Assembly (NCBI GenBank): GCA_046327925.1
Contig: JAXLXM010000001.1
Span: forward strand, 555,316 to 619,315
Direction: 5' to 3'
Source of the DNA: Candidatus Binatia bacterium
Lineage (GTDB): Bacteria > Desulfobacterota > Binatia > HRBIN30
DNA length: 64,000 nt
The position numbers and the translations under genes are program-made. This document shows, piece by piece, positions 1 to 64,000 of the stretch; positions within the stretch are counted from its first letter, which is position 1, and every line of letters begins with the position of its first letter. The notes below the pieces were generated by a model, which was not told the origin of the DNA, ran no database searches, and worked only from the letters and a program-made list of their open reading frames with translations.

Positions 1-87
1 GTTCATTCGATGTCCTCCTCTAATCATCCTTGTCACCGCTTGAGTTGAGCTTCCTTGCCTATTGCGCCGTAACGATACCGCGCTCAG

Positions 88-2994
88 TTACTGGCAGCCA
101 CTGCCGTAGTTGATCGTAACCGCGGTCACCTCATTACTCCGCACGATCGTGTCCCCGTTGATGTCGTCGGCTGGACAGGCGCTCAGAGGCGTCAACCCGG
201 TGTAGATTCGCACCAACGCCGTGATCTCGTTGCTGCGCACGATGCCGTCAAGGTTGCAGTCGCCACCGCACTCACACACGCTGGAGCCGTTCTCTTCGAT
301 ACAGGCCTCGCGTCTTCCGAGGCATTCCGTCGGACCGGCCATCGGCCCCGAGCACGGGCGGATCCCCTTGCACACACCAGCGCGGCAGTGGGTGCCGTCC
401 GGACACTCGCTATCCTGCGCACAGGGCGGCGGTTCGGTCACGGTGATCGATCCCGACGTGGATGCGGCGATGTATTCGACCCCGCGCGGATCGCCAATGT
501 TCAGCCGAGCCGCATCCAGCGGCGACACCGTTCCGGGCGTCGCCAGCGGATTGATGCGGAACTGACAAATCACCAGCGAACCTTCCGTGAACGCCGGCAA
601 CGGGTACGGCTCGTTGTCACGGCAGATGTTGAGATCGGCCACGAACAAGCGCACCCGAGCCAAGCCCGGTGCGCTGGGCGGCGTTTGCGGCAAGAAGGCA
701 AACGCCACATCGGTCGCGGCGACGCGGGGATCGACCGTGCATGCGGTCGATGCGTCGGCTGGCACTTCCAAGACGTTCGTGTCAAGCAACAGATCCAATT
801 GCGCGGTGGCCACGTCGCCGCCGCCGCTGAGACCCACACCGATTGTCACCACAGTCCCCGGCGCCCCACTAGCGGAACCGATGTCCAAGCTCCGCGTTTC
901 CGCCGCCGCCTGACCCGTGACCAGCGGCTGGCCTTCGCCCGGACAGCCGAGTCCGAGATTGGTAACGGCGGTGCAGACCTCGCTCCCCTTGATGGTGCCG
1001 TCACCGTTGAAATCGCCGGCGGCGCACTGCGACAGCGGACAATTGCCGCTCAGCACGCAGACCATCTGGGTCACTTCGTTGCCCAGTACCAAACCGTCCA
1101 GGTTGCAGTCGCCGCCACACTCGCACGTGTGCTGAACGCACGCCTCGCGGTCACCACGGCACTCCTTGCGATCGACGTTCGGATCGATATCGTCACACTC
1201 GCGCACCGGCACACAGACGCCGGCCCGACAATGCGTGCCCGGCTCGGCGCACTGCTCGTCCGTCGTGCAGGTGGGGAGCGGTGTCGGGGTCACCGTTGCC
1301 GTCGGCGTCACTTTCGGCTGGCAGTAGCCATTGACGCAGTTGTCCGTGGACGGACAGTCCTCAGGCGTCGTACACGGTGTGAGCGGCGTCGGGGTCGGCG
1401 CCGGCTTGCAGTACTTCCCAACCGGGTCGCACACCTGCCCGCGCGGGCAATCCGTATCGACGAAGCACGAAATCGTCGGCGTCGGCGTTGGCGTCGGCGT
1501 CACCGTAGGTGTCGGGGTGGGCGTTCCGGTCCGGGTCGGCGTCGCACTCGCCGTCGGCGTCGGCGTCGGCGCCGTACAGAACCCCGCGACGCAGGAAAAG
1601 CCGACCGGACAGGTGCTCGCCGCCGCACAGACGAACGGATTGGACGTGGCGAACACATCCGCCTGTTCGTTCAGGTCGTTCGGCACGTACTGGGAGACGA
1701 AGGACGCGAACGCAATGGTCTTGACATCCGCACTGATCGCGGCGGGGGCATCGGGAAGGCCGGCGCTTGGCTGAAAACCGTTAGCCAAGAGATCCGCCAG
1801 CATGGTGAAGCGGTTCTCGCGGTCACGAACGAACAGGTCCGCGGCCGCGTTGGTGTCGTGCGACACCAGATTCGTGGCCTCGGACCCAAAGACCACGAAG
1901 CGTCCATCGCGACTGACAACCGGCGCGTACGACTCGCCATTGGAGTCCGTGCCGGTCACGCTGATGCTAATCCGTTCCGTGGTCCCCGCATTCCGGTCGC
2001 GTACAAAAACATCGACATTGCCGTTCCCGTCCCCGGACACCAGGTTATTCGCATTAGACTTGAATGCGACGATCGAGCCATCGCCGTTGATCATCGGCAC
2101 GATGCTATCGGCATTTCCCGGCTCCCCGGCAGCATTGACGCTGACCAGTTCGATGCTGCTCGCGGTGCGATTACAAACGTATACATTTCTTCGGCCCTTG
2201 GTGTCGCTGAGCACCAGGTTCGTGGCGCTGGAAACGAAGGCGACGTAATTCCCGTCCGCGCTGATGCTCGGCGCGGTGCTGTCCGCGTTCGGCTCCACGT
2301 TGCACAGCCGTTCCGTAACCCCGGTCTGCAGATCGCGGACGAAAATGTCGGTCCTGTTATTGGTGTCTCCGAGTATCAGGTCGGAGGCCGCGGACTGAAA
2401 GGCGACGAAGTGTCCATCGGCACTGACGCTGGGGAAGCGGCTGGCACCGTTCCCGGACGTTCCGCTCGGGTTGGCGCTGACCAGTGCGGTCGTTCCCGCC
2501 CCGCGATCGCGTACGAACACATCCGCAGCCCCGTTACCGTCCCCCGTCACCAGATTGCTGGCATTGGAATAGAAGGTGACGATCATGCCGTCGTCGCTGA
2601 TGCCCGGCGCCCCGCCATTCGAGTGGCTCGTCCCATTGGCCTGCTCGCCGGCGCTGGAGACGCTGACGCGCTCGGTGTGCTGCGCGTTGCGGTCACGCAC
2701 AAATATATCGCGCACCTGGTTGGTATCCCCGCTCACCAGATTGTTGGCATCGGAATAGAAGGCCACCACGCTTCCATCGGCGTTCAGTGCGGCCCCACCG
2801 CTGGGAAGGTTACCCGACACGCCATTGATGTTGATGCTGACCAGGTCGACAGCCGAGACCGGCAGTGCCATCGCGATCGAGTACGCGCTGGCCGCCCAGA
2901 GCAACAGCCGCAGGTGGCACAGACGACGGCGGGAGATGGAGCGTGGACTCGGCGCGAGAATCGATTCAACCCGGTGCGAAGATCTTGTTCCCAT
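88..2994 (-). CDS. Secreted multidomain protein: signal peptide, about 7 PD40/TolB-like beta-propeller repeats, Pro/Thr linker, Cys-rich modules, and a cohesin-like domain flanked by two dockerin-like modules
   Basis: Start chosen at the ATG at 2994 (M8 of ORF 88..3015), preceded by GAGGAG with a 6-nt spacer. It is followed by a hydrophobic signal-like segment (LLLWAASAYSIAMALPVSA). Repeats of the form S..G..GNG.S..P.ISADG..VAF.S.A.NLV.GDTN...DVFVRDR..GTTE occur about 7 times. A PTPTPT linker follows. GDCNLDG.V..NE(V/I)T motifs occur twice, around a segment resembling cohesin (GTVVTIGVGLSGGGDVATAQLDLLLDTNVLEV). Confidence 0.75.
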   Translation of the reverse strand: MGTRSSHRVESILAPSPRSISRRRLCHLRLLLWAASAYSIAMALPVSAVDLVSININGVSGNLPSGGAALNADGSVVAFYSDANNLVSGDTNQVRDIFVRDRNAQHTERVSVSSAGEQANGTSHSNGGAPGISDDGMIVTFYSNASNLVTGDGNGAADVFVRDRGAGTTALVSANPSGTSGNGASRFPSVSADGHFVAFQSAASDLILGDTNNRTDIFVRDLQTGVTERLCNVEPNADSTAPSISADGNYVAFVSSATNLVLSDTKGRRNVYVCNRTASSIELVSVNAAGEPGNADSIVPMINGDGSIVAFKSNANNLVSGDGNGNVDVFVRDRNAGTTERISISVTGTDSNGESYAPVVSRDGRFVVFGSEATNLVSHDTNAAADLFVRDRENRFTMLADLLANGFQPSAGLPDAPAAISADVKTIAFASFVSQYVPNDLNEQADVFATSNPFVCAAASTCPVGFSCVAGFCTAPTPTPTASATPTRTGTPTPTPTVTPTPTPTPTISCFVDTDCPRGQVCDPVGKYCKPAPTPTPLTPCTTPEDCPSTDNCVNGYCQPKVTPTATVTPTPLPTCTTDEQCAEPGTHCRAGVCVPVRECDDIDPNVDRKECRGDREACVQHTCECGGDCNLDGLVLGNEVTQMVCVLSGNCPLSQCAAGDFNGDGTIKGSEVCTAVTNLGLGCPGEGQPLVTGQAAAETRSLDIGSASGAPGTVVTIGVGLSGGGDVATAQLDLLLDTNVLEVPADASTACTVDPRVAATDVAFAFLPQTPPSAPGLARVRLFVADLNICRDNEPYPLPAFTEGSLVICQFRINPLATPGTVSPLDAARLNIGDPRGVEYIAASTSGSITVTEPPPCAQDSECPDGTHCRAGVCKGIRPCSGPMAGPTECLGRREACIEENGSSVCECGGDCNLDGIVRSNEITALVRIYTGLTPLSACPADDINGDTIVRSNEVTAVTINYGSGCQ

Positions 2995-3345
2995 GCTTCT
3001 CTCCTCAGACTGCACTACCAGTAGACACCAGCATGCTCACCGCCAGCCCCCGCGTCGAAGGCATAACGCTTGCCTGACATACCGGCAAAGGTAGCTCTGC
3101 CCTTCGTGGCTCAATTGCCGTATCGCACGCGCTGCCAAGGCGGGGGCTAACACCCAGGCCCGTCCGGCGGCTTCCGTCGACAATGTCCCCACCTTGCATC
3201 GAATCCCCTCCGCTTCTCCGTCAAAAGCCAAGCGACAGTGGTGTTTATGACTGCCATTACCAAGGGGAAAAGTCAATGCAATATCCGACGTTCAGCGAAT
3301 CGGGCGCCGTGACGGCTCCGGGGGTAGCCGGCAGCCGGTCGAACG

Positions 3346-5913
3346 TCAGCCAATGAGTCGACCGATTTCCTCCGGCAGGCGCAAGAACTGGAACCCCGCC
3401 CTCCGCAGCCAGTGGCCCCCCGCGGCCACAAAGAAATCTTCCTCATTTGTTATGCTCGCCTCGTCCAGCAGGACTAATATTGGCAGATCGCGAGTCGACT
3501 CGTTCGCGCGCAGGCCGGCAATTGCACTGGCGGCCGAGGGACAGGTTGGAGCGAGGTGAACGACGGCGGCATCGGGTTCTACCATTGAAGCGAACTCCAG
3601 CGCCTGTTTGGCATCCAGTACGATGGAGGTTGAAATCTTGGCGCGACCGAGCGGCACACGCAACGCGCCCATGCCCTCGACATCGGCGCTGACCATCAAG
3701 AGTCGTTGCAACTTGGGCCGCAGGCGGCCGAGCCGCTCGATCAGGCGGCCGGATTCCAGCGGCCACAAGGCGAAGTCGACCCTGCCCAGGCAGAAACCGG
3801 TCGGGCACTGGCCGTTCATCGCGTAGGCGAGGACGGGCACATTGCGGGTAGCGGTCCGCTCGCGCAGCAGGCGGAGCGTACGCCAGGCCGGGCCACCCGC
3901 CCCCAGGTTGAGCATGACGCACTTCAGCTTGCGTCGGGCGAGTTCGTCCACCGTCGCCTCCGCTAGCGGCAGGGCCGACACCTCGAAACCCGCCGCCGCA
4001 AGCGCGGCGCAGGCTTGGTTTGCCAATACCTCGTCGTCAAGAACCACCAACTCGCCAAGCGAGCCGGCTGGCGAAGGGGCCACCGCCGGCGGCAGCGATT
4101 CGATCGCCTCGGGGACGACATCCGCGAGGGAGGCAAGGGGTGCGGAGCGCTCGATGGTCAGCACATCGTCGACCGGCGCCGCGTCGCTGGGCTGCGACGG
4201 GGGCCGTTCCCCAGGTGGTTCGGCTCCGACATCGAGCGCGCCCTCGGGCGCCACCTCCTGCAGCAATGCGTCGAGTTCCGCGGCGCGCTCCCGGCGCTCC
4301 TGGTCGAGCCGCCGGCCCGCTTCGCGAACGGCGTCGCGCAGTTCCCGAATTTCCGCCGCGGCGGCGGCGGCCTCCGCGTCCGCCGCCAGCTGAGCCCGCT
4401 GCAACCGCTCGCAATCTCCCGTCATGGTCTCCAGGGTCGCATCGCGCTGGTGCAGTTGTTCGCGCAGGGCGTCGCCCTCGGCCCGCGCCGCGGTCACCTG
4501 CTGTTGCAACCCGGCGACCGTGCCCTCCAGGTCGGCACCGGCGCCGCGGAGGTCGGCAACCGATTGCGCCAGGGCGTCGCGTTCGGCCGCAATCACGCGG
4601 AAGGGCTCCAACTGCGCGTGCAGCGCTGCGATCTCGTCCGCAAGCCGCTGCCGCTGCGCGGCTTCAAGCGCCTCCTGGGACTGCCAGCGTTCCCGCTCCT
4701 CTGCAAACGCCTCGCTTGCCTGTGCGTACCGCGCACGCAGCTGGTCCTGCTCGGCCTGCGCCGCCCGGAGTTGCACCGCCAACGCCTCGCGCGCCGCGTC
4801 GAGCGCCGACAGCTGGCCCCCCGTCTCCGCGGCGCTGGACTCCAGGGCGTCCAGGCGCTCACGCAGAGTGTCGCGCTCGCCGCGCAGGGCCTGCAGGGCT
4901 TCATCCGCCGCGCGCCGTTGCGCGTCGGCAAGCCGCTGTGTCCGCTGCCGCTCCGACTCCACCGCGAGCAGGCGGTCTTCCAGGGTCGCGAGCTGGCCGC
5001 GCAGTTCGGTCGTGTCGCGCGCCCGCAGCGCCTCGATCTCCGCAACCTGCTGGCGGAGGCGGTCGCGCTCGGCGCGGACGGCACGGCTGGCATGCAGGAG
5101 ATTGCGCAGCGCCTCGTTGGAGCGCTGCGCGTCCGGCGGCGTTCGGCCGGGATCCAGCTCCATGGACGGCACTGCGGGGCTTCGGGCGTCCGCGATCCCG
5201 CGGTCAACCACGCTTGTGGGCGTGCCGTCTCCCACCTGCAGATGGGAAGTTCCGGTGAGGGTGGTTGCGCCGCCCATCGCGCCGGGGTCGGGCAGCCCCA
5301 CCGCCGGCTGCGCAGCCTCGGACCACGCATCCGCATGCGTGGGCTCCAGGACGTGCGCCGGGGCGGGTTCGCGCTCGCGTAGGCCACGGCCACAGACGCG
5401 CAGCGCCTGACTCAGGACCTGCAGTTGAGCGTCCGTGAACGCACGGCTGCGCGCCGCAAAGAGCACGACGGCGCCGACCGGCGCGGCATCGTAATAGACC
5501 GGCAACGACACCACGCACAAGCCCTCAGCACCCAAGCACCTTAGGCTCTCCGGGACGAGCGGATTCTGATGCGCGGCCTCGACCACGCTGATGCGCCGGC
5601 CTTTGAGGCCGCGCACGGGGATCTCCCACGCCGTATCGACCGCCCCACCCAACGTCAGACGGGCGTCGCTGGACAGTCCACAATCCGCCAATAATACCAG
5701 GCGGTCGCGGTGCCGTTCGTACGCCAGTACCGCAACCGCCTTTGCCTGCGCTGTTTCCGCGAGCAGCTTGGCGACCTCCGTGGCGAAGCTGCGCCGAGAC
5801 CACCTGCGCCCAAGCAGGCCGAGGAAGCGGTTGCCGAGCCCGCCCAGCTCCAGCCGGGCAATCCGCGGCGAACTCTCGCTCGCCCGAATATGTGGCGTCG
5901 GCTGCGCTAGCAT
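3346..5913 (-). CDS. GAF domain / long coiled-coil / two receiver-like domains signalling protein
   Basis: 855-aa ORF. The N-terminus looks GAF-like (AVAVLAYERHRDRLVLLADCGL...VVSLPVYYDAAPVGAVVLFAA). About 300 aa are Ala/Glu/Arg/Leu-rich with heptad character. The C-terminus has two CheY-like alpha/beta units (ELVVLDDE..., RLLMVSADVE...). Confidence 0.6.
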   Translation of the reverse strand: MLAQPTPHIRASESSPRIARLELGGLGNRFLGLLGRRWSRRSFATEVAKLLAETAQAKAVAVLAYERHRDRLVLLADCGLSSDARLTLGGAVDTAWEIPVRGLKGRRISVVEAAHQNPLVPESLRCLGAEGLCVVSLPVYYDAAPVGAVVLFAARSRAFTDAQLQVLSQALRVCGRGLREREPAPAHVLEPTHADAWSEAAQPAVGLPDPGAMGGATTLTGTSHLQVGDGTPTSVVDRGIADARSPAVPSMELDPGRTPPDAQRSNEALRNLLHASRAVRAERDRLRQQVAEIEALRARDTTELRGQLATLEDRLLAVESERQRTQRLADAQRRAADEALQALRGERDTLRERLDALESSAAETGGQLSALDAAREALAVQLRAAQAEQDQLRARYAQASEAFAEERERWQSQEALEAAQRQRLADEIAALHAQLEPFRVIAAERDALAQSVADLRGAGADLEGTVAGLQQQVTAARAEGDALREQLHQRDATLETMTGDCERLQRAQLAADAEAAAAAAEIRELRDAVREAGRRLDQERRERAAELDALLQEVAPEGALDVGAEPPGERPPSQPSDAAPVDDVLTIERSAPLASLADVVPEAIESLPPAVAPSPAGSLGELVVLDDEVLANQACAALAAAGFEVSALPLAEATVDELARRKLKCVMLNLGAGGPAWRTLRLLRERTATRNVPVLAYAMNGQCPTGFCLGRVDFALWPLESGRLIERLGRLRPKLQRLLMVSADVEGMGALRVPLGRAKISTSIVLDAKQALEFASMVEPDAAVVHLAPTCPSAASAIAGLRANESTRDLPILVLLDEASITNEEDFFVAAGGHWLRRAGFQFLRLPEEIGRLIG

Positions 5914-6294
5914 CTGTAGCTCCCCTCAGTCCGACCGATCTGCGCCGTTCACGTGTTCGCGCCTCGCCCCGGAGTAGTCTCGTATGCCGGAAGCAAGAGC
6001 AGCAAGACACGCACCAGCCATGCGCTCTCAACAAGCTCTCCAAGACCATCCCATACCGCTGCGCCGCGCCCCGACACCCAGCGCATGGCGAACTTCACGC
6101 GGATATCCCTGGAATGACGCCACCCTGGAGTATCCGCGCGCGGCAGTTCGCGAGCACCAACCGGTCACCGCATACGCCGATCGCGCACTGTCGGAAAGAT
6201 GACGAAGATGCGGCGAACGCCAGATTCTTGACGGCGCTACACTGACAACGAACCTCTCGCGGCGGCCGAACGTGCGGCCCGCCGACTGCCGGCG

Positions 6295-7218
6295 CTAGCG
6301 GGTCTCCCCAGCGTAGATCTGCATGACCGTACCGAGGAACCTCAGGGCGTCATCTCGCGGCCGTTGGAAGGAGTTGCGCCCGATGATCGAGCCAAAGCCT
6401 CCACCGTCACGAATAGCGCGCACCTCGTCGAGGAGCGCGTTGGTCTCCTTCGCTTCGCCGCCGGAGAAAATCACCACGCGCCGGCCGTTGAACGCACTCT
6501 GTACGACATGGCGCACGCGCTCGGCGAGCGTGCCGATCGGGATGCGCTCCTGCTCGTAGACTTTCTTCGCCGCGCTCTGTTCGATGTGCGCCGTGGGTGG
6601 TTTCACCTTGATAAAGTGCGCGCCCAATTGCGCCGCGATCTGGGCTGCATAGGCCACCACATCGATGGCGGTCTCCCCCTCTTTCGACAGTCCTCCACCG
6701 CGCGGATACGACCAGACCACCACCGCGAGTCCTTTGCGCTTGGCTTCTTCCGTCAGGCTGCGGATCTGGCCGTACATTTCATTGCGCGCTGCCGACCCAG
6801 GGTAGACGGTAAAACCGATGGCGGCGCAACCCAGGCGCAGGGCTTCGTCGACGCTACCGGTGAGCGCCGGGCACGGATCCCCGCCGCCGACCAGGCTGTC
6901 GGAATTGTTCAGCTTCAGGATCAGCGGAATGTCGCCGGCAAACTCGGCGACGCCGGCTTCCAGAAACCCTAAGGGTGCGGCGTAGGCGTTGCATCCCGCG
7001 GCGATCGCCAATTCGAAATGGTAGCGGGGATCGTACCCCGACGGGTTGGGCGCAAAGCTGCGCGCCGGCCCATGTTCGAAACCCTGATCCACCGGCAGAA
7101 TCACCAGCCGGCCCGTGCCACCCAGTCGGCCATGGTTCAACAAGCGGGCAATGTTCGCCTTGGTTCCAGGCGTGTCGCTGCCGTACCAACTCAAGATTTC
7201 ACGGACTCTTTCCGTCAT
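6295..7218 (-). CDS. fbaB: Class I fructose-bisphosphate aldolase (FbaB/DhnA family)
   Basis: GRLGGTGRLVILPVDQGFEHGPARSFAPNP...ELAIAAGCNAYAAP closely matches my recollection of the E. coli FbaB signature ([20 protein letters not shown]...). The Schiff-base-type IKVK segment is present. Length is 307 aa. Confidence 0.85.
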   Translation of the reverse strand: MTERVREILSWYGSDTPGTKANIARLLNHGRLGGTGRLVILPVDQGFEHGPARSFAPNPSGYDPRYHFELAIAAGCNAYAAPLGFLEAGVAEFAGDIPLILKLNNSDSLVGGGDPCPALTGSVDEALRLGCAAIGFTVYPGSAARNEMYGQIRSLTEEAKRKGLAVVVWSYPRGGGLSKEGETAIDVVAYAAQIAAQLGAHFIKVKPPTAHIEQSAAKKVYEQERIPIGTLAERVRHVVQSAFNGRRVVIFSGGEAKETNALLDEVRAIRDGGGFGSIIGRNSFQRPRDDALRFLGTVMQIYAGETR

Positions 7219-8224
7219 CGGTTGTCTCCTTTTCGGTTAACCGCGCCGCGCACCATGCCGCGCCCTGCAACGCGGTCGTCTCTCTTAATACAACTCGGAC
7301 CGGCATCGCGTCCATAAGCGCCGTCATCCGCCCTTTGTCGCGGAACGCCGCCATGAACGTTCCGTCCGCCAACTTGGTGCGTATCTTCGGCGCAATCCCG
7401 CCGCCCACATAGACGCCACCGGTGGCCATGAATTTCAGCCCGAGATTGCCGGCCTCGGCCCCATAGATGGCCGTGAACGTGTGCAACGCCTGCACGCACA
7501 GGGCGGAGTCCCCCTGCAGCGCGGCCTGCGAAATCACCGCCGCCGGATCCTGTTCGCGCAAGCGCGCCGCCAACCATGGCGGTTCATGAGCGTCCCCCTG
7601 CTCGCGCAAGAACTCGTAAATGGTGACCAGCCCGGCACCGGAGAGCAGACGTTCGTAACTCGCGTGCCCGTACCGTTTCCAGAGAAACGACAGCAGCGCA
7701 CATTCCAGCGCGTTGCGCGGGGCGAAATCCGCGTGGCCACCCTCCGACGGCGCGGCCCGGTACTCGACACCGTCCCAGAACAGTCCGCCTTCCCCCAGGC
7801 CCGTCCCCGCGGCAATCACGGCGACGTTTCCGCGAACGGTCGCACCGGGGTTTAACAGCAATATATCCGCCGGCTCCAACGTAAGCACCCCATACGCCGT
7901 GGCTTCCAAGTCGTTGATCAGTCGGACGCGCGCGATGCCGAGCGCGGTACTTAATTGCCCCTCGTCGATGAGCCACGGCAGGTTGGTGGTCTGTACGCGT
8001 CCTTGTCGCACCGGACCGGCCACCCCAAACACCGCGGCATGGAGGCGGGGCGGGTCCGACCCCAAGAACCGGCGCACCCCGCTCACGAGATCGCCGAGTT
8101 CGTGACTCGGGTAGGACGCGCTCCGCAGGCACCGCACGGAGCCTGCGCCACAGGCAAACAGGGCCAGGTTGACTTTCGTACCGCCCACATCCGCCGCCAG
8201 AACCGTCGCGCGCGTTGGTCTCAT
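7199..8224 (-). CDS. glk: Glucokinase
   Basis: N-terminal ATP-binding motif LAADVGGTKVNLALF. Length is 341 aa. Glk-family features such as NDLEA.AYG and GGVY.GGGIAPK are present. It overlaps the start of fbaB by 20 nt, consistent with an operon. Confidence 0.8.
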   Translation of the reverse strand: MRPTRATVLAADVGGTKVNLALFACGAGSVRCLRSASYPSHELGDLVSGVRRFLGSDPPRLHAAVFGVAGPVRQGRVQTTNLPWLIDEGQLSTALGIARVRLINDLEATAYGVLTLEPADILLLNPGATVRGNVAVIAAGTGLGEGGLFWDGVEYRAAPSEGGHADFAPRNALECALLSFLWKRYGHASYERLLSGAGLVTIYEFLREQGDAHEPPWLAARLREQDPAAVISQAALQGDSALCVQALHTFTAIYGAEAGNLGLKFMATGGVYVGGGIAPKIRTKLADGTFMAAFRDKGRMTALMDAMPVRVVLRETTALQGAAWCAARLTEKETTDDGKSP

Positions 8225-8285
8225 AAAGCCGTGTCCTGTTCGCTTGCTCCCGACCGCTCACCCGCACCGACACCGACCGTGCACG

Positions 8286-9752
8286 CTACTCGGAGCGACG
8301 CAGAGCAACCAAGAAGAACTGCCCCTGACGCTGCACCAGCAAGAGCAACTGGTTCTGCGCCCCAGCGACCACTTTGCCAAAGCCGCGCACATCGCGGACG
8401 GGCTGGCGGTTCGCTTGCGTAATGACATCGCCCGCTTCCAGGCCGGCATCGCCGGCCGGGCCATCGGCAGCGACGTCGGTCACAACCACCCCTTTCGTCG
8501 AGGTCAGGGCGAGCTGCCGGGCCACCTCCGGCGAAATATTGGCGACGGCCAACCCCCAGCGTCGCGCGATCTCCGGGCCCGCCCCTGGCGCACGGCGGCC
8601 CGGCGGTTCAGCCACAGTCGCCCGCAGGGTGCGCCGGCCGCCGCGACGCAGGATCGTCAGGCTGACCGTCTTGCCAACCTTCGATTCCGCGATCAACACC
8701 GGGACCTGATGGGCTTCGTCGATGTCGGTACCATCGAAATTGACGATGATGTCGCCACGTTCCAACCCCGCCCGATCCGCCGGACTGTCCGCCGCAACCT
8801 CCGTCACCAGGGCCCCCTGTGCGCGCTTCAGGTCGAATGACCGCGCCAGCTCCGGGGTGATATCCTGTACCGTCAGCCCGAGCCAACCGCGAACGACCTT
8901 GCCGCGCGTCTTGAGCTGCTCGACCACCGTCTTGACCATGTTGATCGGTATGGCGAACCCGATCCCGATGCTGCCGCCGCTCTTGCTGAAGATCGCTGAA
9001 TTGATGCCTACCACTTGCCCCTGGGTATCGATCAACGGACCGCCGGAGTTCCCGGGGTTGATGGAGGCGTCGGTCTGGATGAAGTTGTCGTACGGCCCTT
9101 GCCCGATCACCCGACCCAGCGCGCTAACGATGCCGGCGGTGACGGTTTCCGCCAAGCCGAACGGGTTACCGATCGCCAGCACCCAGTCTCCCACTTGCAG
9201 CGTGTCGGAGTCGCCGAGCGGCGCGACGGTCAGGTCGTGAGGCGACGCGATTTTGAGCAGCGCGACGTCCGATTTCTCATCGAGCCCGACACGGCGGGCC
9301 TCGAAGTCGCGCTTATCGTTCAGCTTGACCACGATCTTGTCGGCATCCTTGACCACATGGGCGTTGGTGACGATATAGCCGTCGGCATCGATGATCACCC
9401 CCGATCCGAGGCTACGCTGCGTGAAGCTGCGCGGCGTCTCCGGAAAGAAGTGCCGGAAAAACTCGTAAAACGGGTCCTGCGGATCCAACTGCCCCCCCGG
9501 GTCGAATCCGGGCACACCCTGCGCGCGCACCGTTTGCGTGCTTGAGATATTCACCACTGCCGGCTTCACCGCACGCACGATGCCGGCAAAAGAAAACGGC
9601 GGCCCGGCGACGCCGGCAAGCCGCTCCGGCGGCGGCGCCCCTTTGCCGCCTCCGAGAAACCCGAGCGGATTCGGAAACGCCGTAGCCGGCAGCGCACACC
9701 CCACCGCACAGAGGATCAGGCACAACCAGATCGTGAGGTCTTTCGCCTTCAT
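8286..9752 (-). CDS. htrA: HtrA/DegP-family periplasmic serine protease with two PDZ domains
   Basis: Start moved to the ATG at 9752 (MKAKDLTIWLCLILCAVGC signal), because the longer ORF would overlap metH. His (TNAHVV) and Ser (GNSGGPL) triad motifs are present, followed by two PDZ-like segments. Confidence 0.85.
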   Translation of the reverse strand: MKAKDLTIWLCLILCAVGCALPATAFPNPLGFLGGGKGAPPPERLAGVAGPPFSFAGIVRAVKPAVVNISSTQTVRAQGVPGFDPGGQLDPQDPFYEFFRHFFPETPRSFTQRSLGSGVIIDADGYIVTNAHVVKDADKIVVKLNDKRDFEARRVGLDEKSDVALLKIASPHDLTVAPLGDSDTLQVGDWVLAIGNPFGLAETVTAGIVSALGRVIGQGPYDNFIQTDASINPGNSGGPLIDTQGQVVGINSAIFSKSGGSIGIGFAIPINMVKTVVEQLKTRGKVVRGWLGLTVQDITPELARSFDLKRAQGALVTEVAADSPADRAGLERGDIIVNFDGTDIDEAHQVPVLIAESKVGKTVSLTILRRGGRRTLRATVAEPPGRRAPGAGPEIARRWGLAVANISPEVARQLALTSTKGVVVTDVAADGPAGDAGLEAGDVITQANRQPVRDVRGFGKVVAGAQNQLLLLVQRQGQFFLVALRRSE

Positions 9753-9861
9753 GCTTTCGACGGTGCCGTAGCCGTGCGGAAACGTCAATCGTCGCAGCGG
9801 ATCCGTGCCCGCTCGGGCTTCGCTCGCACTTCCGTGCGACACGCCGGCAGGCGGGAACCGG

Positions 9862-12800
9862 TCACGCGGACGGCGCATCGGCCAGCGGATCGATCTCGCG
9901 CTCCAGGGAGGCCACGTCATCGGGTGACAGGCTGAAGTACCGTGCCTCGGGGTGGTGGAAGACTAACGCCGTAACCGATCCCTCGGGGTCCATCATGTAC
10001 CCCTCGGTGAGTTGAACCCCGATGTGCACCGGCACGTCGAGCAGGCGGAACAGCTTGGCCTGATCTTCAAGGCGCGGGCAGGCCGGATAACCAAACGACA
10101 CGCGGACTCCGCGATAATGGGCTCTAAACAAATCCGCCATCGTCGTCCCCGCCGGATCGGGGAAGCCCCACATTTCGCGGATTTTCTGGTGCAGGAGCTC
10201 GGCGAACGCCTCCACGCCTTCGAGCGCCAGGACCTGCAGGATGTGCGATTTGAGGAATGCGCCCTCCGTCTTCCACTGCTCCGCGAGGCGGCGCACCCCC
10301 GGACCGATGGTGACCGCAAACAGGCACACGTAGTCCGACCGGCCGGCGTCCACCGGCAGGGTGAAGTCCGCCAAACAGAGGTGCGGCTCGACAGATTGCC
10401 GCCCAAAGTGAAAGGTCTCGATCGCGGTGCCGCCGTCGGACGTGTAGAGCCGCAGCCGATTGCCGTCGCTACGCGCCGGGAAGAAGTGGTAGACCGCGTT
10501 GGCGGTAATTTCGGGGTGCGCCAGCATCGTGGCTTCCACCGCCGCGACCTGTGCGCGGAGCGCCGTCGCTTTCGGGTGTCCGGCGGCCAGGGCATCTTCG
10601 AACTTGCCCTTGAAGCCGAGGTGACGCGTGTACAGCATCACCGGATTGATGTACCGGAAGATCGCTTCCAGATCGTAGTCGCGCAGCACGTGCAGCCGCA
10701 GATCCGGCGGTATCGGCACGTCGTCCACCGCGTGCACGACGGATCGCGGTCTACCCGCCCGGACCTCCGTGGGCTGCCGCGCCGGCATCGCCGCCTCGAA
10801 TTGGCGCGATTCCTCCTCAAGCCGGACGACCAGCGCCGCACGCTTGTCCGGATGCATCAGCTGATTCGCCAGGTCCAGCCCCGTCATCGCATCTTTGGCG
10901 TAGGCTACGGTCCCGTCGTATTGCGGAGCGATCTTCAGACGCGTGAACCGGTTGGACAGTGCCGCGCCACCAACCAGAATCGGACAGGCGACGCCGGCAG
11001 CGCTGAGGTCCTGCGCCGTCACCGCCATCATTTGCGCCGACTTGACCAGGAGCCCCGACAGACCGATGAGATCCGGCCGATACTGGCGATAGGCTTTGAT
11101 CAGTTCCTCCGGCGGCACCTTGATACCGAGGTTGACGATCTTGAAGCCGTTGTTGCCGAGAATGATATCGACGAGGTTCTTGCCGATGTCGTGGACATCC
11201 CCTTTCACGGTGGCGAGCAAGACCGTCCCCTTAGCGGCGCTCTCAGCCTTCTCCATATACGGCTCCAGGTATGCCACCGCTGCCTTCATCGCTTCCGCCG
11301 ACTGCAACACTTCGGCAACGATCATCTCGTTGGCGGCAAACAACCGCCCGACCGTGTCCATCCCGCCCATCAGCGGACCGTTGACGATGTCGAGCGGCTT
11401 GCGCTCCCGCAGCGCCAGGTCCAGATCGGCATGCAGACCGTCGCGCGCGCCTTCGACAATATACGAGCTCAGGCGTTCGTCGAGCGGCAGTTCGCGCCGA
11501 CGCTCCATCCGCGGGGTGGACACCTTGGCGCGGAAGTGCGCGGTAAATGCCGCGATCGGGTCGTCGCCGCGCCACCAAATCAGATCCTCCGCCAGCAACC
11601 GTTCCTGTTCCGGAATGGAGGGGTAGCGTTCGAGCTTCTCCGCATTGACGATGGCCATGTCGAGGCCCGCTTGCACGCAATGGTAGAGGAACACCGAGTT
11701 CAGCACTTCGCGCCCTGCCGGTGGTAGACCGAACGAGACGTTGGACACACCCAGGAGGGTCTTGCACGCGGGGAAGGCGTCCTTGATGAGGCGGATACCC
11801 TCGACCGTTTCGACCCCCGAGCCGATATAGTTCCGATCGCCGGTGCCGACGGGAAAGACCAGGGCATCGAAGATCACGTCCTCCGGCGGCACGCCATACC
11901 GAGTGGTCAGCAACTCGTAGGCGCGCCGCGCGATCTGCAGCTTGCGTTGGCGCGTGATCGCCTGCGCCTGATGCTTGTCGTCGTCGATACAGCCGACGAC
12001 GAGGGCGGCGCCGTAGCGGCGCGCCAACGGCACCACCTGCCGGAAGCGCGCTTCGTCATCTTCCAGATTGATCGAATTGACGATCGATTTCCCCTGGGTC
12101 CGCTGAAGGGCCTTCTCGATCACACCGGCGTCCGTGGTGTCGATCATGATCGGCACCTTCACCTTCTTCACGAGCACTTCGAGGAAGGCGCTGACATCGG
12201 CAGCTTCATCGCGGTCGGGATCCTGCAGGCAGACATCCACCACGTGGGCGCCGCGGCGCACCTGGGCGCGTCCCACTTCGGCGGCCTGGTCGAAATCGCC
12301 CGCGGCGATCAGTTCTTTGAACTTGCGGCTGCCCAGCACATTGGTGCGTTCGCCGACGATCACGGGACGGGTATCTCGATCGATGCTGAGCGTCTCGATG
12401 CCCGCGACCAGCGAACGGCGGCTGACGAGCGGCCGGTGTGGCCGGTGGCGCCCCGCCGCGGCGGCCAGCATCCGCACGTGCTCCGCCGTGGTTCCGCAGC
12501 AGCCGCCGACGATATTGACCCAGCCCTCGGCGCAGAAGCGCTCGACTTTTTTCGCCAACATGGCCGGCAATTCGTTGTAGCGTCCCTCTTCGTCCGGCAA
12601 TCCGGCGTTGGGGAATACGGAGATCGGAAACCGCGAAATCTCCGCCAGCGTACGCAGGTGGTCGGTCATGAAATCGGGTCCCGTGGCACAGTTCAGGCCG
12701 ATGGCGAGCAAGTCGCGATGGGCCACCGAGACGTAGAGCGCTTCGATCGACTGCCCAGCCAGCATCGTACCCATGGTTTCGATCGACACCGACAGCACCA

Positions 12801-13380
12801 CCGGCACGGAGCGCCGCAGTTGCGCGCTGGCGTCTTCGATGCCGAGAAGCGCCGCCTTGATGTTGAGGGTGTCCTGTTGCGTTTCGAGGAACAGCACGTC
12901 GACGCCGCCCGCGATGAGCGCCGCGGCTTGCTCGGCAAACGCCGCCTGCACCTCGTCGAAGGCGATCCCGCCGGTCACCGAAATTGCCTTCGTCCCGGGC
13001 CCCATGGAGCCGGCAACGAAGCGCGGCCGGCCGACGGTCGACGCGGCATCGGCGGCCACGCGCGCCAGCCCGGCGGCTCGGAAATTGACCGCGTACACCT
13101 GGTCTTGCAGCCCGTATTCGGCCAGCACGATGCGGGTGCCGCCGAAGGTGTTGGTCTCGATGATGTCCGCGCCGGCGTCCAGATAATCCCGGTGAATGGC
13201 GCTGATGACGTCCGGACGCGTCAGCACCAGGTGCTCGTTGCAGCCCTCCAGCTCGGAGCCGCCGAAGTCCTCGGCGTGCAGGTCGAGCGCCTGAATGGCG
13301 GTTCCCATCGCGCCGTCGAGCACGAGGATCCGTTGCTCCATTGCCGCGCGTAGCATCTGCTCGGATGTCGTATAATCCAT
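9862..13380 (-). CDS. metH: Cobalamin-dependent methionine synthase
   Basis: 1172 aa with all modules: the Hcy-binding domain (GLNCATGP, GGCCGTT), the pterin-binding domain, the B12-binding DxHxxG motif (GDVHDIGKNLV), and the C-terminal reactivation domain. Confidence 0.95.
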   Translation of the reverse strand: MDYTTSEQMLRAAMEQRILVLDGAMGTAIQALDLHAEDFGGSELEGCNEHLVLTRPDVISAIHRDYLDAGADIIETNTFGGTRIVLAEYGLQDQVYAVNFRAAGLARVAADAASTVGRPRFVAGSMGPGTKAISVTGGIAFDEVQAAFAEQAAALIAGGVDVLFLETQQDTLNIKAALLGIEDASAQLRRSVPVVLSVSIETMGTMLAGQSIEALYVSVAHRDLLAIGLNCATGPDFMTDHLRTLAEISRFPISVFPNAGLPDEEGRYNELPAMLAKKVERFCAEGWVNIVGGCCGTTAEHVRMLAAAAGRHRPHRPLVSRRSLVAGIETLSIDRDTRPVIVGERTNVLGSRKFKELIAAGDFDQAAEVGRAQVRRGAHVVDVCLQDPDRDEAADVSAFLEVLVKKVKVPIMIDTTDAGVIEKALQRTQGKSIVNSINLEDDEARFRQVVPLARRYGAALVVGCIDDDKHQAQAITRQRKLQIARRAYELLTTRYGVPPEDVIFDALVFPVGTGDRNYIGSGVETVEGIRLIKDAFPACKTLLGVSNVSFGLPPAGREVLNSVFLYHCVQAGLDMAIVNAEKLERYPSIPEQERLLAEDLIWWRGDDPIAAFTAHFRAKVSTPRMERRRELPLDERLSSYIVEGARDGLHADLDLALRERKPLDIVNGPLMGGMDTVGRLFAANEMIVAEVLQSAEAMKAAVAYLEPYMEKAESAAKGTVLLATVKGDVHDIGKNLVDIILGNNGFKIVNLGIKVPPEELIKAYRQYRPDLIGLSGLLVKSAQMMAVTAQDLSAAGVACPILVGGAALSNRFTRLKIAPQYDGTVAYAKDAMTGLDLANQLMHPDKRAALVVRLEEESRQFEAAMPARQPTEVRAGRPRSVVHAVDDVPIPPDLRLHVLRDYDLEAIFRYINPVMLYTRHLGFKGKFEDALAAGHPKATALRAQVAAVEATMLAHPEITANAVYHFFPARSDGNRLRLYTSDGGTAIETFHFGRQSVEPHLCLADFTLPVDAGRSDYVCLFAVTIGPGVRRLAEQWKTEGAFLKSHILQVLALEGVEAFAELLHQKIREMWGFPDPAGTTMADLFRAHYRGVRVSFGYPACPRLEDQAKLFRLLDVPVHIGVQLTEGYMMDPEGSVTALVFHHPEARYFSLSPDDVASLEREIDPLADAPSA

Positions 13381-13461
13381 CGGTACCTTTGTTTAGCGCA
13401 GCGCGCCGGCCAATTCCAAACGCAGGTCGTAGGGCAGTCGAGCGGTGCCGCGCTCGGGGCG

Positions 13462-13854
13462 TCAGGGCGTGATCTGCAACCCGAAGAACACCTGAGCGGC
13501 GGCCAGCAAGATGGCGGCGGCACCGAACCACGGGTGCGCGGCGCGCACCGCCGGAAATTCCATCCAGCGCGCGGTCAACGCACTCCCGGACAGCGCCAGC
13601 ACGACCGCGCCACCGCAGCGGAAGTGGACGCTGGCCGCCAGTTCAAGGTCGGGCCGCAGCAGCCATGTGGACGCGATTCCCCCGGCCCAGGCAACCAGCA
13701 CGATGACGTAGACGAATGGGGCGAGGCGCGCGTGCCGCGTGAGATATGTGGGCGCATGACGGCGGTCACTGCGGGCGCGTAACCCCAACGAGCCGACGTA
13801 GCCAAGCGCGACGACCGTTACGCCCGCCAACACCGGATGCACGTAGCGTAGCAC
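13462..13854 (-). CDS. Small four-TM membrane protein (DUF4079-like)
   Basis: 130-aa ORF with four hydrophobic helices and conserved-looking HP/His positions (YVHPVLAG, SVHF, AAHPWFG). The family call is from memory only. Confidence 0.5.
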   Translation of the reverse strand: MLRYVHPVLAGVTVVALGYVGSLGLRARSDRRHAPTYLTRHARLAPFVYVIVLVAWAGGIASTWLLRPDLELAASVHFRCGGAVVLALSGSALTARWMEFPAVRAAHPWFGAAAILLAAAQVFFGLQITP

Positions 13855-13887
13855 GCGATGCGCCCAATCGCTGGACTGCCCCCGTCG

Positions 13888-14520
13888 TCACACGTGGGCG
13901 CGCACCAGCCGCATCGGGAAGAGCGAGGCCCCGGGCATGTCGTGCGCCTGCACCGCATCGATCCGAAACCCGCACCGTTCAATGGTCCTGACGGTATCCC
14001 GGTTGATGTTGCACCCATCCATGGCCCAGCGCCACAGCGGGTTGAAAATGTCCTGCACCACCGCGCCCAGTGCGTGGTCGCTGCGGACGTGCTCAAAGAA
14101 GCGTACCGGCGACCCCGGTCGCAGCACCCGCCGCAGCTCCAGCAGACCCTGGGCGTCGTTGGGTACCGAACAGAACACCAGCGTCTGCAGCGCGCCGTCG
14201 AAACTGGCGTCCGGAAACGGCAACGCCTGCGCATCCCCGTCCTGCACGACGATATGCGCTTGTGCGCGCTGCGCACGTAGCGCGGCACAGGTACGGAACT
14301 CCTCGAGCGGCTCGATCGCCGCCACCTCCAGCCCGGCTGGATAGTGCGCGAAGTTCAATCCCGTACCGCAGCCGACCTCGATGATTCTGCCGTGCATCTC
14401 CGCCGCCAACTCGGCACGAATGGCCGCCAACCCGGCACGTTCCATGGGCGCCGTGAAGTGTTCGTACAGAGCCGCCATGCCGCCGTAGCGGCGCGCCGCC
14501 CATCGCGTGAGGAGACTCAT
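13888..14520 (-). CDS. Class I SAM-dependent methyltransferase
   Basis: Motif I IIEVGCGTGLN, followed by an acidic post-I residue and the DASFD motif. Length is 210 aa. Confidence 0.75.
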   Translation of the reverse strand: MSLLTRWAARRYGGMAALYEHFTAPMERAGLAAIRAELAAEMHGRIIEVGCGTGLNFAHYPAGLEVAAIEPLEEFRTCAALRAQRAQAHIVVQDGDAQALPFPDASFDGALQTLVFCSVPNDAQGLLELRRVLRPGSPVRFFEHVRSDHALGAVVQDIFNPLWRWAMDGCNINRDTVRTIERCGFRIDAVQAHDMPGASLFPMRLVRAHV

Positions 14521-14852
14521 GCATGTTCTTTGTTAGCAGGGTCCAGGAACCGTGGAAAGATCCGGGCAACGGTGCATCCTCTGGCATCGGCGCGCCATCG
14601 GGGGCGGCGGGCACACCGGCCGCGGTCGGCGCGATCGCGAATTTGACTTTGCTCGGAGGCCTGGTTAGAAGGCGGGCCGGCTGGCTCGTACAGAACGGGA
14701 CCTGACTGTATGCCGTGTTCACGCAGTGCCGTAACGGTACGGTCGACAAAGGCGCCGCACCCGTTTGCCGGTGTGGCCCTGCCACGTCGCGAGCGGCCTA
14801 TCAGCACGGTGCACGCCCCGGCGGCGGGGTGTGCCGGGGAAAGGAGACGGAC

Positions 14853-14999
14853 ATGGACGATCTGCTGTTGCGCAGGCGGGAGGAAGAGGACGAGGAAGAG
14901 GACTGGGACGAAGAAGACGAGGACGACTACGACGAAGACGATGAGGACGACGACGATTTCGAGGACGAAGACGAGGACGAGTGGGACGTGGATGACTGA
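14853..14999 (+). CDS. Hypothetical 48-aa hyper-acidic mini-protein
   Basis: ATG at 14853 is preceded by AAGGAG with a 6-nt spacer. It encodes MDDLLLRRREEEDEEEDWDEEDEDDYDEDDEDDDDFEDEDEDEWDVDD. It ends 16 nt before dtd on the same strand. No family is recognised and the coding status is unproven. Confidence 0.35.
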   Translation: MDDLLLRRREEEDEEEDWDEEDEDDYDEDDEDDDDFEDEDEDEWDVDD

Positions 15000-15015
15000 T
15001 CGCTAGGCCGCTACC

Positions 15016-15462
15016 GTGCGGGGTGTGATACAACGCGTCGCCAGCGCACGTGTTGTGGTTGCCGGCACGCTCGTGAGTGCGATTCAGTCGGGCCTCCTAC
15101 TGCTCCTCGGCATCGCCCACGCGGACACCGAAGTGCAGGCCAACTGGCTGCTCGACAAGGTGCTGGGCCTGCGGGTCTTCGAGGACGAGCACGGGAAATT
15201 TGCCCGCTCATTGCGCGATGTCCGCGGAGAACTGATGGTGGTGTCGCAATTCACGTTGCTCGCCGATACCCGTAAGGGGCGGCGGCCGTCGTTCGCCGGC
15301 GCGGCCCCGCCGGCGCAGGCCGTCGCCCTGTACGAGCACCTGGTCGCACGCGCCCGCAATCAGGGACTCGCCGTCGCCACGGGCAGCTTCGGCGCCCGCA
15401 TGCAGGTCGAATTGGTGAATGACGGACCGGTAACCATTGTGTTGGATACCGTGGAGCGCTGA
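15016..15462 (+). CDS. dtd: D-aminoacyl-tRNA deacylase
   Basis: MRGVIQRV..A.V.V....V..I..GLL.LLGI N-terminus, SQFTL motif, length 148 aa. This is typical of Dtd. Confidence 0.9.
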   Translation: MRGVIQRVASARVVVAGTLVSAIQSGLLLLLGIAHADTEVQANWLLDKVLGLRVFEDEHGKFARSLRDVRGELMVVSQFTLLADTRKGRRPSFAGAAPPAQAVALYEHLVARARNQGLAVATGSFGARMQVELVNDGPVTIVLDTVER

Positions 15463-15478
15463 CCGAAAGACAGATGCC

Positions 15479-15973
15479 ATGCCCGGCGCGGGGTTTTTTC
15501 CTATTGCGGCTTCCCAGCTGCGGTTCGGTAGCGACGGGCGGTGGTACGCCGACGACGAACCCGTAACGCACGCGCGTCTGGCGCGCTTTTTCACCCGCTA
15601 CCTGCGGCGCAAAGCGTCGGGAGGATACGAAATCTGGGTCGACGAGCGCTACCACGCCGACGTGGAGATCGCCGACACCCCTTATGTCGTCGTCTCGGTC
15701 AGCGCCCCCCCCAGTGCGGCGGAAACCTGCTCCTCCTCGTCCGGTTCCGGCTTCACCCTACTGATCAATGACGAAACGACCGAACCCCTGGACCCCACGA
15801 CGTTACGGGTAGGTGCGGCCAACGTCTTGTACTGCCGCATCAAGGGCGGCACGGAAGGCGCGCGGTTCCTGCGGCCAGCCTATTACCACCTCGCACACTT
15901 CATCGAGGAAATCGGCGACGGGCATTTCTGGCTTCGTTGCGGTACCGCCGCACACCCCATTGCCACCCACTGA
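15479..15973 (+). CDS. DUF1285 domain protein
   Basis: LRFGSDGRWYADDEPVTHARLARFFTRYLRR...YEIWVDERYHADVEIADTPYVVV matches the DUF1285 pattern I remember. Start set at the ATG at 15479, 17 nt after dtd. Confidence 0.6.
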   Translation: MPGAGFFPIAASQLRFGSDGRWYADDEPVTHARLARFFTRYLRRKASGGYEIWVDERYHADVEIADTPYVVVSVSAPPSAAETCSSSSGSGFTLLINDETTEPLDPTTLRVGAANVLYCRIKGGTEGARFLRPAYYHLAHFIEEIGDGHFWLRCGTAAHPIATH

Positions 15974-16436
15974 CATCCATCCGACGCTGCACGTCGTCCT
16001 GGTGGCACCGGAAATTCCACCCAACACCGGGAGTATTGCCCGCCTCTGCGCCGCTACCGCGACACGGCTCCACCTCATCCGCCCTCTCGGCTTCTCGCTC
16101 GACGATCGCTACCTCAAACGTGCCGGCCTCGACTACTGGCCGTACGTGGACGTACACGTGTACGACGATTGGCCCCAGTTTCGCCGCCAACATTCCGATA
16201 CACACCTGCACTTCTTTTCCGCGCGGGCCGCCCGCAGCTATCTGAGCGTCTGCTACGGCCGGGGCGACGCGCTGGTGTTCGGATCCGAGACCAAGGGGCT
16301 ACCGGCGACACTGCTGGCCGCTCACGCGGATAACGCCTACGCGATTCCGATCGCCAATCCGCACGTCCGCAGCCTCAACCTCTCGAACGCCGTGAGCATT
16401 GTGGTCTACGAGGCGCTGCGTCAACTGGCGGATTGA
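15960..16436 (+). CDS. trmL: tRNA (cytidine/uridine-2'-O)-methyltransferase TrmL (SpoU/TrmH family)
   Basis: LHVVLVAPEIPPNTGSIARLCAAT...RAGLDYW...GSETKGLP...SLNLSNAVSIVVYEALRQL is collinear with my recollection of E. coli TrmL. There is no ATG near the homologous N-terminus. An in-frame TTG at 15960 is proposed, so the start is uncertain. Confidence 0.8.
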   Translation: MPPTDIHPTLHVVLVAPEIPPNTGSIARLCAATATRLHLIRPLGFSLDDRYLKRAGLDYWPYVDVHVYDDWPQFRRQHSDTHLHFFSARAARSYLSVCYGRGDALVFGSETKGLPATLLAAHADNAYAIPIANPHVRSLNLSNAVSIVVYEALRQLAD

Positions 16437-16445
16437 ACCGCGCGC

Positions 16446-17060
16446 TCAGCCGCGGGCAAGCAACCGATCCCACAAGGTGCGCACGTCCCGGCGTAGGTCC
16501 GCAAGCGAACCGGTGTTGCGGATGACCACGTCGGCGTGGCGCTGTCGCTCGGCGTCGCTCAATTGGGCCGCGATCCGCGCGGCAACCGCGGACGCCTGGA
16601 GGCCGCGCTGCTTTTCCAGCCGGTCGATGACCCGATCCGCGCTGGCGATCACCAGCCAGACTTCGTCCACGAGCGGCAGCCAGTTCGCCTCGATCAGCAC
16701 CGCGGCCTCGACCACGATAGGGTAGGCATGCCCCGCGGCGCGATACGCGGCAATCCGCCGCTGGATCTCGGCGAAGATGAGCGGGTGCACGATGGCGTTG
16801 AGCCGCGCCAGCGCCTGCGGATCGCTGAATACTACCGCCCCAAGCCGTTGGCGGTCGATGCTCTCGTCCGGAGCCAAGATGGCGGCACCGAACGTGGCGA
16901 GCAGCCGCTGCCATCCATCGCTGTGTGGGCGGTAGGTTTCGTGACCGACGGTATCGGCGTGAATCACCGTGGCCCCAAACTCCTCGAGCACAGCGGCCAC
17001 GGTCGTCTTCCCGGAGCCGATGCCTCCGGTCAGGCCGATGGCTTTCACACGCTCTTGCAT
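16446..17060 (-). CDS. coaE: Dephospho-CoA kinase
   Basis: Start at the ATG at 17060 gives MQERVKAIGLTGGIGSGKTTVA (P-loop at the N-terminus) and 204 aa. The upstream extension of ORF 16446..17429 is Arg/Ser-rich and not CoaE-like. Confidence 0.85.
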   Translation of the reverse strand: MQERVKAIGLTGGIGSGKTTVAAVLEEFGATVIHADTVGHETYRPHSDGWQRLLATFGAAILAPDESIDRQRLGAVVFSDPQALARLNAIVHPLIFAEIQRRIAAYRAAGHAYPIVVEAAVLIEANWLPLVDEVWLVIASADRVIDRLEKQRGLQASAVAARIAAQLSDAERQRHADVVIRNTGSLADLRRDVRTLWDRLLARG

Positions 17061-17190
17061 ACCGAAGGGCAGGCCGTGCGTCCAGCGCCCGCCGCGTGCA
17101 CGGGCGCCGCGACACAGCCGCGCGCGCCTCGGCGAGACGGCAGAGGGAGGGGATCGGACCGACGACCGCTGGCGGGCGCCGCCGGCGTGC

Positions 17191-17583
17191 CTACCCGACA
17201 GCGGCAAAATGGCCGTCAGAGGAGGTGACTGCCGCGACGTCGCGAAGGATCGGGCGTCGGAGGTCCACCGTATGTTGCCGCCAGGCCTGCATACCGTGAC
17301 GCAAGTAATCGGGATCGATCTCCAGTGTCTCGCAAATGTTCTCGAACGAGAAATACCACGTCCGCTCCTGACACGATATCCACTCATCGGCTTCGGCAAA
17401 CAGCTGATGCCCGTGCAGGTCGCTGGCAAAGGCGTACTTCTGATAACACTCCAGCGCGTCTTGGAGCACGGCCAACATCAGGCGCTTCTCACCGCGCACA
17501 GCCGAGCCACCGCGAAACGCCGCATAGAATTGTGCCGGCAATAGCGCATCCGGTTCGAACAACCCGAAGGATCGATCACTCAT
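17191..17583 (-). CDS. Hypothetical protein
   Basis: 130 aa from the ATG at 17583 (MSDRSFGLFEPDALL...). The composition looks coding. No family is recognised. Confidence 0.4.
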   Translation of the reverse strand: MSDRSFGLFEPDALLPAQFYAAFRGGSAVRGEKRLMLAVLQDALECYQKYAFASDLHGHQLFAEADEWISCQERTWYFSFENICETLEIDPDYLRHGMQAWRQHTVDLRRPILRDVAAVTSSDGHFAAVG

Positions 17584-17781
17584 ACACCCCCCACGCGACA
17601 ACCCGACCCAGGCTAGTAGAAATCGACAGATAAGCCAAATGAAAAACGCTACTAGCCCGTCGCCAGTAGTGCTTATCGCACTCGGAGCGGGCACACAAGA
17701 GCGCACATCCGCCGGTACGGCAAACGTGCGCTCTTGCGCGTGTACAAACAGCCCGGCTGGGACCTTACGCCCGGCCCGGCG

Positions 17782-18063
17782 TTATTTCTTTCCGAGTACC
17801 GATTCCTTGAAGGTCTTGGCCACCGAGAACCGAACCTTCTTACGTGCGGGGATCTTGATCTGTTCGCCCGTTTGTGGGTTACGCCCCATCCGCGCCTTGG
17901 TCTGTACCTTGCGGAATGTACCCAGACCAGGGATCTTCACCGGGTCCCCCTTCTTGACCGAGCTCACCGTCACGTCAACCAGCGTCTGCAGAACAGCATC
18001 GGCTTGTTTCTTACTCACATCCGCCACATCCGCCAGCTTCTGAACCAACTGCGATTTGGTCAT
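17782..18063 (-). CDS. hup: HU-family nucleoid DNA-binding protein
   Basis: MTKSQLVQKLA....SKKQA..VL..L......VKKGD.V.IPGLGTF......AR.GRNPQTGE.I.IPA is the classic HU/IHF signature. Length is 93 aa from the ATG at 18063. Confidence 0.9.
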   Translation of the reverse strand: MTKSQLVQKLADVADVSKKQADAVLQTLVDVTVSSVKKGDPVKIPGLGTFRKVQTKARMGRNPQTGEQIKIPARKKVRFSVAKTFKESVLGKK

Positions 18064-18229
18064 CGCCCTTCCCTCCCCTCGCTGCTCGACGCTCCCCTGC
18101 CGAGCCAATAGTGCGGTATAACTGCATCGGACAGCCGCTGGTGTCAAGCAAAATATGCCGGAAAACGAGCGTTCGGCGCAATTTTGTCCCAGGTCGGCCG
18201 CGGTTCCCGAACGCCTGACTGCACCGTGC

Positions 18230-19546
18230 TTAGTCGTAGTATTCCAAACCGAGGTGGGTGATCAGTTCTTCGCCACGCAAAAAGCGCAGCGTGTTCTTCA
18301 GTTTCATGAGTTGGATGAACAAATCGTGTTCGGGGTAGAGCCCCGGGGCGGTTTGTGGGCTCTTGAAGTAAAACGACAACCATTCTTGGACGCCCTTCAT
18401 CCCGGCGCGCTGCGCGAGGTCGAGCAACAAGGCCAGGTCCAGCACCAGAGGCGCGGCCAAGATGGAATCCCGGCAAAGGAAGTTGATCTTGATCTGCATC
18501 GGATAACCGAGCCAACCGAAAATGTCGATATTATCCCAGCCCTCCTTGTTGTCGCCGCGCGGTGGATAGTAATGGATATTCACCCGGTGCACGTAATCTT
18601 TGTAGAGCTCCGGGTAGATCTCCTGCTGCAGAATCACGTCGAGGACCGACAGCTTGCTCTCCTCTTTGGTCTTGAACGACGACGGTTCATCCAAGACCTC
18701 GCCATCGCGATTGCCCAGAATATTGGTGGAAAACCATCCGGTGAGGCCGAGGAGTCTGGCCTTCAGGCCCGGAGCGATGATCGTCTTCATCAGCGTCTGG
18801 CCGGTCTTGAAATCTTTGCCGCAAATGGGGACGCGATGGCGCTCGGCGAGGCCGATCAATGCCGGGATATCTACGGTGAGATTCGGCGCCCCGTTGGCGA
18901 AGGGGATGCCGAGGGACAGCGCCGCATAGGCGTAGATCATACTCGGCGCGATGGCCGCATCGTTGGCCCGCAGGCCGTGTTCGAACTCGTCCAGCGACGC
19001 GTGCACCGCGCCGGATCGCAAGAAAGACTCGGTGCTGCCGCACCAGATCATGACCACACGCGACGCGCCCGTGGCCGCACGAAAGGCGCGGATATCGGCC
19101 ATCACTTGCTCGGCCAGATCCGCTTTGTGGGCGCCCACCTTCACGTGCGGACCGTCGAGGCGCTTGACGTAGTCGCGGGAGAACACGGCCGGCCACGGCT
19201 TGACCGCCTCCAATTCCGGCCGCACGCGATCCAGCAGCGCGGGCTCCACGACGCTGGCGCGCACCGCGGCTTGATACGCGTTATCCGGGAAAATGTCCCA
19301 GGCGCCGAATACCAGCGCATCGACGCCTGCCAACGGAACGAACTCGCGTATCCGGGGTGTGCGCTTGTCGGTCCGCTTGCCCAGCCGAATGGTCCCGAGC
19401 TGCGTCAGCGAGCCGATGGGCTGACCGATGCCCTTCTTCAGCAGTTCGACGCCGGCAATGAAGGTGCTGCTCACGGCGCCCAGCCCGACCAGTAAGACGC
19501 CCAGTTTCCCCTCGGCCTCGGCAATTGCGTTTCGCGTACCCGTCAT
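18230..19546 (-). CDS. ino1: myo-Inositol-1-phosphate (inositol-3-phosphate) synthase
   Basis: 438 aa from the ATG at 19546 (MTGTRNAIAEAEGKLGVLLVGLGAVSSTFIAG...). It is collinear with bacterial/archaeal MIPS as I remember them (NAD-binding N-terminus, ...FKTGQTL.K...AP.L). The 219-codon upstream extension is Arg-rich junk overlapping the next gene. Confidence 0.8.
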   Translation of the reverse strand: MTGTRNAIAEAEGKLGVLLVGLGAVSSTFIAGVELLKKGIGQPIGSLTQLGTIRLGKRTDKRTPRIREFVPLAGVDALVFGAWDIFPDNAYQAAVRASVVEPALLDRVRPELEAVKPWPAVFSRDYVKRLDGPHVKVGAHKADLAEQVMADIRAFRAATGASRVVMIWCGSTESFLRSGAVHASLDEFEHGLRANDAAIAPSMIYAYAALSLGIPFANGAPNLTVDIPALIGLAERHRVPICGKDFKTGQTLMKTIIAPGLKARLLGLTGWFSTNILGNRDGEVLDEPSSFKTKEESKLSVLDVILQQEIYPELYKDYVHRVNIHYYPPRGDNKEGWDNIDIFGWLGYPMQIKINFLCRDSILAAPLVLDLALLLDLAQRAGMKGVQEWLSFYFKSPQTAPGLYPEHDLFIQLMKLKNTLRFLRGEELITHLGLEYYD

Positions 19547-19620
19547 GGCGTACCAATAGGCAACCACCGTTGGCGACGCAAGGTAATTGCCCGCGCCGTC
19601 GCACCCACGGCGCGGGCGGG

Positions 19621-20223
19621 CTATTCGTCGGCCACCGGGCGTGGCCGTCCAAATCGTCCGCGGCGGTACTCGACCACGACAATGCCGGCATTCGGCGTCA
19701 CCGTCAGCCCCTCCCACGAACCGGAGACATAGGCGCACAACGCTAGCATGACGCCACCGTGGCTGACGACAACGATCTCCTCCCCGATGCTGCCCCGCGC
19801 CAGCCGGTCGAATGCCGGCACCGCCCGCTGGCACACGTCGACGAGCGATTCGCCGCCTGGTGGCCGCCAGTGCCACCGGGGCCCTTCGTGGTACGCCGCA
19901 TCGCTCAGCATGACCGCGTACGGCTGTCCGGCGAACACGCCGAAGCTCTGCTCGCGCAGTGCGACCTCCGGCTGCACTTCGAGTCGCAGCGCCGCGGCGA
20001 GGATCTCCGCCGTCTGCCACGCCCGCGCCAACGGACTGGCCACAATACGCGTCGGACGGTAGAGGCGAACGATGCGCCCGGCGGTGGCATGCGCTTGCCC
20101 GCGGCCGGTGGCCGTCAAAGGCACCTCGGCATCCTGCGTGAACGTCCGATCGCGGTTGCCCTCGCTCTCGCCATGGCGCACGAGAATGAGGCGGGCGGCA
20201 CAAGCGCGGTCCTGCGCAGTCAT
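19621..20223 (-). CDS. Histidine phosphatase (phosphoglycerate mutase-like) family protein
   Basis: RLILVRHGESEGN (RHG catalytic motif), SPL.RA.QTA, and a second His in VVVSHGGV. Length is 200 aa from the ATG at 20223. Confidence 0.8.
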   Translation of the reverse strand: MTAQDRACAARLILVRHGESEGNRDRTFTQDAEVPLTATGRGQAHATAGRIVRLYRPTRIVASPLARAWQTAEILAAALRLEVQPEVALREQSFGVFAGQPYAVMLSDAAYHEGPRWHWRPPGGESLVDVCQRAVPAFDRLARGSIGEEIVVVSHGGVMLALCAYVSGSWEGLTVTPNAGIVVVEYRRGRFGRPRPVADE

Positions 20224-20294
20224 ACGAGGGCAGTCCTGAGATTCCACACGAGCGACACGCTCTCTTAGCGACCCGCGCGGTGGCTGCAAGGCGC

Positions 20295-22052
20295 TCACGG
20301 CTGGGCAGGTAAGCACGTCAGCCGTACCCGGTTGCGATCGACCCGCCCGTCGCTGGCGGTTGCGGAAAGACGAATCCATCCGACACCCGGCGCGTGCCCC
20401 ACCGGCACGACGATGGGAATGGGCGCGGTACAGACATTCTGACTCGCCACGGGGAAGGAGGGGAGCGCCGCGCGGATGGCCGCGGCATTGGCGGCTTCGA
20501 CGGCCCCACCCAAGGGGCTGGGGCGTGGGGATAGTAACTCGTACGCCGCGAGCGGCACATCGGCCGCGCAGCTCGGCAGCCACCGATCGGGCACGTTGAA
20601 ACAGGCGGCGACGCTGAAGGTGCACTGGCCTGGAGTCGGGTCCGTATCGCAGCTCGGATCATTGTCGCGGCACACGGCGCTCGGGAAGGGCAGCGCCGTA
20701 GCAATCCCTGGGGGCGCGATCGTCCATTCGACGAGGCAATCGTTCCGCCGCTGTCCGCCGCCACCCATCGGCTGCATGGAGTTCACCACCGCGGTCAGTG
20801 CCGCAAGTGCGTTGACACGGGGAAAGGTCAGGCCGCTGGCAGCGTCAATAATGGGCGTCCCCGTCGAGGTGAGGACGCCCTCGAGTACGTCCGCCTGCAG
20901 GGTCGGATCCACCGCCAGCAGCAATGCCGCGGTCCCGGTGGCGTGGGGCGCGGCCATCGACGTGCCGCTGTCGAACGAAATCGACCAGCCGGGACCGGTC
21001 GAAACGATGCCCTGGCCGGGGGCCAACAGCGCGAGGGTGGCGTTCCGATTGGTAAACGAAGAAAGGGTGTCCTGCTTGGTCACCGCCCCGACGGCCACCG
21101 CCGCACTCACGCACGCGGGCATGGTCATCTGATCGCGCAGGCCACCATTGCCGGAGGCGGCGAACGTCAATGTACCGCGAGCGCGCAGCGGTGCGATCGC
21201 CTGCTGAAACAGCATGGCGTAGCCATTCGGGTTGGCCCCCTGGTCGCACTGGCCGGGGTAGGCATCGTAACTTGCCAGGCTCATATTCACCGCCTGCACG
21301 TCGGGGCGATTGGCGGCGATCCAGTCGAGCGCGGCAAGCCAGTCCGCAAGGTACCCCGAGTTGTTGTCGGCCAACACCTTGATCGCCACCACGTTCGCAC
21401 CGGGGGCCACGCCCACTGGGGCGACGATACCCTTCGACACGACGATACCCGCCACGTGAGTGCCGTGCACGGCGCTGCTGGCGGCGCTCCCCGGCCCCGA
21501 TTGTCTCCCGCTGCCGTCGGGACAACATCGGCTGGTGGCGCAAAAGCATTCCTCGGCAACGATGCTGCCCGCCAGGTCAGGATGCGTCGCCTCGATGCCG
21601 GTGTCCAATATCGCCACCGTCACCCCTTGTCCCATGTCCTCACGGCGGTGCACGGCATCGGCGCGGATCTGCGGCACACTCTGCGCCAGGGCGGCTCCGC
21701 CGCGCAGCATGGGCTCGACACGCAGCACCCCGGGCTGAGCCAGGAGTTGACGCACCCCCTGCGCCGTGACGGTGGCCGTGAACCCGGTCAGCACCGCGAA
21801 CGGGTGGCGCACGCGCACGGCGGGTGCCGCCAATCGCGACAGTAGCGCCTCGCGGCCTTTCCCGACAATCCGCCGGCGCTCGGTCATGTCGGCATGCGGG
21901 ACCGGCGGTGCGGAAAACACCACGAGGACCTCCGACTCGCCCGCTTCCTCGATCTGGCGGGTGACGAGCGGAGCAAGCCGAGAGGTCTGGCCGAATGCCG
22001 TGGCCGCCACTGCCAGGAAGCAGCACGCCACCAGAGAGCGTGTCGGGCCCAT
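20295..22052 (-). CDS. Secreted subtilisin-like (S8) serine peptidase with an N-terminal propeptide and a C-terminal Cys-rich domain
   Basis: Signal peptide from the ATG at 22052 (MGPTRSLVACCFLAVAATAFG). Triad motifs are AILDTGI (Asp), HGTHVAGI (His) and GTSMAAPH (Ser). The last ~150 aa contain 8 Cys (NDCLVEW...CRDNDPSCD...). Confidence 0.85.
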   Translation of the reverse strand: MGPTRSLVACCFLAVAATAFGQTSRLAPLVTRQIEEAGESEVLVVFSAPPVPHADMTERRRIVGKGREALLSRLAAPAVRVRHPFAVLTGFTATVTAQGVRQLLAQPGVLRVEPMLRGGAALAQSVPQIRADAVHRREDMGQGVTVAILDTGIEATHPDLAGSIVAEECFCATSRCCPDGSGRQSGPGSAASSAVHGTHVAGIVVSKGIVAPVGVAPGANVVAIKVLADNNSGYLADWLAALDWIAANRPDVQAVNMSLASYDAYPGQCDQGANPNGYAMLFQQAIAPLRARGTLTFAASGNGGLRDQMTMPACVSAAVAVGAVTKQDTLSSFTNRNATLALLAPGQGIVSTGPGWSISFDSGTSMAAPHATGTAALLLAVDPTLQADVLEGVLTSTGTPIIDAASGLTFPRVNALAALTAVVNSMQPMGGGGQRRNDCLVEWTIAPPGIATALPFPSAVCRDNDPSCDTDPTPGQCTFSVAACFNVPDRWLPSCAADVPLAAYELLSPRPSPLGGAVEAANAAAIRAALPSFPVASQNVCTAPIPIVVPVGHAPGVGWIRLSATASDGRVDRNRVRLTCLPAQP

Positions 22053-22205
22053 TGTGCCGAGTAGACCGGGAGTCGGGGCCCGGGTCAAGCAAGAGCGCGT
22101 GCCCCGGTACGGTGTGGCGTGGGTGTCGACGCCAGTGCCGGGCACACCTTGCGCAGCGGCGCCGTGAGCAGGTACTGGTAGCATGCGGAGGGAAAGGCAA
22201 GGCGG

Positions 22206-23270
22206 TTGGCGATGCCACGACACGACCCACGGGTCACCGCGGCCGAGAGCGGCAGGCTATTCTTCGTCGGCATTCCCGGTTTGCGGCTGGACCCGGCAAC
22301 ACGGCGGGTGCTCGAACGCCTGCACGTGGGCGGCGTGATTTTGTTCCGGCGCAACTTCGATACGCCCGCACAGATCGCTGAACTCACCGCGGCCCTGCAT
22401 GCGCTCCCCTCGCAGCCGTTGGTGGGCATTGACCACGAAGGAGGGCGTGTACTGCGGCTGGGGGAGCCCTTCACCCAGTTTCCACCGGCCGCACGCGTCG
22501 GCCGCGGCGGCGATGCGACCCTTGCCTTCCGCGTCGGACAGGCCATGGCCGCGGAACTCCGCAGTGTCGGCATCGACCTCAATTTCGCACCGGTGCTCGA
22601 CGTGCATTCGAACCCCGCCAATCCCATCATTGGCGACCGAGCGTTCAGTAGCGATCCCGAGGTCGTCAGCCAGTGCGGCATCGCCATGATGCGCGGCCTG
22701 CTGGCCGGCGGTGTGATTCCCTGCGGCAAGCACTTTCCCGGCCACGGCGATACGGTCGCCGATTCGCATCGCGAGCTCCCGGTAGTGCGGCGCTCGCGGG
22801 CGGAACTGGAGCGAACGGAACTGCGGCCGTTCCGCGCCGCCATCGCGGCGGACATCCCGATGCTGATGACGGCCCACGTGCTATATCCGGCTCTCGATCC
22901 CACCGGCCCGGCCACCGTGTCCACCGCCATCCTCACCGATCTGCTGCGCACCGAGCTACGCTTCGCGGGCGTCATCGTCAGCGACGATCTCGAAATGCGG
23001 GCGATCGCCGATCGCCAGACGATCGCCGCGGCCGCGGTCGCGACGTTGCGAGCCGGCGCCGACGCGCTGCTCGTCTGCCAGGATCTGCGCCAAGCCGCGC
23101 TCGCCGTGCGGGCTGTCGCGCGCGGTGTCGGCGACGGCGCGCTGCCCGCGACCGTGGTGCGGGCCGCGCTTACGCGCCTCGGCCGGCTGCGGCAGCTACG
23201 CCCTGGCGGGTCGCCCCTACCGTGCGCGCTGCCGAGCGCAACCCATCGGGCGCTCGCGCGGAGCTGTTGA
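22206..23270 (+). CDS. nagZ: Beta-N-acetylhexosaminidase (GH3, NagZ-like)
   Basis: GGVILFRRN, GIDHEGGRV, NFAPVLDV and KHFPGHGDT motifs. Length is 354 aa. Confidence 0.8.
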   Translation: MAMPRHDPRVTAAESGRLFFVGIPGLRLDPATRRVLERLHVGGVILFRRNFDTPAQIAELTAALHALPSQPLVGIDHEGGRVLRLGEPFTQFPPAARVGRGGDATLAFRVGQAMAAELRSVGIDLNFAPVLDVHSNPANPIIGDRAFSSDPEVVSQCGIAMMRGLLAGGVIPCGKHFPGHGDTVADSHRELPVVRRSRAELERTELRPFRAAIAADIPMLMTAHVLYPALDPTGPATVSTAILTDLLRTELRFAGVIVSDDLEMRAIADRQTIAAAAVATLRAGADALLVCQDLRQAALAVRAVARGVGDGALPATVVRAALTRLGRLRQLRPGGSPLPCALPSATHRALARSC

Positions 23271-23284
23271 GGCCCGGGACGCCG

Positions 23285-24340
23285 TCATCCGCGGCTCGAT
23301 GCACCAGCCAAGCGCGGTACGCGCAGCAGCCGGCGCAGGCTACCCTTGTACGGCGCGCTCGCCACACCGCGCTCGGTGATGATCGCGCTGACGAGTTGGC
23401 ACGGCGTAACGTCGAAAGCGGGATTCGCGACGACAATGCCGGAGGGTGCGATCCGGCGATCGCCGATGTGCGTCACTTCGCGCGGATCGCGATCTTCGAT
23501 CGGTATGCGGTCACCGTCGGCGCAGGCGAGGTCGATCGTCGAGGTCGGCGCGGCCACCAAGAACGGGATGCGGTGGCGGCGGGCCAGCGCCGCCAAGCCA
23601 TACGTGCCGATCTTGTTGGCGACATCGCCGTTGGCCGCCACCCGGTCGGCGCCGACGATCACGCAGGCGATCTTGCCGGCGCGCATGAAGTGACCGGCCA
23701 TGCCGTCGGTGATCAAAGTGACGGGTATCCGGTCGGCTCGCAGCTCCCATGCGGTCAACCGCGCGCCCTGCAGGAACGGGCGGGTTTCGGTCGCCATCAC
23801 CGAGATGTGCTTGCCGGCCTCCTGGGCCGCACGGACGACGCCGAGCGCCGTCCCGTACCCGGCGGTGGCCAACGCGCCGGCGTTGCAGTGGGTCAAGACC
23901 TGCGCGCCGCGCGGCACTAAGGCCGCCCCGTACCGTCCCAGCGCACGGTTCGCCGCGATATCCTCGCTGTGAATGGACCGGGCCTCGCGTAAGAGCGCCG
24001 CACGGATTTCGTCGGCACTCTGCGCCCGTACGCGATCGAAGGCGTGGCGCATACGGTCGATGGCCCAGAACAGGTTGACCGCGGTCGGCCGCGTGGCGGC
24101 GAAGGTCTCACAGATGCGCTCGAAGCCGCGCGCCACATCGCGCCGCGTCTGGCGCATGCCGAGGGCGATGCCGAAGGCGGCGGCAACGCCGATCGCCGGG
24201 GCGCCACGAATCACCATGTCCTTGATCGCCCGCGCCACCTCGCGGTAGTCGCGGCACACCCGATACACCTCCTGGCCGGGCAACAGCCGCTGATCGATCA
24301 TCACCACGGTTCCGTTGCGCCACTCGATGGTTCGCACCAT
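23285..24340 (-). CDS. mtnA: S-methyl-5-thioribose-1-phosphate isomerase
   Basis: [21 protein letters not shown]...[27 protein letters not shown] and GADR.AANGD.ANKIGTY are MtnA/eIF-2B family signatures. Start set at the ATG at 24340. Confidence 0.85.
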
Positions 24341-24411
24341 GACCTTTCCGTATCCCGTGCTGTAGATATCGGGCGCACGCACGGGGCGTCAAGATAGGCG
24401 CGGACGGGCAA

Positions 24412-24442
24412 TTGACGACACCCCCTTCCCGCCGGGTATAAT
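24412..24442 (+). promoter_or_regulatory. Putative sigma70-type promoter for the radical SAM operon
   Basis: TTGACG (24412-24417) and TATAAT (24437-24442) are separated by 19 nt, which is longer than optimal. Downstream lie GAGGAGG (24468-24474) and the GTG start at 24484. Sequence match only. Confidence 0.35.
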
Positions 24443-24483
24443 ACGGCCATTTCGCTTGACACATCCCGAGGAGGTTCTCGCAG

Positions 24484-25713
24484 GTGGAGATCCAGCAACG
24501 CCCCTATCGATTCCCCGCTATCTATTTCGAGGCCACACGACTGTGCAACTTGCAGTGCGCTGGATGCATGGCGGGCAGCAATCGGCCCGAGCGGGTCCGT
24601 GCCAGCCGCGAAGCGGAACTCAGCTTCGACGAGATCCGGGATCTCGTGCTGGTGCCCGCGAAGCGCCTCGGCGTCCTCGCCATCGGCTGGAGCGGCGGGG
24701 AGTTCCTGCTCCGCAAGGATGCCTTCGATCTCTTCCGGCTGACCGTCGAAATGGGCTATCAGTGCAAGCTGTGCAGCAACGGCGAGCTGTTGACCCGCGA
24801 CCGCTTACTGCAGCTCAAGGAGGCCACCAACGGCAAGATCACCATCGCGCTCGGCCTCAACTCGATGGATGACGCCAATTCCGCGAGCCGCGATGCAGCC
24901 CCCGATCGCACCCTCGAGGTCTTGGACCTGTGCGATGAATTGAAGATCGACCGCCACGTGATCATTACCATCGGCAAGCACAACGCCGAGACCTTCGAAC
25001 AGACGGTCCAGTACCTTGTGGATCGGCGCATCTCCTACAACCGCTCGCCGTTGGTCGCGCGCGGCTCCGGGGGCGAGTTCTTCAACCAGAACGCCTTCGA
25101 CCAGCGTGACCTCAAGGAGAAATTCCATCCCATCCTGCGGCGTCACGTCAACGGCTACGTGAGCTATACCCCGTTCTTCCTGTCGCCGCAGTTGCACGCG
25201 GAGGTCTCGGGGGGCATTCGCAACGGGACCGTGCCCCACAACCCGCCCATCGGCTGCTGGACCGGCACCTGGCTGACGTTGAACGCGGAAGGCGACGTGT
25301 CGGTCTGTCCCGTTCTCCTCGACGTGCTCTCCGCTGGCAACGTTCGCGAGCAACCCCTCGATCGACTGGTCCACGAAAGCGCTCTCTTCGCGACACTGCT
25401 CGATCGCGGGCAGCTCAAGGGCAAGTGCAGCCGCTGTCGCTACCAGTACACCTGCGGCGGTTGCCGAGCGATGGCGTACTTCCACACCGGCGACTACATG
25501 GAAGCCGACCCCACGTGTTTTTTCGAGCCGGTGGACAAGACGACCGTGTGTGAGCACGAAGAAGAAACCAATCGCTTCTTCAAGAAATATCTCATGGTTG
25601 CGCGGTACGTCGGGTTATACCAGCGGCCCGCGGGCGCTGCCGGGCAGCGCCCGGAACGCGTCGTGACGCAGCCGCCGCCGGCCGCCAACGCCGCGACGGC
25701 AAGCGAAGCCTGA
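24484..25713 (+). CDS. Radical SAM / SPASM-domain protein
   Basis: CX3CX2C at the N-terminus (ATRLCNLQCAGC). C-terminal auxiliary-cluster Cys pattern (GCWTG..., VCPV..., KCSRCRYQYTCGGCRAMAY....DPTCFF). GTG start with a GAGGAGG Shine-Dalgarno 9 nt upstream. Confidence 0.85.
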   Translation: MEIQQRPYRFPAIYFEATRLCNLQCAGCMAGSNRPERVRASREAELSFDEIRDLVLVPAKRLGVLAIGWSGGEFLLRKDAFDLFRLTVEMGYQCKLCSNGELLTRDRLLQLKEATNGKITIALGLNSMDDANSASRDAAPDRTLEVLDLCDELKIDRHVIITIGKHNAETFEQTVQYLVDRRISYNRSPLVARGSGGEFFNQNAFDQRDLKEKFHPILRRHVNGYVSYTPFFLSPQLHAEVSGGIRNGTVPHNPPIGCWTGTWLTLNAEGDVSVCPVLLDVLSAGNVREQPLDRLVHESALFATLLDRGQLKGKCSRCRYQYTCGGCRAMAYFHTGDYMEADPTCFFEPVDKTTVCEHEEETNRFFKKYLMVARYVGLYQRPAGAAGQRPERVVTQPPPAANAATASEA

Positions 25714-25751
25714 ATCGCATCCGCGGATTCCCGCGAGGAGAGGAGCCCTCC

Positions 25752-26471
25752 ATGACAACGTCTGCGCTGCAAATCACCTGGCTCGGCCACTCCACGTTTC
25801 GCATTGCCAGCGTCAATGGCCGCACGCTGCTCGTCGACCCCTGGGTGCAAAACAACCCGGCATGTCCGGACGCGGAGAAATCGCCCCGGCCCGTGGATGC
25901 CATGCTCATCACCCATGGCCATTTCGATCATATCGGCGATGCCGTGGACATCGCACTTACGGTGAGGCCGGCCAGTGTCGTCGCCATCTTCGAGACCGCG
26001 GTCTGGCTGGGGAGCAAAGGGGTCGAGAACTGCATCGGCATGAACAAGGGCGGCACAGTCGAAGTCGCCCCCGGCATCTCCGCCACCATGGTCCACGCCG
26101 ACCACTCCTGCGGCATCCAGGACAACGGCCAGATCATTTACGGCGGCGATCCGTGCGGTTATGTCATCGAGTGCGAAAATGGCACGCGGGTGTATCATGC
26201 CGGCGACACGAATGTGTTCGGCGACATGCAGCTTATCGGCGAGCTCTTCCACCCGGACGTCGCCCTGTTGCCGATTGGCGGACTCTACACGATGGGGCCG
26301 CGCCTAGCGGCGCACGCCATCAAGCTGCTCGGCGTCAAGCGCGTGATCCCGATGCACTTCGGCACATTCCCGGCACTCACCGGGACCCCTGCCGCGTTAC
26401 GTGACGCCACCGCCGAGATTCCGGGACTCCAGATCATCGAACTGAAGCCCGGAGAGTCCGCGCACGTATAG
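25752..26471 (+). CDS. MBL-fold metal-dependent hydrolase (UPF0173-like)
   Basis: ITWLGHSTF...LLVDPW...ITHGHFDHIGD (HxHxDH motif) and later HAGDT. Length is 239 aa. It starts 38 nt after the radical SAM gene, with GAGGAG upstream. Confidence 0.8.
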   Translation: MTTSALQITWLGHSTFRIASVNGRTLLVDPWVQNNPACPDAEKSPRPVDAMLITHGHFDHIGDAVDIALTVRPASVVAIFETAVWLGSKGVENCIGMNKGGTVEVAPGISATMVHADHSCGIQDNGQIIYGGDPCGYVIECENGTRVYHAGDTNVFGDMQLIGELFHPDVALLPIGGLYTMGPRLAAHAIKLLGVKRVIPMHFGTFPALTGTPAALRDATAEIPGLQIIELKPGESAHV

Positions 26472-26914
26472 GGGAGTAGCAGGCGGCGCCCGCAATTCTC
26501 ACCGTGCCTATTGGGCGCGAACGCGTCGACTGCCTGCATACAAGGTCGGAGGGCACCAACACTGCCGCGGCCGCCGGCGCTATATCGGGCGAGCAGATAG
26601 CCGATGGCTCCCTCCCGTGCGGGGAGCCGAGTCCGCCGGGGAGGCGCATCCCCCACCCGCCGATCTGACAAAGACTCACGCCTCAACGCCTCGGCGGTAA
26701 CGCGCCGGCGCGGAGAGCTTCGCAACAAGCGGCATCGCTCATGCCGGTCGCGTTCATCGCCCGGTTAGCGTGCCTCGCTGGCTTCGCGAGCGAAGGACTT
26801 TCGTAGAGCCCGAACCGGGCGGTTGGTAGTGTCGCGAATCTGGTGGAAAATGGGAAAAGGCGTCATCTTCCGGCTGTTTCCTAACCCCAACCGTTTGCGG
26901 CCGCTGACCGGCGG

Positions 26915-27601
26915 GTGTCGAAGGGGACGCGCATGTGCGAGAGTAGCAAGGCAGGTAGAGCAGACAAAGCTGAAGTGACGTTCGACCGCGACACGATCGA
27001 ACGGAGCATCCGTAAGCGGGTGCGCGGTATCATCGAGCAGGTGGTGGAAGCGGAGCTCGACGCGGCGCTGGGAGCGCAGGTGTCGCAACGGGTTGGCAAG
27101 CAGCGTCAGCGGTATCGGCACGGATACCGGGAGCGGACGCTGACCACCAGTACGGGGCGGACGACGTCTGCGATGCCCCGCGCCCAGTTGAGAGAACGAG
27201 ACGGGCGCAGCCATGAATGGCGCAGCCAGGCGGTTGCCCGGTACGCGCGGCGCAGCCGGCGCGTCGGTGAAGCGATCGTGGGGGTGTACCTGAGCGGCGC
27301 CAACGCGCGGCACAGCGGCGTGTCGGAGCTGGCGGTGGTGGACGGCACGCCCGGCCTGACGCAGGCGCTGCAGGAGCAGTGGAAGAAGATTCGCATCCAG
27401 CGCTGCACCAACCACACGCTGCGCAACCTCCAAGCCAAGGCCCCGGCGCGGCTGCGCGCGGAGCTCACCGAGGACTTCCGGCGTATGATCCACGCCGAGA
27501 GCGTGGACGAGATCACCAAGCAGCGGAAGAAGTTTGCGAAGAAGTGGAGGCTCAAGTGCGCCGCGGCTGCGGAGACACCCACATTATTGAGCTTCGCGTA
27601 A
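26915..27601 (+). pseudogene. Internally deleted IS256-family (mutator-type) transposase remnant
   Basis: The N-terminal IS256 signature is present (EQVVEAELDAALGA...RYRHGYRERTL.T..G......PR....RY.RR...V.E.IV.VYLSGANAR). It joins directly to the C-terminal part (VDGTPGLTQAL...IQRCTNHTLRNL). The ~150 aa that should carry the first two DDE residues are missing. The result is 228 aa against the expected ~400. Confidence 0.7.
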
Positions 27602-27632
27602 TATAGTGACATAAGCGGCAGCTTGTGGTGTA

Positions 27633-27836
27633 GTGCCCTGCATGGGAAATCCAGCCGGGGTGAAGCGGAACTTCGAGACATTGGAGCGGCGGCGGATGGA
27701 GGGAGCACGCCTGCTGCGACCAGGGATCAAAGAGGCCGAGGTGGCGCGGCGCGGCGGTGCGCATCGGCACTCGGTGAACCGCTGGGCCAGCGAGTTGGCC
27801 GCCAATTGGCAAAGGATCTTCGTATGGAGAAGCTGA
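27633..27836 (+). pseudogene. IS630-like transposase N-terminal HTH fragment
   Basis: LERRRMEGARLLRPGIKEAEVARRGGAHRHSVNRWASEL resembles the HTH N-terminus of IS630-family transposases. Only 67 aa remain, with no DDE domain. Confidence 0.45.
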
Positions 27837-28525
27837 TCTACACGCTGTGGAAATCGGACGCGCAAAGCCCAGAGGCGTTCAAGGCCGACCTGCTCGGCGA
27901 GGTCTCACGGGACCTGTTGCAGCGGGGTGCACGCAAGCTGCGGGTGAGCGTTGTCGATGATGCCGTGGCACCCGCGGCGGCGTTGCGCCAGATCAACAGC
28001 ATTCCAGCGGTCGACGCGGTGGTCTCCCTGTGGGTCGACACCGCACTGTACCGCCGGCCCTACGAGGAAGTCCTGCAATCCGCGAGTGCGCGCGTGGCCG
28101 GCTACCTGGTCACGGAATCCGAGGCCATCGTGAATACCACGCATCCCGCCCGCGACGGCGAGCGCGTTACGGGGATGATGCAGATCGTGTTCCTCACGCG
28201 ACCGCCGCGCCTGTCGTACGCGCACTGGCGCGACCTGTGGGTCGACGACCACACCCCGGTCGGCGTCGAGACCCAGGCTAACTTCGGCTACCGGCAGAAT
28301 ATCGTCGTGCGCCGCCTGACATATGGCGCGCCAGCGTGCGACGGCATCGTCGAGGAGAACTTCCCCGCGGCGGCGATGACGTCACCGCACGCCTTTTACG
28401 ACGCCGCGGGCGACGAGGCCAAGTATCGGGCGCGCCTGCAGCGCATGATGGAGAGCTGCCATCGCTTTATCGATTTCGACAAGATCGACGTGATCATCGC
28501 GAGCGAGTACGTGATCAAGGGGTAG
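27824..28525 (+). CDS. EthD-like domain protein
   Basis: The MEKLIYTLWK... N-terminus is typical of EthD-family proteins. Length is 233 aa from the ATG at 27824. The upstream part of ORF 27623..28525 overlaps the IS630 remnant and is not used. Confidence 0.55.
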   Translation: MEKLIYTLWKSDAQSPEAFKADLLGEVSRDLLQRGARKLRVSVVDDAVAPAAALRQINSIPAVDAVVSLWVDTALYRRPYEEVLQSASARVAGYLVTESEAIVNTTHPARDGERVTGMMQIVFLTRPPRLSYAHWRDLWVDDHTPVGVETQANFGYRQNIVVRRLTYGAPACDGIVEENFPAAAMTSPHAFYDAAGDEAKYRARLQRMMESCHRFIDFDKIDVIIASEYVIKG

Positions 28526-28628
28526 CGCGGCCGGTCAAGCGCGCCCCGTTGCGTTCGGTTGCAACCGCATCGTACCGTGCGATCGCACGGCAGATAGCTG
28601 GCGTGCGATCGGATGGCGGTGACGGAAG

Positions 28629-29822
28629 GTGAAGGACATGAGCATCCCGACCAGGGCCGGCGGCCGGCGTGCGCGGCGGTGCGAACGTCGAATCCGGCCC
28701 ACGCGCAGTGCGGCGATATGGACGCTGAGTGCCGTCATCTGTGGGTGCTCCGGCAGTGGGGGTGCGCCGCCGGAGGCGGTGCCGGTTGACGTCGCCCAGG
28801 TGGTGCAGCGGGATGTGCCGGTACAGGTACATGCGATCGGCACCGTGGAAGCGTACACCACCGTCTCAGTGCGGTCACAGGTCGATGGAATACTGGCTGA
28901 GATCAGATTCCACGAGGGGCAGGAGGTCGGCGAGGGCGATCTACTGTTCGTGATCGACCCACGCCCTTTCGAGGCCGATCTCCGCCAAGCCGAGGCGAAT
29001 CTGGCAAGAGACCGTGCCGAAGCGAGGAACGCCGACGTGCAGGCGGAGCGCTATGCGCACTTGTTGGCGCCGGGCTTCATCTCGAAGGATCAATACGATC
29101 AGGTCCGGACGCAGGCGCAATCGCTGCGGGCGGTGGTGAGCGCCGATCTGGCGGCGGTGGAAGGCGCGATGCTACGGCTGCAGTACTGTTACATTCGCTC
29201 GCCGACAGGCGGTCGCATCGGGAGATTCTTGGTGAATGTCGGCAACGTCGTCAAAGAACGGGAGACGGCCCTGGCGGTGATCAACCGTGTGCGGCCGATT
29301 TATGTGAGCTTCGCCGTACCGGAGCAGGAGCTTGCGGAGATCCGCAGCGGCGCCGCCCGAGGCCCGCTTCCGGTACAGGCACGCGCGGGCACTGACGACG
29401 GTGCGGCGGTCACCGGCGACCTCAGCTTCATCGACAACGCGGTGGATACCGCAACGGGCGCGGTCCTGCTCAAAGCCCTGTTTTCCAACGAGGACGAGGT
29501 GCTGTGGCCGGGACAGTTCGTCACGGTGACGCTGACGCTGCGGTCACAACCGAACGCTCTGCTGGTTCCGGCCATGGCGATCCAAGCAGGCCAGGAAGGC
29601 CCGTACGTGTTCGTGGTCGGCCACGACCGGACGGCCGAAGTGCGGCACGTGGTTCCAGGGCTATCCGTGAACGAACAGACCGTCATCAAGGAGGGGTTGG
29701 CGGCCGGGGAAACGGTGGTTACGCGGGGCCAAATCCGACTGGCGCCAGGTCGCAAGGTGGACGTGCGGAGCGGGCCGGAAAGCGACCGGCAGGAAGGCAT
29801 GGCAAGAGGACAGGGGTCATGA
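28629..29822 (+). CDS. RND efflux periplasmic adaptor (membrane fusion protein)
   Basis: Lipoprotein-like N-terminus (LSAVICGCSG). Coiled-coil hairpin region (FEADLRQAEANLARDRAEARNADVQAERY), then beta-barrel/MP domains. The stop overlaps the pump start (ATGA). The start could be the GTG at 28629 or the ATG at 28638. Confidence 0.85.
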   Translation: MKDMSIPTRAGGRRARRCERRIRPTRSAAIWTLSAVICGCSGSGGAPPEAVPVDVAQVVQRDVPVQVHAIGTVEAYTTVSVRSQVDGILAEIRFHEGQEVGEGDLLFVIDPRPFEADLRQAEANLARDRAEARNADVQAERYAHLLAPGFISKDQYDQVRTQAQSLRAVVSADLAAVEGAMLRLQYCYIRSPTGGRIGRFLVNVGNVVKERETALAVINRVRPIYVSFAVPEQELAEIRSGAARGPLPVQARAGTDDGAAVTGDLSFIDNAVDTATGAVLLKALFSNEDEVLWPGQFVTVTLTLRSQPNALLVPAMAIQAGQEGPYVFVVGHDRTAEVRHVVPGLSVNEQTVIKEGLAAGETVVTRGQIRLAPGRKVDVRSGPESDRQEGMARGQGS

Positions 29823-32800
29823 ATCTGTCCGCTCCTTTCATTCGGCGTCCGGTTGCGACTACGCTGATCATGCTGGCCATCTTCATTTTCGGCATGGTGG
29901 CGTACCGCGCGCTTCCCGTCAGCGACTTGCCCAACGTCGACTTGCCGACGCTGCTGGTGACCGCGAGCTTGCCGGGCGCCAATCCGGAGACGATGGCCTC
30001 CGCCGTCGCCACGCCGCTCGAGCGGCAGTTCTCCACCATTGCCGGCCTCACCTCGATAAACTCCATGAATACCCTGGGGGCAACTCAGATCACGCTGCAG
30101 TTCGAGTTGAATCGGAACATCGATGCGGCCGCTCAGGACGTGCAGGCGATGATTACGCAAGCGTCTCCATTGCTGCCGCCGGACATGCCGAATCCGCCCA
30201 CGTACCGCAAAGTCAACCCGGCGGATCAACCGATCATGTTTATCGCCCTCACCTCGGCCACACTGCCGCTGTACACGTTGAACGACTACGGCGAGACGCT
30301 GCTTGCCCAACGGATCTCCATGGTCAGCGGTGTGGCGCAGGTGGCGGTATACGGCGCGCAAAAGTACGCCGTGCGTGTGCAACTGGATCCGCGCGCCTTG
30401 GCAAGTCGCGGAATTGGGATCGACCAGATCGAGCAGGCCGTGCAGGCCGCGAATGTCAACCTTCCCACCGGCACGCTGTACGGAGCGCAGCGTGCCTTGA
30501 CCGTTCAGGCCAGCGGCCAGTTGTTACACGCCGCGGCATATCGGCCGGTGATCGTTGCCTATCGCAACGGATCCCCTGTGCGCCTCGACCAACTCGGGCA
30601 GGTGATCGACGGTGTGGAGAACGACAAGACGGCGGCCTGGTACGGCGACAACCAACAGTTGCAGCGTTCGATTGTGCTGGCCGTCCTCCGTCAACCGGGC
30701 ACGAACACGGTCGCCGTCGCCCACGATGTCGGCGCCCTGCTGCCGGCGTTCAAGCGCTGGCTGCCACCCGCGGTTGACCTGCGCCTGCTGTCCGACCGCT
30801 CGGAGTCGATTCGGGATTCGATCAACGAAGTCAAGTTCACCCTGCTCCTGGCACTGATTCTTGTGGTCATGGTGATCTTCCTGTTCCTGCGCAACGTCTC
30901 CGTCACCATGATTCCGAGTCTGGCGCTGCCACTGTCCATTATCGGCACCTTCGCCGCGATGTCGCAGCTCGGCTACAGCCTCGACAACCTCTCGATGATG
31001 GCCCTGGTGCTGTGTATCGGGTTCGTTGTCGATGACGCCATCGTCGTGCTCGAGAACATCGTCCGGCACATGGAAATGGGCGAGTCGCCGATGGCGGCGG
31101 CGTTGAACGGTTCGCGCGAGATCAGCTTTACGATCCTCTCGATGACGCTGTCGCTGGCGGCGGTGTTCATTCCGGTCCTCTTCCTGCCGGGGATTCTGGG
31201 TCGCCTGTTCCATGAGTTCGCCGTCGTCATTTGCGTGGCTATTCTCCTTTCCGGAGTGGTATCGTTGACCCTGACCCCGATGTTGTGCGGTCGTGTCTTG
31301 CGCCCGCCGGAAGAGGTGCGGCACGGCGCATTCTATCGGTCGACGGAGCGCGCCTTCGCCGCGATGCTGCACCTCTACGAGCGCAGCCTGCGCGCAGTGT
31401 TGCGCCACCGCGGCACGACCATGGCGGTGTCGTTGGCAATCCTGGTGCTGACAGCGTATCTATTTACAGTCGTTCCCAAGGGTTTCATCCCCGATGCGGA
31501 CGATGGCATGATCTTCGGCGTCACCGAGGCGGCGCAGGGCGTGTCGTTCGACGAAATGAGACGGTTGCAGCGTACGACTACCGAGATCGTGCGGCGCGAC
31601 CCGCGCGTGGCGACGCTCTTTTCCAGCGCACTCGGCTCGAGCGCCTCTGCCGGCAGCACGCCGAATCTGGGGCGGATGTTCATCCACCTCAAGCCACGCT
31701 CGGAACGCGGCCCTATCGGCAAGGTGGTACAAGACCTCCGGCGCGAGCTTGCCGGGATTGCCGGGTTGCGCGTGTTCCTACAGCAGATGCCGAACATCCG
31801 CTTCGGCGGCCAGCTGACGAAGAGCTTGTATCAATTCACGTTGCAGAGCCCCAACACGCAGGAACTTTACGAGTCCGCGCAACGGTTCGAAGCACGCATG
31901 CGGGAGGTGCCGGACGTGCAGGATGTCACCAGCGACCTGCAGATCGCCAATCCACAGATCAACGTCGTCATCGACCGAGACAAGGCATCGACCCTTGGCG
32001 TGACCGCCGAAAAGATCGAGAATGCCTTGTACGACGCTTATGGCGACCGCTGGATTTCGACGATCTACGCGCCCGATAATCAGTACAAGGTCATTCTGGA
32101 ACTGCAGGACGACTACCAGCGCGATCCGGGGGTGTTGTCGATGTTGTACGTCACGGCGGCAAGCGGGCAACTGGTCCGGCTGGATGCGGTGGCTCGGTTC
32201 AGCCAAGGCCTCGGTCCGATGACGATCAACCATGCCGGGCAGTTGCCGGCCGTGACCCTCTCGTTCAATTTACGGCCTGGTGCGGCCCTGGGCGACGCGG
32301 TCGACCGTATCAACGCCCTGGCCCGCCGCGAGCTTCCCGGCTCCATCATCACCGGCTTTCAAGGGACGGCGCAGGCATTCCAGTCGTCCCTCGCCGGCCT
32401 CTGGACTTTGCTGGTGCTGGCGATCGTGGTGATCTACATCGTGCTCGGTATCCTCTACGAAAGCTTCGTGCATCCGGTGACCATCTTGTCGGGACTGCCG
32501 TCGGCCGGATTCGGGGCCCTGCTCACCCTGCTGCTGCTGCGCTTGGAGCTGAACATTTACGCCTTTGTCGGGCTGATCATGCTGATCGGCATCGTCAAGA
32601 AAAACGCCATCATGCAAATCGACTTCGCCCTGCAGGCGCAGCGCACAGAGGGCAAAGACGCGCTGGACGCGATCTACGAAGGGTGCCTGATCCGCTTCCG
32701 TCCCATCATGATGACCACGATGGCCGCGTTGCTGGGGGCGCTGCCGATCGCCTTCGGTATGGGTGCCGGCGCCGAGGCTAGGCGCTCGCTCGGTGTCGTG

Positions 32801-32941
32801 GTCGTTGGCGGGCTGGTGTTTTCGCAGCTCATCACCCTGTATCTGACCCCGGTGTACTACCTGTACCTCGAAGCCTTGGTGGAGCGGCTGCGCCGGCGGC
32901 GCCATCGCCGACGTCTCGAACCGGGCGCGGTCCTCACTTGA
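29819..32941 (+). CDS. RND multidrug efflux permease (AcrB/MdtB/MdtC family)
   Basis: MNLSAPFIRRPVATTLIMLAI.IFG..AY..LPVS.LP.VD.PT is the canonical HAE1 N-terminus. Length is 1040 aa with 12 predicted TM segments. The ATG at 29819 overlaps the adaptor stop. Confidence 0.9.
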   Translation: MNLSAPFIRRPVATTLIMLAIFIFGMVAYRALPVSDLPNVDLPTLLVTASLPGANPETMASAVATPLERQFSTIAGLTSINSMNTLGATQITLQFELNRNIDAAAQDVQAMITQASPLLPPDMPNPPTYRKVNPADQPIMFIALTSATLPLYTLNDYGETLLAQRISMVSGVAQVAVYGAQKYAVRVQLDPRALASRGIGIDQIEQAVQAANVNLPTGTLYGAQRALTVQASGQLLHAAAYRPVIVAYRNGSPVRLDQLGQVIDGVENDKTAAWYGDNQQLQRSIVLAVLRQPGTNTVAVAHDVGALLPAFKRWLPPAVDLRLLSDRSESIRDSINEVKFTLLLALILVVMVIFLFLRNVSVTMIPSLALPLSIIGTFAAMSQLGYSLDNLSMMALVLCIGFVVDDAIVVLENIVRHMEMGESPMAAALNGSREISFTILSMTLSLAAVFIPVLFLPGILGRLFHEFAVVICVAILLSGVVSLTLTPMLCGRVLRPPEEVRHGAFYRSTERAFAAMLHLYERSLRAVLRHRGTTMAVSLAILVLTAYLFTVVPKGFIPDADDGMIFGVTEAAQGVSFDEMRRLQRTTTEIVRRDPRVATLFSSALGSSASAGSTPNLGRMFIHLKPRSERGPIGKVVQDLRRELAGIAGLRVFLQQMPNIRFGGQLTKSLYQFTLQSPNTQELYESAQRFEARMREVPDVQDVTSDLQIANPQINVVIDRDKASTLGVTAEKIENALYDAYGDRWISTIYAPDNQYKVILELQDDYQRDPGVLSMLYVTAASGQLVRLDAVARFSQGLGPMTINHAGQLPAVTLSFNLRPGAALGDAVDRINALARRELPGSIITGFQGTAQAFQSSLAGLWTLLVLAIVVIYIVLGILYESFVHPVTILSGLPSAGFGALLTLLLLRLELNIYAFVGLIMLIGIVKKNAIMQIDFALQAQRTEGKDALDAIYEGCLIRFRPIMMTTMAALLGALPIAFGMGAGAEARRSLGVVVVGGLVFSQLITLYLTPVYYLYLEALVERLRRRRHRRRLEPGAVLT

Positions 32942-33364
32942 CTGGGTTGACGTTGCGCAAGCGAAACGGGTCGAGATCACGCGTCCGCGGGGAACGTCGC
33001 GACTTCCCCGAGTTCACCCACGTTCCAGCACGGCCACCCGATACTGATGGGTCAGGCGCGCCCGACGGGAGATCGCCGGTTCAAAACCGGCCCGGCGCGC
33101 GCGAACGCCCACCGTGGCGCAACGGTTGCCAGGTCAGCCGCCGCTTGCGTGCCCGCGCGCGGGGCCGCAGAACCTTGAAGGGCGTGGGCGGGGCGCTCGA
33201 GGATCGCGGCGAGGTTGCGTCGACTGACGTTCATTTCACAGGCACGGACAGCAGGGCCGGGGACCGAGGTTGTCGGACACTCATGTTGCGGTCACCATGC
33301 GGCGCTTCGCTGATCCGCAGGTCGCATGCGGGGCGGTTCCACGATCCCATGCGACGCGTTCGCC

Positions 33365-34489
33365 TCAGACGGATGAGGCGGGCGTCGTGCGTTCCCTGAG
33401 CAGGATGCGTCGGATGGTCGTTTGCTGCTCGGGCACAATGCCGATCGAGGCGAGAAAGCCGCCGATTCCACCGTACCCCCGTTCAATCCAATCGATCAGC
33501 TTCTCTATTGTCTCGACCGGGCAGCCCAAAACCGGCATCCAGTCCGCGAGCGTCACACCTGGCGGAACACGCGGGCTGGTCTGGAGCAAGTTCTCCCAAC
33601 GCGCGATCAAAGCCTCGATGTCCGTAATCTCACCGGTGAGCACGTAGTCCTGTACGATCGTGGCTGTGGGGACCTTGAGCAGCATGAGGAGCAATGCCGC
33701 CAGCGTCCCGGCACGATCCTTCCCGGCGGTACAGTGTTCCAGCACCGGATAGTGCGCCGCGTCCGCGAACCGCTCGAAGGCGCGGCGGATGAATACGGTG
33801 TTTCTGCGAACCAAATCGATGTAGTTCTCGTGGCCGCCGAATACCCGTGGATCGACGGCAAGCCAGTCCGTAATGCCGTCCGTGTGCGGTGCATTCGCGA
33901 ACGGCAGGAAGTCATACTTGCTTTCGTTGCCGCGGTAGAGCCTGTCTGGCTGACTCGATACCTCCCACTCTTTGCGCAAATCGAGCACCCGGGCTAACCC
34001 TAGCGCGTTGACTCTGGCGAGATCGTCCTCGGTGAGGTCTGATAGATCGCCGGACCGGTAGACCATGCCCCACCTGACCTGCTCGCCGTCCGTGTTGACG
34101 TACCCACCGAGGTCTCTGAAGTTCGGCTGGCCGCTGAGGCGCACGATACGGTCGGTCTGCTCGACGCAGTTTGCTTCCGCATCCCCCTGCGCGTTCCGCG
34201 CACGCACGATAAAGTAGTGTCTCCTCGCGGCGTCCAGGTTCCGGACCTCCGCCACGGTGCGGTCGGCAACCGAGAGAACCGGGCGGCGGAAGTCGAAATG
34301 TTCGGCGCCCGCCCGTGCGCTCGCAAACACGTCATAGGTGACCGGAAGCGACGCCGCCGCACCGCTGGCAGCGGGCTCCCACCTTAGATGATAGATGCCG
34401 TCGCTCAACCTCACCGCGGCCACGCCGGCAAAACGAAGACCCGGTGCGTTGTGCACCGAGTCGGCCAACGAAGATCCATTCTCATCCAC
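33365..34489 (-). CDS. Protein-tyrosine phosphatase-like protein (Y_phosphatase3 type) with an N-terminal FN3-like domain
   Basis: CX5R active-site loop HCTAGKDRAG, and NFRDLGG upstream motif. The GTG at 34489, with GGAGAGG 8 nt upstream, is proposed as the start. The annotated longer ORF would overlap the preceding gene. The start is uncertain. Confidence 0.7.
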   Translation of the reverse strand: MDENGSSLADSVHNAPGLRFAGVAAVRLSDGIYHLRWEPAASGAAASLPVTYDVFASARAGAEHFDFRRPVLSVADRTVAEVRNLDAARRHYFIVRARNAQGDAEANCVEQTDRIVRLSGQPNFRDLGGYVNTDGEQVRWGMVYRSGDLSDLTEDDLARVNALGLARVLDLRKEWEVSSQPDRLYRGNESKYDFLPFANAPHTDGITDWLAVDPRVFGGHENYIDLVRRNTVFIRRAFERFADAAHYPVLEHCTAGKDRAGTLAALLLMLLKVPTATIVQDYVLTGEITDIEALIARWENLLQTSPRVPPGVTLADWMPVLGCPVETIEKLIDWIERGYGGIGGFLASIGIVPEQQTTIRRILLRERTTPASSV

Positions 34490-34560
34490 GAGCTCAGCCT
34501 CTCCCGTTCCGTTCGCCGCCGCGCACACCCTGCACGTGCTCCGGTTCGGCGTCCACCTCG

Positions 34561-34980
34561 CTAGGTGTTGAACCCCGGCGCCGGCGTGCTGCAGAGCACG
34601 TCGTTGGCGTGCATGGTGTCGAAGTACTCGTGGAACGCCTGGATCTTGCCGCCGCTGACGAAGAACAGCCAATGGAGACGATTGTTGTAGATTTTGCCGC
34701 TGACGTGGACACCGTACAATTCGGCTTCGACGGATACCCGGTCCTCTTCCGCCGTCATCGTGCGCACCGTGTAGGTCAGGCCGTGCGGGAATACACCGCG
34801 CACCCCCCGCACTTTGTCCGGGATCGCTTCGCGCGGCTGTGCGCCCGAAAAGGGCAGGCTACCCGCGATCCACGCGGTGAACGAATCGCTGTACAGGTCC
34901 ATGAGCGCGTCGACGTCCCCTCGACCGATGTACTCGAAGAACCTACGCACCACGGCCTTGTTCGACTCGATGTCCGACAT
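34561..34980 (-). CDS. SnoaL-like / NTF2-fold protein
   Basis: 139 aa from the ATG at 34980 (GGAGG upstream). The pattern NKAVVRRFFEYIGRGDVDALMDLYSDSF is typical of SnoaL-like polyketide-cyclase-fold proteins. Confidence 0.65.
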   Translation of the reverse strand: MSDIESNKAVVRRFFEYIGRGDVDALMDLYSDSFTAWIAGSLPFSGAQPREAIPDKVRGVRGVFPHGLTYTVRTMTAEEDRVSVEAELYGVHVSGKIYNNRLHWLFFVSGGKIQAFHEYFDTMHANDVLCSTPAPGFNT

Positions 34981-34997
34981 CGTATGCCTCCCCACCG

Positions 34998-35948
34998 TCA
35001 GTAGCCCTGAGTGCGGTCCACCTGCCCGTGCAACGGTTCGCGCGCGCGGTACCGCTGGAGATTGTCGATGAACGTGTCGAGCAGCAGATCGAACGCCGCC
35101 GGCATGCTCCACGAAATGTGCGGGCTCAGCCGGACGCGCGGATGCGCGTACAGCCAGTGTCCGGCAGGCAGCGGTTCCGGTTCGACGACGTCGAGCGAGG
35201 CCCGCGCCACGCGGCCGTCGTCGAGCGCGGCACGCAGTGCCTCCTGGTCGACCAGCGCCCCGCGCGCAACGTTGATCAGATGGAGGCCGGGTTTCACCTG
35301 TGCTAACGCCTCATGGCCAATGAGATGGTGGGTCTCGGCGGTCAGCGGCAGCGCCAGGACGAGGTGATCGGCCGACCCCAGCACTTCGACAAGGCTGCGC
35401 ACGCATTCGATACCAGCGAACGGGCTCGGCGTCCCGCTACGGCGCAGTGCCCGCACGCGCATGTCGAACGCCAGCGCCCGGCGTGCCACCGCCGTCCCGA
35501 TCCCCCCCAGCCCGACCACGCCGCAAGTCTTCCCGTAGAGGCCTCCCAGCTGCGCCTCGTGCCAGCGTTCCGGTGGCTGCGTTACCCAGGCCTCCGGCAA
35601 CCGTTTTTCGAACGCCAACATCATTGCCAGCACCCATTCGGCAATGGGGATCCCGCTCGCGCCGCGCGAGCAGGTCACGAGGCGGTCGCCGACAACGGCG
35701 AACGGGAAGCGATCCAGTCCGGTCCCGACGGTGTGAATCCAGCGAACGCCACGGTCGAGGACGGCACGCAGATTCCCGCTATCCCACGGCGGCGTGAGCA
35801 GCACCTCGCCGTACACGGCGGGCGGAAGATCGGGGGTATCGGGGACTTCGATCAGCTCCACCCCCGGCACCGCATCCACCACCCGTGCCAGCATGCTGAT
35901 CGGAAAGCTCGCCGCCAGTACCCGTGTCGTCTGCGCCATCGTGTTCAC
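34998..35948 (-). CDS. D-isomer-specific 2-hydroxyacid dehydrogenase family protein
   Basis: NAD-binding GVVGLGGIGTAVARRA. The catalytic region has N.ARG.LVD..AL and a C-terminal His (SPHISW). Length is 316 aa. Confidence 0.8.
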   Translation of the reverse strand: MNTMAQTTRVLAASFPISMLARVVDAVPGVELIEVPDTPDLPPAVYGEVLLTPPWDSGNLRAVLDRGVRWIHTVGTGLDRFPFAVVGDRLVTCSRGASGIPIAEWVLAMMLAFEKRLPEAWVTQPPERWHEAQLGGLYGKTCGVVGLGGIGTAVARRALAFDMRVRALRRSGTPSPFAGIECVRSLVEVLGSADHLVLALPLTAETHHLIGHEALAQVKPGLHLINVARGALVDQEALRAALDDGRVARASLDVVEPEPLPAGHWLYAHPRVRLSPHISWSMPAAFDLLLDTFIDNLQRYRAREPLHGQVDRTQGY

Positions 35949-36048
35949 CTATTCGCGGAAACCGGCCATTGGCCGGCGCTTCCGGATCATTCTCCGATGC
36001 TCTCGGTCCATGCGATCGTCGGACGGGCCGGCTGCGTGCGCACGGCGA

Positions 36049-37485
36049 TTACCTGATCCGCTGGAAGTTTGCATGCTCCAGTTCGCGCATGACCGGCTTG
36101 AGGAGCGCCTCCTGACGCAGCATGCGGCGATGGAAGTAGCGCACGAACTCGGCGCTGCGCTCGGGAGCGGCCGTCAGCACCAAGGCCTCGAGCGCCGCGT
36201 CACCGTCGATCCAGTTGGCCGGCCGCCGGCCGAGGATTACACCCATCTCGTCCAGGTCTTGCTCCTCGAAGGCCGGGCCCAGCAGATCCGCGCGGCGAAT
36301 GTACTCGGCGATACGCCCGGCCGCGTCGATGCGATAGCGGTCGGATACGGTCGAGCGCGGGTCGTCATCGAGCAGCGAGACTAGGGCGCGATAGCCGGGC
36401 GAATGCCTGGTCTGGCGCTCCTCCGGCATATCGATCGGGGTCAGCTCGACGCCCAGGCGCCAGGCCAGCACTTCCAGCGGCAGCCGTGCGTAGACGAGGT
36501 ACCAGGCGAGATACTGCACCAGGTTGGTTCCCGGGGGCGGATCGGCGACCACGGCCTGTACCGACATGGGCGTGCAGATTCCCAGGCGCACCGTATGAAA
36601 GTCGACGGCCTCCAGGTCGACCTCCTCCCCGACGATCTCGCCGTAGCGGCGGATCGCCCGCGCCAGGTCGCCGAGCGGCTCGCTCGTGTCGCGACAGCGC
36701 AGACCCGCGAGGTCGGCGGCCGGATCCCCCAGGCACGCCAACTCGAGATCGTGCAGCACCGTCACGCGGTCATTTCGGTACAGGAATTGTCCGCAATCTC
36801 CCGTGAGCAGGCTCACCCGGTTTCGCCCCTGTGGGATATTCCCGCGCACCCAACGGATGACGAACTCGATCAGCGGCTCCGGCCGGCGCTTCTTGCCGCG
36901 GTAGACACGCTCCCAGGCATCGAAATCGACAAGTGCTAGTTCCTGGGCCTGTCGTGGCCGCGACAGACCGATCGCTTCGAGCGCCGCGGGATCGATGCGG
37001 TGCATACGCGCGAGAATGTCGATGTAGTCGTCAAACACCGCCTGCCGCGTCCCCGCCTCCTCCGACACCAGCTGCGCCACCGGCCGCCCAGGCGCGCGCG
37101 CCATCACGATACCGCGCGGGTCTGGGCAGAAGCCGTAGATGTGCGGCACGGGAATCCCGTGGGCTTCGAGCACCTGCAAGACGCGCATCTCGTGTTCCAG
37201 CGGATAGACGCCATGGTCGGAGGCTCCACGATCGCCGCGGAAGTAGAGCGGGATCGACTGTCCGTCACGCTCCAAGTCGAGGAACGCGGCGGGTCGCCAC
37301 CGTGGTTGGCGCTCGAAGCGGACGGCCTTGCCGTCGAGCTCCCGTTCGATCCACGCGAGCGCCCGTCGCCACTCGTCCGACAGCCCGGCCTCCGCCTGCG
37401 CTTCCTCGTGCACGCGATTGGGTCGCTGTGCATTCGCCTCAGGTGCATCTGCCCGCATCTCCTGCTCCTCTTCGCCGCCCGCCAC
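36049..37485 (-). CDS. Phosphotransferase (APH / choline-kinase-like) family protein
   Basis: Kinase-like N-lobe. Catalytic-loop/DxD region LLTGDCGQFLY...VLHDLELACLGDPAADLA resembles the APH-family Brenner and DFG-like motifs. Length is 478 aa and the start is not resolved (M1 or M10). Confidence 0.65.
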   Translation of the reverse strand: MAGGEEEQEMRADAPEANAQRPNRVHEEAQAEAGLSDEWRRALAWIERELDGKAVRFERQPRWRPAAFLDLERDGQSIPLYFRGDRGASDHGVYPLEHEMRVLQVLEAHGIPVPHIYGFCPDPRGIVMARAPGRPVAQLVSEEAGTRQAVFDDYIDILARMHRIDPAALEAIGLSRPRQAQELALVDFDAWERVYRGKKRRPEPLIEFVIRWVRGNIPQGRNRVSLLTGDCGQFLYRNDRVTVLHDLELACLGDPAADLAGLRCRDTSEPLGDLARAIRRYGEIVGEEVDLEAVDFHTVRLGICTPMSVQAVVADPPPGTNLVQYLAWYLVYARLPLEVLAWRLGVELTPIDMPEERQTRHSPGYRALVSLLDDDPRSTVSDRYRIDAAGRIAEYIRRADLLGPAFEEQDLDEMGVILGRRPANWIDGDAALEALVLTAAPERSAEFVRYFHRRMLRQEALLKPVMRELEHANFQRIR

Positions 37486-37673
37486 GGCCGGAACCGGCGG
37501 CGGGGACCCCGATCGTGACAGGTTGTCTCTCTCGCCAATATCAGATGCGCCACACGCGACGCCAGAGCCTTGAGCCCACCTTGACTTTGACGCCCGTGAT
37601 CGGCTTTGAACTCTCCACCACCGGGAAACTCCCGTCGCTGCGCGGAAACGGCGCCCGCGGGTTGGAGGTCAAT

Positions 37674-38441
37674 GTGACATTGAAGGACAAGCGCATTCTC
37701 GTGGTCGGGGCGTCGTCCGGGATCGGGCGTGCCGTGGCCGTGCAGTCAGCGGAAGCGGGCGCCCGTGTGGTCTTGGCTGCTCGCCGGCTCGATCGGCTCC
37801 AGGAAAGCGTACGCGCGGCGGGCCCACACACGCACGCCCTCGCGTGCGATGTGCGCGACGCCGCGAGCTGTGAAGCGGCGGTCGGAGGCGCCGTGCGACT
37901 CCTGGGCGGGCTTGACCTTCTGGTGTACGCCACGGCCATCGATCCGCTGGTCCGGCTCATCGAGGCCGACGCGAGCCTGTGGCAAGCGGTGCTATCGACC
38001 AACGTCATCGGCGCTAGTCTGGTCTGTCGTGCCGCGATTCCCCACCTGCGGGCGGCACGCGGGCGCGCGGTGTTCATCTCGGCTTCCTCCGTCGGACGGC
38101 CGCTTCCGGGAATGGGCCCCTATGAGACAAGTAAGGCGGCGCTCGACGAACTGGTGCGCGCCTGGCACGGCGAACACCCCGAGGTCGGCTTCTCGAATGT
38201 GGCGGTGGGCCAGACCCTGGGGACGGAGGTCTGGACCTCGTGGGACCCGGAATTGATGATGGAACTTACCGCCCTGTGGGCCGATCGTGGCTACAGCTTC
38301 GACAACGGGCCCGGCGCCATGTCGGTGGAGGACGCGGCCGCTGCCGTGATCGCCGTGATGGCCGCGCGCGCGGATCTGCGCTACGTGGTGGCGCTGCCGC
38401 CCGCCGGCAGCACCATGCCGGGGCTGGAGGGAGTGGGATAG
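37674..38441 (+). CDS. SDR-family oxidoreductase
   Basis: GTG at 37674 with GGAGG 5 nt upstream. Motifs are VVGASSGIGRAVA (TGxxxGxG-type) and YETSKAAL (YxxxK). Confidence 0.8.
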   Translation: MTLKDKRILVVGASSGIGRAVAVQSAEAGARVVLAARRLDRLQESVRAAGPHTHALACDVRDAASCEAAVGGAVRLLGGLDLLVYATAIDPLVRLIEADASLWQAVLSTNVIGASLVCRAAIPHLRAARGRAVFISASSVGRPLPGMGPYETSKAALDELVRAWHGEHPEVGFSNVAVGQTLGTEVWTSWDPELMMELTALWADRGYSFDNGPGAMSVEDAAAAVIAVMAARADLRYVVALPPAGSTMPGLEGVG

Positions 38442-38606
38442 GGGAGGAGGGCCGCAACCCGCTGCACGTTGGATTATTCACTTGGGCCGCGGGTAAGACC
38501 CGGGCCGAGCGGAAACGACGATACCGAAAACCTGCCGTGCGGGAGTCTCTCCAGGCGATGGACGCACTGAACAGCGGGCGTTCGCGATTCCCGCCCGCCG
38601 GCGAAC

Positions 38607-39854
38607 TTAGCCCACCGCAACGCGGGGCCGGCGCGCGGCGTACAGCGCGAAGACCGTGCCTCCGGCGGCAAACAGGCCGATGTGCAACAAGAAGGCCGGC
38701 CGGTAGCTTCCGGCGGCGTCGAAGATGAAGCCCATGAGCAGCGGCGCGCCGAAGTTGAAGGGCAACTGAATCAGGCTGATCAGCCCGAACGCCTGACCGA
38801 ACCGTTCGGCGCCGTAGAGTACGCTGATGAGCGTGCTCAACGGCGCAACGACGCCGCCGCCACAGGTGCCGATCAACGCCGCGGTGGCAAACAGGTACCA
38901 GAACGCCCCCCCGTGCCACAGAAACAGCCAGAAGACCAGTTGTGCGAAGGCGTTGAGCGCCAATGCCGCCGCACCGCCGAGCCGGTCGCTGAGCCAGCCG
39001 AAGAGAAACGAGCCAACCATCCCGCTGCCGCCGGAGACCGCGAGCAGGATCGAAGCCCGATGCGTATCGATCCCCAGGTCGGTGGCATAGGGGAGTAGAT
39101 GCGTGACGATCGCCGTCCCGGCGGCGAGAATCAACGCGGAAGCCACCGCAACCATCCAGAAGATCGCATCGCCCAAGAACTGCCGAGTGACGGCGGCGCT
39201 CTGGTGGGCGTGGCCGTGCAGCGGTGGCGGTGCGCCGGCCGCGGCGGTGCCGCAATCCGCCGGACCGTTGCGAACCAGGCGCAACAGCGGCGTGACGGCA
39301 AGCAAGAACACCGCGAGACAAGCGAAGGCAACGCGCCAGCCGAACGCTACGATCGTGTGCGTCGTGACCACGGGCATGAGCATGACGCCGAACGGGATCA
39401 TGACGATGCCGATCGCCTTGCCACGGCCTTCCACGAACCAATTGGTCATCAGCGCCATCGCCGGCAGCGGCCCGAGCAGCGTGGCGCCCAACCCCAAGAG
39501 CGCGCAGAGGCCGAGGACAACCCCCGCGGTCGGCGCGATCGCCACCAGACCGAAGCCCACCACCATGCACGCGGCACCGGCCGTCATCACGTCCCGAATT
39601 GGGCGACGCTGGAGCAGCCCGCCCACCCACGGCGACGCCAACCCCAGGATCAGGGTAATGATCGCCAGGCCGGAGGCGGCGACTCCACGTTTGATGGCGA
39701 AGCTGTCGGCAAAGGGCTTGACGAACGCGCCATAGACTCCAAACGTGAGGCCGATCGCAAGATTCTGCGCCAAGAAGCCGAGCGCGACCATGCGACCGGC
39801 AGGATCGCGATGGGGGCGGGCGATTTCACCCGGCAACACTTGCTCCGCGCTCAT
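38607..39854 (-). CDS. MFS transporter
   Basis: 415 aa from the ATG at 39854, with about 12 hydrophobic helices and the typical MFS loop 2-3 region (GGLLQRRPIRDV). Confidence 0.8.
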   Translation of the reverse strand: MSAEQVLPGEIARPHRDPAGRMVALGFLAQNLAIGLTFGVYGAFVKPFADSFAIKRGVAASGLAIITLILGLASPWVGGLLQRRPIRDVMTAGAACMVVGFGLVAIAPTAGVVLGLCALLGLGATLLGPLPAMALMTNWFVEGRGKAIGIVMIPFGVMLMPVVTTHTIVAFGWRVAFACLAVFLLAVTPLLRLVRNGPADCGTAAAGAPPPLHGHAHQSAAVTRQFLGDAIFWMVAVASALILAAGTAIVTHLLPYATDLGIDTHRASILLAVSGGSGMVGSFLFGWLSDRLGGAAALALNAFAQLVFWLFLWHGGAFWYLFATAALIGTCGGGVVAPLSTLISVLYGAERFGQAFGLISLIQLPFNFGAPLLMGFIFDAAGSYRPAFLLHIGLFAAGGTVFALYAARRPRVAVG

Positions 39855-40224
39855 CCGCAATCTCCCGTCCGTCGCTCGCGGACGCCGCCGCCGCATTCGA
39901 GTTGTCAAGGTATCCGCGCACCACTCCGAGCTCAACGTCGGATCCAAGTCCGTGTCCGTCGCGACGCGGATCGCTTACGACGGAGGGTCGTGGTTGTCAA
40001 TCGTGGAGCACGCGACGCGGCGCCACCGCACTCGGTGGCCGTCAGGTAACGCCGCGTGCGGCAGCGGCGCCTTGCGCCAGTTTTCCGCGACCCCTTGTGT
40101 CGTGTCACGAATTCTGTGAATCATCGCCGCACGCAGAGGTTTTCGGCAAGAGTCTTGGACTCTGGGCTTGCGAGTTTGCACCGCGGGCGCAGCCTGCGCT
40201 GAAGCAAGAGAAAGGAGACCAGAG

Positions 40225-41316
40225 ATGGCAACGTCGCAACCAAAGGCTGTCGTCGTCGGTACGGGCTTCGGCGTTCTCACGCACCTGCGGGCATTGCGCG
40301 CCGCCGGGTTCGAGGTGGTAGCGCTGATTGGCCGCGACCCGCAAAGGACGGCGCAGCGCGCCGCCAAGGCCGGTGTAGCGCACGGATTGACCTCCCTCTC
40401 CGCCGCGCTGGCACTGCCCGGTGTGGAGGTGGTCAGCGTCGCCACACCACCGCATACGCACGCCGGCTTGGTGCTGGAAGCGATCGCGGCAGGCAAACAC
40501 GTGGTCTGCGAGAAGCCGTTCGCCCGCGATGTGGCCGAAGCCCGGCGTATGCTGCAAGCGGCGGAGGACGCGGGCGTCGTGCACCTGCTGGGCACCGAGT
40601 TCCGCTTCGCCACCGGGCAGGCGGTCGCGACCCGTGCCGTGCATGCGGGGTTGATCGGCGAACCGCGGTTGGCAACGTTCCTGTTACAGGTGCCGATCCT
40701 GGCCGATGCCTCGACCGAGGTGCCGGCGTGGTGGTCGGACGCCGCAGAAGGCGGCGGCTGGCTCGGGGCGTACGCTTCGCACGTCATCGACCAGGTGCGG
40801 CAGATGCTGGGTGAGATCGCCGGGGTGAGTGCGTCGCTCGGGTTGGTGTCGGAACATCGCTGGACCGCGGAGGACAGTTACACGGTGCACTTCCGCACGC
40901 GCAGCGGGGTCGGCGGGATCATGCAAAGCAGCGCCGGCACGTGGGGCCCGCCGGTGTTCTGCAGCCGGATCGCCGGCACGCGCGGCACCCTCTGGCTCGA
41001 AGGCGACAGCGTGTACGTGGCGGACCGCTCCGGCCAGCGGCAACTCGACGTACCCGATGACCTGCGCAATCCGCCCCCGGTCCCAGCCGACTTCGAACCG
41101 GTTACGGCCTACGACATGATGCACACGATGGGCACCGACCTGGGCCCGTTCACCAAGCTGTTCCGTGTGCTGCGGGCACGCATGGCCGACCGGGCCGCGG
41201 TATCCCACCCCGCGGCGGCGACCTTCGCTGACGGCGTCGCCATACAGGCCGTCATGGACGCCATCCGCCGCTCGCACGCCGAGCGATCCTGGGTGGAGGT
41301 GGGCACACTTGCCTAG
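40225..41316 (+). CDS. Gfo/Idh/MocA-family oxidoreductase
   Basis: AAAGGAGA Shine-Dalgarno, then the ATG at 40225. Rossmann N-terminus KAVVVGTGFGVLTH and the EKP motif (VVCEKPFARD). Confidence 0.8.
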   Translation: MATSQPKAVVVGTGFGVLTHLRALRAAGFEVVALIGRDPQRTAQRAAKAGVAHGLTSLSAALALPGVEVVSVATPPHTHAGLVLEAIAAGKHVVCEKPFARDVAEARRMLQAAEDAGVVHLLGTEFRFATGQAVATRAVHAGLIGEPRLATFLLQVPILADASTEVPAWWSDAAEGGGWLGAYASHVIDQVRQMLGEIAGVSASLGLVSEHRWTAEDSYTVHFRTRSGVGGIMQSSAGTWGPPVFCSRIAGTRGTLWLEGDSVYVADRSGQRQLDVPDDLRNPPPVPADFEPVTAYDMMHTMGTDLGPFTKLFRVLRARMADRAAVSHPAAATFADGVAIQAVMDAIRRSHAERSWVEVGTLA

Positions 41317-41355
41317 GCGGCCCCTGCGAGACTACACCGAGGCGGGAGGTGCGTC

Positions 41356-42111
41356 ATGAGTGAGTTTTCGGCGAAGGTGGCGTTGGTGACCGGTGGCGGT
41401 TCGGGCATCGGGGAAGCGACGGCGTTGCTGTTCGCGGAGCGCGGGGCGGCAGTGGCGGTGGTCGATGTCGACGAGGCGGCGGCACGGCGGGTGGCCAGCA
41501 CGATTCAGTCCACGGGCGGTCAGGCCCTGGCGGTCGCCGCCAACGTGGCCCAGGCGACACAAGTGCGGGCGGCCGTGGCCCAGGCGGTCTCGCACTTCGG
41601 GCGTCTCGACGCGCTGCTCAACAGCGCCGGCATCAGTCCCCAGTACGCTCCGGTGGGCGACTATCCGCTGGAGGAATGGGATCGGACGCTGGCCACCAAT
41701 CTGAGCGGGACGTTTTACGGCATGAAATACGCCATTCCGGAGATGCTGCGCCATGATGGCGGCGCGGTGGTCAACATTTCTTCGATCATGGGGCAGGTCG
41801 CCAGCCCGGGCGGCCTGGCCTACTGTGCCACCAAGCATGGGGTCATCGGCCTGACCAAGGCGGCGGCCCTGGACTATGGCGCCCGCGGCGTGCGGGTCAA
41901 CGCCATTGGTCCCGGTGTGGTGGAAACTCCCATGACGGCGGCGTCAATCACCACGGACGAGATGCGACAGGGATTACTGGCTTTCACGCCACTGCAACGC
42001 TTTGCGCAGGCACGCGAGATTGCGGAACTGGTCATCTTTCTGTGCTCGGCGCGCGCCAGCTTCATCACCGGCGCCTACTACCCAATCGACGGTGGGTACC
42101 TCGCCATGTAA
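41356..42111 (+). CDS. SDR-family oxidoreductase (FabG/glucose-1-dehydrogenase-like)
   Basis: ALVTGGGSGIGEA, NSAGI, YCATKHGVIGLTK and PGVVETPM motifs. Length is 251 aa. Confidence 0.85.
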   Translation: MSEFSAKVALVTGGGSGIGEATALLFAERGAAVAVVDVDEAAARRVASTIQSTGGQALAVAANVAQATQVRAAVAQAVSHFGRLDALLNSAGISPQYAPVGDYPLEEWDRTLATNLSGTFYGMKYAIPEMLRHDGGAVVNISSIMGQVASPGGLAYCATKHGVIGLTKAAALDYGARGVRVNAIGPGVVETPMTAASITTDEMRQGLLAFTPLQRFAQAREIAELVIFLCSARASFITGAYYPIDGGYLAM

Positions 42112-42160
42112 GGGCAACGCCGAACCTGCGGGGATTGTCGGCGACTTGGTCGGACGGGAC

Positions 42161-44611
42161 TCAGGTTGCTGTCGGAGCCTGGGCGACGACGCCCTCCGCG
42201 CCAAACTGCTCGATTTGCTCGTTCGAATAGCCGAGTTCCGCGAGGATCTGCTGTGTATGTTGCCCCACGATCGGGGGCGGGCCCTGCACGCGGCCCGGGG
42301 TGCCGGAGAAATCGAAGAAGAGCCCAATCTGACCGAGCCTGCCGACCGCCGGGTGCGCGTACGAAACCACCCAGCCCCGCTCGATCATTTCCGCATCGTC
42401 GTGTAGGCGACGCCCGAACTCCGGGTCGCAGATTTCGACCGGCACGCCGGCGCGATCGAGCGCGGCGTACCAATCGGTCGCCGGGCGCGCCACGAACGCC
42501 TCCTCGAGAATGGTCGCCAGTGCGCCGTCGTTGCAGGCACGCGCCGCGGACGACTCGAAGCGCACGTCTCGTGTGAGATCGTCACGACCGAGCACAGCGC
42601 ACAGCCGCCGCCAGTGCGGCTCGCTCGCCAGGACAATGCAGAGCCAGCCATCCGCCGTTGCATACAGGCGGTGAGTGGCCGAAAAGCCAAGTTGCATACC
42701 GTCGAGCCGTGGGCGAGCGAGGGAGCCGCCGTCCGCGGTGGCAACGGCGGATGAGCAGTTCAGTAGCTGGGCATTGATGATCGCGGTCGTACACATCTGC
42801 CCCGCGCCGGTGCGCTCGCGGTGATACAGCGCCTGGATGATGGCGACTGCCGACAGGAACCCGTTCCCCGTATCTCCCAGCGAGGTGAAGCTCCAGAAGG
42901 GCTTCCCGCCGCGCCCCATGCCGCCGTCCTCATACTGTACGCCCGCCAGGCAACCGGCGGTCTGCTCGTTCGCCGGCAGGGGCGCGCGCGGTCCACGCTC
43001 GTGTCCGCGTGTATGACAATAGATCAGCTTCGGGTTGATTTGTCGCATACGCGCGTAATCGATGCGCAGCCGCTCGGCCGCGGCGTAGCGCATGTTGTGC
43101 TGGAGCACATCGGCCGACTGGACGAGCCGCTGCAGGATCTCCAGCGCGCGCGGGTGCTTCAGGTCTATGGCAAGGCTGCGCTTGCCGCGGTTCGCCCTGA
43201 ACGCAATGTGGGTGGAATGCCAATACCCGTCGTGCGGCGCGTTGATCTTGATGACTTCGGCGCCGAGGTCCGAGAGAATCTGCGTCCCGAACGGACCCGC
43301 GAGCGCCAAACCGAAATCAAGCACGCGAATGCCATCCAGGGGCGCGCACAAAGCTTGGCCGGCGCGTCCCGTCCTCGCCGTGCGAGCGGGCAAGGCCGCC
43401 ACCTCAGCTTTGACGGCATGCGTGTGCTCCCCCACGGACGGAGCAGGGCCGCGAATCTTCCCGGGGCTGGTATCGAGCTGGTAGGCGATGCCAACGTGAC
43501 GAATCGCTCCCAACTCCGGGTCCGCAACCTCCGCCACGCACCCGTCCGCCAGCAGCAGCGGGTCGCGCAAGGCCTCGTCCGCGGACCGGACCGCCTGTAG
43601 CGTGATCCCCGCGGCCGCGGCGGCCTCCACCCACTTGGCGGCCGGGAATCGCCGCATCCGTTCGGCAAGCAACGGCTGATAGTGCCGCAGGACGACGATC
43701 TCCTCGGGGCCGGTTCCGATGCGGTCGGGATCGTTGCGTGCCTGGAGCTCACCCGTCGCGCGCAGGTCGTCACCGTCAGCGACCGTCAGGATGAATCGGG
43801 GACTTGGCACCCAATTGTGCACCCAACGGCCGTCCGCGCACTGAAAATGTCCCTTGGGCGACCGACTGCTGTAGATCCAGCTATCGAACATTGGCGCATC
43901 GACGTTTTCCGCCCGCTGCCATACGTCGTTGGCGCACGCGAGCGCACCCTGCAGGAGCGAGGTCTCCACCCATTGGCCGCGACCGGTGATCTCTCGCGCC
44001 CGCAGGGCAGCACTGATCGCCACACTTGCCGCGTAGAATGCGCCGAGGCTCGGATACGGTACCGCGGGGAATACCGGCCCGGGACGCGGTGGCCCCTGCA
44101 GGTAGTCGGCTGGCATTTCCACGTCGGCAAAGCAATCCGGCTGCCCGGCCATGCGCCGCACAGGCCCTTCGGGCCAACCACGCTGCTCCCAGTGCAACCC
44201 CGTCCGCGCCGCCACCAGCGCGTCGTAGCCCGGCCGGCCGGAGTGGCGGTTGTTCCGCCCGTATGCGGTGATCGAACAGTATATGAGTCTCGGATTGAGC
44301 GCACTCAGGGTGGCATAGTCGATGCCGAGCCGATCGGTTACCCCGGGGGTGTAACTTTCGACCAGGATATCGGCGTCGCGTGTCAACGCAAGGAACGACT
44401 CGCGATCCCCCCGCGCCTTCAGGTCAAGCACGGCGCTCCGCTTCCCGCGGTGCCAGGCGCGGTAGCCCGACTGGCAGCGGAACGGGTCGCCGCCCGGAGG
44501 CTCGATCTTCGTAACCATGGCGCCGTGGTCGGCCAGCAGCATGGTCGTCATGGGACCCGCAATGCCCCATGACAGATCCAACACCTGGAGATCGTCCAAC
44601 ACACCAGTCAT
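42161..44611 (-). CDS. Tandem-fused family III CoA-transferase (two CaiB/BaiF domains in one polypeptide)
   Basis: Two collinear repeats of the family III N-terminal signature: L.DLQVLDLSWGIAGPMTTMLLADHGAMVTKIEPP and LDGIRVLDFGLALAGPFGTQILSDLGAEVIKINAP. Each is followed by about 380 aa. The ATG at 44611 is preferred because AGGAGA lies 7 nt upstream. Confidence 0.8.
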   Translation of the reverse strand: MTGVLDDLQVLDLSWGIAGPMTTMLLADHGAMVTKIEPPGGDPFRCQSGYRAWHRGKRSAVLDLKARGDRESFLALTRDADILVESYTPGVTDRLGIDYATLSALNPRLIYCSITAYGRNNRHSGRPGYDALVAARTGLHWEQRGWPEGPVRRMAGQPDCFADVEMPADYLQGPPRPGPVFPAVPYPSLGAFYAASVAISAALRAREITGRGQWVETSLLQGALACANDVWQRAENVDAPMFDSWIYSSRSPKGHFQCADGRWVHNWVPSPRFILTVADGDDLRATGELQARNDPDRIGTGPEEIVVLRHYQPLLAERMRRFPAAKWVEAAAAAGITLQAVRSADEALRDPLLLADGCVAEVADPELGAIRHVGIAYQLDTSPGKIRGPAPSVGEHTHAVKAEVAALPARTARTGRAGQALCAPLDGIRVLDFGLALAGPFGTQILSDLGAEVIKINAPHDGYWHSTHIAFRANRGKRSLAIDLKHPRALEILQRLVQSADVLQHNMRYAAAERLRIDYARMRQINPKLIYCHTRGHERGPRAPLPANEQTAGCLAGVQYEDGGMGRGGKPFWSFTSLGDTGNGFLSAVAIIQALYHRERTGAGQMCTTAIINAQLLNCSSAVATADGGSLARPRLDGMQLGFSATHRLYATADGWLCIVLASEPHWRRLCAVLGRDDLTRDVRFESSAARACNDGALATILEEAFVARPATDWYAALDRAGVPVEICDPEFGRRLHDDAEMIERGWVVSYAHPAVGRLGQIGLFFDFSGTPGRVQGPPPIVGQHTQQILAELGYSNEQIEQFGAEGVVAQAPTAT

Positions 44612-44807
44612 GATCATGTCTCCTGTGGGAAACACGCGCTCGAGGTCGGCCAAGGGGTACGCGTTCCCGATCCCCGTAGCGCCAGCCAGGGCGTAGATCA
44701 ACTCTGTCACATCGCCGTATCGCCTTCGGGCAATACGCGACGCCAAGGTGGTGCATCCCATTGGCCCGTCATCCGCCCACGGGATTGCGCAACCGTGCCG
44801 CGGCTAG

Positions 44808-44826
44808 CTAGTTTCCGTCTCGAAAT
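44808..44826. repeat. IS left terminal inverted repeat
   Basis: CTAGTTTCCGTCTCGAAAT. It pairs with 46986-47004, with one C/T mismatch. Confidence 0.75.
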
Positions 44827-44872
44827 GCGTCTAGGCCTTGTGACACAAGGGTTTGCGACGTTTAAGCAGCCG

Positions 44873-45277
44873 TCATTTGTGGGCCGGGCGGCGGCGATTG
44901 TCTAGGGAAAGAGGCTTGGCGCGACGAATTTTGGCTGTGAATGTCTGGCGGCGCAGTCCGCGTAACAGGCGCGCCCGCTCGATACTGAGGCCGATCCACT
45001 CGTCCACCAGAGCGCGCAACCGTTGGTAGTTTCGTAGCTGCTGCTCGACGCCGGGGAGGTCGGGCGCGCGCACGAAGGTCGACGAACTCTTACGCCGGTG
45101 GCCATAGCTGAGCTGGTAGTACGGGCCGTGGCGTTGCGCCGGGTCGGCCTTGCAGCGGCAGGCGGGATTGCCGCAGACATTGTACTGGCGGCTGATCGAA
45201 CCCGGGTGCAGCGCACCGAGGGCGGCGAGCTCGTGCTTGATGGCATTGATGCGGTGGTGGATCTCACGCTCGGTCAT
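44873..45277 (-). CDS. DUF6788-like small Zn-ribbon protein (IS passenger/accessory gene)
   Basis: 134 aa. The YNVCGNPACRCKADPAQRHGPYYQLSY motif is one I associate with DUF6788 proteins found next to transposases. It sits inside the IS, divergent from the transposase. Confidence 0.55.
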   Translation of the reverse strand: MTEREIHHRINAIKHELAALGALHPGSISRQYNVCGNPACRCKADPAQRHGPYYQLSYGHRRKSSSTFVRAPDLPGVEQQLRNYQRLRALVDEWIGLSIERARLLRGLRRQTFTAKIRRAKPLSLDNRRRPAHK

Positions 45278-45374
45278 GGAGCATCCGAGAGTAGCTCACG
45301 CAGAGAAATCTTCGAAGGGGACTTACTCCGATAGCCGAATATATGCTACCGGAGAGGGGCGGAGGTGCTGGTGG

Positions 45375-46802
45375 ATGCGGGAGATCAGGCACACGCAGAT
45401 CAGCTTTGCAGACCTGGAGCTGGGACGCCGCGTCCGGCTGGACCCGTTGCTGCAACAGATCAGCGACTTTCTCGATCGGCACGGCGAGCTGGTCACCGCG
45501 GTGCATCGGGATTTGAGCCGCTCGCTCAAAAACGCCCGACGGGGGCGTCGGGGCTTGAACGCCGAGCAAGTGTTGCGCGCCTTTGTATTGATGCGGATCA
45601 AGAACTGGGACTACCGGGAGCTGGCGGAGCGCGTCACCGACGGGTTTACGCTGCGTCAGTTTACCCGCTTTGATAGCGCACCGGTGCCCCGCCACCACGC
45701 CTTCCACCGCGCCTTCGTGCGCCTCCAAGCCCGCACGCTACGTAAGATCAATGAGGCCATCGTGGCCGCCGCGGTGCAGATGGGCCTGGAGGATGTCGAG
45801 AAGCTGCGGCTGGACACCACCGTGGTCGAGACCGCCATTCGTTATCCCCGCGACAGGGGGCTGTTGTGGGATACGGTGCGGGTGCTCAGCCGGCTGGTGC
45901 GGCACATTGGCGAGATCGCGCCGGTGGCCTGCGAGACCTTCCCCCACCGGACCCGCCGCGCCAAGCGCCGCATGCAGGAGATCGGCCGGATGCGAGCGCG
46001 CGCGCAGCGTGCGCGGAGCTTGCGGCGCAAGTATCGAGATCTGCTTACCGTGACGACCGAAGTCATCGAAAAAGCCGCGGCGGTAACGCGCAAGGCCCGC
46101 ACCGTGCGGGGCACCGAGTTGCTCGACACGCTCACCCTCAAGGCGCTGTGCGATGAGGTCAGCGAAGTCGCGGCGCTCGGGCGGCGCGTGATCGACCAGA
46201 GTGAACGGCGGGTCTTTGGTGGCGAGACCGTGCCCGCCGACGAGAAACTCTACTCGCTCTTCGAGCCCCATACCGACATGATCAAGCGGGGCAAGGTCTA
46301 CAAGCCGGTTGAATTCGGCCACAAGGTGCTGCTCGTGGAAAGCCGCATCGGTCTCATCACCGATTACCAGGTGCTCGACGGCAACCCCATCGATAGCGAC
46401 CAACTCGTACCGTCCGTGCAGCGTCACCGAAAACGATTCGGCAAGGCCCCCCGCGTCCTGGCCGGCGACCGCGGCTTCCATGACGCGGCTGGCTGCGAGC
46501 AAGTGCGCCGCCGCGGCGTTGCGCTTGTCGCGATCCCGCAGCGGGGCGGCAAGCGCAGTGTCGAACAAGCGCAGTTCGAGAAGAGTCGCGCTTTCAAGCA
46601 GGCGCAGGCATTTCGCTCGGGCGTCGAGGGCCGGATCTCGGTGCTCTTTCGTGGCCGCGGCATGAAGCGCTGCTTGTGGTCCGGCAGCGAGCGTTTCGAA
46701 CTGTTCCTTGCGGCAGCGGTCCTTGCCAACAATCTACTGGTGATCGCCGCGCGCCTGCAGAAGCGACCTGCGAAGGCCGCCGCCCTCCGAGGTGCAGCCT
46801 GA
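45375..46802 (+). CDS. DDE transposase (IS4/IS5 superfamily; IS5/ISNCY-like with a DUF772-type N-terminus)
   Basis: ATG at 45375 gives 475 aa. The N-terminal segment LNAEQVLRAFVLMRIKNWDYRELAERV.D...RQF resembles the DUF772/InsH N-terminal domain. Candidate DDE residues lie in LRLDTTVVE, LAGDRGF and FRSGVEGRISVLFRGRGMKRC. Confidence 0.8.
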   Translation: MREIRHTQISFADLELGRRVRLDPLLQQISDFLDRHGELVTAVHRDLSRSLKNARRGRRGLNAEQVLRAFVLMRIKNWDYRELAERVTDGFTLRQFTRFDSAPVPRHHAFHRAFVRLQARTLRKINEAIVAAAVQMGLEDVEKLRLDTTVVETAIRYPRDRGLLWDTVRVLSRLVRHIGEIAPVACETFPHRTRRAKRRMQEIGRMRARAQRARSLRRKYRDLLTVTTEVIEKAAAVTRKARTVRGTELLDTLTLKALCDEVSEVAALGRRVIDQSERRVFGGETVPADEKLYSLFEPHTDMIKRGKVYKPVEFGHKVLLVESRIGLITDYQVLDGNPIDSDQLVPSVQRHRKRFGKAPRVLAGDRGFHDAAGCEQVRRRGVALVAIPQRGGKRSVEQAQFEKSRAFKQAQAFRSGVEGRISVLFRGRGMKRCLWSGSERFELFLAAAVLANNLLVIAARLQKRPAKAAALRGAA

Positions 46803-46985
46803 TCGCCAGCGCTCTGCGTCCTTTTGTCGGTGGGTACCCGCCGGCCGATCGCGCTCGTCCGCAGCCACCCGCAGTTGCCATCTTGGCCGCCATGTGCGTC
46901 CCGGCGGGCGTGCAGATGTCTTCGCGCGCGCGATTCTCGTGCTGGAACTGCGCTCGGTTACCCTTGAAAATAGCGGCCGAAACTG

Positions 46986-47004
46986 ATTTCGAGACAGAAA
47001 CTAG
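46986..47004. repeat. IS right terminal inverted repeat
   Basis: ATTTCGAGACAGAAACTAG, the inverted copy of 44808-44826. Confidence 0.75.
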
Positions 47005-47952
47005 ATAGCGCTTTTGGGCAGGGACGGTTCCGGGCTTCGTTTGGACGATTCGACCTTGCCGATAGAGCTCTTCCATCCGCTCCTTCTTGAAGCGCCAGTA
47101 CCGCGTAACGCCAAGGAACTCATAGTATGGATTCCCTTTTGCCGCTCCTCCCGGGCCTGTTGCATCGCTCAGCCGGTATCGCCTCCCCGTCTTTGGCTCT
47201 ACATGCTTGTAAAAGGCTCCGACATACTCTTCGGAGTACGGCTGGTACTGCATATCCCAGCAGAAAGCGTCACTCTTGGTATACAGGAAGATGACATCGT
47301 GGATTGGGCCCATGTGCATGGAGCCCTGCCCGATGTCGCTGTGTGCCGTCTGCCGCTTCCAGATGATCTGGTTCACAAACTTCTCGGGGCCAAACACTTG
47401 GTCGAGAGCGGCCTTGATGTAGTGCGACACGTCCCATCCCATGTGAACGTAGATGGTCCCGCGCTCCGACAGCAGGTCCCGCATCAACTGAAACCGATCG
47501 AACAGCATCTGAACGAATGACTCGAGACCTCGACCCCACGTGTCGCGATACGCCTTCTCCTCAAGGAGCGAGGCCTCCTTGGTGACTTCTTCCTCCCCTA
47601 TGAACGCTCGAAAGGAGAAGTCTGCGCCGGTTGCAAACGGCGGATCGATGTAGATCAGATCGACCTTCCCCGCGAACTTCTCCAGCAGCGAACCCATCAC
47701 CAGCAGGTTGTCGCCCCAGATGAGCTTGTTGCGCCAGCCAGCTTCGAAGGTGTCGCCCTCCTTGCCTTCGTAGACGTCGAAGAGCGTGCCCTGCACGCCG
47801 CCTTTCTTCGCCTCGCGCGTGGCGCGGCTCTCGTTGACGGTCTCGATGACCTGGAACGGCAGGCTGACGCGCGGCACTTCCTTGAGCGTGCCGTCCTCGT
47901 TGTACTTGCCGGGCCAGACCAGCTCGGTCCTGGTGATGTCGATCTTCGCCAT
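47005..47952 (-). pseudogene. mod: Type III Mod-like (beta-class N6A/N4C) DNA methyltransferase, truncated after codon 316 by the IS
   Basis: N-terminal 316 codons carry catalytic motif IV IYIDPPFATG and the Mod-like region ...PAQKRY. After Y316 the frame runs into the IS end and reads nonsense. Motif I (AdoMet binding), which follows motif IV in beta-class enzymes, is absent. GC is about 56% by hand count over 47101-47340. Confidence 0.75.
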
Positions 47953-49410
47953 CTACTGGTTCTCCTCGATCTTGTTCAGGTAGTCGGCGCCCGCGCGGGT
48001 CAGGCGGTAGCGCTGTTTGCTGCTGCGCGGCTTGTCCGGGATGGTCATCTCGAGCAGGCCGGCGGCGAGCAGCGGATTCAGGATTGCGACCCGGAAATGC
48101 TTCCGGTCCGCGACCTTTGCTGCACGCTGCAGTCGCTCTCGCGGGCTCGGCTCCTGTGCCGCTTCCAGGACGGCGATGACTTGGGACGTACTTGGGGGAT
48201 ACTTGGGGGGCACTTGGGGGGCACTTGGGGCCCACTTGGTCCCTGCTTGGTCCCCACTTGGTCCCGGTCGATTCGCCGCGGCCCGGACCGCGGGGTTCGG
48301 CCGGAAAATCGCGGTCGTGAAACCGTTGGTCTCCCAGACGGGCTCGGGGTAGCCACCCTCCCGCGCCTCGTCCCGGATCCGCTTGATGCCGGTGCCGGCC
48401 TTCTCGATGAAGTCGATCCGATGCAGGAGGTCGGCGATCAGCGCGTTGCGGCGGACGGCCTTGCGGCCAAGATCGGAAAGAGTCATGCCCTTGGGGAGTC
48501 CTCCGGGACTCACCACCTCGATGCGGTCGGTGTAGAGCTCCACGAAGACGTTGGCCCCGTCCATGAACCAGTCCCGGTGCATGACCGCGTTGATGATGGC
48601 CTCGCGCAGGGCCTTCATCGGGTATTCGGGGATGTCCTGCCGCTGCACGGCCTCGATCCGCCAGGCGGCGCGGGTGTTGCGCGCGACAAAGCGCATCGTG
48701 TCCTCGATGTCGGCCACGATGCCGCCGTCGAAGTCCTTGCGGTCGAGGATGTCCGCCTTGCTCGTTCCCTTCGCCAGGAGGCAGGTGATGTATCCCTGAT
48801 TGAAGAAATGGCGGACGTTTTTCGCGAAGAAGAGCACGCCGGCGTTGCGGAAGAGGAGTCTCCCTCCGGCCCGCTCGGCCACCTCGATGTTCACCAGCAC
48901 ATCTTCGGTGCGCGGGCGTCCGGTGATGCCCGAGAGCTCGAGCCAGGCTTTGTACTTCGCGCGGTCGAAGTCCTGCGGGTAGCGGAAGTGCGGGCAGGGC
49001 GAGAGATCGAAGCGGATCGCGCCCTCGGCTCGGAAGAAGTCGCGGATCTCGCCGCGCGAGAGCTTCTGCGTCACCGCGCCCTGACGCCAGAAGAAGCCCT
49101 CGCTGCACTGCACCGGCTTGGCGTCGCTCTCGTGGACCTGGACGACGAGCACCCGGCCCACCGGGCCGACCACGACCTTCACCGGCGGATCGCAGTTGCG
49201 CGCCATATCCTGAATGCGGGCGCGGAGCGCGTTCGTGTCCTTCACGCCGACCACGGCGCCATCGTCCCGCACGCCGAGCAGGATGCGGCCGCCGATCGTA
49301 TTGGCCAGCGCCACCATCTCGCGCGCCAGCGATCCGGAAAGGCTCTCCTTGAACTCCAGGGTCGTGCCTTCGCCTTCCTGGATGAGGATCGCGAGGTCGG
49401 CCGTCTTCAC
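47953..49410 (-). CDS. AlbA_2 (Schlafen-like) / HATPase_c_4 / C-terminal wHTH ATP-binding putative DNA-binding protein
   Basis: The GTG at 49410 overlaps the stop of the upstream helicase (GTGA). Motifs are EGEGTTLEFKESLS (AlbA_2 N-terminus), ...HRDW....NVFVELYTDRIEVVSPGGLPKGMT (HATPase_c_4-like), and a C-terminal ...KQRYRLTRAG wHTH-like tail. The stop TAG abuts the mod ATG. Confidence 0.75.
   Translation of the reverse strand: MKTADLAILIQEGEGTTLEFKESLSGSLAREMVALANTIGGRILLGVRDDGAVVGVKDTNALRARIQDMARNCDPPVKVVVGPVGRVLVVQVHESDAKPVQCSEGFFWRQGAVTQKLSRGEIRDFFRAEGAIRFDLSPCPHFRYPQDFDRAKYKAWLELSGITGRPRTEDVLVNIEVAERAGGRLLFRNAGVLFFAKNVRHFFNQGYITCLLAKGTSKADILDRKDFDGGIVADIEDTMRFVARNTRAAWRIEAVQRQDIPEYPMKALREAIINAVMHRDWFMDGANVFVELYTDRIEVVSPGGLPKGMTLSDLGRKAVRRNALIADLLHRIDFIEKAGTGIKRIRDEAREGGYPEPVWETNGFTTAIFRPNPAVRAAANRPGPSGDQAGTKWAPSAPQVPPKYPPSTSQVIAVLEAAQEPSPRERLQRAAKVADRKHFRVAILNPLLAAGLLEMTIPDKPRSSKQRYRLTRAGADYLNKIEENQ
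48179..48266. repeat. Eight tandem, degenerating 11-bp units (ACTTGGGGGGC-like) inside the AlbA_2-family gene
   Basis: Units read directly: acttgggacgt, acttgggggat, acttggggggc, acttggggggc, acttggggccc, acttggtccct, gcttggtcccc, acttggtcccg. The unit length is not a multiple of 3. Confidence 0.85.
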
Positions 49411-52400
49411 GCGAAAACCCCCTGGCGCGCGATGATCCCTTCCGCGTGGCAGAGCATCCGCAGGTCGCATTCTCCGCAGATCGCCGACTCGGGCGGTGTA
49501 GCGACCGCGAACTCACGCGCCTGGATGCGGCGCACGGTCTCGTCGAAGTGCCGCCCCGCCTCTTCCACCCGCGCCGGGTCGTAGGGCAGGGCCATCAGAG
49601 CATCCGCCTTGCGCGGCTCCGATGTCCAGTAGAGGAGCAGCCGATCCACGCGCCGGCCGTGGCGGCGCTCCAGGATGTGGGCGTAGGTGCAGAGCTGGCG
49701 CTCATAGGCCGCAATCAAGTCGGGGCTGTCCTTCGGCCGCGGCGAGGTCTTGAAGTCGAGCAGCTCGAGCTTGCCGCCTGCCTGCCGCGCCCGGCCGCTC
49801 TCGATCAGGCGACGCAGATATTTTCGGCCATAACCCGTCTTGAGATCCCTTTCGCGCTTGACCGCGTCTTCTCGCGATGGGTGCTCTTCGTAATGAGCGA
49901 TGCGAACGGGTCTGTAACGTGCGGTCCAATCAGCTCCTGAGCCTCGCAAATGCTCAGTCCAACGGCGATGGAGATCGTCTGTATGTCCGATGTAGTGACT
50001 GCCATTGTCGCATTCGATTACATAGACGAAAAAGACGCCCGGCCGCGGCGCAGGCAGGTCGCCGCCGAGCAAGAGGTCCACCTTGCCGGCGAGGATGTAG
50101 CCGTCCTTCTCCAGCGACACGTCCACTTCGGTCTCGATGACGCGGCGCATCTCGTCGCGGTTCTGGCGGAAGTAGTGCACTACCTGCGTGAACGCCGATT
50201 CCTTCGCCGCATCACCGATGGGCCGCACGTCGGAGAGGCAGAGGAAGCGGAACGTGCGCTCGAACAGCTCGCGGATTCGCGCCTCGTCGAGCGTGTCGAG
50301 CTTCCCGTCGAGGGCGATGCGGTGGATCTCCTCGATGGTCTGGTGCACGAGGAGCCCGAAGAAGATCACCGCCGAGCGGGACGGCGTGAAGTCGTACTCG
50401 CGGAAGAACTGGTACTGGCGCGGGCAGGTCTCGTAGATCTTGAGGTCGCCGGTGAAGCTGTAGGTCCGCTTGACCGGCATCCGCTCGCGCACCTCGAAGC
50501 GCTGAGCGGCAAGCAGCTCCTTCTGCACGTAGGGCCACTGCGGCAACCCCTGCCAGATCGGCGCGAAGTGGTCCTTGGGCGGCTCGTGCGCCGAGAGCAC
50601 GAGCAGCTTCTGCGGCCGCGAGAAGGCGACGTAGTGCAGGCGCATGCGGTCGAACAGCGTGATCCGGTTTTCGGGCTCGAAGGGCGGCCGGTGGTAGAAG
50701 TGGCCCAGATCCCGGTCGGTCTGCTTGGGGCTCCCGCGCTGGTTGCTCAGCGAGCCGACGACCACCACCGGGAACTCGAGTCCCTTGGTCTGGTGGATGG
50801 TCATGACCTGCACGTGGCCTTTGGGGAAGGGCTGGTCCGGGTCCTCGTACTCGTTGATGCCGCCGTCGTAGAGCAGGCGCAGGAAGCTGTTGAAGAAGTG
50901 CCACCGAAGGAACTCGCGGTTTCGGTGCGTGACCACCGTGTAGTGGTAGTAGCTCTGGAAGACGTTCAGGAGTTGGGAAAAGATCGCCAGGTTGCGGGCG
51001 GTGTTCTCGTTGTGCACCGCGCTCCGGAACGGGTCCAGCGCGAGCAGGTGGTATAGGTAGTCGGCCGGCCGCAGGTCGAGCGCCTCGCCTTCCTTGAGGC
51101 CCGCGATCTGCGTGACCCATCGCGCGAGCGACGCGGCGAGCGGGTGCGGGGCCCCGAAGCGGCGCCCGAGCTGCACGATCGCGTCGTCCACGTAGGTGGC
51201 CAGCTCCGCGACCGCGCCGGCCACCTGGCCGCGGCCCTCGCCGTGCCAGCCGAAGATGACCGCGAAGCACGCGATGAGGTCACGCACTTCAGGGATCTCG
51301 AAGTAGCCTCGGGCGCGTGGGCAGAACGCCGGGATGCCCCTGACTTCGAGGGCGGCGAGGTAGGGCCCGCTATGGTCCTCGCGAACGCTGTGCAGCAGGA
51401 GCGCCACCTGGCTGTAGTCCGCGATGACGTCGTTCTTCTTCAGGAAGGCGACGAGATCCGCGAAGCGGGCAGCCTCGTCACGTTGATCCTTGCCCCAGAT
51501 CGCGATCACCGACGGGTAGGTGGGATGCATGCCCGCCTCATCCGCCTCGATCGTTTTGTCGTAGCGAAAGGAGGCGCCGGTGCGGTTCGACCAGTCCGCC
51601 GAGGCCATCCAGCGGTCGTAGCGCTCGACGATGGCGCGGTGAGAGCGGTAGTTGGTGGTGAGCTTGAGCGTGTGGCAACCGGGCACGCGCTGCGGGAACT
51701 CGAGGATGTTGCGCACGGTCGCGCCGCGGAACCGGTAGAGGCTCTGATCCTCGTCGCCGACCACGCAGAGGTTGAGGCTCTTCTCCGTGAGCTTGAGGAG
51801 GACCTGCTCCTGGATGTAGTTCGTGTCCTGGTACTCGTCGACCAGGACGTACCGGAGATCGCGAGTCACCGCCTCCGCCGTGGCGGGGTCCTGGAGCAAA
51901 TCGAAGACCAGCCGCTGGAGGTGCGCGAAGTCCGTGCGGTTCGCGTCAAGGAGCGCGCGTTCGTAACGCCGGTAGGCGTCGCCGATGCAGCGGAGGAACA
52001 AATCGGCTGACGCACTGAGAAGCATTGGGTCCAACAGCTCCTCGGTAATCTTGTCGAAGTAGGCTCGCGCACCCTCGATGGCGGTCCAGCGCGTCTTCCA
52101 ACGGTGCAGGAAGAGGTCGTTCTCGGCCGGCCCCACGATTGCGTCGAAGTGCTCGAATATGAAGAGCAGCTGCGTCAGCTCGTCGAGCGTGTCGTAGCTG
52201 TGGCCGAGCTCCGTCCGATGCCGGTGCTGCGTGAGGATGCGATTGCAGAGGCTGTGGATGGTTGACGCCGTCAGCTCGGAGAGATCGCCCGCGTACCCGA
52301 CCTTCCGCGCAGCAGCGGCGAGGCGATCGCGCATCTCGAATGCCGCCTTCTCCGTGAAGGTGCAGAGGACGATCTGCCTCGGGTGCGCTCGCTCCAGCAA

Positions 52401-52553
52401 CAGGAGATTCAGGGCGCGGAGGACGATACTGAAGGTCTTGCCCGAGCCGGGGCCGGCGATGACGAGGAGCGGGCCGTCGAGGTGCCCGATGATTTCGCGC
52501 TGGACATCATTGAGGCGCGGGAAGTGCTCGGCGATTGCCCGCGCGAGCGTCAC
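49407..52553 (-). CDS. UvrD/Rep-family SF1 helicase fused to a Cas4/AddB-type Fe-S PD-(D/E)XK nuclease that carries a nested GIY-YIG domain
   Basis: Helicase motifs are VIAGPGSGKT (Walker A), VLVDEYQDTN, TNYRS and MTIHQTKGLEFPVVVV. The C-terminus has YETCPRQY...GKVDLLL...[GIY-YIG: FFVYVIECDNGSHYIGHTDDLHRRWTEH...REDAVKRERDLK]...ELLDFKTS...YERQLCTYA...CGECDLRMLC. The GTG start at 52553 overlaps the radC stop. Confidence 0.85.
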   Translation of the reverse strand: MTLARAIAEHFPRLNDVQREIIGHLDGPLLVIAGPGSGKTFSIVLRALNLLLLERAHPRQIVLCTFTEKAAFEMRDRLAAAARKVGYAGDLSELTASTIHSLCNRILTQHRHRTELGHSYDTLDELTQLLFIFEHFDAIVGPAENDLFLHRWKTRWTAIEGARAYFDKITEELLDPMLLSASADLFLRCIGDAYRRYERALLDANRTDFAHLQRLVFDLLQDPATAEAVTRDLRYVLVDEYQDTNYIQEQVLLKLTEKSLNLCVVGDEDQSLYRFRGATVRNILEFPQRVPGCHTLKLTTNYRSHRAIVERYDRWMASADWSNRTGASFRYDKTIEADEAGMHPTYPSVIAIWGKDQRDEAARFADLVAFLKKNDVIADYSQVALLLHSVREDHSGPYLAALEVRGIPAFCPRARGYFEIPEVRDLIACFAVIFGWHGEGRGQVAGAVAELATYVDDAIVQLGRRFGAPHPLAASLARWVTQIAGLKEGEALDLRPADYLYHLLALDPFRSAVHNENTARNLAIFSQLLNVFQSYYHYTVVTHRNREFLRWHFFNSFLRLLYDGGINEYEDPDQPFPKGHVQVMTIHQTKGLEFPVVVVGSLSNQRGSPKQTDRDLGHFYHRPPFEPENRITLFDRMRLHYVAFSRPQKLLVLSAHEPPKDHFAPIWQGLPQWPYVQKELLAAQRFEVRERMPVKRTYSFTGDLKIYETCPRQYQFFREYDFTPSRSAVIFFGLLVHQTIEEIHRIALDGKLDTLDEARIRELFERTFRFLCLSDVRPIGDAAKESAFTQVVHYFRQNRDEMRRVIETEVDVSLEKDGYILAGKVDLLLGGDLPAPRPGVFFVYVIECDNGSHYIGHTDDLHRRWTEHLRGSGADWTARYRPVRIAHYEEHPSREDAVKRERDLKTGYGRKYLRRLIESGRARQAGGKLELLDFKTSPRPKDSPDLIAAYERQLCTYAHILERRHGRRVDRLLLYWTSEPRKADALMALPYDPARVEEAGRHFDETVRRIQAREFAVATPPESAICGECDLRMLCHAEGIIARQGVFA

Positions 52554-53278
52554 AGGAGGCCGGCCTTTCGGAAGCTGAATGCGTCCTGCGCCGAGACGAT
52601 GAGGTGGTCCACGACGCGAACGCTGACCGCCTCGGCAGCCAGCACGATGGCACGGGTCAGAACCTTGTCCTGCTCGGTCGGCGCGACCGTTCCGTTCGGA
52701 TGGTTGTGGGCAAGGACAACGCCGAAGGCGCGGCGCCGCAGAGCGGCTTCGATCACGCGCCGCGGGTACACGGCTGCACGATCAATGGTCCCTTCTTCAA
52801 GCGTCTCGATACCGTCGCGCAGCAGCCGGTAGCCGGAATCGAGATAGCCGACCTCGAAGACCTCGTGCTGCAGCGCGCCGATGCGCATCCGCCAGAAGCT
52901 TGCGAGCCGGTCGGGCTCGGCCAGGACATCGCGTCCCTCGCCGCCCTGCTGAAGGTACAGGGTCGCGGCCGCCCGGATGACCCGCAGGGCCACGGGCGTG
53001 ACGCTCCCGATACCCGGCACGGCACGGAGTTCTTCGATGGGCGCATCGAGGATGTCGCGGAGGTTTCCGAAGCGGGCGATGAGATTCTTTGCCGGCCGCT
53101 TCACGTCGGAGCGGGGGATCGCGAGCGTTAAGAGCAGCTCGACCACCTCGTAATCCGCGAAGCCGTCCAGGCCGGACTTCAGGAAGCGGTCGCGGAGGCG
53201 CTGCCGGTGACCGAGGTAGCGGGGATCGTCATCGCTCATGTCCTGGCGCGTCTCGATTCCTGTCGGCGTGCGAATCAA
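52550..53278 (-). CDS. radC: RadC-family (DUF2466, JAB/MPN-like) protein
   Basis: HhH region ELRAVPGIGSVTPVAL and the C-terminal JAB motif VVLAHNHPNG. The start is either 53278 or the ATG at 53239 (MSDDDPRYLGHRQRLRDRF), the latter being closer to typical RadC N-termini. Confidence 0.85.
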   Translation of the reverse strand: MIRTPTGIETRQDMSDDDPRYLGHRQRLRDRFLKSGLDGFADYEVVELLLTLAIPRSDVKRPAKNLIARFGNLRDILDAPIEELRAVPGIGSVTPVALRVIRAAATLYLQQGGEGRDVLAEPDRLASFWRMRIGALQHEVFEVGYLDSGYRLLRDGIETLEEGTIDRAAVYPRRVIEAALRRRAFGVVLAHNHPNGTVAPTEQDKVLTRAIVLAAEAVSVRVVDHLIVSAQDAFSFRKAGLL

Positions 53279-53490
53279 TGGGCTGCGTCAAGGCCGCCGA
53301 ACTTCAGTCCGCCTCCCGAACGAAATCCGCTACCTCTATGTGTTTCCACGGGGTAGCGCTTTTCGAACGTATCGATTCCATAGGTCGAAACCGATGGCTC
53401 TATCAAGCGGGTAGGTGGCCGATGTGCATCCAGGCGCCGCCGTCCGGATGCCGGAACCGGCCTCGAGCAAGCGTGCGGCGCGGCGGTGGC

Positions 53491-54285
53491 TCACGCCGTG
53501 GGGCAACGGACGTGGATGCGAAAGAGATACAGGAATGAAAACACAGCGGCGGCACCGCCCGCCAGACCCCACAAGCCGTTGAGGATCCAGTACAGCAGGG
53601 GCGCAAGGATGGAATCCGTGGCGATGTTGGCGAAGCGCTCGACGATGCCGCCGTACCCGATGAAGAAGCAGACGTTGTAGAACTGCAGGGCGCCGCTGAG
53701 GCCAAAGAGGGCGAATGCCTGCGCGTCTCGGCCGCGCCACAACCGCACCAGCGCCGCGGCAATGGGAATGGCGATCACCCAGAACGAGAGTTCCGCCAGC
53801 ACAAAAAAGGGTGTCAGCCCCCCATAATCCAAATCGGACGAGAAATAGCCCCACCACCAAATGTAATAGGGCAGGCTGGCCTGTGTGTGCGCGACGTTCT
53901 CAAACGCCGACCGGTACACGACCGGAGGCACCTCCCAGATGAGAATCCACAACGACGAAAAACAAAACCAGTGGAGGATATAGCCCCGCCAGCACAGTTC
54001 CCGCGGATACGGCAGGAACAGCGGCGCGAAGATGATGACGGCGAGGACGGGGACGGCCGTCAGCCAGGCGGCGCGGGCGACGAAGATGACATCGAGATCG
54101 AGCGCGCGCGACAGGATCACCCACGCGACGAAGACCAGCGGCAGCGCGCCCAGCAAGGCAACCCCCTGAACGCGCCGTGAATGTCGCAGATGACGCGCCC
54201 CCAGGGTCATATCGAGATCCGTCGTCGCCGCGGAATGTGCCTCCCCGATCGACGACGGCGCTTGACTGATAGAACCGTACTGCAT
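53491..54285 (-). CDS. Multi-pass membrane protein, family not recognised
   Basis: 264-aa ORF with about 7 hydrophobic helices and many Trp/Tyr/Phe residues (YYIWWWGYFSSDLDYGG). GC is somewhat lower than the surroundings. The start is not resolved. Confidence 0.5.
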   Translation of the reverse strand: MQYGSISQAPSSIGEAHSAATTDLDMTLGARHLRHSRRVQGVALLGALPLVFVAWVILSRALDLDVIFVARAAWLTAVPVLAVIIFAPLFLPYPRELCWRGYILHWFCFSSLWILIWEVPPVVYRSAFENVAHTQASLPYYIWWWGYFSSDLDYGGLTPFFVLAELSFWVIAIPIAAALVRLWRGRDAQAFALFGLSGALQFYNVCFFIGYGGIVERFANIATDSILAPLLYWILNGLWGLAGGAAAVFSFLYLFRIHVRCPTA

Positions 54286-54399
54286 GGCGCCCTCCCCCTC
54301 TTACGGTCATTGAGCCAATGGAAAACGGCTCACTGTCATTGGCACAGGGGCATGTTCCCACGCAAGCGGTACCGCCGGGTCGGTTGCCGATGTGCCTGC

Positions 54400-54708
54400 C
54401 TATTCCTGCAGGAAAGTCTTGTCGTCGCGCACGGACATTTCCGCCCGCCCGAGTTCGTAGGCCACGTACGCAAGGTGGTCGCGATTGATGCCCCAGTTGA
54501 TCAGCATCTTGCGCAGACCGACGGTGTCGCCGCTGAAGGCGATGCGCGGCAGATCATCGACCATCACGGTCACCCGGCCGCACTTTCGATGCGGCAGCGC
54601 CTCGACGACGAAGCAATACCCAGCCTTGTCCTCCTCCCAAGCGTCGTTCGGTCCGATTTCCTCGAAGGTGAGGTCGGGGTACTGCTCCTTCAGCTCCTCA
54701 AGCTTCAT
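54400..54708 (-). CDS. Hypothetical 102-aa protein co-transcribed with the corrinoid-reactivation genes
   Basis: ATG ORF (MKLEELKEQYPDLTFEEIG...) overlapping the stop of the upstream gene by 11 nt. The amino-acid composition is balanced. No family is recognised. Confidence 0.45.
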   Translation of the reverse strand: MKLEELKEQYPDLTFEEIGPNDAWEEDKAGYCFVVEALPHRKCGRVTVMVDDLPRIAFSGDTVGLRKMLINWGINRDHLAYVAYELGRAEMSVRDDKTFLQE

Positions 54709-55438
54709 TGTTGGCGTTCCTTTCTCCCGGCTCGCCCGGGTGGCGTGCGCGGTCCTGGGGGAATTGGCGGACCGAGCAGTGTTCGAGGTCGCAGATGCGG
54801 CACGGCACCACTTCGGCGGCGGCGGATCCGCCGGGGACCAGCCCGATCACATTGAGCAGCGACTTCGCCGGCAGCATCATGAACTGCCCGTTCAATTCGA
54901 CCGGCAGACGGTGGCGGTCGAGATACGAGAAGAGGACGGCGGTGTCCTCCAACCGCCAACCCGTGTAGCCGGGCCCGTAGCGGATCGTCGTGCCGAAGCC
55001 GCGCACGCGGGCGTCGTTGCAGACCCGTTCACGGACGGCGGCCATCACCCGCGTCACCGCGGCCGATGCGCCGGCGTCGAGGGCCAGCGCTTCCACCATG
55101 GCGCCCGCGGCCACCAGACGTTGGATCTCCTCCATCACCGCGGCGCCCACGGTCGCCAGACAGATCCGCACGGCGGTGGCGCGGCGTAGAATCGCGGCGA
55201 GGCGGCGCCCCGATAACATGCGGCCGCCATCGAGGCGGACCGCCTCCACGGTCACGGCCTCGACGCGGACCTCGTGCACGCCCGCCCACGGCCGGACGAA
55301 CTGATCGAGCCGGCCGAGTTGGTCGAGGCAGATCTCGTGGACGGGCGCCGAGACGCGGGTGCGGTCCGGATACCCGAGGGCGCGGAAGAGCGCGTCCGCA
55401 TCGATTGCCAGCCCGCCTCCCTGGATCACCGTTTCCAC
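54698..55438 (-). CDS. Stand-alone methionine-synthase activation-domain-like protein (Met_synt_B12 family)
   Basis: ICLATVGAAVMEEIQRL...EALALDAGASAAV......YGPGYTGWRLEDTAVLFSYLD....PVELNGQFMMLPAKSL fits the pattern I recall for the MetH reactivation domain and its stand-alone homologs in corrinoid methyltransferase loci. Length is 246 aa. Confidence 0.65.
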   Translation of the reverse strand: METVIQGGGLAIDADALFRALGYPDRTRVSAPVHEICLDQLGRLDQFVRPWAGVHEVRVEAVTVEAVRLDGGRMLSGRRLAAILRRATAVRICLATVGAAVMEEIQRLVAAGAMVEALALDAGASAAVTRVMAAVRERVCNDARVRGFGTTIRYGPGYTGWRLEDTAVLFSYLDRHRLPVELNGQFMMLPAKSLLNVIGLVPGGSAAAEVVPCRICDLEHCSVRQFPQDRARHPGEPGERNANNEA

Positions 55439-55456
55439 CCCCGTCTCCTCCGCCCC

Positions 55457-57409
55457 CTATTCGCAGTGCGCGAGCCAGCCGTCCGCGAGGGACGGAAAGT
55501 GGTCGGTCGCATGCGGCAGATGGGTGGCGTCGACGAACGCATCCATGAATCCCGGCTCGGCCGTCAGCTCCACGTATTCGACCTGGCGCGCCATGCGCTC
55601 GGCCTCGGCGCGTTTGTGACGATTCAGGAGGGCGATGCGCGCGCCGTCACCCGCGGCATTGCCGACCGCCCGAACATTCTCGATGCCACAATCCGGGAAC
55701 ATGCCCAGCCAGAGGGCGCGTTCGACATCGATGACGCTGCCGAACGCGCCGGCCAACGTGACTCGATCCGGGCGGGCAATTCCGAAGCGCCGTAGGAGCA
55801 ACTGGCCGCCGGTGTACAGCGCCGCCTTGGCGAGTTGGATGGCACGCACGTCTTCCTGGGTTACCGTGATGTCGATGCCAATGGCCGTCTGTTCCGCCCA
55901 GGCGACGACGAACTCGAACCCGCCGTCGGTGCATGGCCGCACCCGCGGCGACCCGCCGCCGTTGCGGATGCGGCCGCTGCGATCGACGATTCCGGCGTGG
56001 AACATCTCGGCGACGGTTTCGAGGATCGCCGACCCGCACAGGCCGCGCGCCTGCAACGTGCCCGGTTCGACGCGCGTGCTCCAGCGCGGATTGCCGATTA
56101 CCCGGAAGCGGACGTCGCCCGTTGCGGGATCGATCCGAACCTTGTCGATCGCCCCGGGCGTAGCCCGCGTGCCGAACTTGATACACGCGCCTTCGAGCGC
56201 CGGACCGGTCGGGCACGAGGCGGAGAGCAGCCGGTCGCGGTTGCCCAACAGCAGCTCGGCGTTGGTGCCGATGTCGATGATGAGCTGGACCTCGTCGCGC
56301 CGGTGCGGTTCCTCGGCGATGAGCACGGCGACGTTGTCCGCGCCGACGAAAGCGGCCTCGATCGGTAGGAGGTGAACGTTGGCCGAGGGCAGGATCGCCA
56401 AGCCCACATCGCGCGCCTTGACGTCGACAGCGCCGCTGACCGCGGGTGTGAACGGGACGATCCCCAAGGCCTGCACGTCGAGGCCAAGAAAGATGTGGTG
56501 CATGGCGGTGTTGGCGACCAGCACCACCTCGGCGATATCCAGCGGCGCGATCGACGCCTGCGTGGCCGTCTCGCGCGCCAATGCACCGACCGCGTCGACG
56601 ACCAGCCGCCGCATGGCTTCGAGCCGGTCACGACCTTTGCTGCTGGCGATGCGATTCATCACGTCTTCGCCATGCGCGATCTGCGGGTTCATCATGGCGC
56701 TACTGGCTAGCACCTCTCCGCTGGCCACATCGCACAGGTAGGCGGCGACGGTCGTGGTGCCGAGGTCCACCGCGAGGCCGTACGCCCGTTCGCTATAGCC
56801 CGGCTCGATGCGGATCACCTCCTGGCCGTTCCACACGGTGGCCGTGACGGCGCCGTCGCCCGCCCGCAACGCGGCGGGGAGTTGCCGTAACGCGTAGGGG
56901 TCGATGCGCAGATGCGGCAGCGCAAAGTGCGCGTCGAGCGCGGCGCCGAGCCGCTCCCAATCCCCCCGGGGATCCGTCAAACTGGGTGGGGCGGGGCGTA
57001 CGTAGTGCTGGTGCAGGGTGGGGGCAATGTCGATGGACCGCTCGCAGGCCGCTTTCAGGATGATGGGCCGGTCCACCCGGCTTTCCTCCGGGACGTACAC
57101 GACCACGTCGCCCCGCACGCGGGCCTGGCACGACAGCCGCTCCCCGGCGCGCAAGGGACGGCGACCCGTGTAGCGCAGCTCCTCCGGCGTCGGCGGCGAC
57201 ACGTGACTGCCGTGCGAGGCGATGCCCTGCTCGGGGTGCGGCCCCTCCAACACACGCACCTTGCACTTGCCGCACACGGACTGTCCGCCGCAAATGGTTT
57301 CGATGCCGACACCAAGCAAACGCGCGGCCTCGCGCAGCGTCGTTCCCGCGGCGATCTCGCCACACTCGCCGGAAGGCAAGAAGCAGACTCGATGTGTCGT
57401 CATTGCCAA
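55457..57409 (-). CDS. RACo-like reductive activator of corrinoid enzymes (2Fe-2S ferredoxin domain + ASKHA ATPase, DUF4445)
   Basis: The N-terminus has plant-type ferredoxin Cys spacing (ICGGQSVCGKCKV...LSCQA). The long C-terminal ASKHA-like region includes YGLAVDLGTTTV and IDIGTNAE phosphate-binding loops. Length is 650 aa. Confidence 0.85.
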   Translation of the reverse strand: MAMTTHRVCFLPSGECGEIAAGTTLREAARLLGVGIETICGGQSVCGKCKVRVLEGPHPEQGIASHGSHVSPPTPEELRYTGRRPLRAGERLSCQARVRGDVVVYVPEESRVDRPIILKAACERSIDIAPTLHQHYVRPAPPSLTDPRGDWERLGAALDAHFALPHLRIDPYALRQLPAALRAGDGAVTATVWNGQEVIRIEPGYSERAYGLAVDLGTTTVAAYLCDVASGEVLASSAMMNPQIAHGEDVMNRIASSKGRDRLEAMRRLVVDAVGALARETATQASIAPLDIAEVVLVANTAMHHIFLGLDVQALGIVPFTPAVSGAVDVKARDVGLAILPSANVHLLPIEAAFVGADNVAVLIAEEPHRRDEVQLIIDIGTNAELLLGNRDRLLSASCPTGPALEGACIKFGTRATPGAIDKVRIDPATGDVRFRVIGNPRWSTRVEPGTLQARGLCGSAILETVAEMFHAGIVDRSGRIRNGGGSPRVRPCTDGGFEFVVAWAEQTAIGIDITVTQEDVRAIQLAKAALYTGGQLLLRRFGIARPDRVTLAGAFGSVIDVERALWLGMFPDCGIENVRAVGNAAGDGARIALLNRHKRAEAERMARQVEYVELTAEPGFMDAFVDATHLPHATDHFPSLADGWLAHCE

Positions 57410-57785
57410 AGCGCCGCGCTCACAAGCGGTAGGGCGGTCTCATGATTCGATGCGATTAGTCTCGATATATCCGATCGGCATGCACCGCTCAACGGGGCCG
57501 GCCCGCGGGGCTGGCCCGCGGGCGATGGATGCGCGCGGCAGCGAGAGTGGGCGATCGCCGACCGCAACTCCGGATCCGTGCGGCGCTCGGCGGCGACAGG
57601 CGAGCGGACTGGCCCGAGCGCCGCGGCGCTGAGGATCTTGACCAGGGCGGAGTGGATTTGACGCAGAGCGCCGCACGGGGTACCGGTGCTGGGCACTCTG
57701 AGTTCGGGGAGCGCGTGGATGCCTTTCGCGACCAACCGTCGTTTCGAGGACCACCGCCGGTGGCGACGCAGGCGGAGGCACGGCC

Positions 57786-58238
57786 ATGAGACGTAAGGTT
57801 GCACGCCCCGCCGACACACCGGCCGACATCTATGACTATTGGCACCGGCGCTGGTGCGAGATCCTGACGCAGCATCACCGGCAAGCCATTGTCGACGCCG
57901 GCCTTGCCGGCATGAGCTTCACGGAACGCGTACCCGACGCACCGGACGGCAAAGGTTACTTCAGTTATGTCTTCGCCGCTGATGGCTCCGTGCAGTTCAT
58001 GGAGGGGGAGGGCGACGCGGTTGCGGCCTACGAGAGCTACGAGCTCGGCTTCCGCATGCTGAGCGACGACACGCTGGATGTCGCGCAACCGATCGCCAGC
58101 GGACGATTCCGGATGATCAGCAAGCCCGAGCGCTGGCGTATCCTCATGAGTCTGATTCCCATCCTTCGCGATGCCTGCCGCCGCGCTATCGAGGACGCCG
58201 AGCGCGAATTCGACGTGGAGTTGCCGAAATACTGGTAG
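57786..58238 (+). CDS. Hypothetical protein, possibly SCP2-like fold
   Basis: 150-aa ORF divergent from the RACo gene. A weak by-eye resemblance to SCP2 sterol-carrier domains (...MLSDDTLDVAQPIASGRFRMISKPE...). Confidence 0.4.
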   Translation: MRRKVARPADTPADIYDYWHRRWCEILTQHHRQAIVDAGLAGMSFTERVPDAPDGKGYFSYVFAADGSVQFMEGEGDAVAAYESYELGFRMLSDDTLDVAQPIASGRFRMISKPERWRILMSLIPILRDACRRAIEDAEREFDVELPKYW

Positions 58239-58485
58239 CGGGCACGGGACAGGAATCGCAGCGAGGCGTCCCCGAGCGCAGTGGCCTTCACCTGGTTCGG
58301 CGGCCATACCGGCCTGCAAGCCCGCTTTGTCGGATGAGCTGGGAGGCCTGGGGATACCCTTCCAATGGCGCGATCATGCTTCGACAGCGCACACGCAAAC
58401 GAGGTACTATCCCCGGAGTGCGCACGGGCAGAAAGGGGACAAACGGCATGGCGGTCAAGGCGATGGCTTCGAGGGGGCGGTACAC

Positions 58486-59427
58486 ATGAGTATGAACGTG
58501 TCGGTCGCGACGCTGACGGCGACGGGTCCGGTGCTGACCGACGGCGCCTGGGGCACGCAGCTCCAGGCGCACGGATTGCCCCCCGGCGAGGTGGGCGACG
58601 TCTGGAACGTGGTCTATCCCGAACGCGTCGAAGCGGTCGCCCGTGCATACGTCGACGCCGGAAGTCAAATCATTCTCACCAACACCTTTCGGGCCAACCG
58701 GATCGCGCTCGAACGTTCCGCGGAGCGTGACCGGGTGGTCGACATCAATCGCGCCGGGGTGGAAATCTCGCGGCGCGCCGCACAAGGACGGGCACTGGTG
58801 TTCGCGTCCATCGGGCCCAGCGGCAAGCTGCTCATGCGACGCGACATCACCGAGAGCGCATTGGCGGCGGCTTTTGCGGAGCAAGCGCACGCCCTGGCGG
58901 AGGCGGGCGCGGATGCGCTGGTAGTCGAAACCATGAGCGACGTGGTGGAGGCCCGAATTGCGGTCGAAGCGGCGGCGGCCACCGGTCTGCCGGTGGTGGC
59001 CTGCATGGTGTTCGATGCCGGAAAGGCGAAGGACCGGACGATGATGGGCGTGAGCGCGCAGCAGGCGGCGGTCGACCTCACGCGTGCGGGGGCCGCTATC
59101 GTTGGCGCGAACTGCGGGCTCGGTATCGAGCAAGTCGTTCCCATTTGTGCGGCACTGGCGGGCGCCACGGACCGCCCCATCTGGATCAAACCCAACGCCG
59201 GCATTCCCGAGCTGATCGCTGGGGAGATCGTCTATCGGATGACGCCGGAGGCGTTCGCGGGGTACGTACCGCAACTGATTGCGGCGGGGGCGCGTTTCAT
59301 CGGCGGGTGTTGCGGGACGACGCCGGCATTCATCGCGGCACTCCGTTCGCAACTGCGCGCCTGCGCAGGCGGTACGTCCACCGACGGGCGACCGAAGCGG
59401 CGGCTACTCGAAACTGAGCGCCGCTGA
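58486..59427 (+). CDS. Stand-alone homocysteine S-methyltransferase domain protein (Pfam S-methyl_trans type)
   Basis: LTDGAWGTQL, ILTNTF, ETMSD, and the Zn-ligand Cys motifs GANCGLG and GGCCGTTP. It is collinear with the N-terminal module of MetH. Length is 313 aa from the ATG at 58486. Confidence 0.8.
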   Translation: MSMNVSVATLTATGPVLTDGAWGTQLQAHGLPPGEVGDVWNVVYPERVEAVARAYVDAGSQIILTNTFRANRIALERSAERDRVVDINRAGVEISRRAAQGRALVFASIGPSGKLLMRRDITESALAAAFAEQAHALAEAGADALVVETMSDVVEARIAVEAAAATGLPVVACMVFDAGKAKDRTMMGVSAQQAAVDLTRAGAAIVGANCGLGIEQVVPICAALAGATDRPIWIKPNAGIPELIAGEIVYRMTPEAFAGYVPQLIAAGARFIGGCCGTTPAFIAALRSQLRACAGGTSTDGRPKRRLLETERR

Positions 59428-59455
59428 CGGTGGCGCCGATGAAGGGAGCGCATCG

Positions 59456-59563
59456 ATGAATTGGTTCTGGGCGTTGATCATCGTGATCGCGGGCAACGCG
59501 GCCCTGTTTATCGGCTTGGCGATGCTCATCCGCGTGGCCAATGGCGGCGGTCGCCGGCGTTGA
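59456..59563 (+). CDS. Possible 35-aa single-TM peptide
   Basis: ATG at 59456 with GAAGGGAG upstream. It encodes MNWFWALIIVIAGNAALFIGLAMLIRVANGGGRRR (one TM helix plus a basic tail), 28 nt after the Hcy methyltransferase gene. Unverified small ORF. Confidence 0.25.
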   Translation: MNWFWALIIVIAGNAALFIGLAMLIRVANGGGRRR

Positions 59564-59575
59564 CCACCCGTCCGC

Positions 59576-60448
59576 TCACCGCCTCATTTTGGCGATGATG
59601 TTGTTGGCGAACTCCTCGATCCGCGCCCGTTTCGCCTCCAGCGTCGAGGTTGGCCCGATGGTGAAGGTGAAGGGATAGCTCACCATCCCGCCCGCTCCGG
59701 CGTCCTCGAGACGCTTGAACGTGTCCACGTCCGGCGGGCTATTGATGGGGACAATGCTGTCGAACGGCTCCGTGCCGCGTCCGGCTTCGGCGCGCAACTG
59801 ATCCAGACGCCGCAAAGTCTCGAGCGCTTGCTCGAGGGATTGCCCGGGGCCCAGCCAACCGTCGCCCAGCCATGCGGCGCGGCGCAGCGCCGCCGGCGTG
59901 ATGCCGCCGATGTAGATCGGAATGGGCTGGCGCGGCGCCGGCAGCATGCGCACCGGAGGGAAGTCGAAGAAGCGGCCGTGGTGCTCGACCAGTTCGCCGC
60001 TCCAGAGCTTGCGCATGACCGCGATGCATTCGTCGAAGCGCTTGCCGCGCGTGTGGAAATCCACGCCGAGGAGATCGTACTCCTCCTTCATCCAACCGGC
60101 GCCGGCGCCGAGGGCGATGCGACCTTCGCAAAAGGAGGCGGCGCTGCCGATCGCCTTGGCCACCTCGATGGGATTGCGCAGCGGCAGGACAAAGACGTTG
60201 GTGGCGAAGCGGATGCGCTTGGTCATCGCGCCGACGGCGGCGAAGAACGACCACGCATCGGGCCACACGGTGAGTGGCGTGAACGGCGGTAGGCCGCTCG
60301 GTGTGTACGGGTAGCGCGGCGCCATGTGCTGAAAGTGAATCAAGTGGTCGGAAATGGTGATGCCGTCGAAGCCGGCGTCTTCCGAGAGCTTGGCGACCGC
60401 AATGAACTGGTCGGCCTCGGTGAACGCGATGGATTGCCAGAAGCGCAT
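59576..60448 (-). CDS. Luciferase-like (LLM class) oxidoreductase, probably F420-dependent
   Basis: MRFWQSIAFTE.DQ....A..SE.AGFDGITISDH and the later GGI.P.ALRRAA.LGDGW pattern are typical of F420-dependent LLM subfamilies. Length is 290 aa. Confidence 0.75.
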   Translation of the reverse strand: MRFWQSIAFTEADQFIAVAKLSEDAGFDGITISDHLIHFQHMAPRYPYTPSGLPPFTPLTVWPDAWSFFAAVGAMTKRIRFATNVFVLPLRNPIEVAKAIGSAASFCEGRIALGAGAGWMKEEYDLLGVDFHTRGKRFDECIAVMRKLWSGELVEHHGRFFDFPPVRMLPAPRQPIPIYIGGITPAALRRAAWLGDGWLGPGQSLEQALETLRRLDQLRAEAGRGTEPFDSIVPINSPPDVDTFKRLEDAGAGGMVSYPFTFTIGPTSTLEAKRARIEEFANNIIAKMRR

Positions 60449-60612
60449 GCTCGCTCTCTCCTCTCGATAGGCGTGTGCGGTCGTGCCGCGGGCGCGGCAC
60501 CGTGCGGCGGATCACTCCCGAGGTTGCACGCCGGGCGATATAGTGCGGTTCGTATCGTACCGCAAGGGTTGGGGCGGCCGGCCACCGAAAAGGACGATCG
60601 CGCGACGCCGGC

Positions 60613-61695
60613 TCAGCGCCGCAGCCGGCGTCCGGTTACCAGCGGCAGGTCGAGGGCGGAGAGGATTCCCGGCGCGGCCTGGCACACCGCGGGGATCGCG
60701 TTCACCACGCGCGTGGCGGTGGCGAGAATGCCGCCGGCTACGTGATCGCCGCTGGCATCCCGCTGATCGAAGTGGCAGGTCATCTTCGGATCGCCGTCGA
60801 TCGTGATGTAGTACCCGGGGCCGTCGCGACCCTGCGGCCAGTCGGGGCCGATGTCGGGACGCAGGCGGGTAACGTGCTCGAGCACGATCGTCGGGCGACC
60901 CGCGACGATGCCCTGCACCGCGAAGCGTAACGCGGCCGCCGTACCCTTGCGGATCGGGCCGGCTTGGATCTCGAAGTCATCGGCAGCCGGCAAACGTTCG
61001 TATACCTCGCGAACCGCGTCCAGGGTGACGCCCAGACCCGCGGCGATGGCGTGTACCGGACCGCCCCAGACGTACGTCAGAACACCCGGCTTGAACAGGT
61101 TCGGCACGTAGTCCATCGGCATGCCAAAACCCATGCGCTCGTAGAGGATCTGTTGCGCGACGGCTCTGGACGCCGGGCAATAGGTCGCGTAATCGAGGAT
61201 CTCCATCACGTGGATCGACGTCCAATACTGGCACAGGCCACTGATGACCAGCGGCAGGGTGTCGCTGGCGAAGCCGGGTTCGATGCCGGAGGTGAAGACG
61301 GACTTTCCGCTCGCGCGGCACGCCGCCTCCAGCTTGCGCACCAAGCTCTGGTCGGGGAACGATGGCGGGTACACGAGGCCGACGACGGAGGTAGAGACGA
61401 TATTCTTGCCGGACGCGAGCATACGGCACATCAGGTCGACAGTCTCGGCCTCGCGCTCGTCGCCCGAGGCCGCGGAACAAACGCAATCGGCATCGAGGGC
61501 CAGCAGCGCGTCGATGTCGTTGGTGGCCGCAATCCCGGTGCGTCCGAGCCCGCACAGCTCCCCGGCGTCCCTGCCTACCTTCTCCGGGCTGTGGACCCAC
61601 ACGCCGACCAACTCGAGATCGGGATGCTCGATCACGGCGCGCAGGGCAAAATGGCCGACGAAGCCGGTCGCCCATTGGATCACCTTGTAACGCAT
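60613..61695 (-). CDS. DapB-N-like NAD(P)-binding protein (amine dehydrogenase / 2,4-diaminopentanoate dehydrogenase-like family)
   Basis: MRYKVIQWATGFVGHFALRAVIEHPDLELVGVWVHSPEKVGRDAGEL is the N-terminal signature I associate with this family. Length is 360 aa. Confidence 0.6.
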   Translation of the reverse strand: MRYKVIQWATGFVGHFALRAVIEHPDLELVGVWVHSPEKVGRDAGELCGLGRTGIAATNDIDALLALDADCVCSAASGDEREAETVDLMCRMLASGKNIVSTSVVGLVYPPSFPDQSLVRKLEAACRASGKSVFTSGIEPGFASDTLPLVISGLCQYWTSIHVMEILDYATYCPASRAVAQQILYERMGFGMPMDYVPNLFKPGVLTYVWGGPVHAIAAGLGVTLDAVREVYERLPAADDFEIQAGPIRKGTAAALRFAVQGIVAGRPTIVLEHVTRLRPDIGPDWPQGRDGPGYYITIDGDPKMTCHFDQRDASGDHVAGGILATATRVVNAIPAVCQAAPGILSALDLPLVTGRRLRR

Positions 61696-61732
61696 AGGTA
61701 CCTCCGATCGCGTCTTCCCGGTGTCCGCGGCG

Positions 61733-62671
61733 TCACACCAGCGCGTCGATGCGCCGATCCACCGCTCGCAGGAACGTAGGCATCTCGTTGGGGTGATCGA
61801 TGAATTGCGACGGTTTGATGGTGATCGAGTGCACGCCCGCTGCCAACAGGGGGGGCACGCTGGTGTCGATACTGCGGGCGAGGTCGGCGGGCTTGGTGGG
61901 GTGCGTGAATATCGGGAACACGAGGCCGCTCGTTTTCAGAGATGAGACGTCGCGTCCCGCCTTGCCCATCTCCGCGGCCAGAAGGGCGAGACCTTCGGCA
62001 TCGGGCGCGCTGGTCAGGGTGTAACCGCTGCCGTACTTGACGATGCGCTCGATGACCTTCGTGCTCATGCGCTCCCCGCCGATGATGATTTCCGGTCCGC
62101 CGGGCTGCACCGGCTTGGGCATGACGTAGATGTCCTTGAAGCTGTAATATCGCCCCTCGTAGCTGGCCGGCGTCTCCCGCCAAACCAGGCGCATGATCTC
62201 CAGTTGCTCGTCGAGGCGGCGGCTACGCTGCGCGAAGGGGATGCCGAAGGCGGCGTATTCTTCGTGCTGCCAGCCGGCGATTGGTGTAATGGTGACGCGC
62301 CCGCCGGAAAGCAGGTCCAACGTCGCCCACTGCTTCGCGTTCAGTAGCGGCGGGCGCAACGGCACGAGGGTGGCGGTGGCGTGCAGCCGAATGCGCGAGG
62401 TGACCGCGGCGATCGCCGACATCATGACGATCTGACTCGGCATGTGCTGGTCCGGGCGCTGATTGCCGACCCAACGAAAGGCGCGCGGATTGTCCGGCAG
62501 GCCCTTAAAATCGGCGTGCGGCCCCATCACGACGTGGTCGATGATGTGGATGCCATCGTAACCCGCGTCTTCCGCCTGCTGCGCGAAGCGCAAGACGAGC
62601 CGTTCTTCGTCCGGTTTGATGAGCGTGTCGAGTTCGCTCAGGATGACGGTCAGCTTGGGCTTCCGCGGCAT
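61733..62671 (-). CDS. Luciferase-like (LLM class) flavin/F420-dependent oxidoreductase
   Basis: A.QAEDAGYDGIHIIDHV, TIM-barrel-length 312 aa, GGR...I..GW pattern. Confidence 0.75.
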   Translation of the reverse strand: MPRKPKLTVILSELDTLIKPDEERLVLRFAQQAEDAGYDGIHIIDHVVMGPHADFKGLPDNPRAFRWVGNQRPDQHMPSQIVMMSAIAAVTSRIRLHATATLVPLRPPLLNAKQWATLDLLSGGRVTITPIAGWQHEEYAAFGIPFAQRSRRLDEQLEIMRLVWRETPASYEGRYYSFKDIYVMPKPVQPGGPEIIIGGERMSTKVIERIVKYGSGYTLTSAPDAEGLALLAAEMGKAGRDVSSLKTSGLVFPIFTHPTKPADLARSIDTSVPPLLAAGVHSITIKPSQFIDHPNEMPTFLRAVDRRIDALV

Positions 62672-62722
62672 CAGAAATCTCGCGCCCTCGCTCTCGCCCG
62701 ATGACGTGCGGTCGCCGGTTGG

Positions 62723-63982
62723 CTAGTGCAGCGGCATCCCCAGCCGCGCCAACTCGTCCATGACGCGCAACATGCCGGCTTCGTACGCCGGCTTGGGCCG
62801 CACGGTTTCAAGGTCGTAGGCGTCAGGGAACGCAACCTGCTTCTCGACGGTCGGCAGCAGTTCGTCCACCTTGCGCATGATCTTCTGCGCCAGTTCGTTG
62901 GACTTCTCGGGGGACAGGCCGGTGCACGCCTTCATCATCTGATCGATCAAGCGGGCTTCCAGTCCCGTGTGCCCGGAGATCCAGGAGTAAGACATGCCGC
63001 TGGCGACGTACACCGCCACCACCGCCGCCGACTGCCACAACGACACCGGCGTGCGCCACACCCGGTCGATGCCGGAGATGGACGAGCCCACCGCCAGGCC
63101 CAGGTGCCGCTCCGAGGCGCGCGCCGCGCCGCTGAAGGCCCAGTGCGAGTCGCGCGTGGCCCAGGTGCCGTCGAGATGGCTGGGGAAGTAGCTCATGGTG
63201 CCGCCGTGCGCATAGCTCATTTGCCCGAGCCCGTTGGCCACCATGGTCACGGCCACCTCGGCGCCATCGCGGCAGAGGCCGCCGATGCACGACATCGAAC
63301 TCTGCCACGGCTCGATGCCCTTGATCTCGCAGTACTGGGCCAGGAGCAGCGGATTCCAGCTCAGTTTCTGTTCGGGCATGATGTGGATGCCGATCTGCGT
63401 GTTGTAGGCATCGCGGTAACCGCCCTCCATGACGGCCATGGTGCCGCTCGGCGTACTGGCCGTGCCCAGCAGCCCAAGATTCAAGTGCAGGCGTCCCGCG
63501 CGCTTGAGCGCCTCGCGCAAGGCTTCCTGTTCCCACAGGGCGACGTAGACTTCGGTCAACGTCCCCGCTTTCGGATCGATGGTATCGAGCCGGGCCAAGC
63601 CGGGGCAAATGCCGAGCCCGGCGACCGACGGCTCCTGCGCGATGGACTGCACGTAGGGAATGAACCATTCCTGCGCCGCCACGCCGGCGGGGCCGGCATA
63701 GTTGGTCGGTGCCCATGGATCGGTGCCCTTGCGGTGGCGCAAGGTCATTTTATCTGGGGCCTTACCGAGCGTGACGCAGGCCGGGTTCTCGCGCGATTCC
63801 TTGGCGATCTGTTGGAGCTCCTCCTTCGTGTACTTGACGACGCGACCGGTGTTCATCTGGTACAGTCCGATCTCGGCAAGCAGGTCGACCGCGGCGTGGA
63901 ATATGGCATCGGCCGTCCGCTCGCTGACGACCAGATTGTCCGGGTCGTACTTGATATCGTACTCCGCGACCAGCTCGCGCAC
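62723..63982 (-). CDS. Non-pyrrolysine homolog of monomethylamine methyltransferase MtmB (possibly 5'-incomplete at the window edge)
   Basis: Collinear by eye with my recollection of Methanosarcina MtmB:
- GLYQMNTGRVVKYTKEEL versus GIYCTDTHRIVKYTEDEI.
- AGPAGVAAQEWFIPYV versus GGPTGSPISEDVFMPVH.
- HLDGTW versus HLDGPV.
- HTGLEARLIDQM...AFPDAYDLETVRPKPAY...LARLGMPL versus TTGMEARMMGEV...TFQECYDVKTVTPTEEY...LEDLGLVF.
There is no in-frame stop. The frame is still open from 63983 to 64000, so the true start may lie outside the window. Confidence 0.8.
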   Translation of the reverse strand: MRELVAEYDIKYDPDNLVVSERTADAIFHAAVDLLAEIGLYQMNTGRVVKYTKEELQQIAKESRENPACVTLGKAPDKMTLRHRKGTDPWAPTNYAGPAGVAAQEWFIPYVQSIAQEPSVAGLGICPGLARLDTIDPKAGTLTEVYVALWEQEALREALKRAGRLHLNLGLLGTASTPSGTMAVMEGGYRDAYNTQIGIHIMPEQKLSWNPLLLAQYCEIKGIEPWQSSMSCIGGLCRDGAEVAVTMVANGLGQMSYAHGGTMSYFPSHLDGTWATRDSHWAFSGAARASERHLGLAVGSSISGIDRVWRTPVSLWQSAAVVAVYVASGMSYSWISGHTGLEARLIDQMMKACTGLSPEKSNELAQKIMRKVDELLPTVEKQVAFPDAYDLETVRPKPAYEAGMLRVMDELARLGMPLH

Positions 63983-64000
63983 CTTGAAGGCGAGCTCCAG

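Follow-up and report, generated by a model that had tools for sequence, protein, structure and literature searches.

A pyrrolysine-free MtmB-family protein of Candidatus Binatia with close kinship to EmtA, encoded in a rearranged emt-type gene cluster

A gene of the monomethylamine methyltransferase family that carries no pyrrolysine codon raises the question of what its product could act upon. Such a gene lies at the very end of the stretch of Candidatus Binatia DNA analysed here (64,000 nucleotides, referred to as the window), and the preliminary description had presented it as a homolog of Methanosarcina MtmB belonging to a kind of relative without an assigned substrate. Comparison of the protein and its surroundings with published systems suggests, with a probability of about 0.7, that it is the catalytic, substrate-binding EmtA-type subunit of the cobalamin-dependent methyltransferase used by anaerobic estrogen degraders.

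62723..64000, minus strand: emtA-like gene, C-terminal 425 codons and stop of a non-Pyl MtmB-family protein of about 448 aa in all.

Translation of the minus strand over 62723-64000 gives 425 sense codons closed by a stop at 62723-62725, and because there are zero internal stops of any kind, UAG is absent from the frame. The frame is still open at the window edge, position 64000, and the listed product of 419 aa with a GTG start at 63982 therefore reflects merely the first start codon within the window. The ORF as first described is thus real and open, but it holds 425 codons in the window and the GTG is not the true start. Homologs have a full length of 447-449 aa and the alignment of the window protein begins at their residue 24, which places about 23 N-terminal codons beyond position 64000.

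The protein matches PF05369 (MtmB) in Pfam with E = 7.7e-35, scoring 121 bits where the cut-off is 25. A phmmer search of PDB returned MtmB only (1L2Q and 1TV2, E = 6e-13), in a collinear alignment of query residues 3-407 with MtmB residues 32-441. An AlphaFold2 model of the protein has a pLDDT of 96.1, and its best Foldseek matches are the MtmB structures 1L2Q, 1TV2 and 1NTH (TM 0.89, rmsd 2.9 A, 18% identity); MttB and MtgB superpose less well, with TM only about 0.6. Both the family assignment and the collinearity with Methanosarcina MtmB, over about 410 residues, that had been proposed from the sequence are therefore upheld, and this high-GC bacterium does encode a true MtmB-family protein that lacks pyrrolysine.

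The position of the missing pyrrolysine can be fixed by the HMMER alignment to 1L2Q, in which Pyl202 of M. barkeri MtmB (X in its sequence) pairs with a glycine of the motif AGRLHLNLGLLGTAS, residues 168-182 in window numbering.

63473..63475, minus strand: codon GGG of Gly176, the residue paired with Pyl202 of M. barkeri MtmB.

This glycine is invariant in 117 of 117 aligned homologs. It had been thought that either Gly or Leu might occupy the position; an ordinary residue is indeed found there, and the pairing bears out Gly but not Leu. The ORF consequently lacks the in-frame UAG/Pyl at the active site that characterises MtmB sensu stricto. As the Pyl-equivalent codon lies within the ORF and encodes Gly, the ORF cannot be what follows the UAG in a Pyl gene, and one of the outcomes that the preliminary description had named as its undoing did not materialise. 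That the ORF is nevertheless some fragment or pseudogene, whether of this kind or as a truncated copy left by rearrangement of the locus, is scarcely credible: it does extend past the window edge, and the remnant of a TetR gene together with transposase genes marks the region as rearranged, but the source contig, of about 966 kb, does not stop at the window edge, the 425-codon frame is open with a GC3 of 0.88, and relatives sharing 80-95% identity have a complete length of 447-448 aa, with the window sequence aligning to them from residue 24 without gaps.

The protein is far closer to EmtA than to MtmB. In pairwise alignment it shares 312 of 423 residues (74%), without gaps, with P0022, the EmtA of Denitratisoma sp. 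DHT3 (B9N43_10325, an accession assigned in bioRxiv 10.1101/714501), and it is 69% identical, likewise over full length and without gaps, to P0048 of D. oestradiolicum, presumably the EmtA of that species. Anaerobic estrogen catabolism depends on EmtA, which has been assigned to the cobalamin-mediated methylation of estrogens at C-10 (bioRxiv 10.1101/714501; PMC7448270). Validation came in 2019-2020 from gene disruption and extract assays: disruption of emtA abolished growth on estradiol, and extracts needed cobalamin (bioRxiv 10.1101/714501), while SAM was identified as the stoichiometric methyl donor (PMC7448270). Two other non-Pyl homologs have also been given substrates. AbeA is the MT1 subunit of AbeABC, the androgen C-19 demethylase of Phosphitispora sp. 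TUW77, occurs in multiple paralogous copies and is about 40% identical to EmtA (PMC11912376), and MtqB demethylates tetramethylammonium and choline (PMC13044021). The earlier statement that non-Pyl relatives of MtmB have no assigned substrate thus cannot stand, and the reading of the window gene as a tempting orphan is corrected to that of close kin of an enzyme that turns estrogens into androgens without oxygen.

These comparisons also bear on whether the protein could be a methylamine or quaternary-amine:corrinoid methyltransferase serving methylotrophy, in the manner of MtmB or MtqB. We consider this very improbable. It would agree with the Pfam family and the MtmB fold, with the automatic naming of database relatives as 'monomethylamine:corrinoid methyltransferase', with the precedent of MtqB as a non-Pyl demethylase and with the prediction that Binatia are methylotrophs. 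Yet pyrrolysine, which earlier work regards as needed for monomethylamine methyl transfer in MtmB (PMC13044021), is replaced here by an invariant Gly, and identity to MtmB is 18% compared with 74% to EmtA. In addition, the entire accessory gene set is that of an emt locus, and the cluster has no MT2 serving tetrahydrofolate or coenzyme M. The window protein shares with M. barkeri MtmB (1L2Q) the PF05369 domain and the TIM-barrel fold, but differs from it in its partner genes, and whereas MtmB transfers methyl from amine to cobalt, the window protein is proposed to transfer it from cobalt to carbon. Like EmtA, MtqB lacks pyrrolysine, belongs to the MtmB superfamily and has a substrate assigned by experiment; it is set apart by its description as a methanogen quaternary-amine demethylase that lies near the Pyl-MtmBs in the published tree (PMC13044021). 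The mlp gene cluster (PMC10418091) was also considered as an explanation and set aside, as the current version of that work mentions neither MtmB homologs nor luciferase-like genes.

Relatives at 70-95% identity were found by a scan of GTDB genomes, and P0001 is 95% identical to the window protein. In a neighbour-joining tree of 117 sequences, a distance tree without bootstrap built from a set that left out AbeA, MtqB and Pyl-MtmB sequences, the window protein falls within a tight clade, P0001-P0015. This clade pairs with one made up of tandem paralogs, and jointly the two are sister to the clade holding the Denitratisoma EmtAs (P0022, P0048); Chloroflexi-type sequences of about 50% identity fall well outside all three. 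Two or three tandem emtA-like paralogs are present in close relatives (L007, L010), and the tree dates this duplication later than the divergence from the Denitratisoma line, so that orthology with EmtA need not be strictly one-to-one, a point against the assignment. Mean identity to Denitratisoma EmtA is similar for the window clade (69%) and the tandem-paralog clade (66%), so that neither paralog stands out as the functional counterpart. With Denitratisoma EmtA as reference, no position qualified as specificity-determining between the two clades.

The genes alongside the emtA-like gene are informative in helping to place it, and those of the cluster are as follows.

61733..62671, minus strand: luciferase-like (F420-type LLM class) oxidoreductase, 312 aa (PF00296, E = 1e-40).
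60613..61695, minus strand: DapB_N/DAP_DH_C NAD(P)-binding protein (Pfam), 2,4-diaminopentanoate-dehydrogenase-like (DAPDH-like), 360 aa.
59576..60448, minus strand: emtD ortholog, luciferase-like oxidoreductase, 290 aa, 58% full-length identity to DHT3 EmtD.
58486..59427, plus strand: stand-alone homocysteine S-methyltransferase domain protein, 313 aa (PF02574, E = 9e-65).
57553..57762, minus strand: remnant of a TetR-family regulator (middle part, no HTH), located by tblastn.
55457..57409, minus strand: RACo-type ATP-dependent reductive activator of corrinoid proteins, 650 aa (Fer2, RACo_linker, Raco_middle and RACo_C_ter in Pfam).
54698..55438, minus strand: 246-aa protein homologous to the activation (AdoMet-binding) domain of MetH but encoded on its own, ortholog of DHT3 B9N43_10285.
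54400..54708, minus strand: emtC ortholog, 102 aa, 70% full-length identity to DHT3 EmtC.
53491..54285, minus strand: predicted multi-pass membrane protein downstream of emtC, 264 aa, with three hydrophobic stretches.

Genes for emtC and emtD thus lie near the emtA-like gene in a non-canonical order. The window emtC is 65-72% identical to its counterparts in L013, L016 and L017, and the window emtD 64-70% identical to those of L013 and L017. Reactivation genes are linked to them as well: the RACo protein, composed of 2Fe-2S ferredoxin and ASKHA domains, is 58% identical to the RamA-like protein of DHT3, and the 246-aa protein is 44% identical to the small 'activating' protein of that strain (L008:3237-3950). 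The RACo-like and 'activating' genes of Denitratisoma are induced by estradiol (bioRxiv 10.1101/714501; PMC7448270). The presence of a corrinoid reactivation gene nearby, anticipated in the preliminary description, is confirmed by the RACo gene. EmtA, EmtC, EmtD, RACo and the activation-domain protein all have counterparts here that are similar enough to count as orthologs, and relatives show synteny. We take the window locus to be a further member, with rearranged gene order, of the already described Emt system and not an orphan enzyme. It shares with the EmtABCD locus of Denitratisoma DHT3 and D. oestradiolicum the gapless EmtA identity and the Gly at the Pyl position, as well as emtC, emtD, RACo, the activation-domain protein and a second luciferase-like gene nearby. 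The two differ in that SHMT and MetH are not adjacent in the window, in the additional DAPDH-like and stand-alone homocysteine methyltransferase genes, in the tandem emtA paralogs of the relatives, and in the host, which is Candidatus Binatia here and denitrifying Pseudomonadota for EmtABCD.

The 312-aa luciferase-like gene is an accessory gene conserved beside emtA-like genes. Its product matches TIGR03619 (176.7 bits, cut-off 166.9); copies 87-90% identical follow emtA in L007 and L010, and DHT3 has a copy of 69% identity 8 kb from emtA (L008:19184-20107). Exact look-up of this protein returned short Logan contigs only, most of which break inside emtA. Orthologs of the DAPDH-like gene occupy the same position in L007 and L010 (89-91% identity), and no copy was found within 10 kb of emtA in DHT3; against NF040740 its product scores 122.7 bits, far under the cut-off of 400. 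The TetR remnant shows 35-51% identity over about 70 aa only to the TetR queries of L017, L013, DHT3 and L011, and the ORF around it has no Pfam match, whereas intact TetR genes flank emtD in the canonical clusters; transposase genes are also present in the region. The 264-aa membrane protein has no match in Pfam or NCBIfam and no counterpart at the other loci compared, and its membership of the Emt system is uncertain. NCBIfam holds no model for the emtA-like protein, the emtC product or the 246-aa protein. No cobalamin or SAM riboswitches, other RNAs or tRNAs were detected in the 64-kb window.

The absence of a corrinoid partner from the window counts against the assignment to EmtA, as a six-frame scan for the DxHxxG signature of corrinoid proteins found it only in MetH, at 9862-13380 and about 50 kb from the emt cluster. 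The rearranged order also counts against it: the window reads emtA - LLM - DAPDH-like - emtD, so that emtD lies downstream of emtA rather than in the canonical emtDCBA, emtC stands on the far side of RACo, and TetR survives as a remnant. In L011, whose emtA is 95% identical, the gene directly upstream encodes a corrinoid protein that contains DxHxxG and is 78% identical to DHT3 EmtB. L013 (83% identical) and L017 (a Binatia MAG, 86%), both of the same subclade as the window protein, have the canonical arrangement TetR / emtD-emtC-emtB-emtA of Denitratisoma DHT3, with emtB directly upstream of emtA. From these gene orders the EmtB gene is expected just past the window end, and the emtA-like gene is probably not the head of an operon, with emtB immediately upstream of it as in the relatives. 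The minus-strand string drawn up earlier, with its two luciferase-like genes (61733-62671 and 59576-60448) and an amine-dehydrogenase-like one (60613-61695), is therefore correct as to the neighbours, but the emtA-like gene probably does not lead it. An exact 60-mer from the window end had no match in JGI metagenome contigs.

The profile built from the family of the 246-aa protein matches 1J6R (E = 7.8e-10), the AF2 model of the protein has a pLDDT of 83, the top 19 Foldseek matches are MetH activation domains in 19 of 19 cases, and Y154, P156, G157 and Y158 are invariant in the family, with R153 nearly so. The family profile was needed for this result; a single-sequence phmmer search of PDB gave spurious matches to repeat proteins only. 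We infer that the protein transfers methyl from SAM to cobalt; a more far-reaching and less probable reading is that Emt systems in general rely on it to load methyl from SAM onto cob(I)alamin. As an AdoMet-binding protein encoded beside RACo, it is a candidate for the SAM-to-cobalt step that published models leave to EmtAB.

A reaction cycle can be proposed in which the RACo-type reductive activator would use ATP to keep the corrinoid of EmtB as Co(I), or to bring it back to that state, and methylation of Co(I) would be paid for by S-adenosylmethionine, with the 246-aa homolog of the MetH activation domain presumably supplying the AdoMet-binding site. EmtA, as an MtmB-fold TIM barrel with Gly in place of pyrrolysine, would bind the phenolic steroid and methylate C-10 of its ring A at the expense of methyl-Co(III), and the product would be a 1,4-dien-3-one androgen. 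The homocysteine methyltransferase protein may aid the regeneration of methionine and SAM. It has a zinc motif (Cys210 and GGCC at 273-276), its best NCBIfam matches are HMT/MTHFR and BHMT models, all under their cut-offs, and it is also called as 313 aa in L001; regeneration of methionine/SAM would be its likely task, and an MT2-like role is conceivable.

Although estrogen as the substrate of the Binatia protein and the methylating direction are what we infer, it is possible, if unlikely, that the chemistry of the EmtA family is applied here to another substrate, phenolic and either steroidal or not, or runs in the direction of AbeA, from the androgen C-19 methyl to the corrinoid and on to homocysteine by way of the neighbouring methyltransferase. 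EmtAB is reversible in vitro (PMC7448270), and the reverse reaction, androgen demethylation, is carried out in vivo by AbeA homologs (PMC11912376). Like the window protein, AbeA is a non-Pyl MtmB homolog of the EmtA/AbeA lineage, in which a corrinoid protein mediates chemistry on ring A of steroids. The tandem emtA paralogs of close relatives suggest diversification of specificity, the conserved 312-aa luciferase-like and DAPDH-like genes lie outside emtABCD, the gene for the zinc-motif homocysteine methyltransferase adjoins emtD, and the host, a Binatia from soil or sediment, is not among the known estrogen degraders. Against this, gapless identity to EmtA reaches 74% for the window protein while the published figure for AbeA is only about 40%, and the AdoMet-binding protein and RACo are retained, matching the SAM-driven system of Denitratisoma. 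L010, a 95%-identical relative, lacks the homocysteine methyltransferase gene. AbeC, a dedicated MT2, feeds tetrahydrofolate and the Wood-Ljungdahl pathway (PMC11912376), and unlike AbeABC the cluster contains no AbeC-type MT2 or other pterin-binding gene between 53.4 and 64 kb, the sole Pterin_bind domain of the window being that of MetH.

Less probable still is the broader proposal that uncultured Binatia use a rearranged and expanded Emt-type machinery for something other than estrogen catabolism, the expansion consisting of the tandem emtA paralogs of the relatives and the extra luciferase-like, DAPDH-like and homocysteine methyltransferase genes. If this were true, C-methylation or demethylation of other soil phenolics would be one possibility, and another would be androgen demethylation onto homocysteine, a way of making estrogens without oxygen that would also yield methionine.

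For the assignment to EmtA, it also counts as adverse that the 64-kb window yielded no recognisable genes for androgen (2,3-seco) catabolism or for denitrification. The host, which the MetH of the window likewise places in Candidatus Binatia, belongs to an uncultured lineage without reported steroid metabolism, which likewise counts against that assignment, and a literature search combining Binatia, estrogen and methyltransferase found nothing. The emt gene set occurs in Candidatus Binatia, a widespread uncultured lineage of soil and sediment outside the denitrifying Pseudomonadota, and this broadens the roster of candidate anaerobic estrogen degraders. Surveys of MAGs take mtmB as a sign of methylamine use, and for the EmtA-like clade a methylamine metabolism deduced from the label 'monomethylamine:corrinoid methyltransferase' is probably wrong.

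The product of the gene at 62723-64000 on the minus strand scores 121 bits against the Pfam MtmB profile PF05369 (E = 7.7e-35; gathering score 25), and in HMMER searches of solved structures its sole match is Methanosarcina barkeri MtmB (E = 6e-13), residues 3-407 of the in-window fragment running collinear with MtmB residues 32-441. An AlphaFold2 model built from 55 homologs has a mean pLDDT of 96.1 and a pTM of 0.94, and when it was searched with Foldseek three MtmB entries ranked first (TM 0.89, rmsd 2.9 A, 18% identity), with the MttB and MtgB barrels well behind at a TM of about 0.6. The collinear MtmB-family product of the preliminary description is thus borne out by profile, alignment and fold.

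Translation gives 425 sense codons from 64000 to 62726 on the minus strand, followed by a stop at 62723-62725, and there is no internal stop, and hence no UAG, in this frame, as had been claimed. The frame remains open at base 64000, so the open reading frame list, in giving "419 aa, GTG", records only the first start candidate within the window. Full-length homologs have 447-449 residues and the window sequence aligns from homolog residue 24, which places about 23 codons of the gene beyond base 64000. With a GC3 of 0.88 and a GC2 of 0.46, in a window of 65.9% G+C, the codon-position signature of the frame is that of a real gene. Five Logan assemblies from different sequencing runs (L001, L003, L004, L005 and L006) all end at the same point within emtA, at position 3 of each, 178 codons before the emtA stop (window about 63260); this shared break suggests that those genomes hold elsewhere a further copy of the 5' two-thirds of emtA, either as a paralog or as a strain variant.

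HMMER aligns AGRPGMGV-X-GPETS of MtmB with AGRLHLNL-G-LLGTAS of the window, so that Pyl202 corresponds to Gly176 of the fragment, encoded by GGG at 63473-63475 on the minus strand. Of the two residues previously put forward for this site, Gly or Leu, it is therefore Gly that stands. Gly176, Arg170, Leu177 and Thr180 are invariant in an alignment of 117 homologs, and Leu178 is nearly so. As the Pyl-equivalent codon lies well within the open reading frame, the concern that the frame might be the post-UAG part of a pyrrolysine gene is removed.

A search of 5.8 billion proteins with the window protein recovered a compact family whose members from cultured organisms are P0022 (B9N43_10325 of Denitratisoma sp. 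DHT3, 74% identity) and P0048 (D. oestradiolicum, 69%); pairwise, 312 of 423 residues are identical to the DHT3 protein with zero gaps. B9N43_10325 is emtA and encodes the catalytic subunit, resembling MtmB, of EmtABCD, a cobalamin-dependent estradiol methyltransferase; its disruption abolishes anaerobic growth on estradiol while growth on testosterone is kept, and extracts turn estradiol into androgens in a reaction that depends on cobalamin and is sensitive to propyl iodide (bioRxiv 10.1101/714501). The reaction uses SAM as stoichiometric methyl donor and needs a low-potential reductant, and the pyrrolysine codon is explicitly stated to be absent from EmtA (Jacoby et al., PMC7448270). Two further relatives lacking pyrrolysine are AbeA, which removes the C-19 methyl group of androgens and shares about 40% identity with EmtA (PMC11912376), and MtqB, which acts on tetramethylammonium and choline (PMC13044021). 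With functions published for EmtA, AbeA and MtqB, the earlier view that substrates have yet to be assigned to such MtmB relatives is outdated, and by sequence similarity the window gene falls in the best characterised of these branches, EmtA. We regard it as a further case of the EmtA estrogen methyltransferase system already described; the host lineage is new, and the gene neighbourhood has been rearranged and expanded.

Among 1.84 billion representatives of 50% clusters, 425 clusters match at E <= 0.001, 206 at E <= 1e-10 and 31 at E <= 1e-30; the MtmB superfamily is small and its EmtA/AbeA-like portion is a handful of clusters. Public records (P0001, P0006, P0018, P0040, P0045, P0048 and others) name the clade 'monomethylamine:corrinoid methyltransferase', every member being without pyrrolysine and 65-95% identical to EmtA-type proteins. 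Methylotrophy may accordingly be over-called where MAG surveys take mtmB to indicate methylamine use (PMC11264602, for example).

The DHT3 locus carries on one strand an activation-like 237-aa gene, RACo (the reductive activator of corrinoid proteins), then PfkB and TetR, and on the other emtD (luciferase-like), emtC (102 aa), emtB (corrinoid), emtA, SHMT and MetH. Nearly all of these genes have counterparts in the window, but emtB is missing.

Window counterparts of DHT3 emt-locus genes, with identity to the DHT3 protein
54400-54708, minus strand: emtC, 70%
54698-55438, minus strand: 246-aa protein, 44%
55457-57409, minus strand: RACo, 58%
59576-60448, minus strand: emtD, 58%
61733-62671, minus strand: 312-aa luciferase-like gene, 69% to the luciferase-like gene 8 kb downstream of DHT3 emtA

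These surroundings confirm the predicted assignment as EmtA. Within the window the DxHxxG cobalamin-binding motif occurs only in MetH (9862-13380). In three related loci, L011, L013 and L017, emtB lies immediately upstream of emtA; the L011 EmtB is 78% identical to that of DHT3, and the L011 EmtA shares 95% identity with the window protein. The complete TetR / emtD-emtC-emtB-emtA arrangement is found in L013 (a "Deltaproteobacteria" MAG, EmtA 83% identical) and likewise in L017 (a Candidatus Binatia MAG, 86%). By synteny, emtB would be expected just past base 64000. Another locus with emtC-emtB-emtA, L016 (CAZGUU010000045.1; 70.6% G+C, EmtA 81% identical), is titled 'uncultured Enterobacteriaceae bacterium', a taxonomic label that looks wrong.

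The 246-aa protein has no Pfam match at normal thresholds and no NCBIfam match, and its family numbers just 33 members among 5.8 billion proteins. The family profile matches, over its whole length, a Thermotoga maritima protein (1J6R) that is a stand-alone activation (AdoMet-binding) domain of MetH (E = 7.8e-10). The 19 best structural matches to its AlphaFold2 model (pLDDT 83) are all MetH activation domains, 1J6R giving a target TM of 0.83. The segment R153-Y154-G-P156-G157-Y158, invariant or nearly so, aligns with 'RisPGY' of 1J6R, which we take to be the AdoMet-binding RxxxGY motif of MetH. The protein is thus homologous to the AdoMet-binding activation domain of MetH but stands alone, and its gene is kept beside RACo in the Denitratisoma emt locus too. 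The published Emt scheme gives both methyl transfers to EmtAB (PMC7448270); a candidate for loading the methyl group from SAM onto cobalt is the 246-aa protein. In such a scheme RACo, using ATP, would reduce Co(II) to Co(I), the activation-domain protein would position SAM for methylation of Co(I)-EmtB, and EmtA would bind the phenolic steroid and pass the methyl group of methyl-Co(III) to C-10.

From the 74% identity and the shared accessory genes we infer an estrogen substrate and the direction from estrogen to androgen. That the enzyme instead takes another phenolic substrate, or runs the reaction in reverse, seems unlikely. Conservation of the SAM module and absence of an AbeC-like MT2 favour the methylating direction. 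Methionine could be regenerated for SAM by the homocysteine methyltransferase encoded at 58486-59427 on the plus strand, which has an intact zinc-binding Cys and Gly-Gly-Cys-Cys motif and resembles, with scores below cut-offs, BHMT and the HMT halves of YitJ-type enzymes; MetH and SHMT fill this role in the Denitratisoma locus (PMC7448270). The relative L010 (95%) lacks the homocysteine methyltransferase gene, which is therefore not a core part.

On the minus strand the window order is emtA, the 312-aa luciferase-like gene, a DAPDH-like gene and emtD, past which lies the stand-alone homocysteine methyltransferase gene, convergent with emtD. Further along are a TetR remnant, RACo, the 246-aa gene, emtC and a membrane protein gene.

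Additional genes of the rearranged locus
53491-54285, minus strand: 264-aa protein directly downstream of emtC, with three strongly hydrophobic stretches and no family match
57553-57762, minus strand: TetR-family remnant of ~70 residues from the middle of the protein alone, with 35-51% identity to the TetR flanking emtD in canonical clusters

The HTH part is missing from the TetR remnant, which points to rearrangement of the locus, and none of the other emt loci compared has a counterpart of the 264-aa protein. The closest relatives, L010 and L007, share the string emtA, luciferase-like gene, (second emtA-like gene), DAPDH-like gene and emtD, so that the window locus is a lineage-specific rearranged and expanded variant. 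L010 (95%, 107-3872) has two tandem emtA-like genes and L007 (92%, 423-5659) three, 75-92% identical to the window protein and with a luciferase-like gene interleaved; the visible part of the window has one copy. In a neighbour-joining tree the window protein groups with P0001-P0015; the sister clade holds the tandem paralogs P0016-19, 28, 30 and 41, and this pair of clades is in turn sister to the one with the Denitratisoma EmtAs. This topology indicates that emtA was duplicated after the split from Denitratisoma. The copy adjoining emtB is of the window type, and our search found no positions telling which paralog keeps EmtA specificity.

Nearly all named relatives of the window MetH (69-79% identity) are Candidatus Binatia. 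GTDB places Binatia in Desulfobacterota_B (PMC11264602), which may explain the label "Deltaproteobacteria bacterium" on some of these MAGs. According to the 2025 AbeA paper (PMC11912376), most of the uncultured organisms with EmtA/AbeA are denitrifying Pseudomonadota, and a literature search returned no paper linking Binatia with estrogen methylation.

A mobile or defence-like island (45120-53278) borders the emt genes.

Genes of the island
45120-46802: IS-type DDE transposase
47953-49512: Schlafen/AlbA_2 - HATPase_c_4 - Fic-like_C protein
49407-52553: UvrD helicase fused to PD-(D/E)XK, GIY-YIG and Cas4-like nuclease domains, 1048 aa
52550-53278: RadC

Elsewhere in the window, a Mutator-family transposase fragment at 26915-27601 on the plus strand (228 aa) spans just the initial third of a profile of 379 positions, and an 880-aa protein at 42161-44803 on the minus strand carries two tandem family III CoA-transferase domains.
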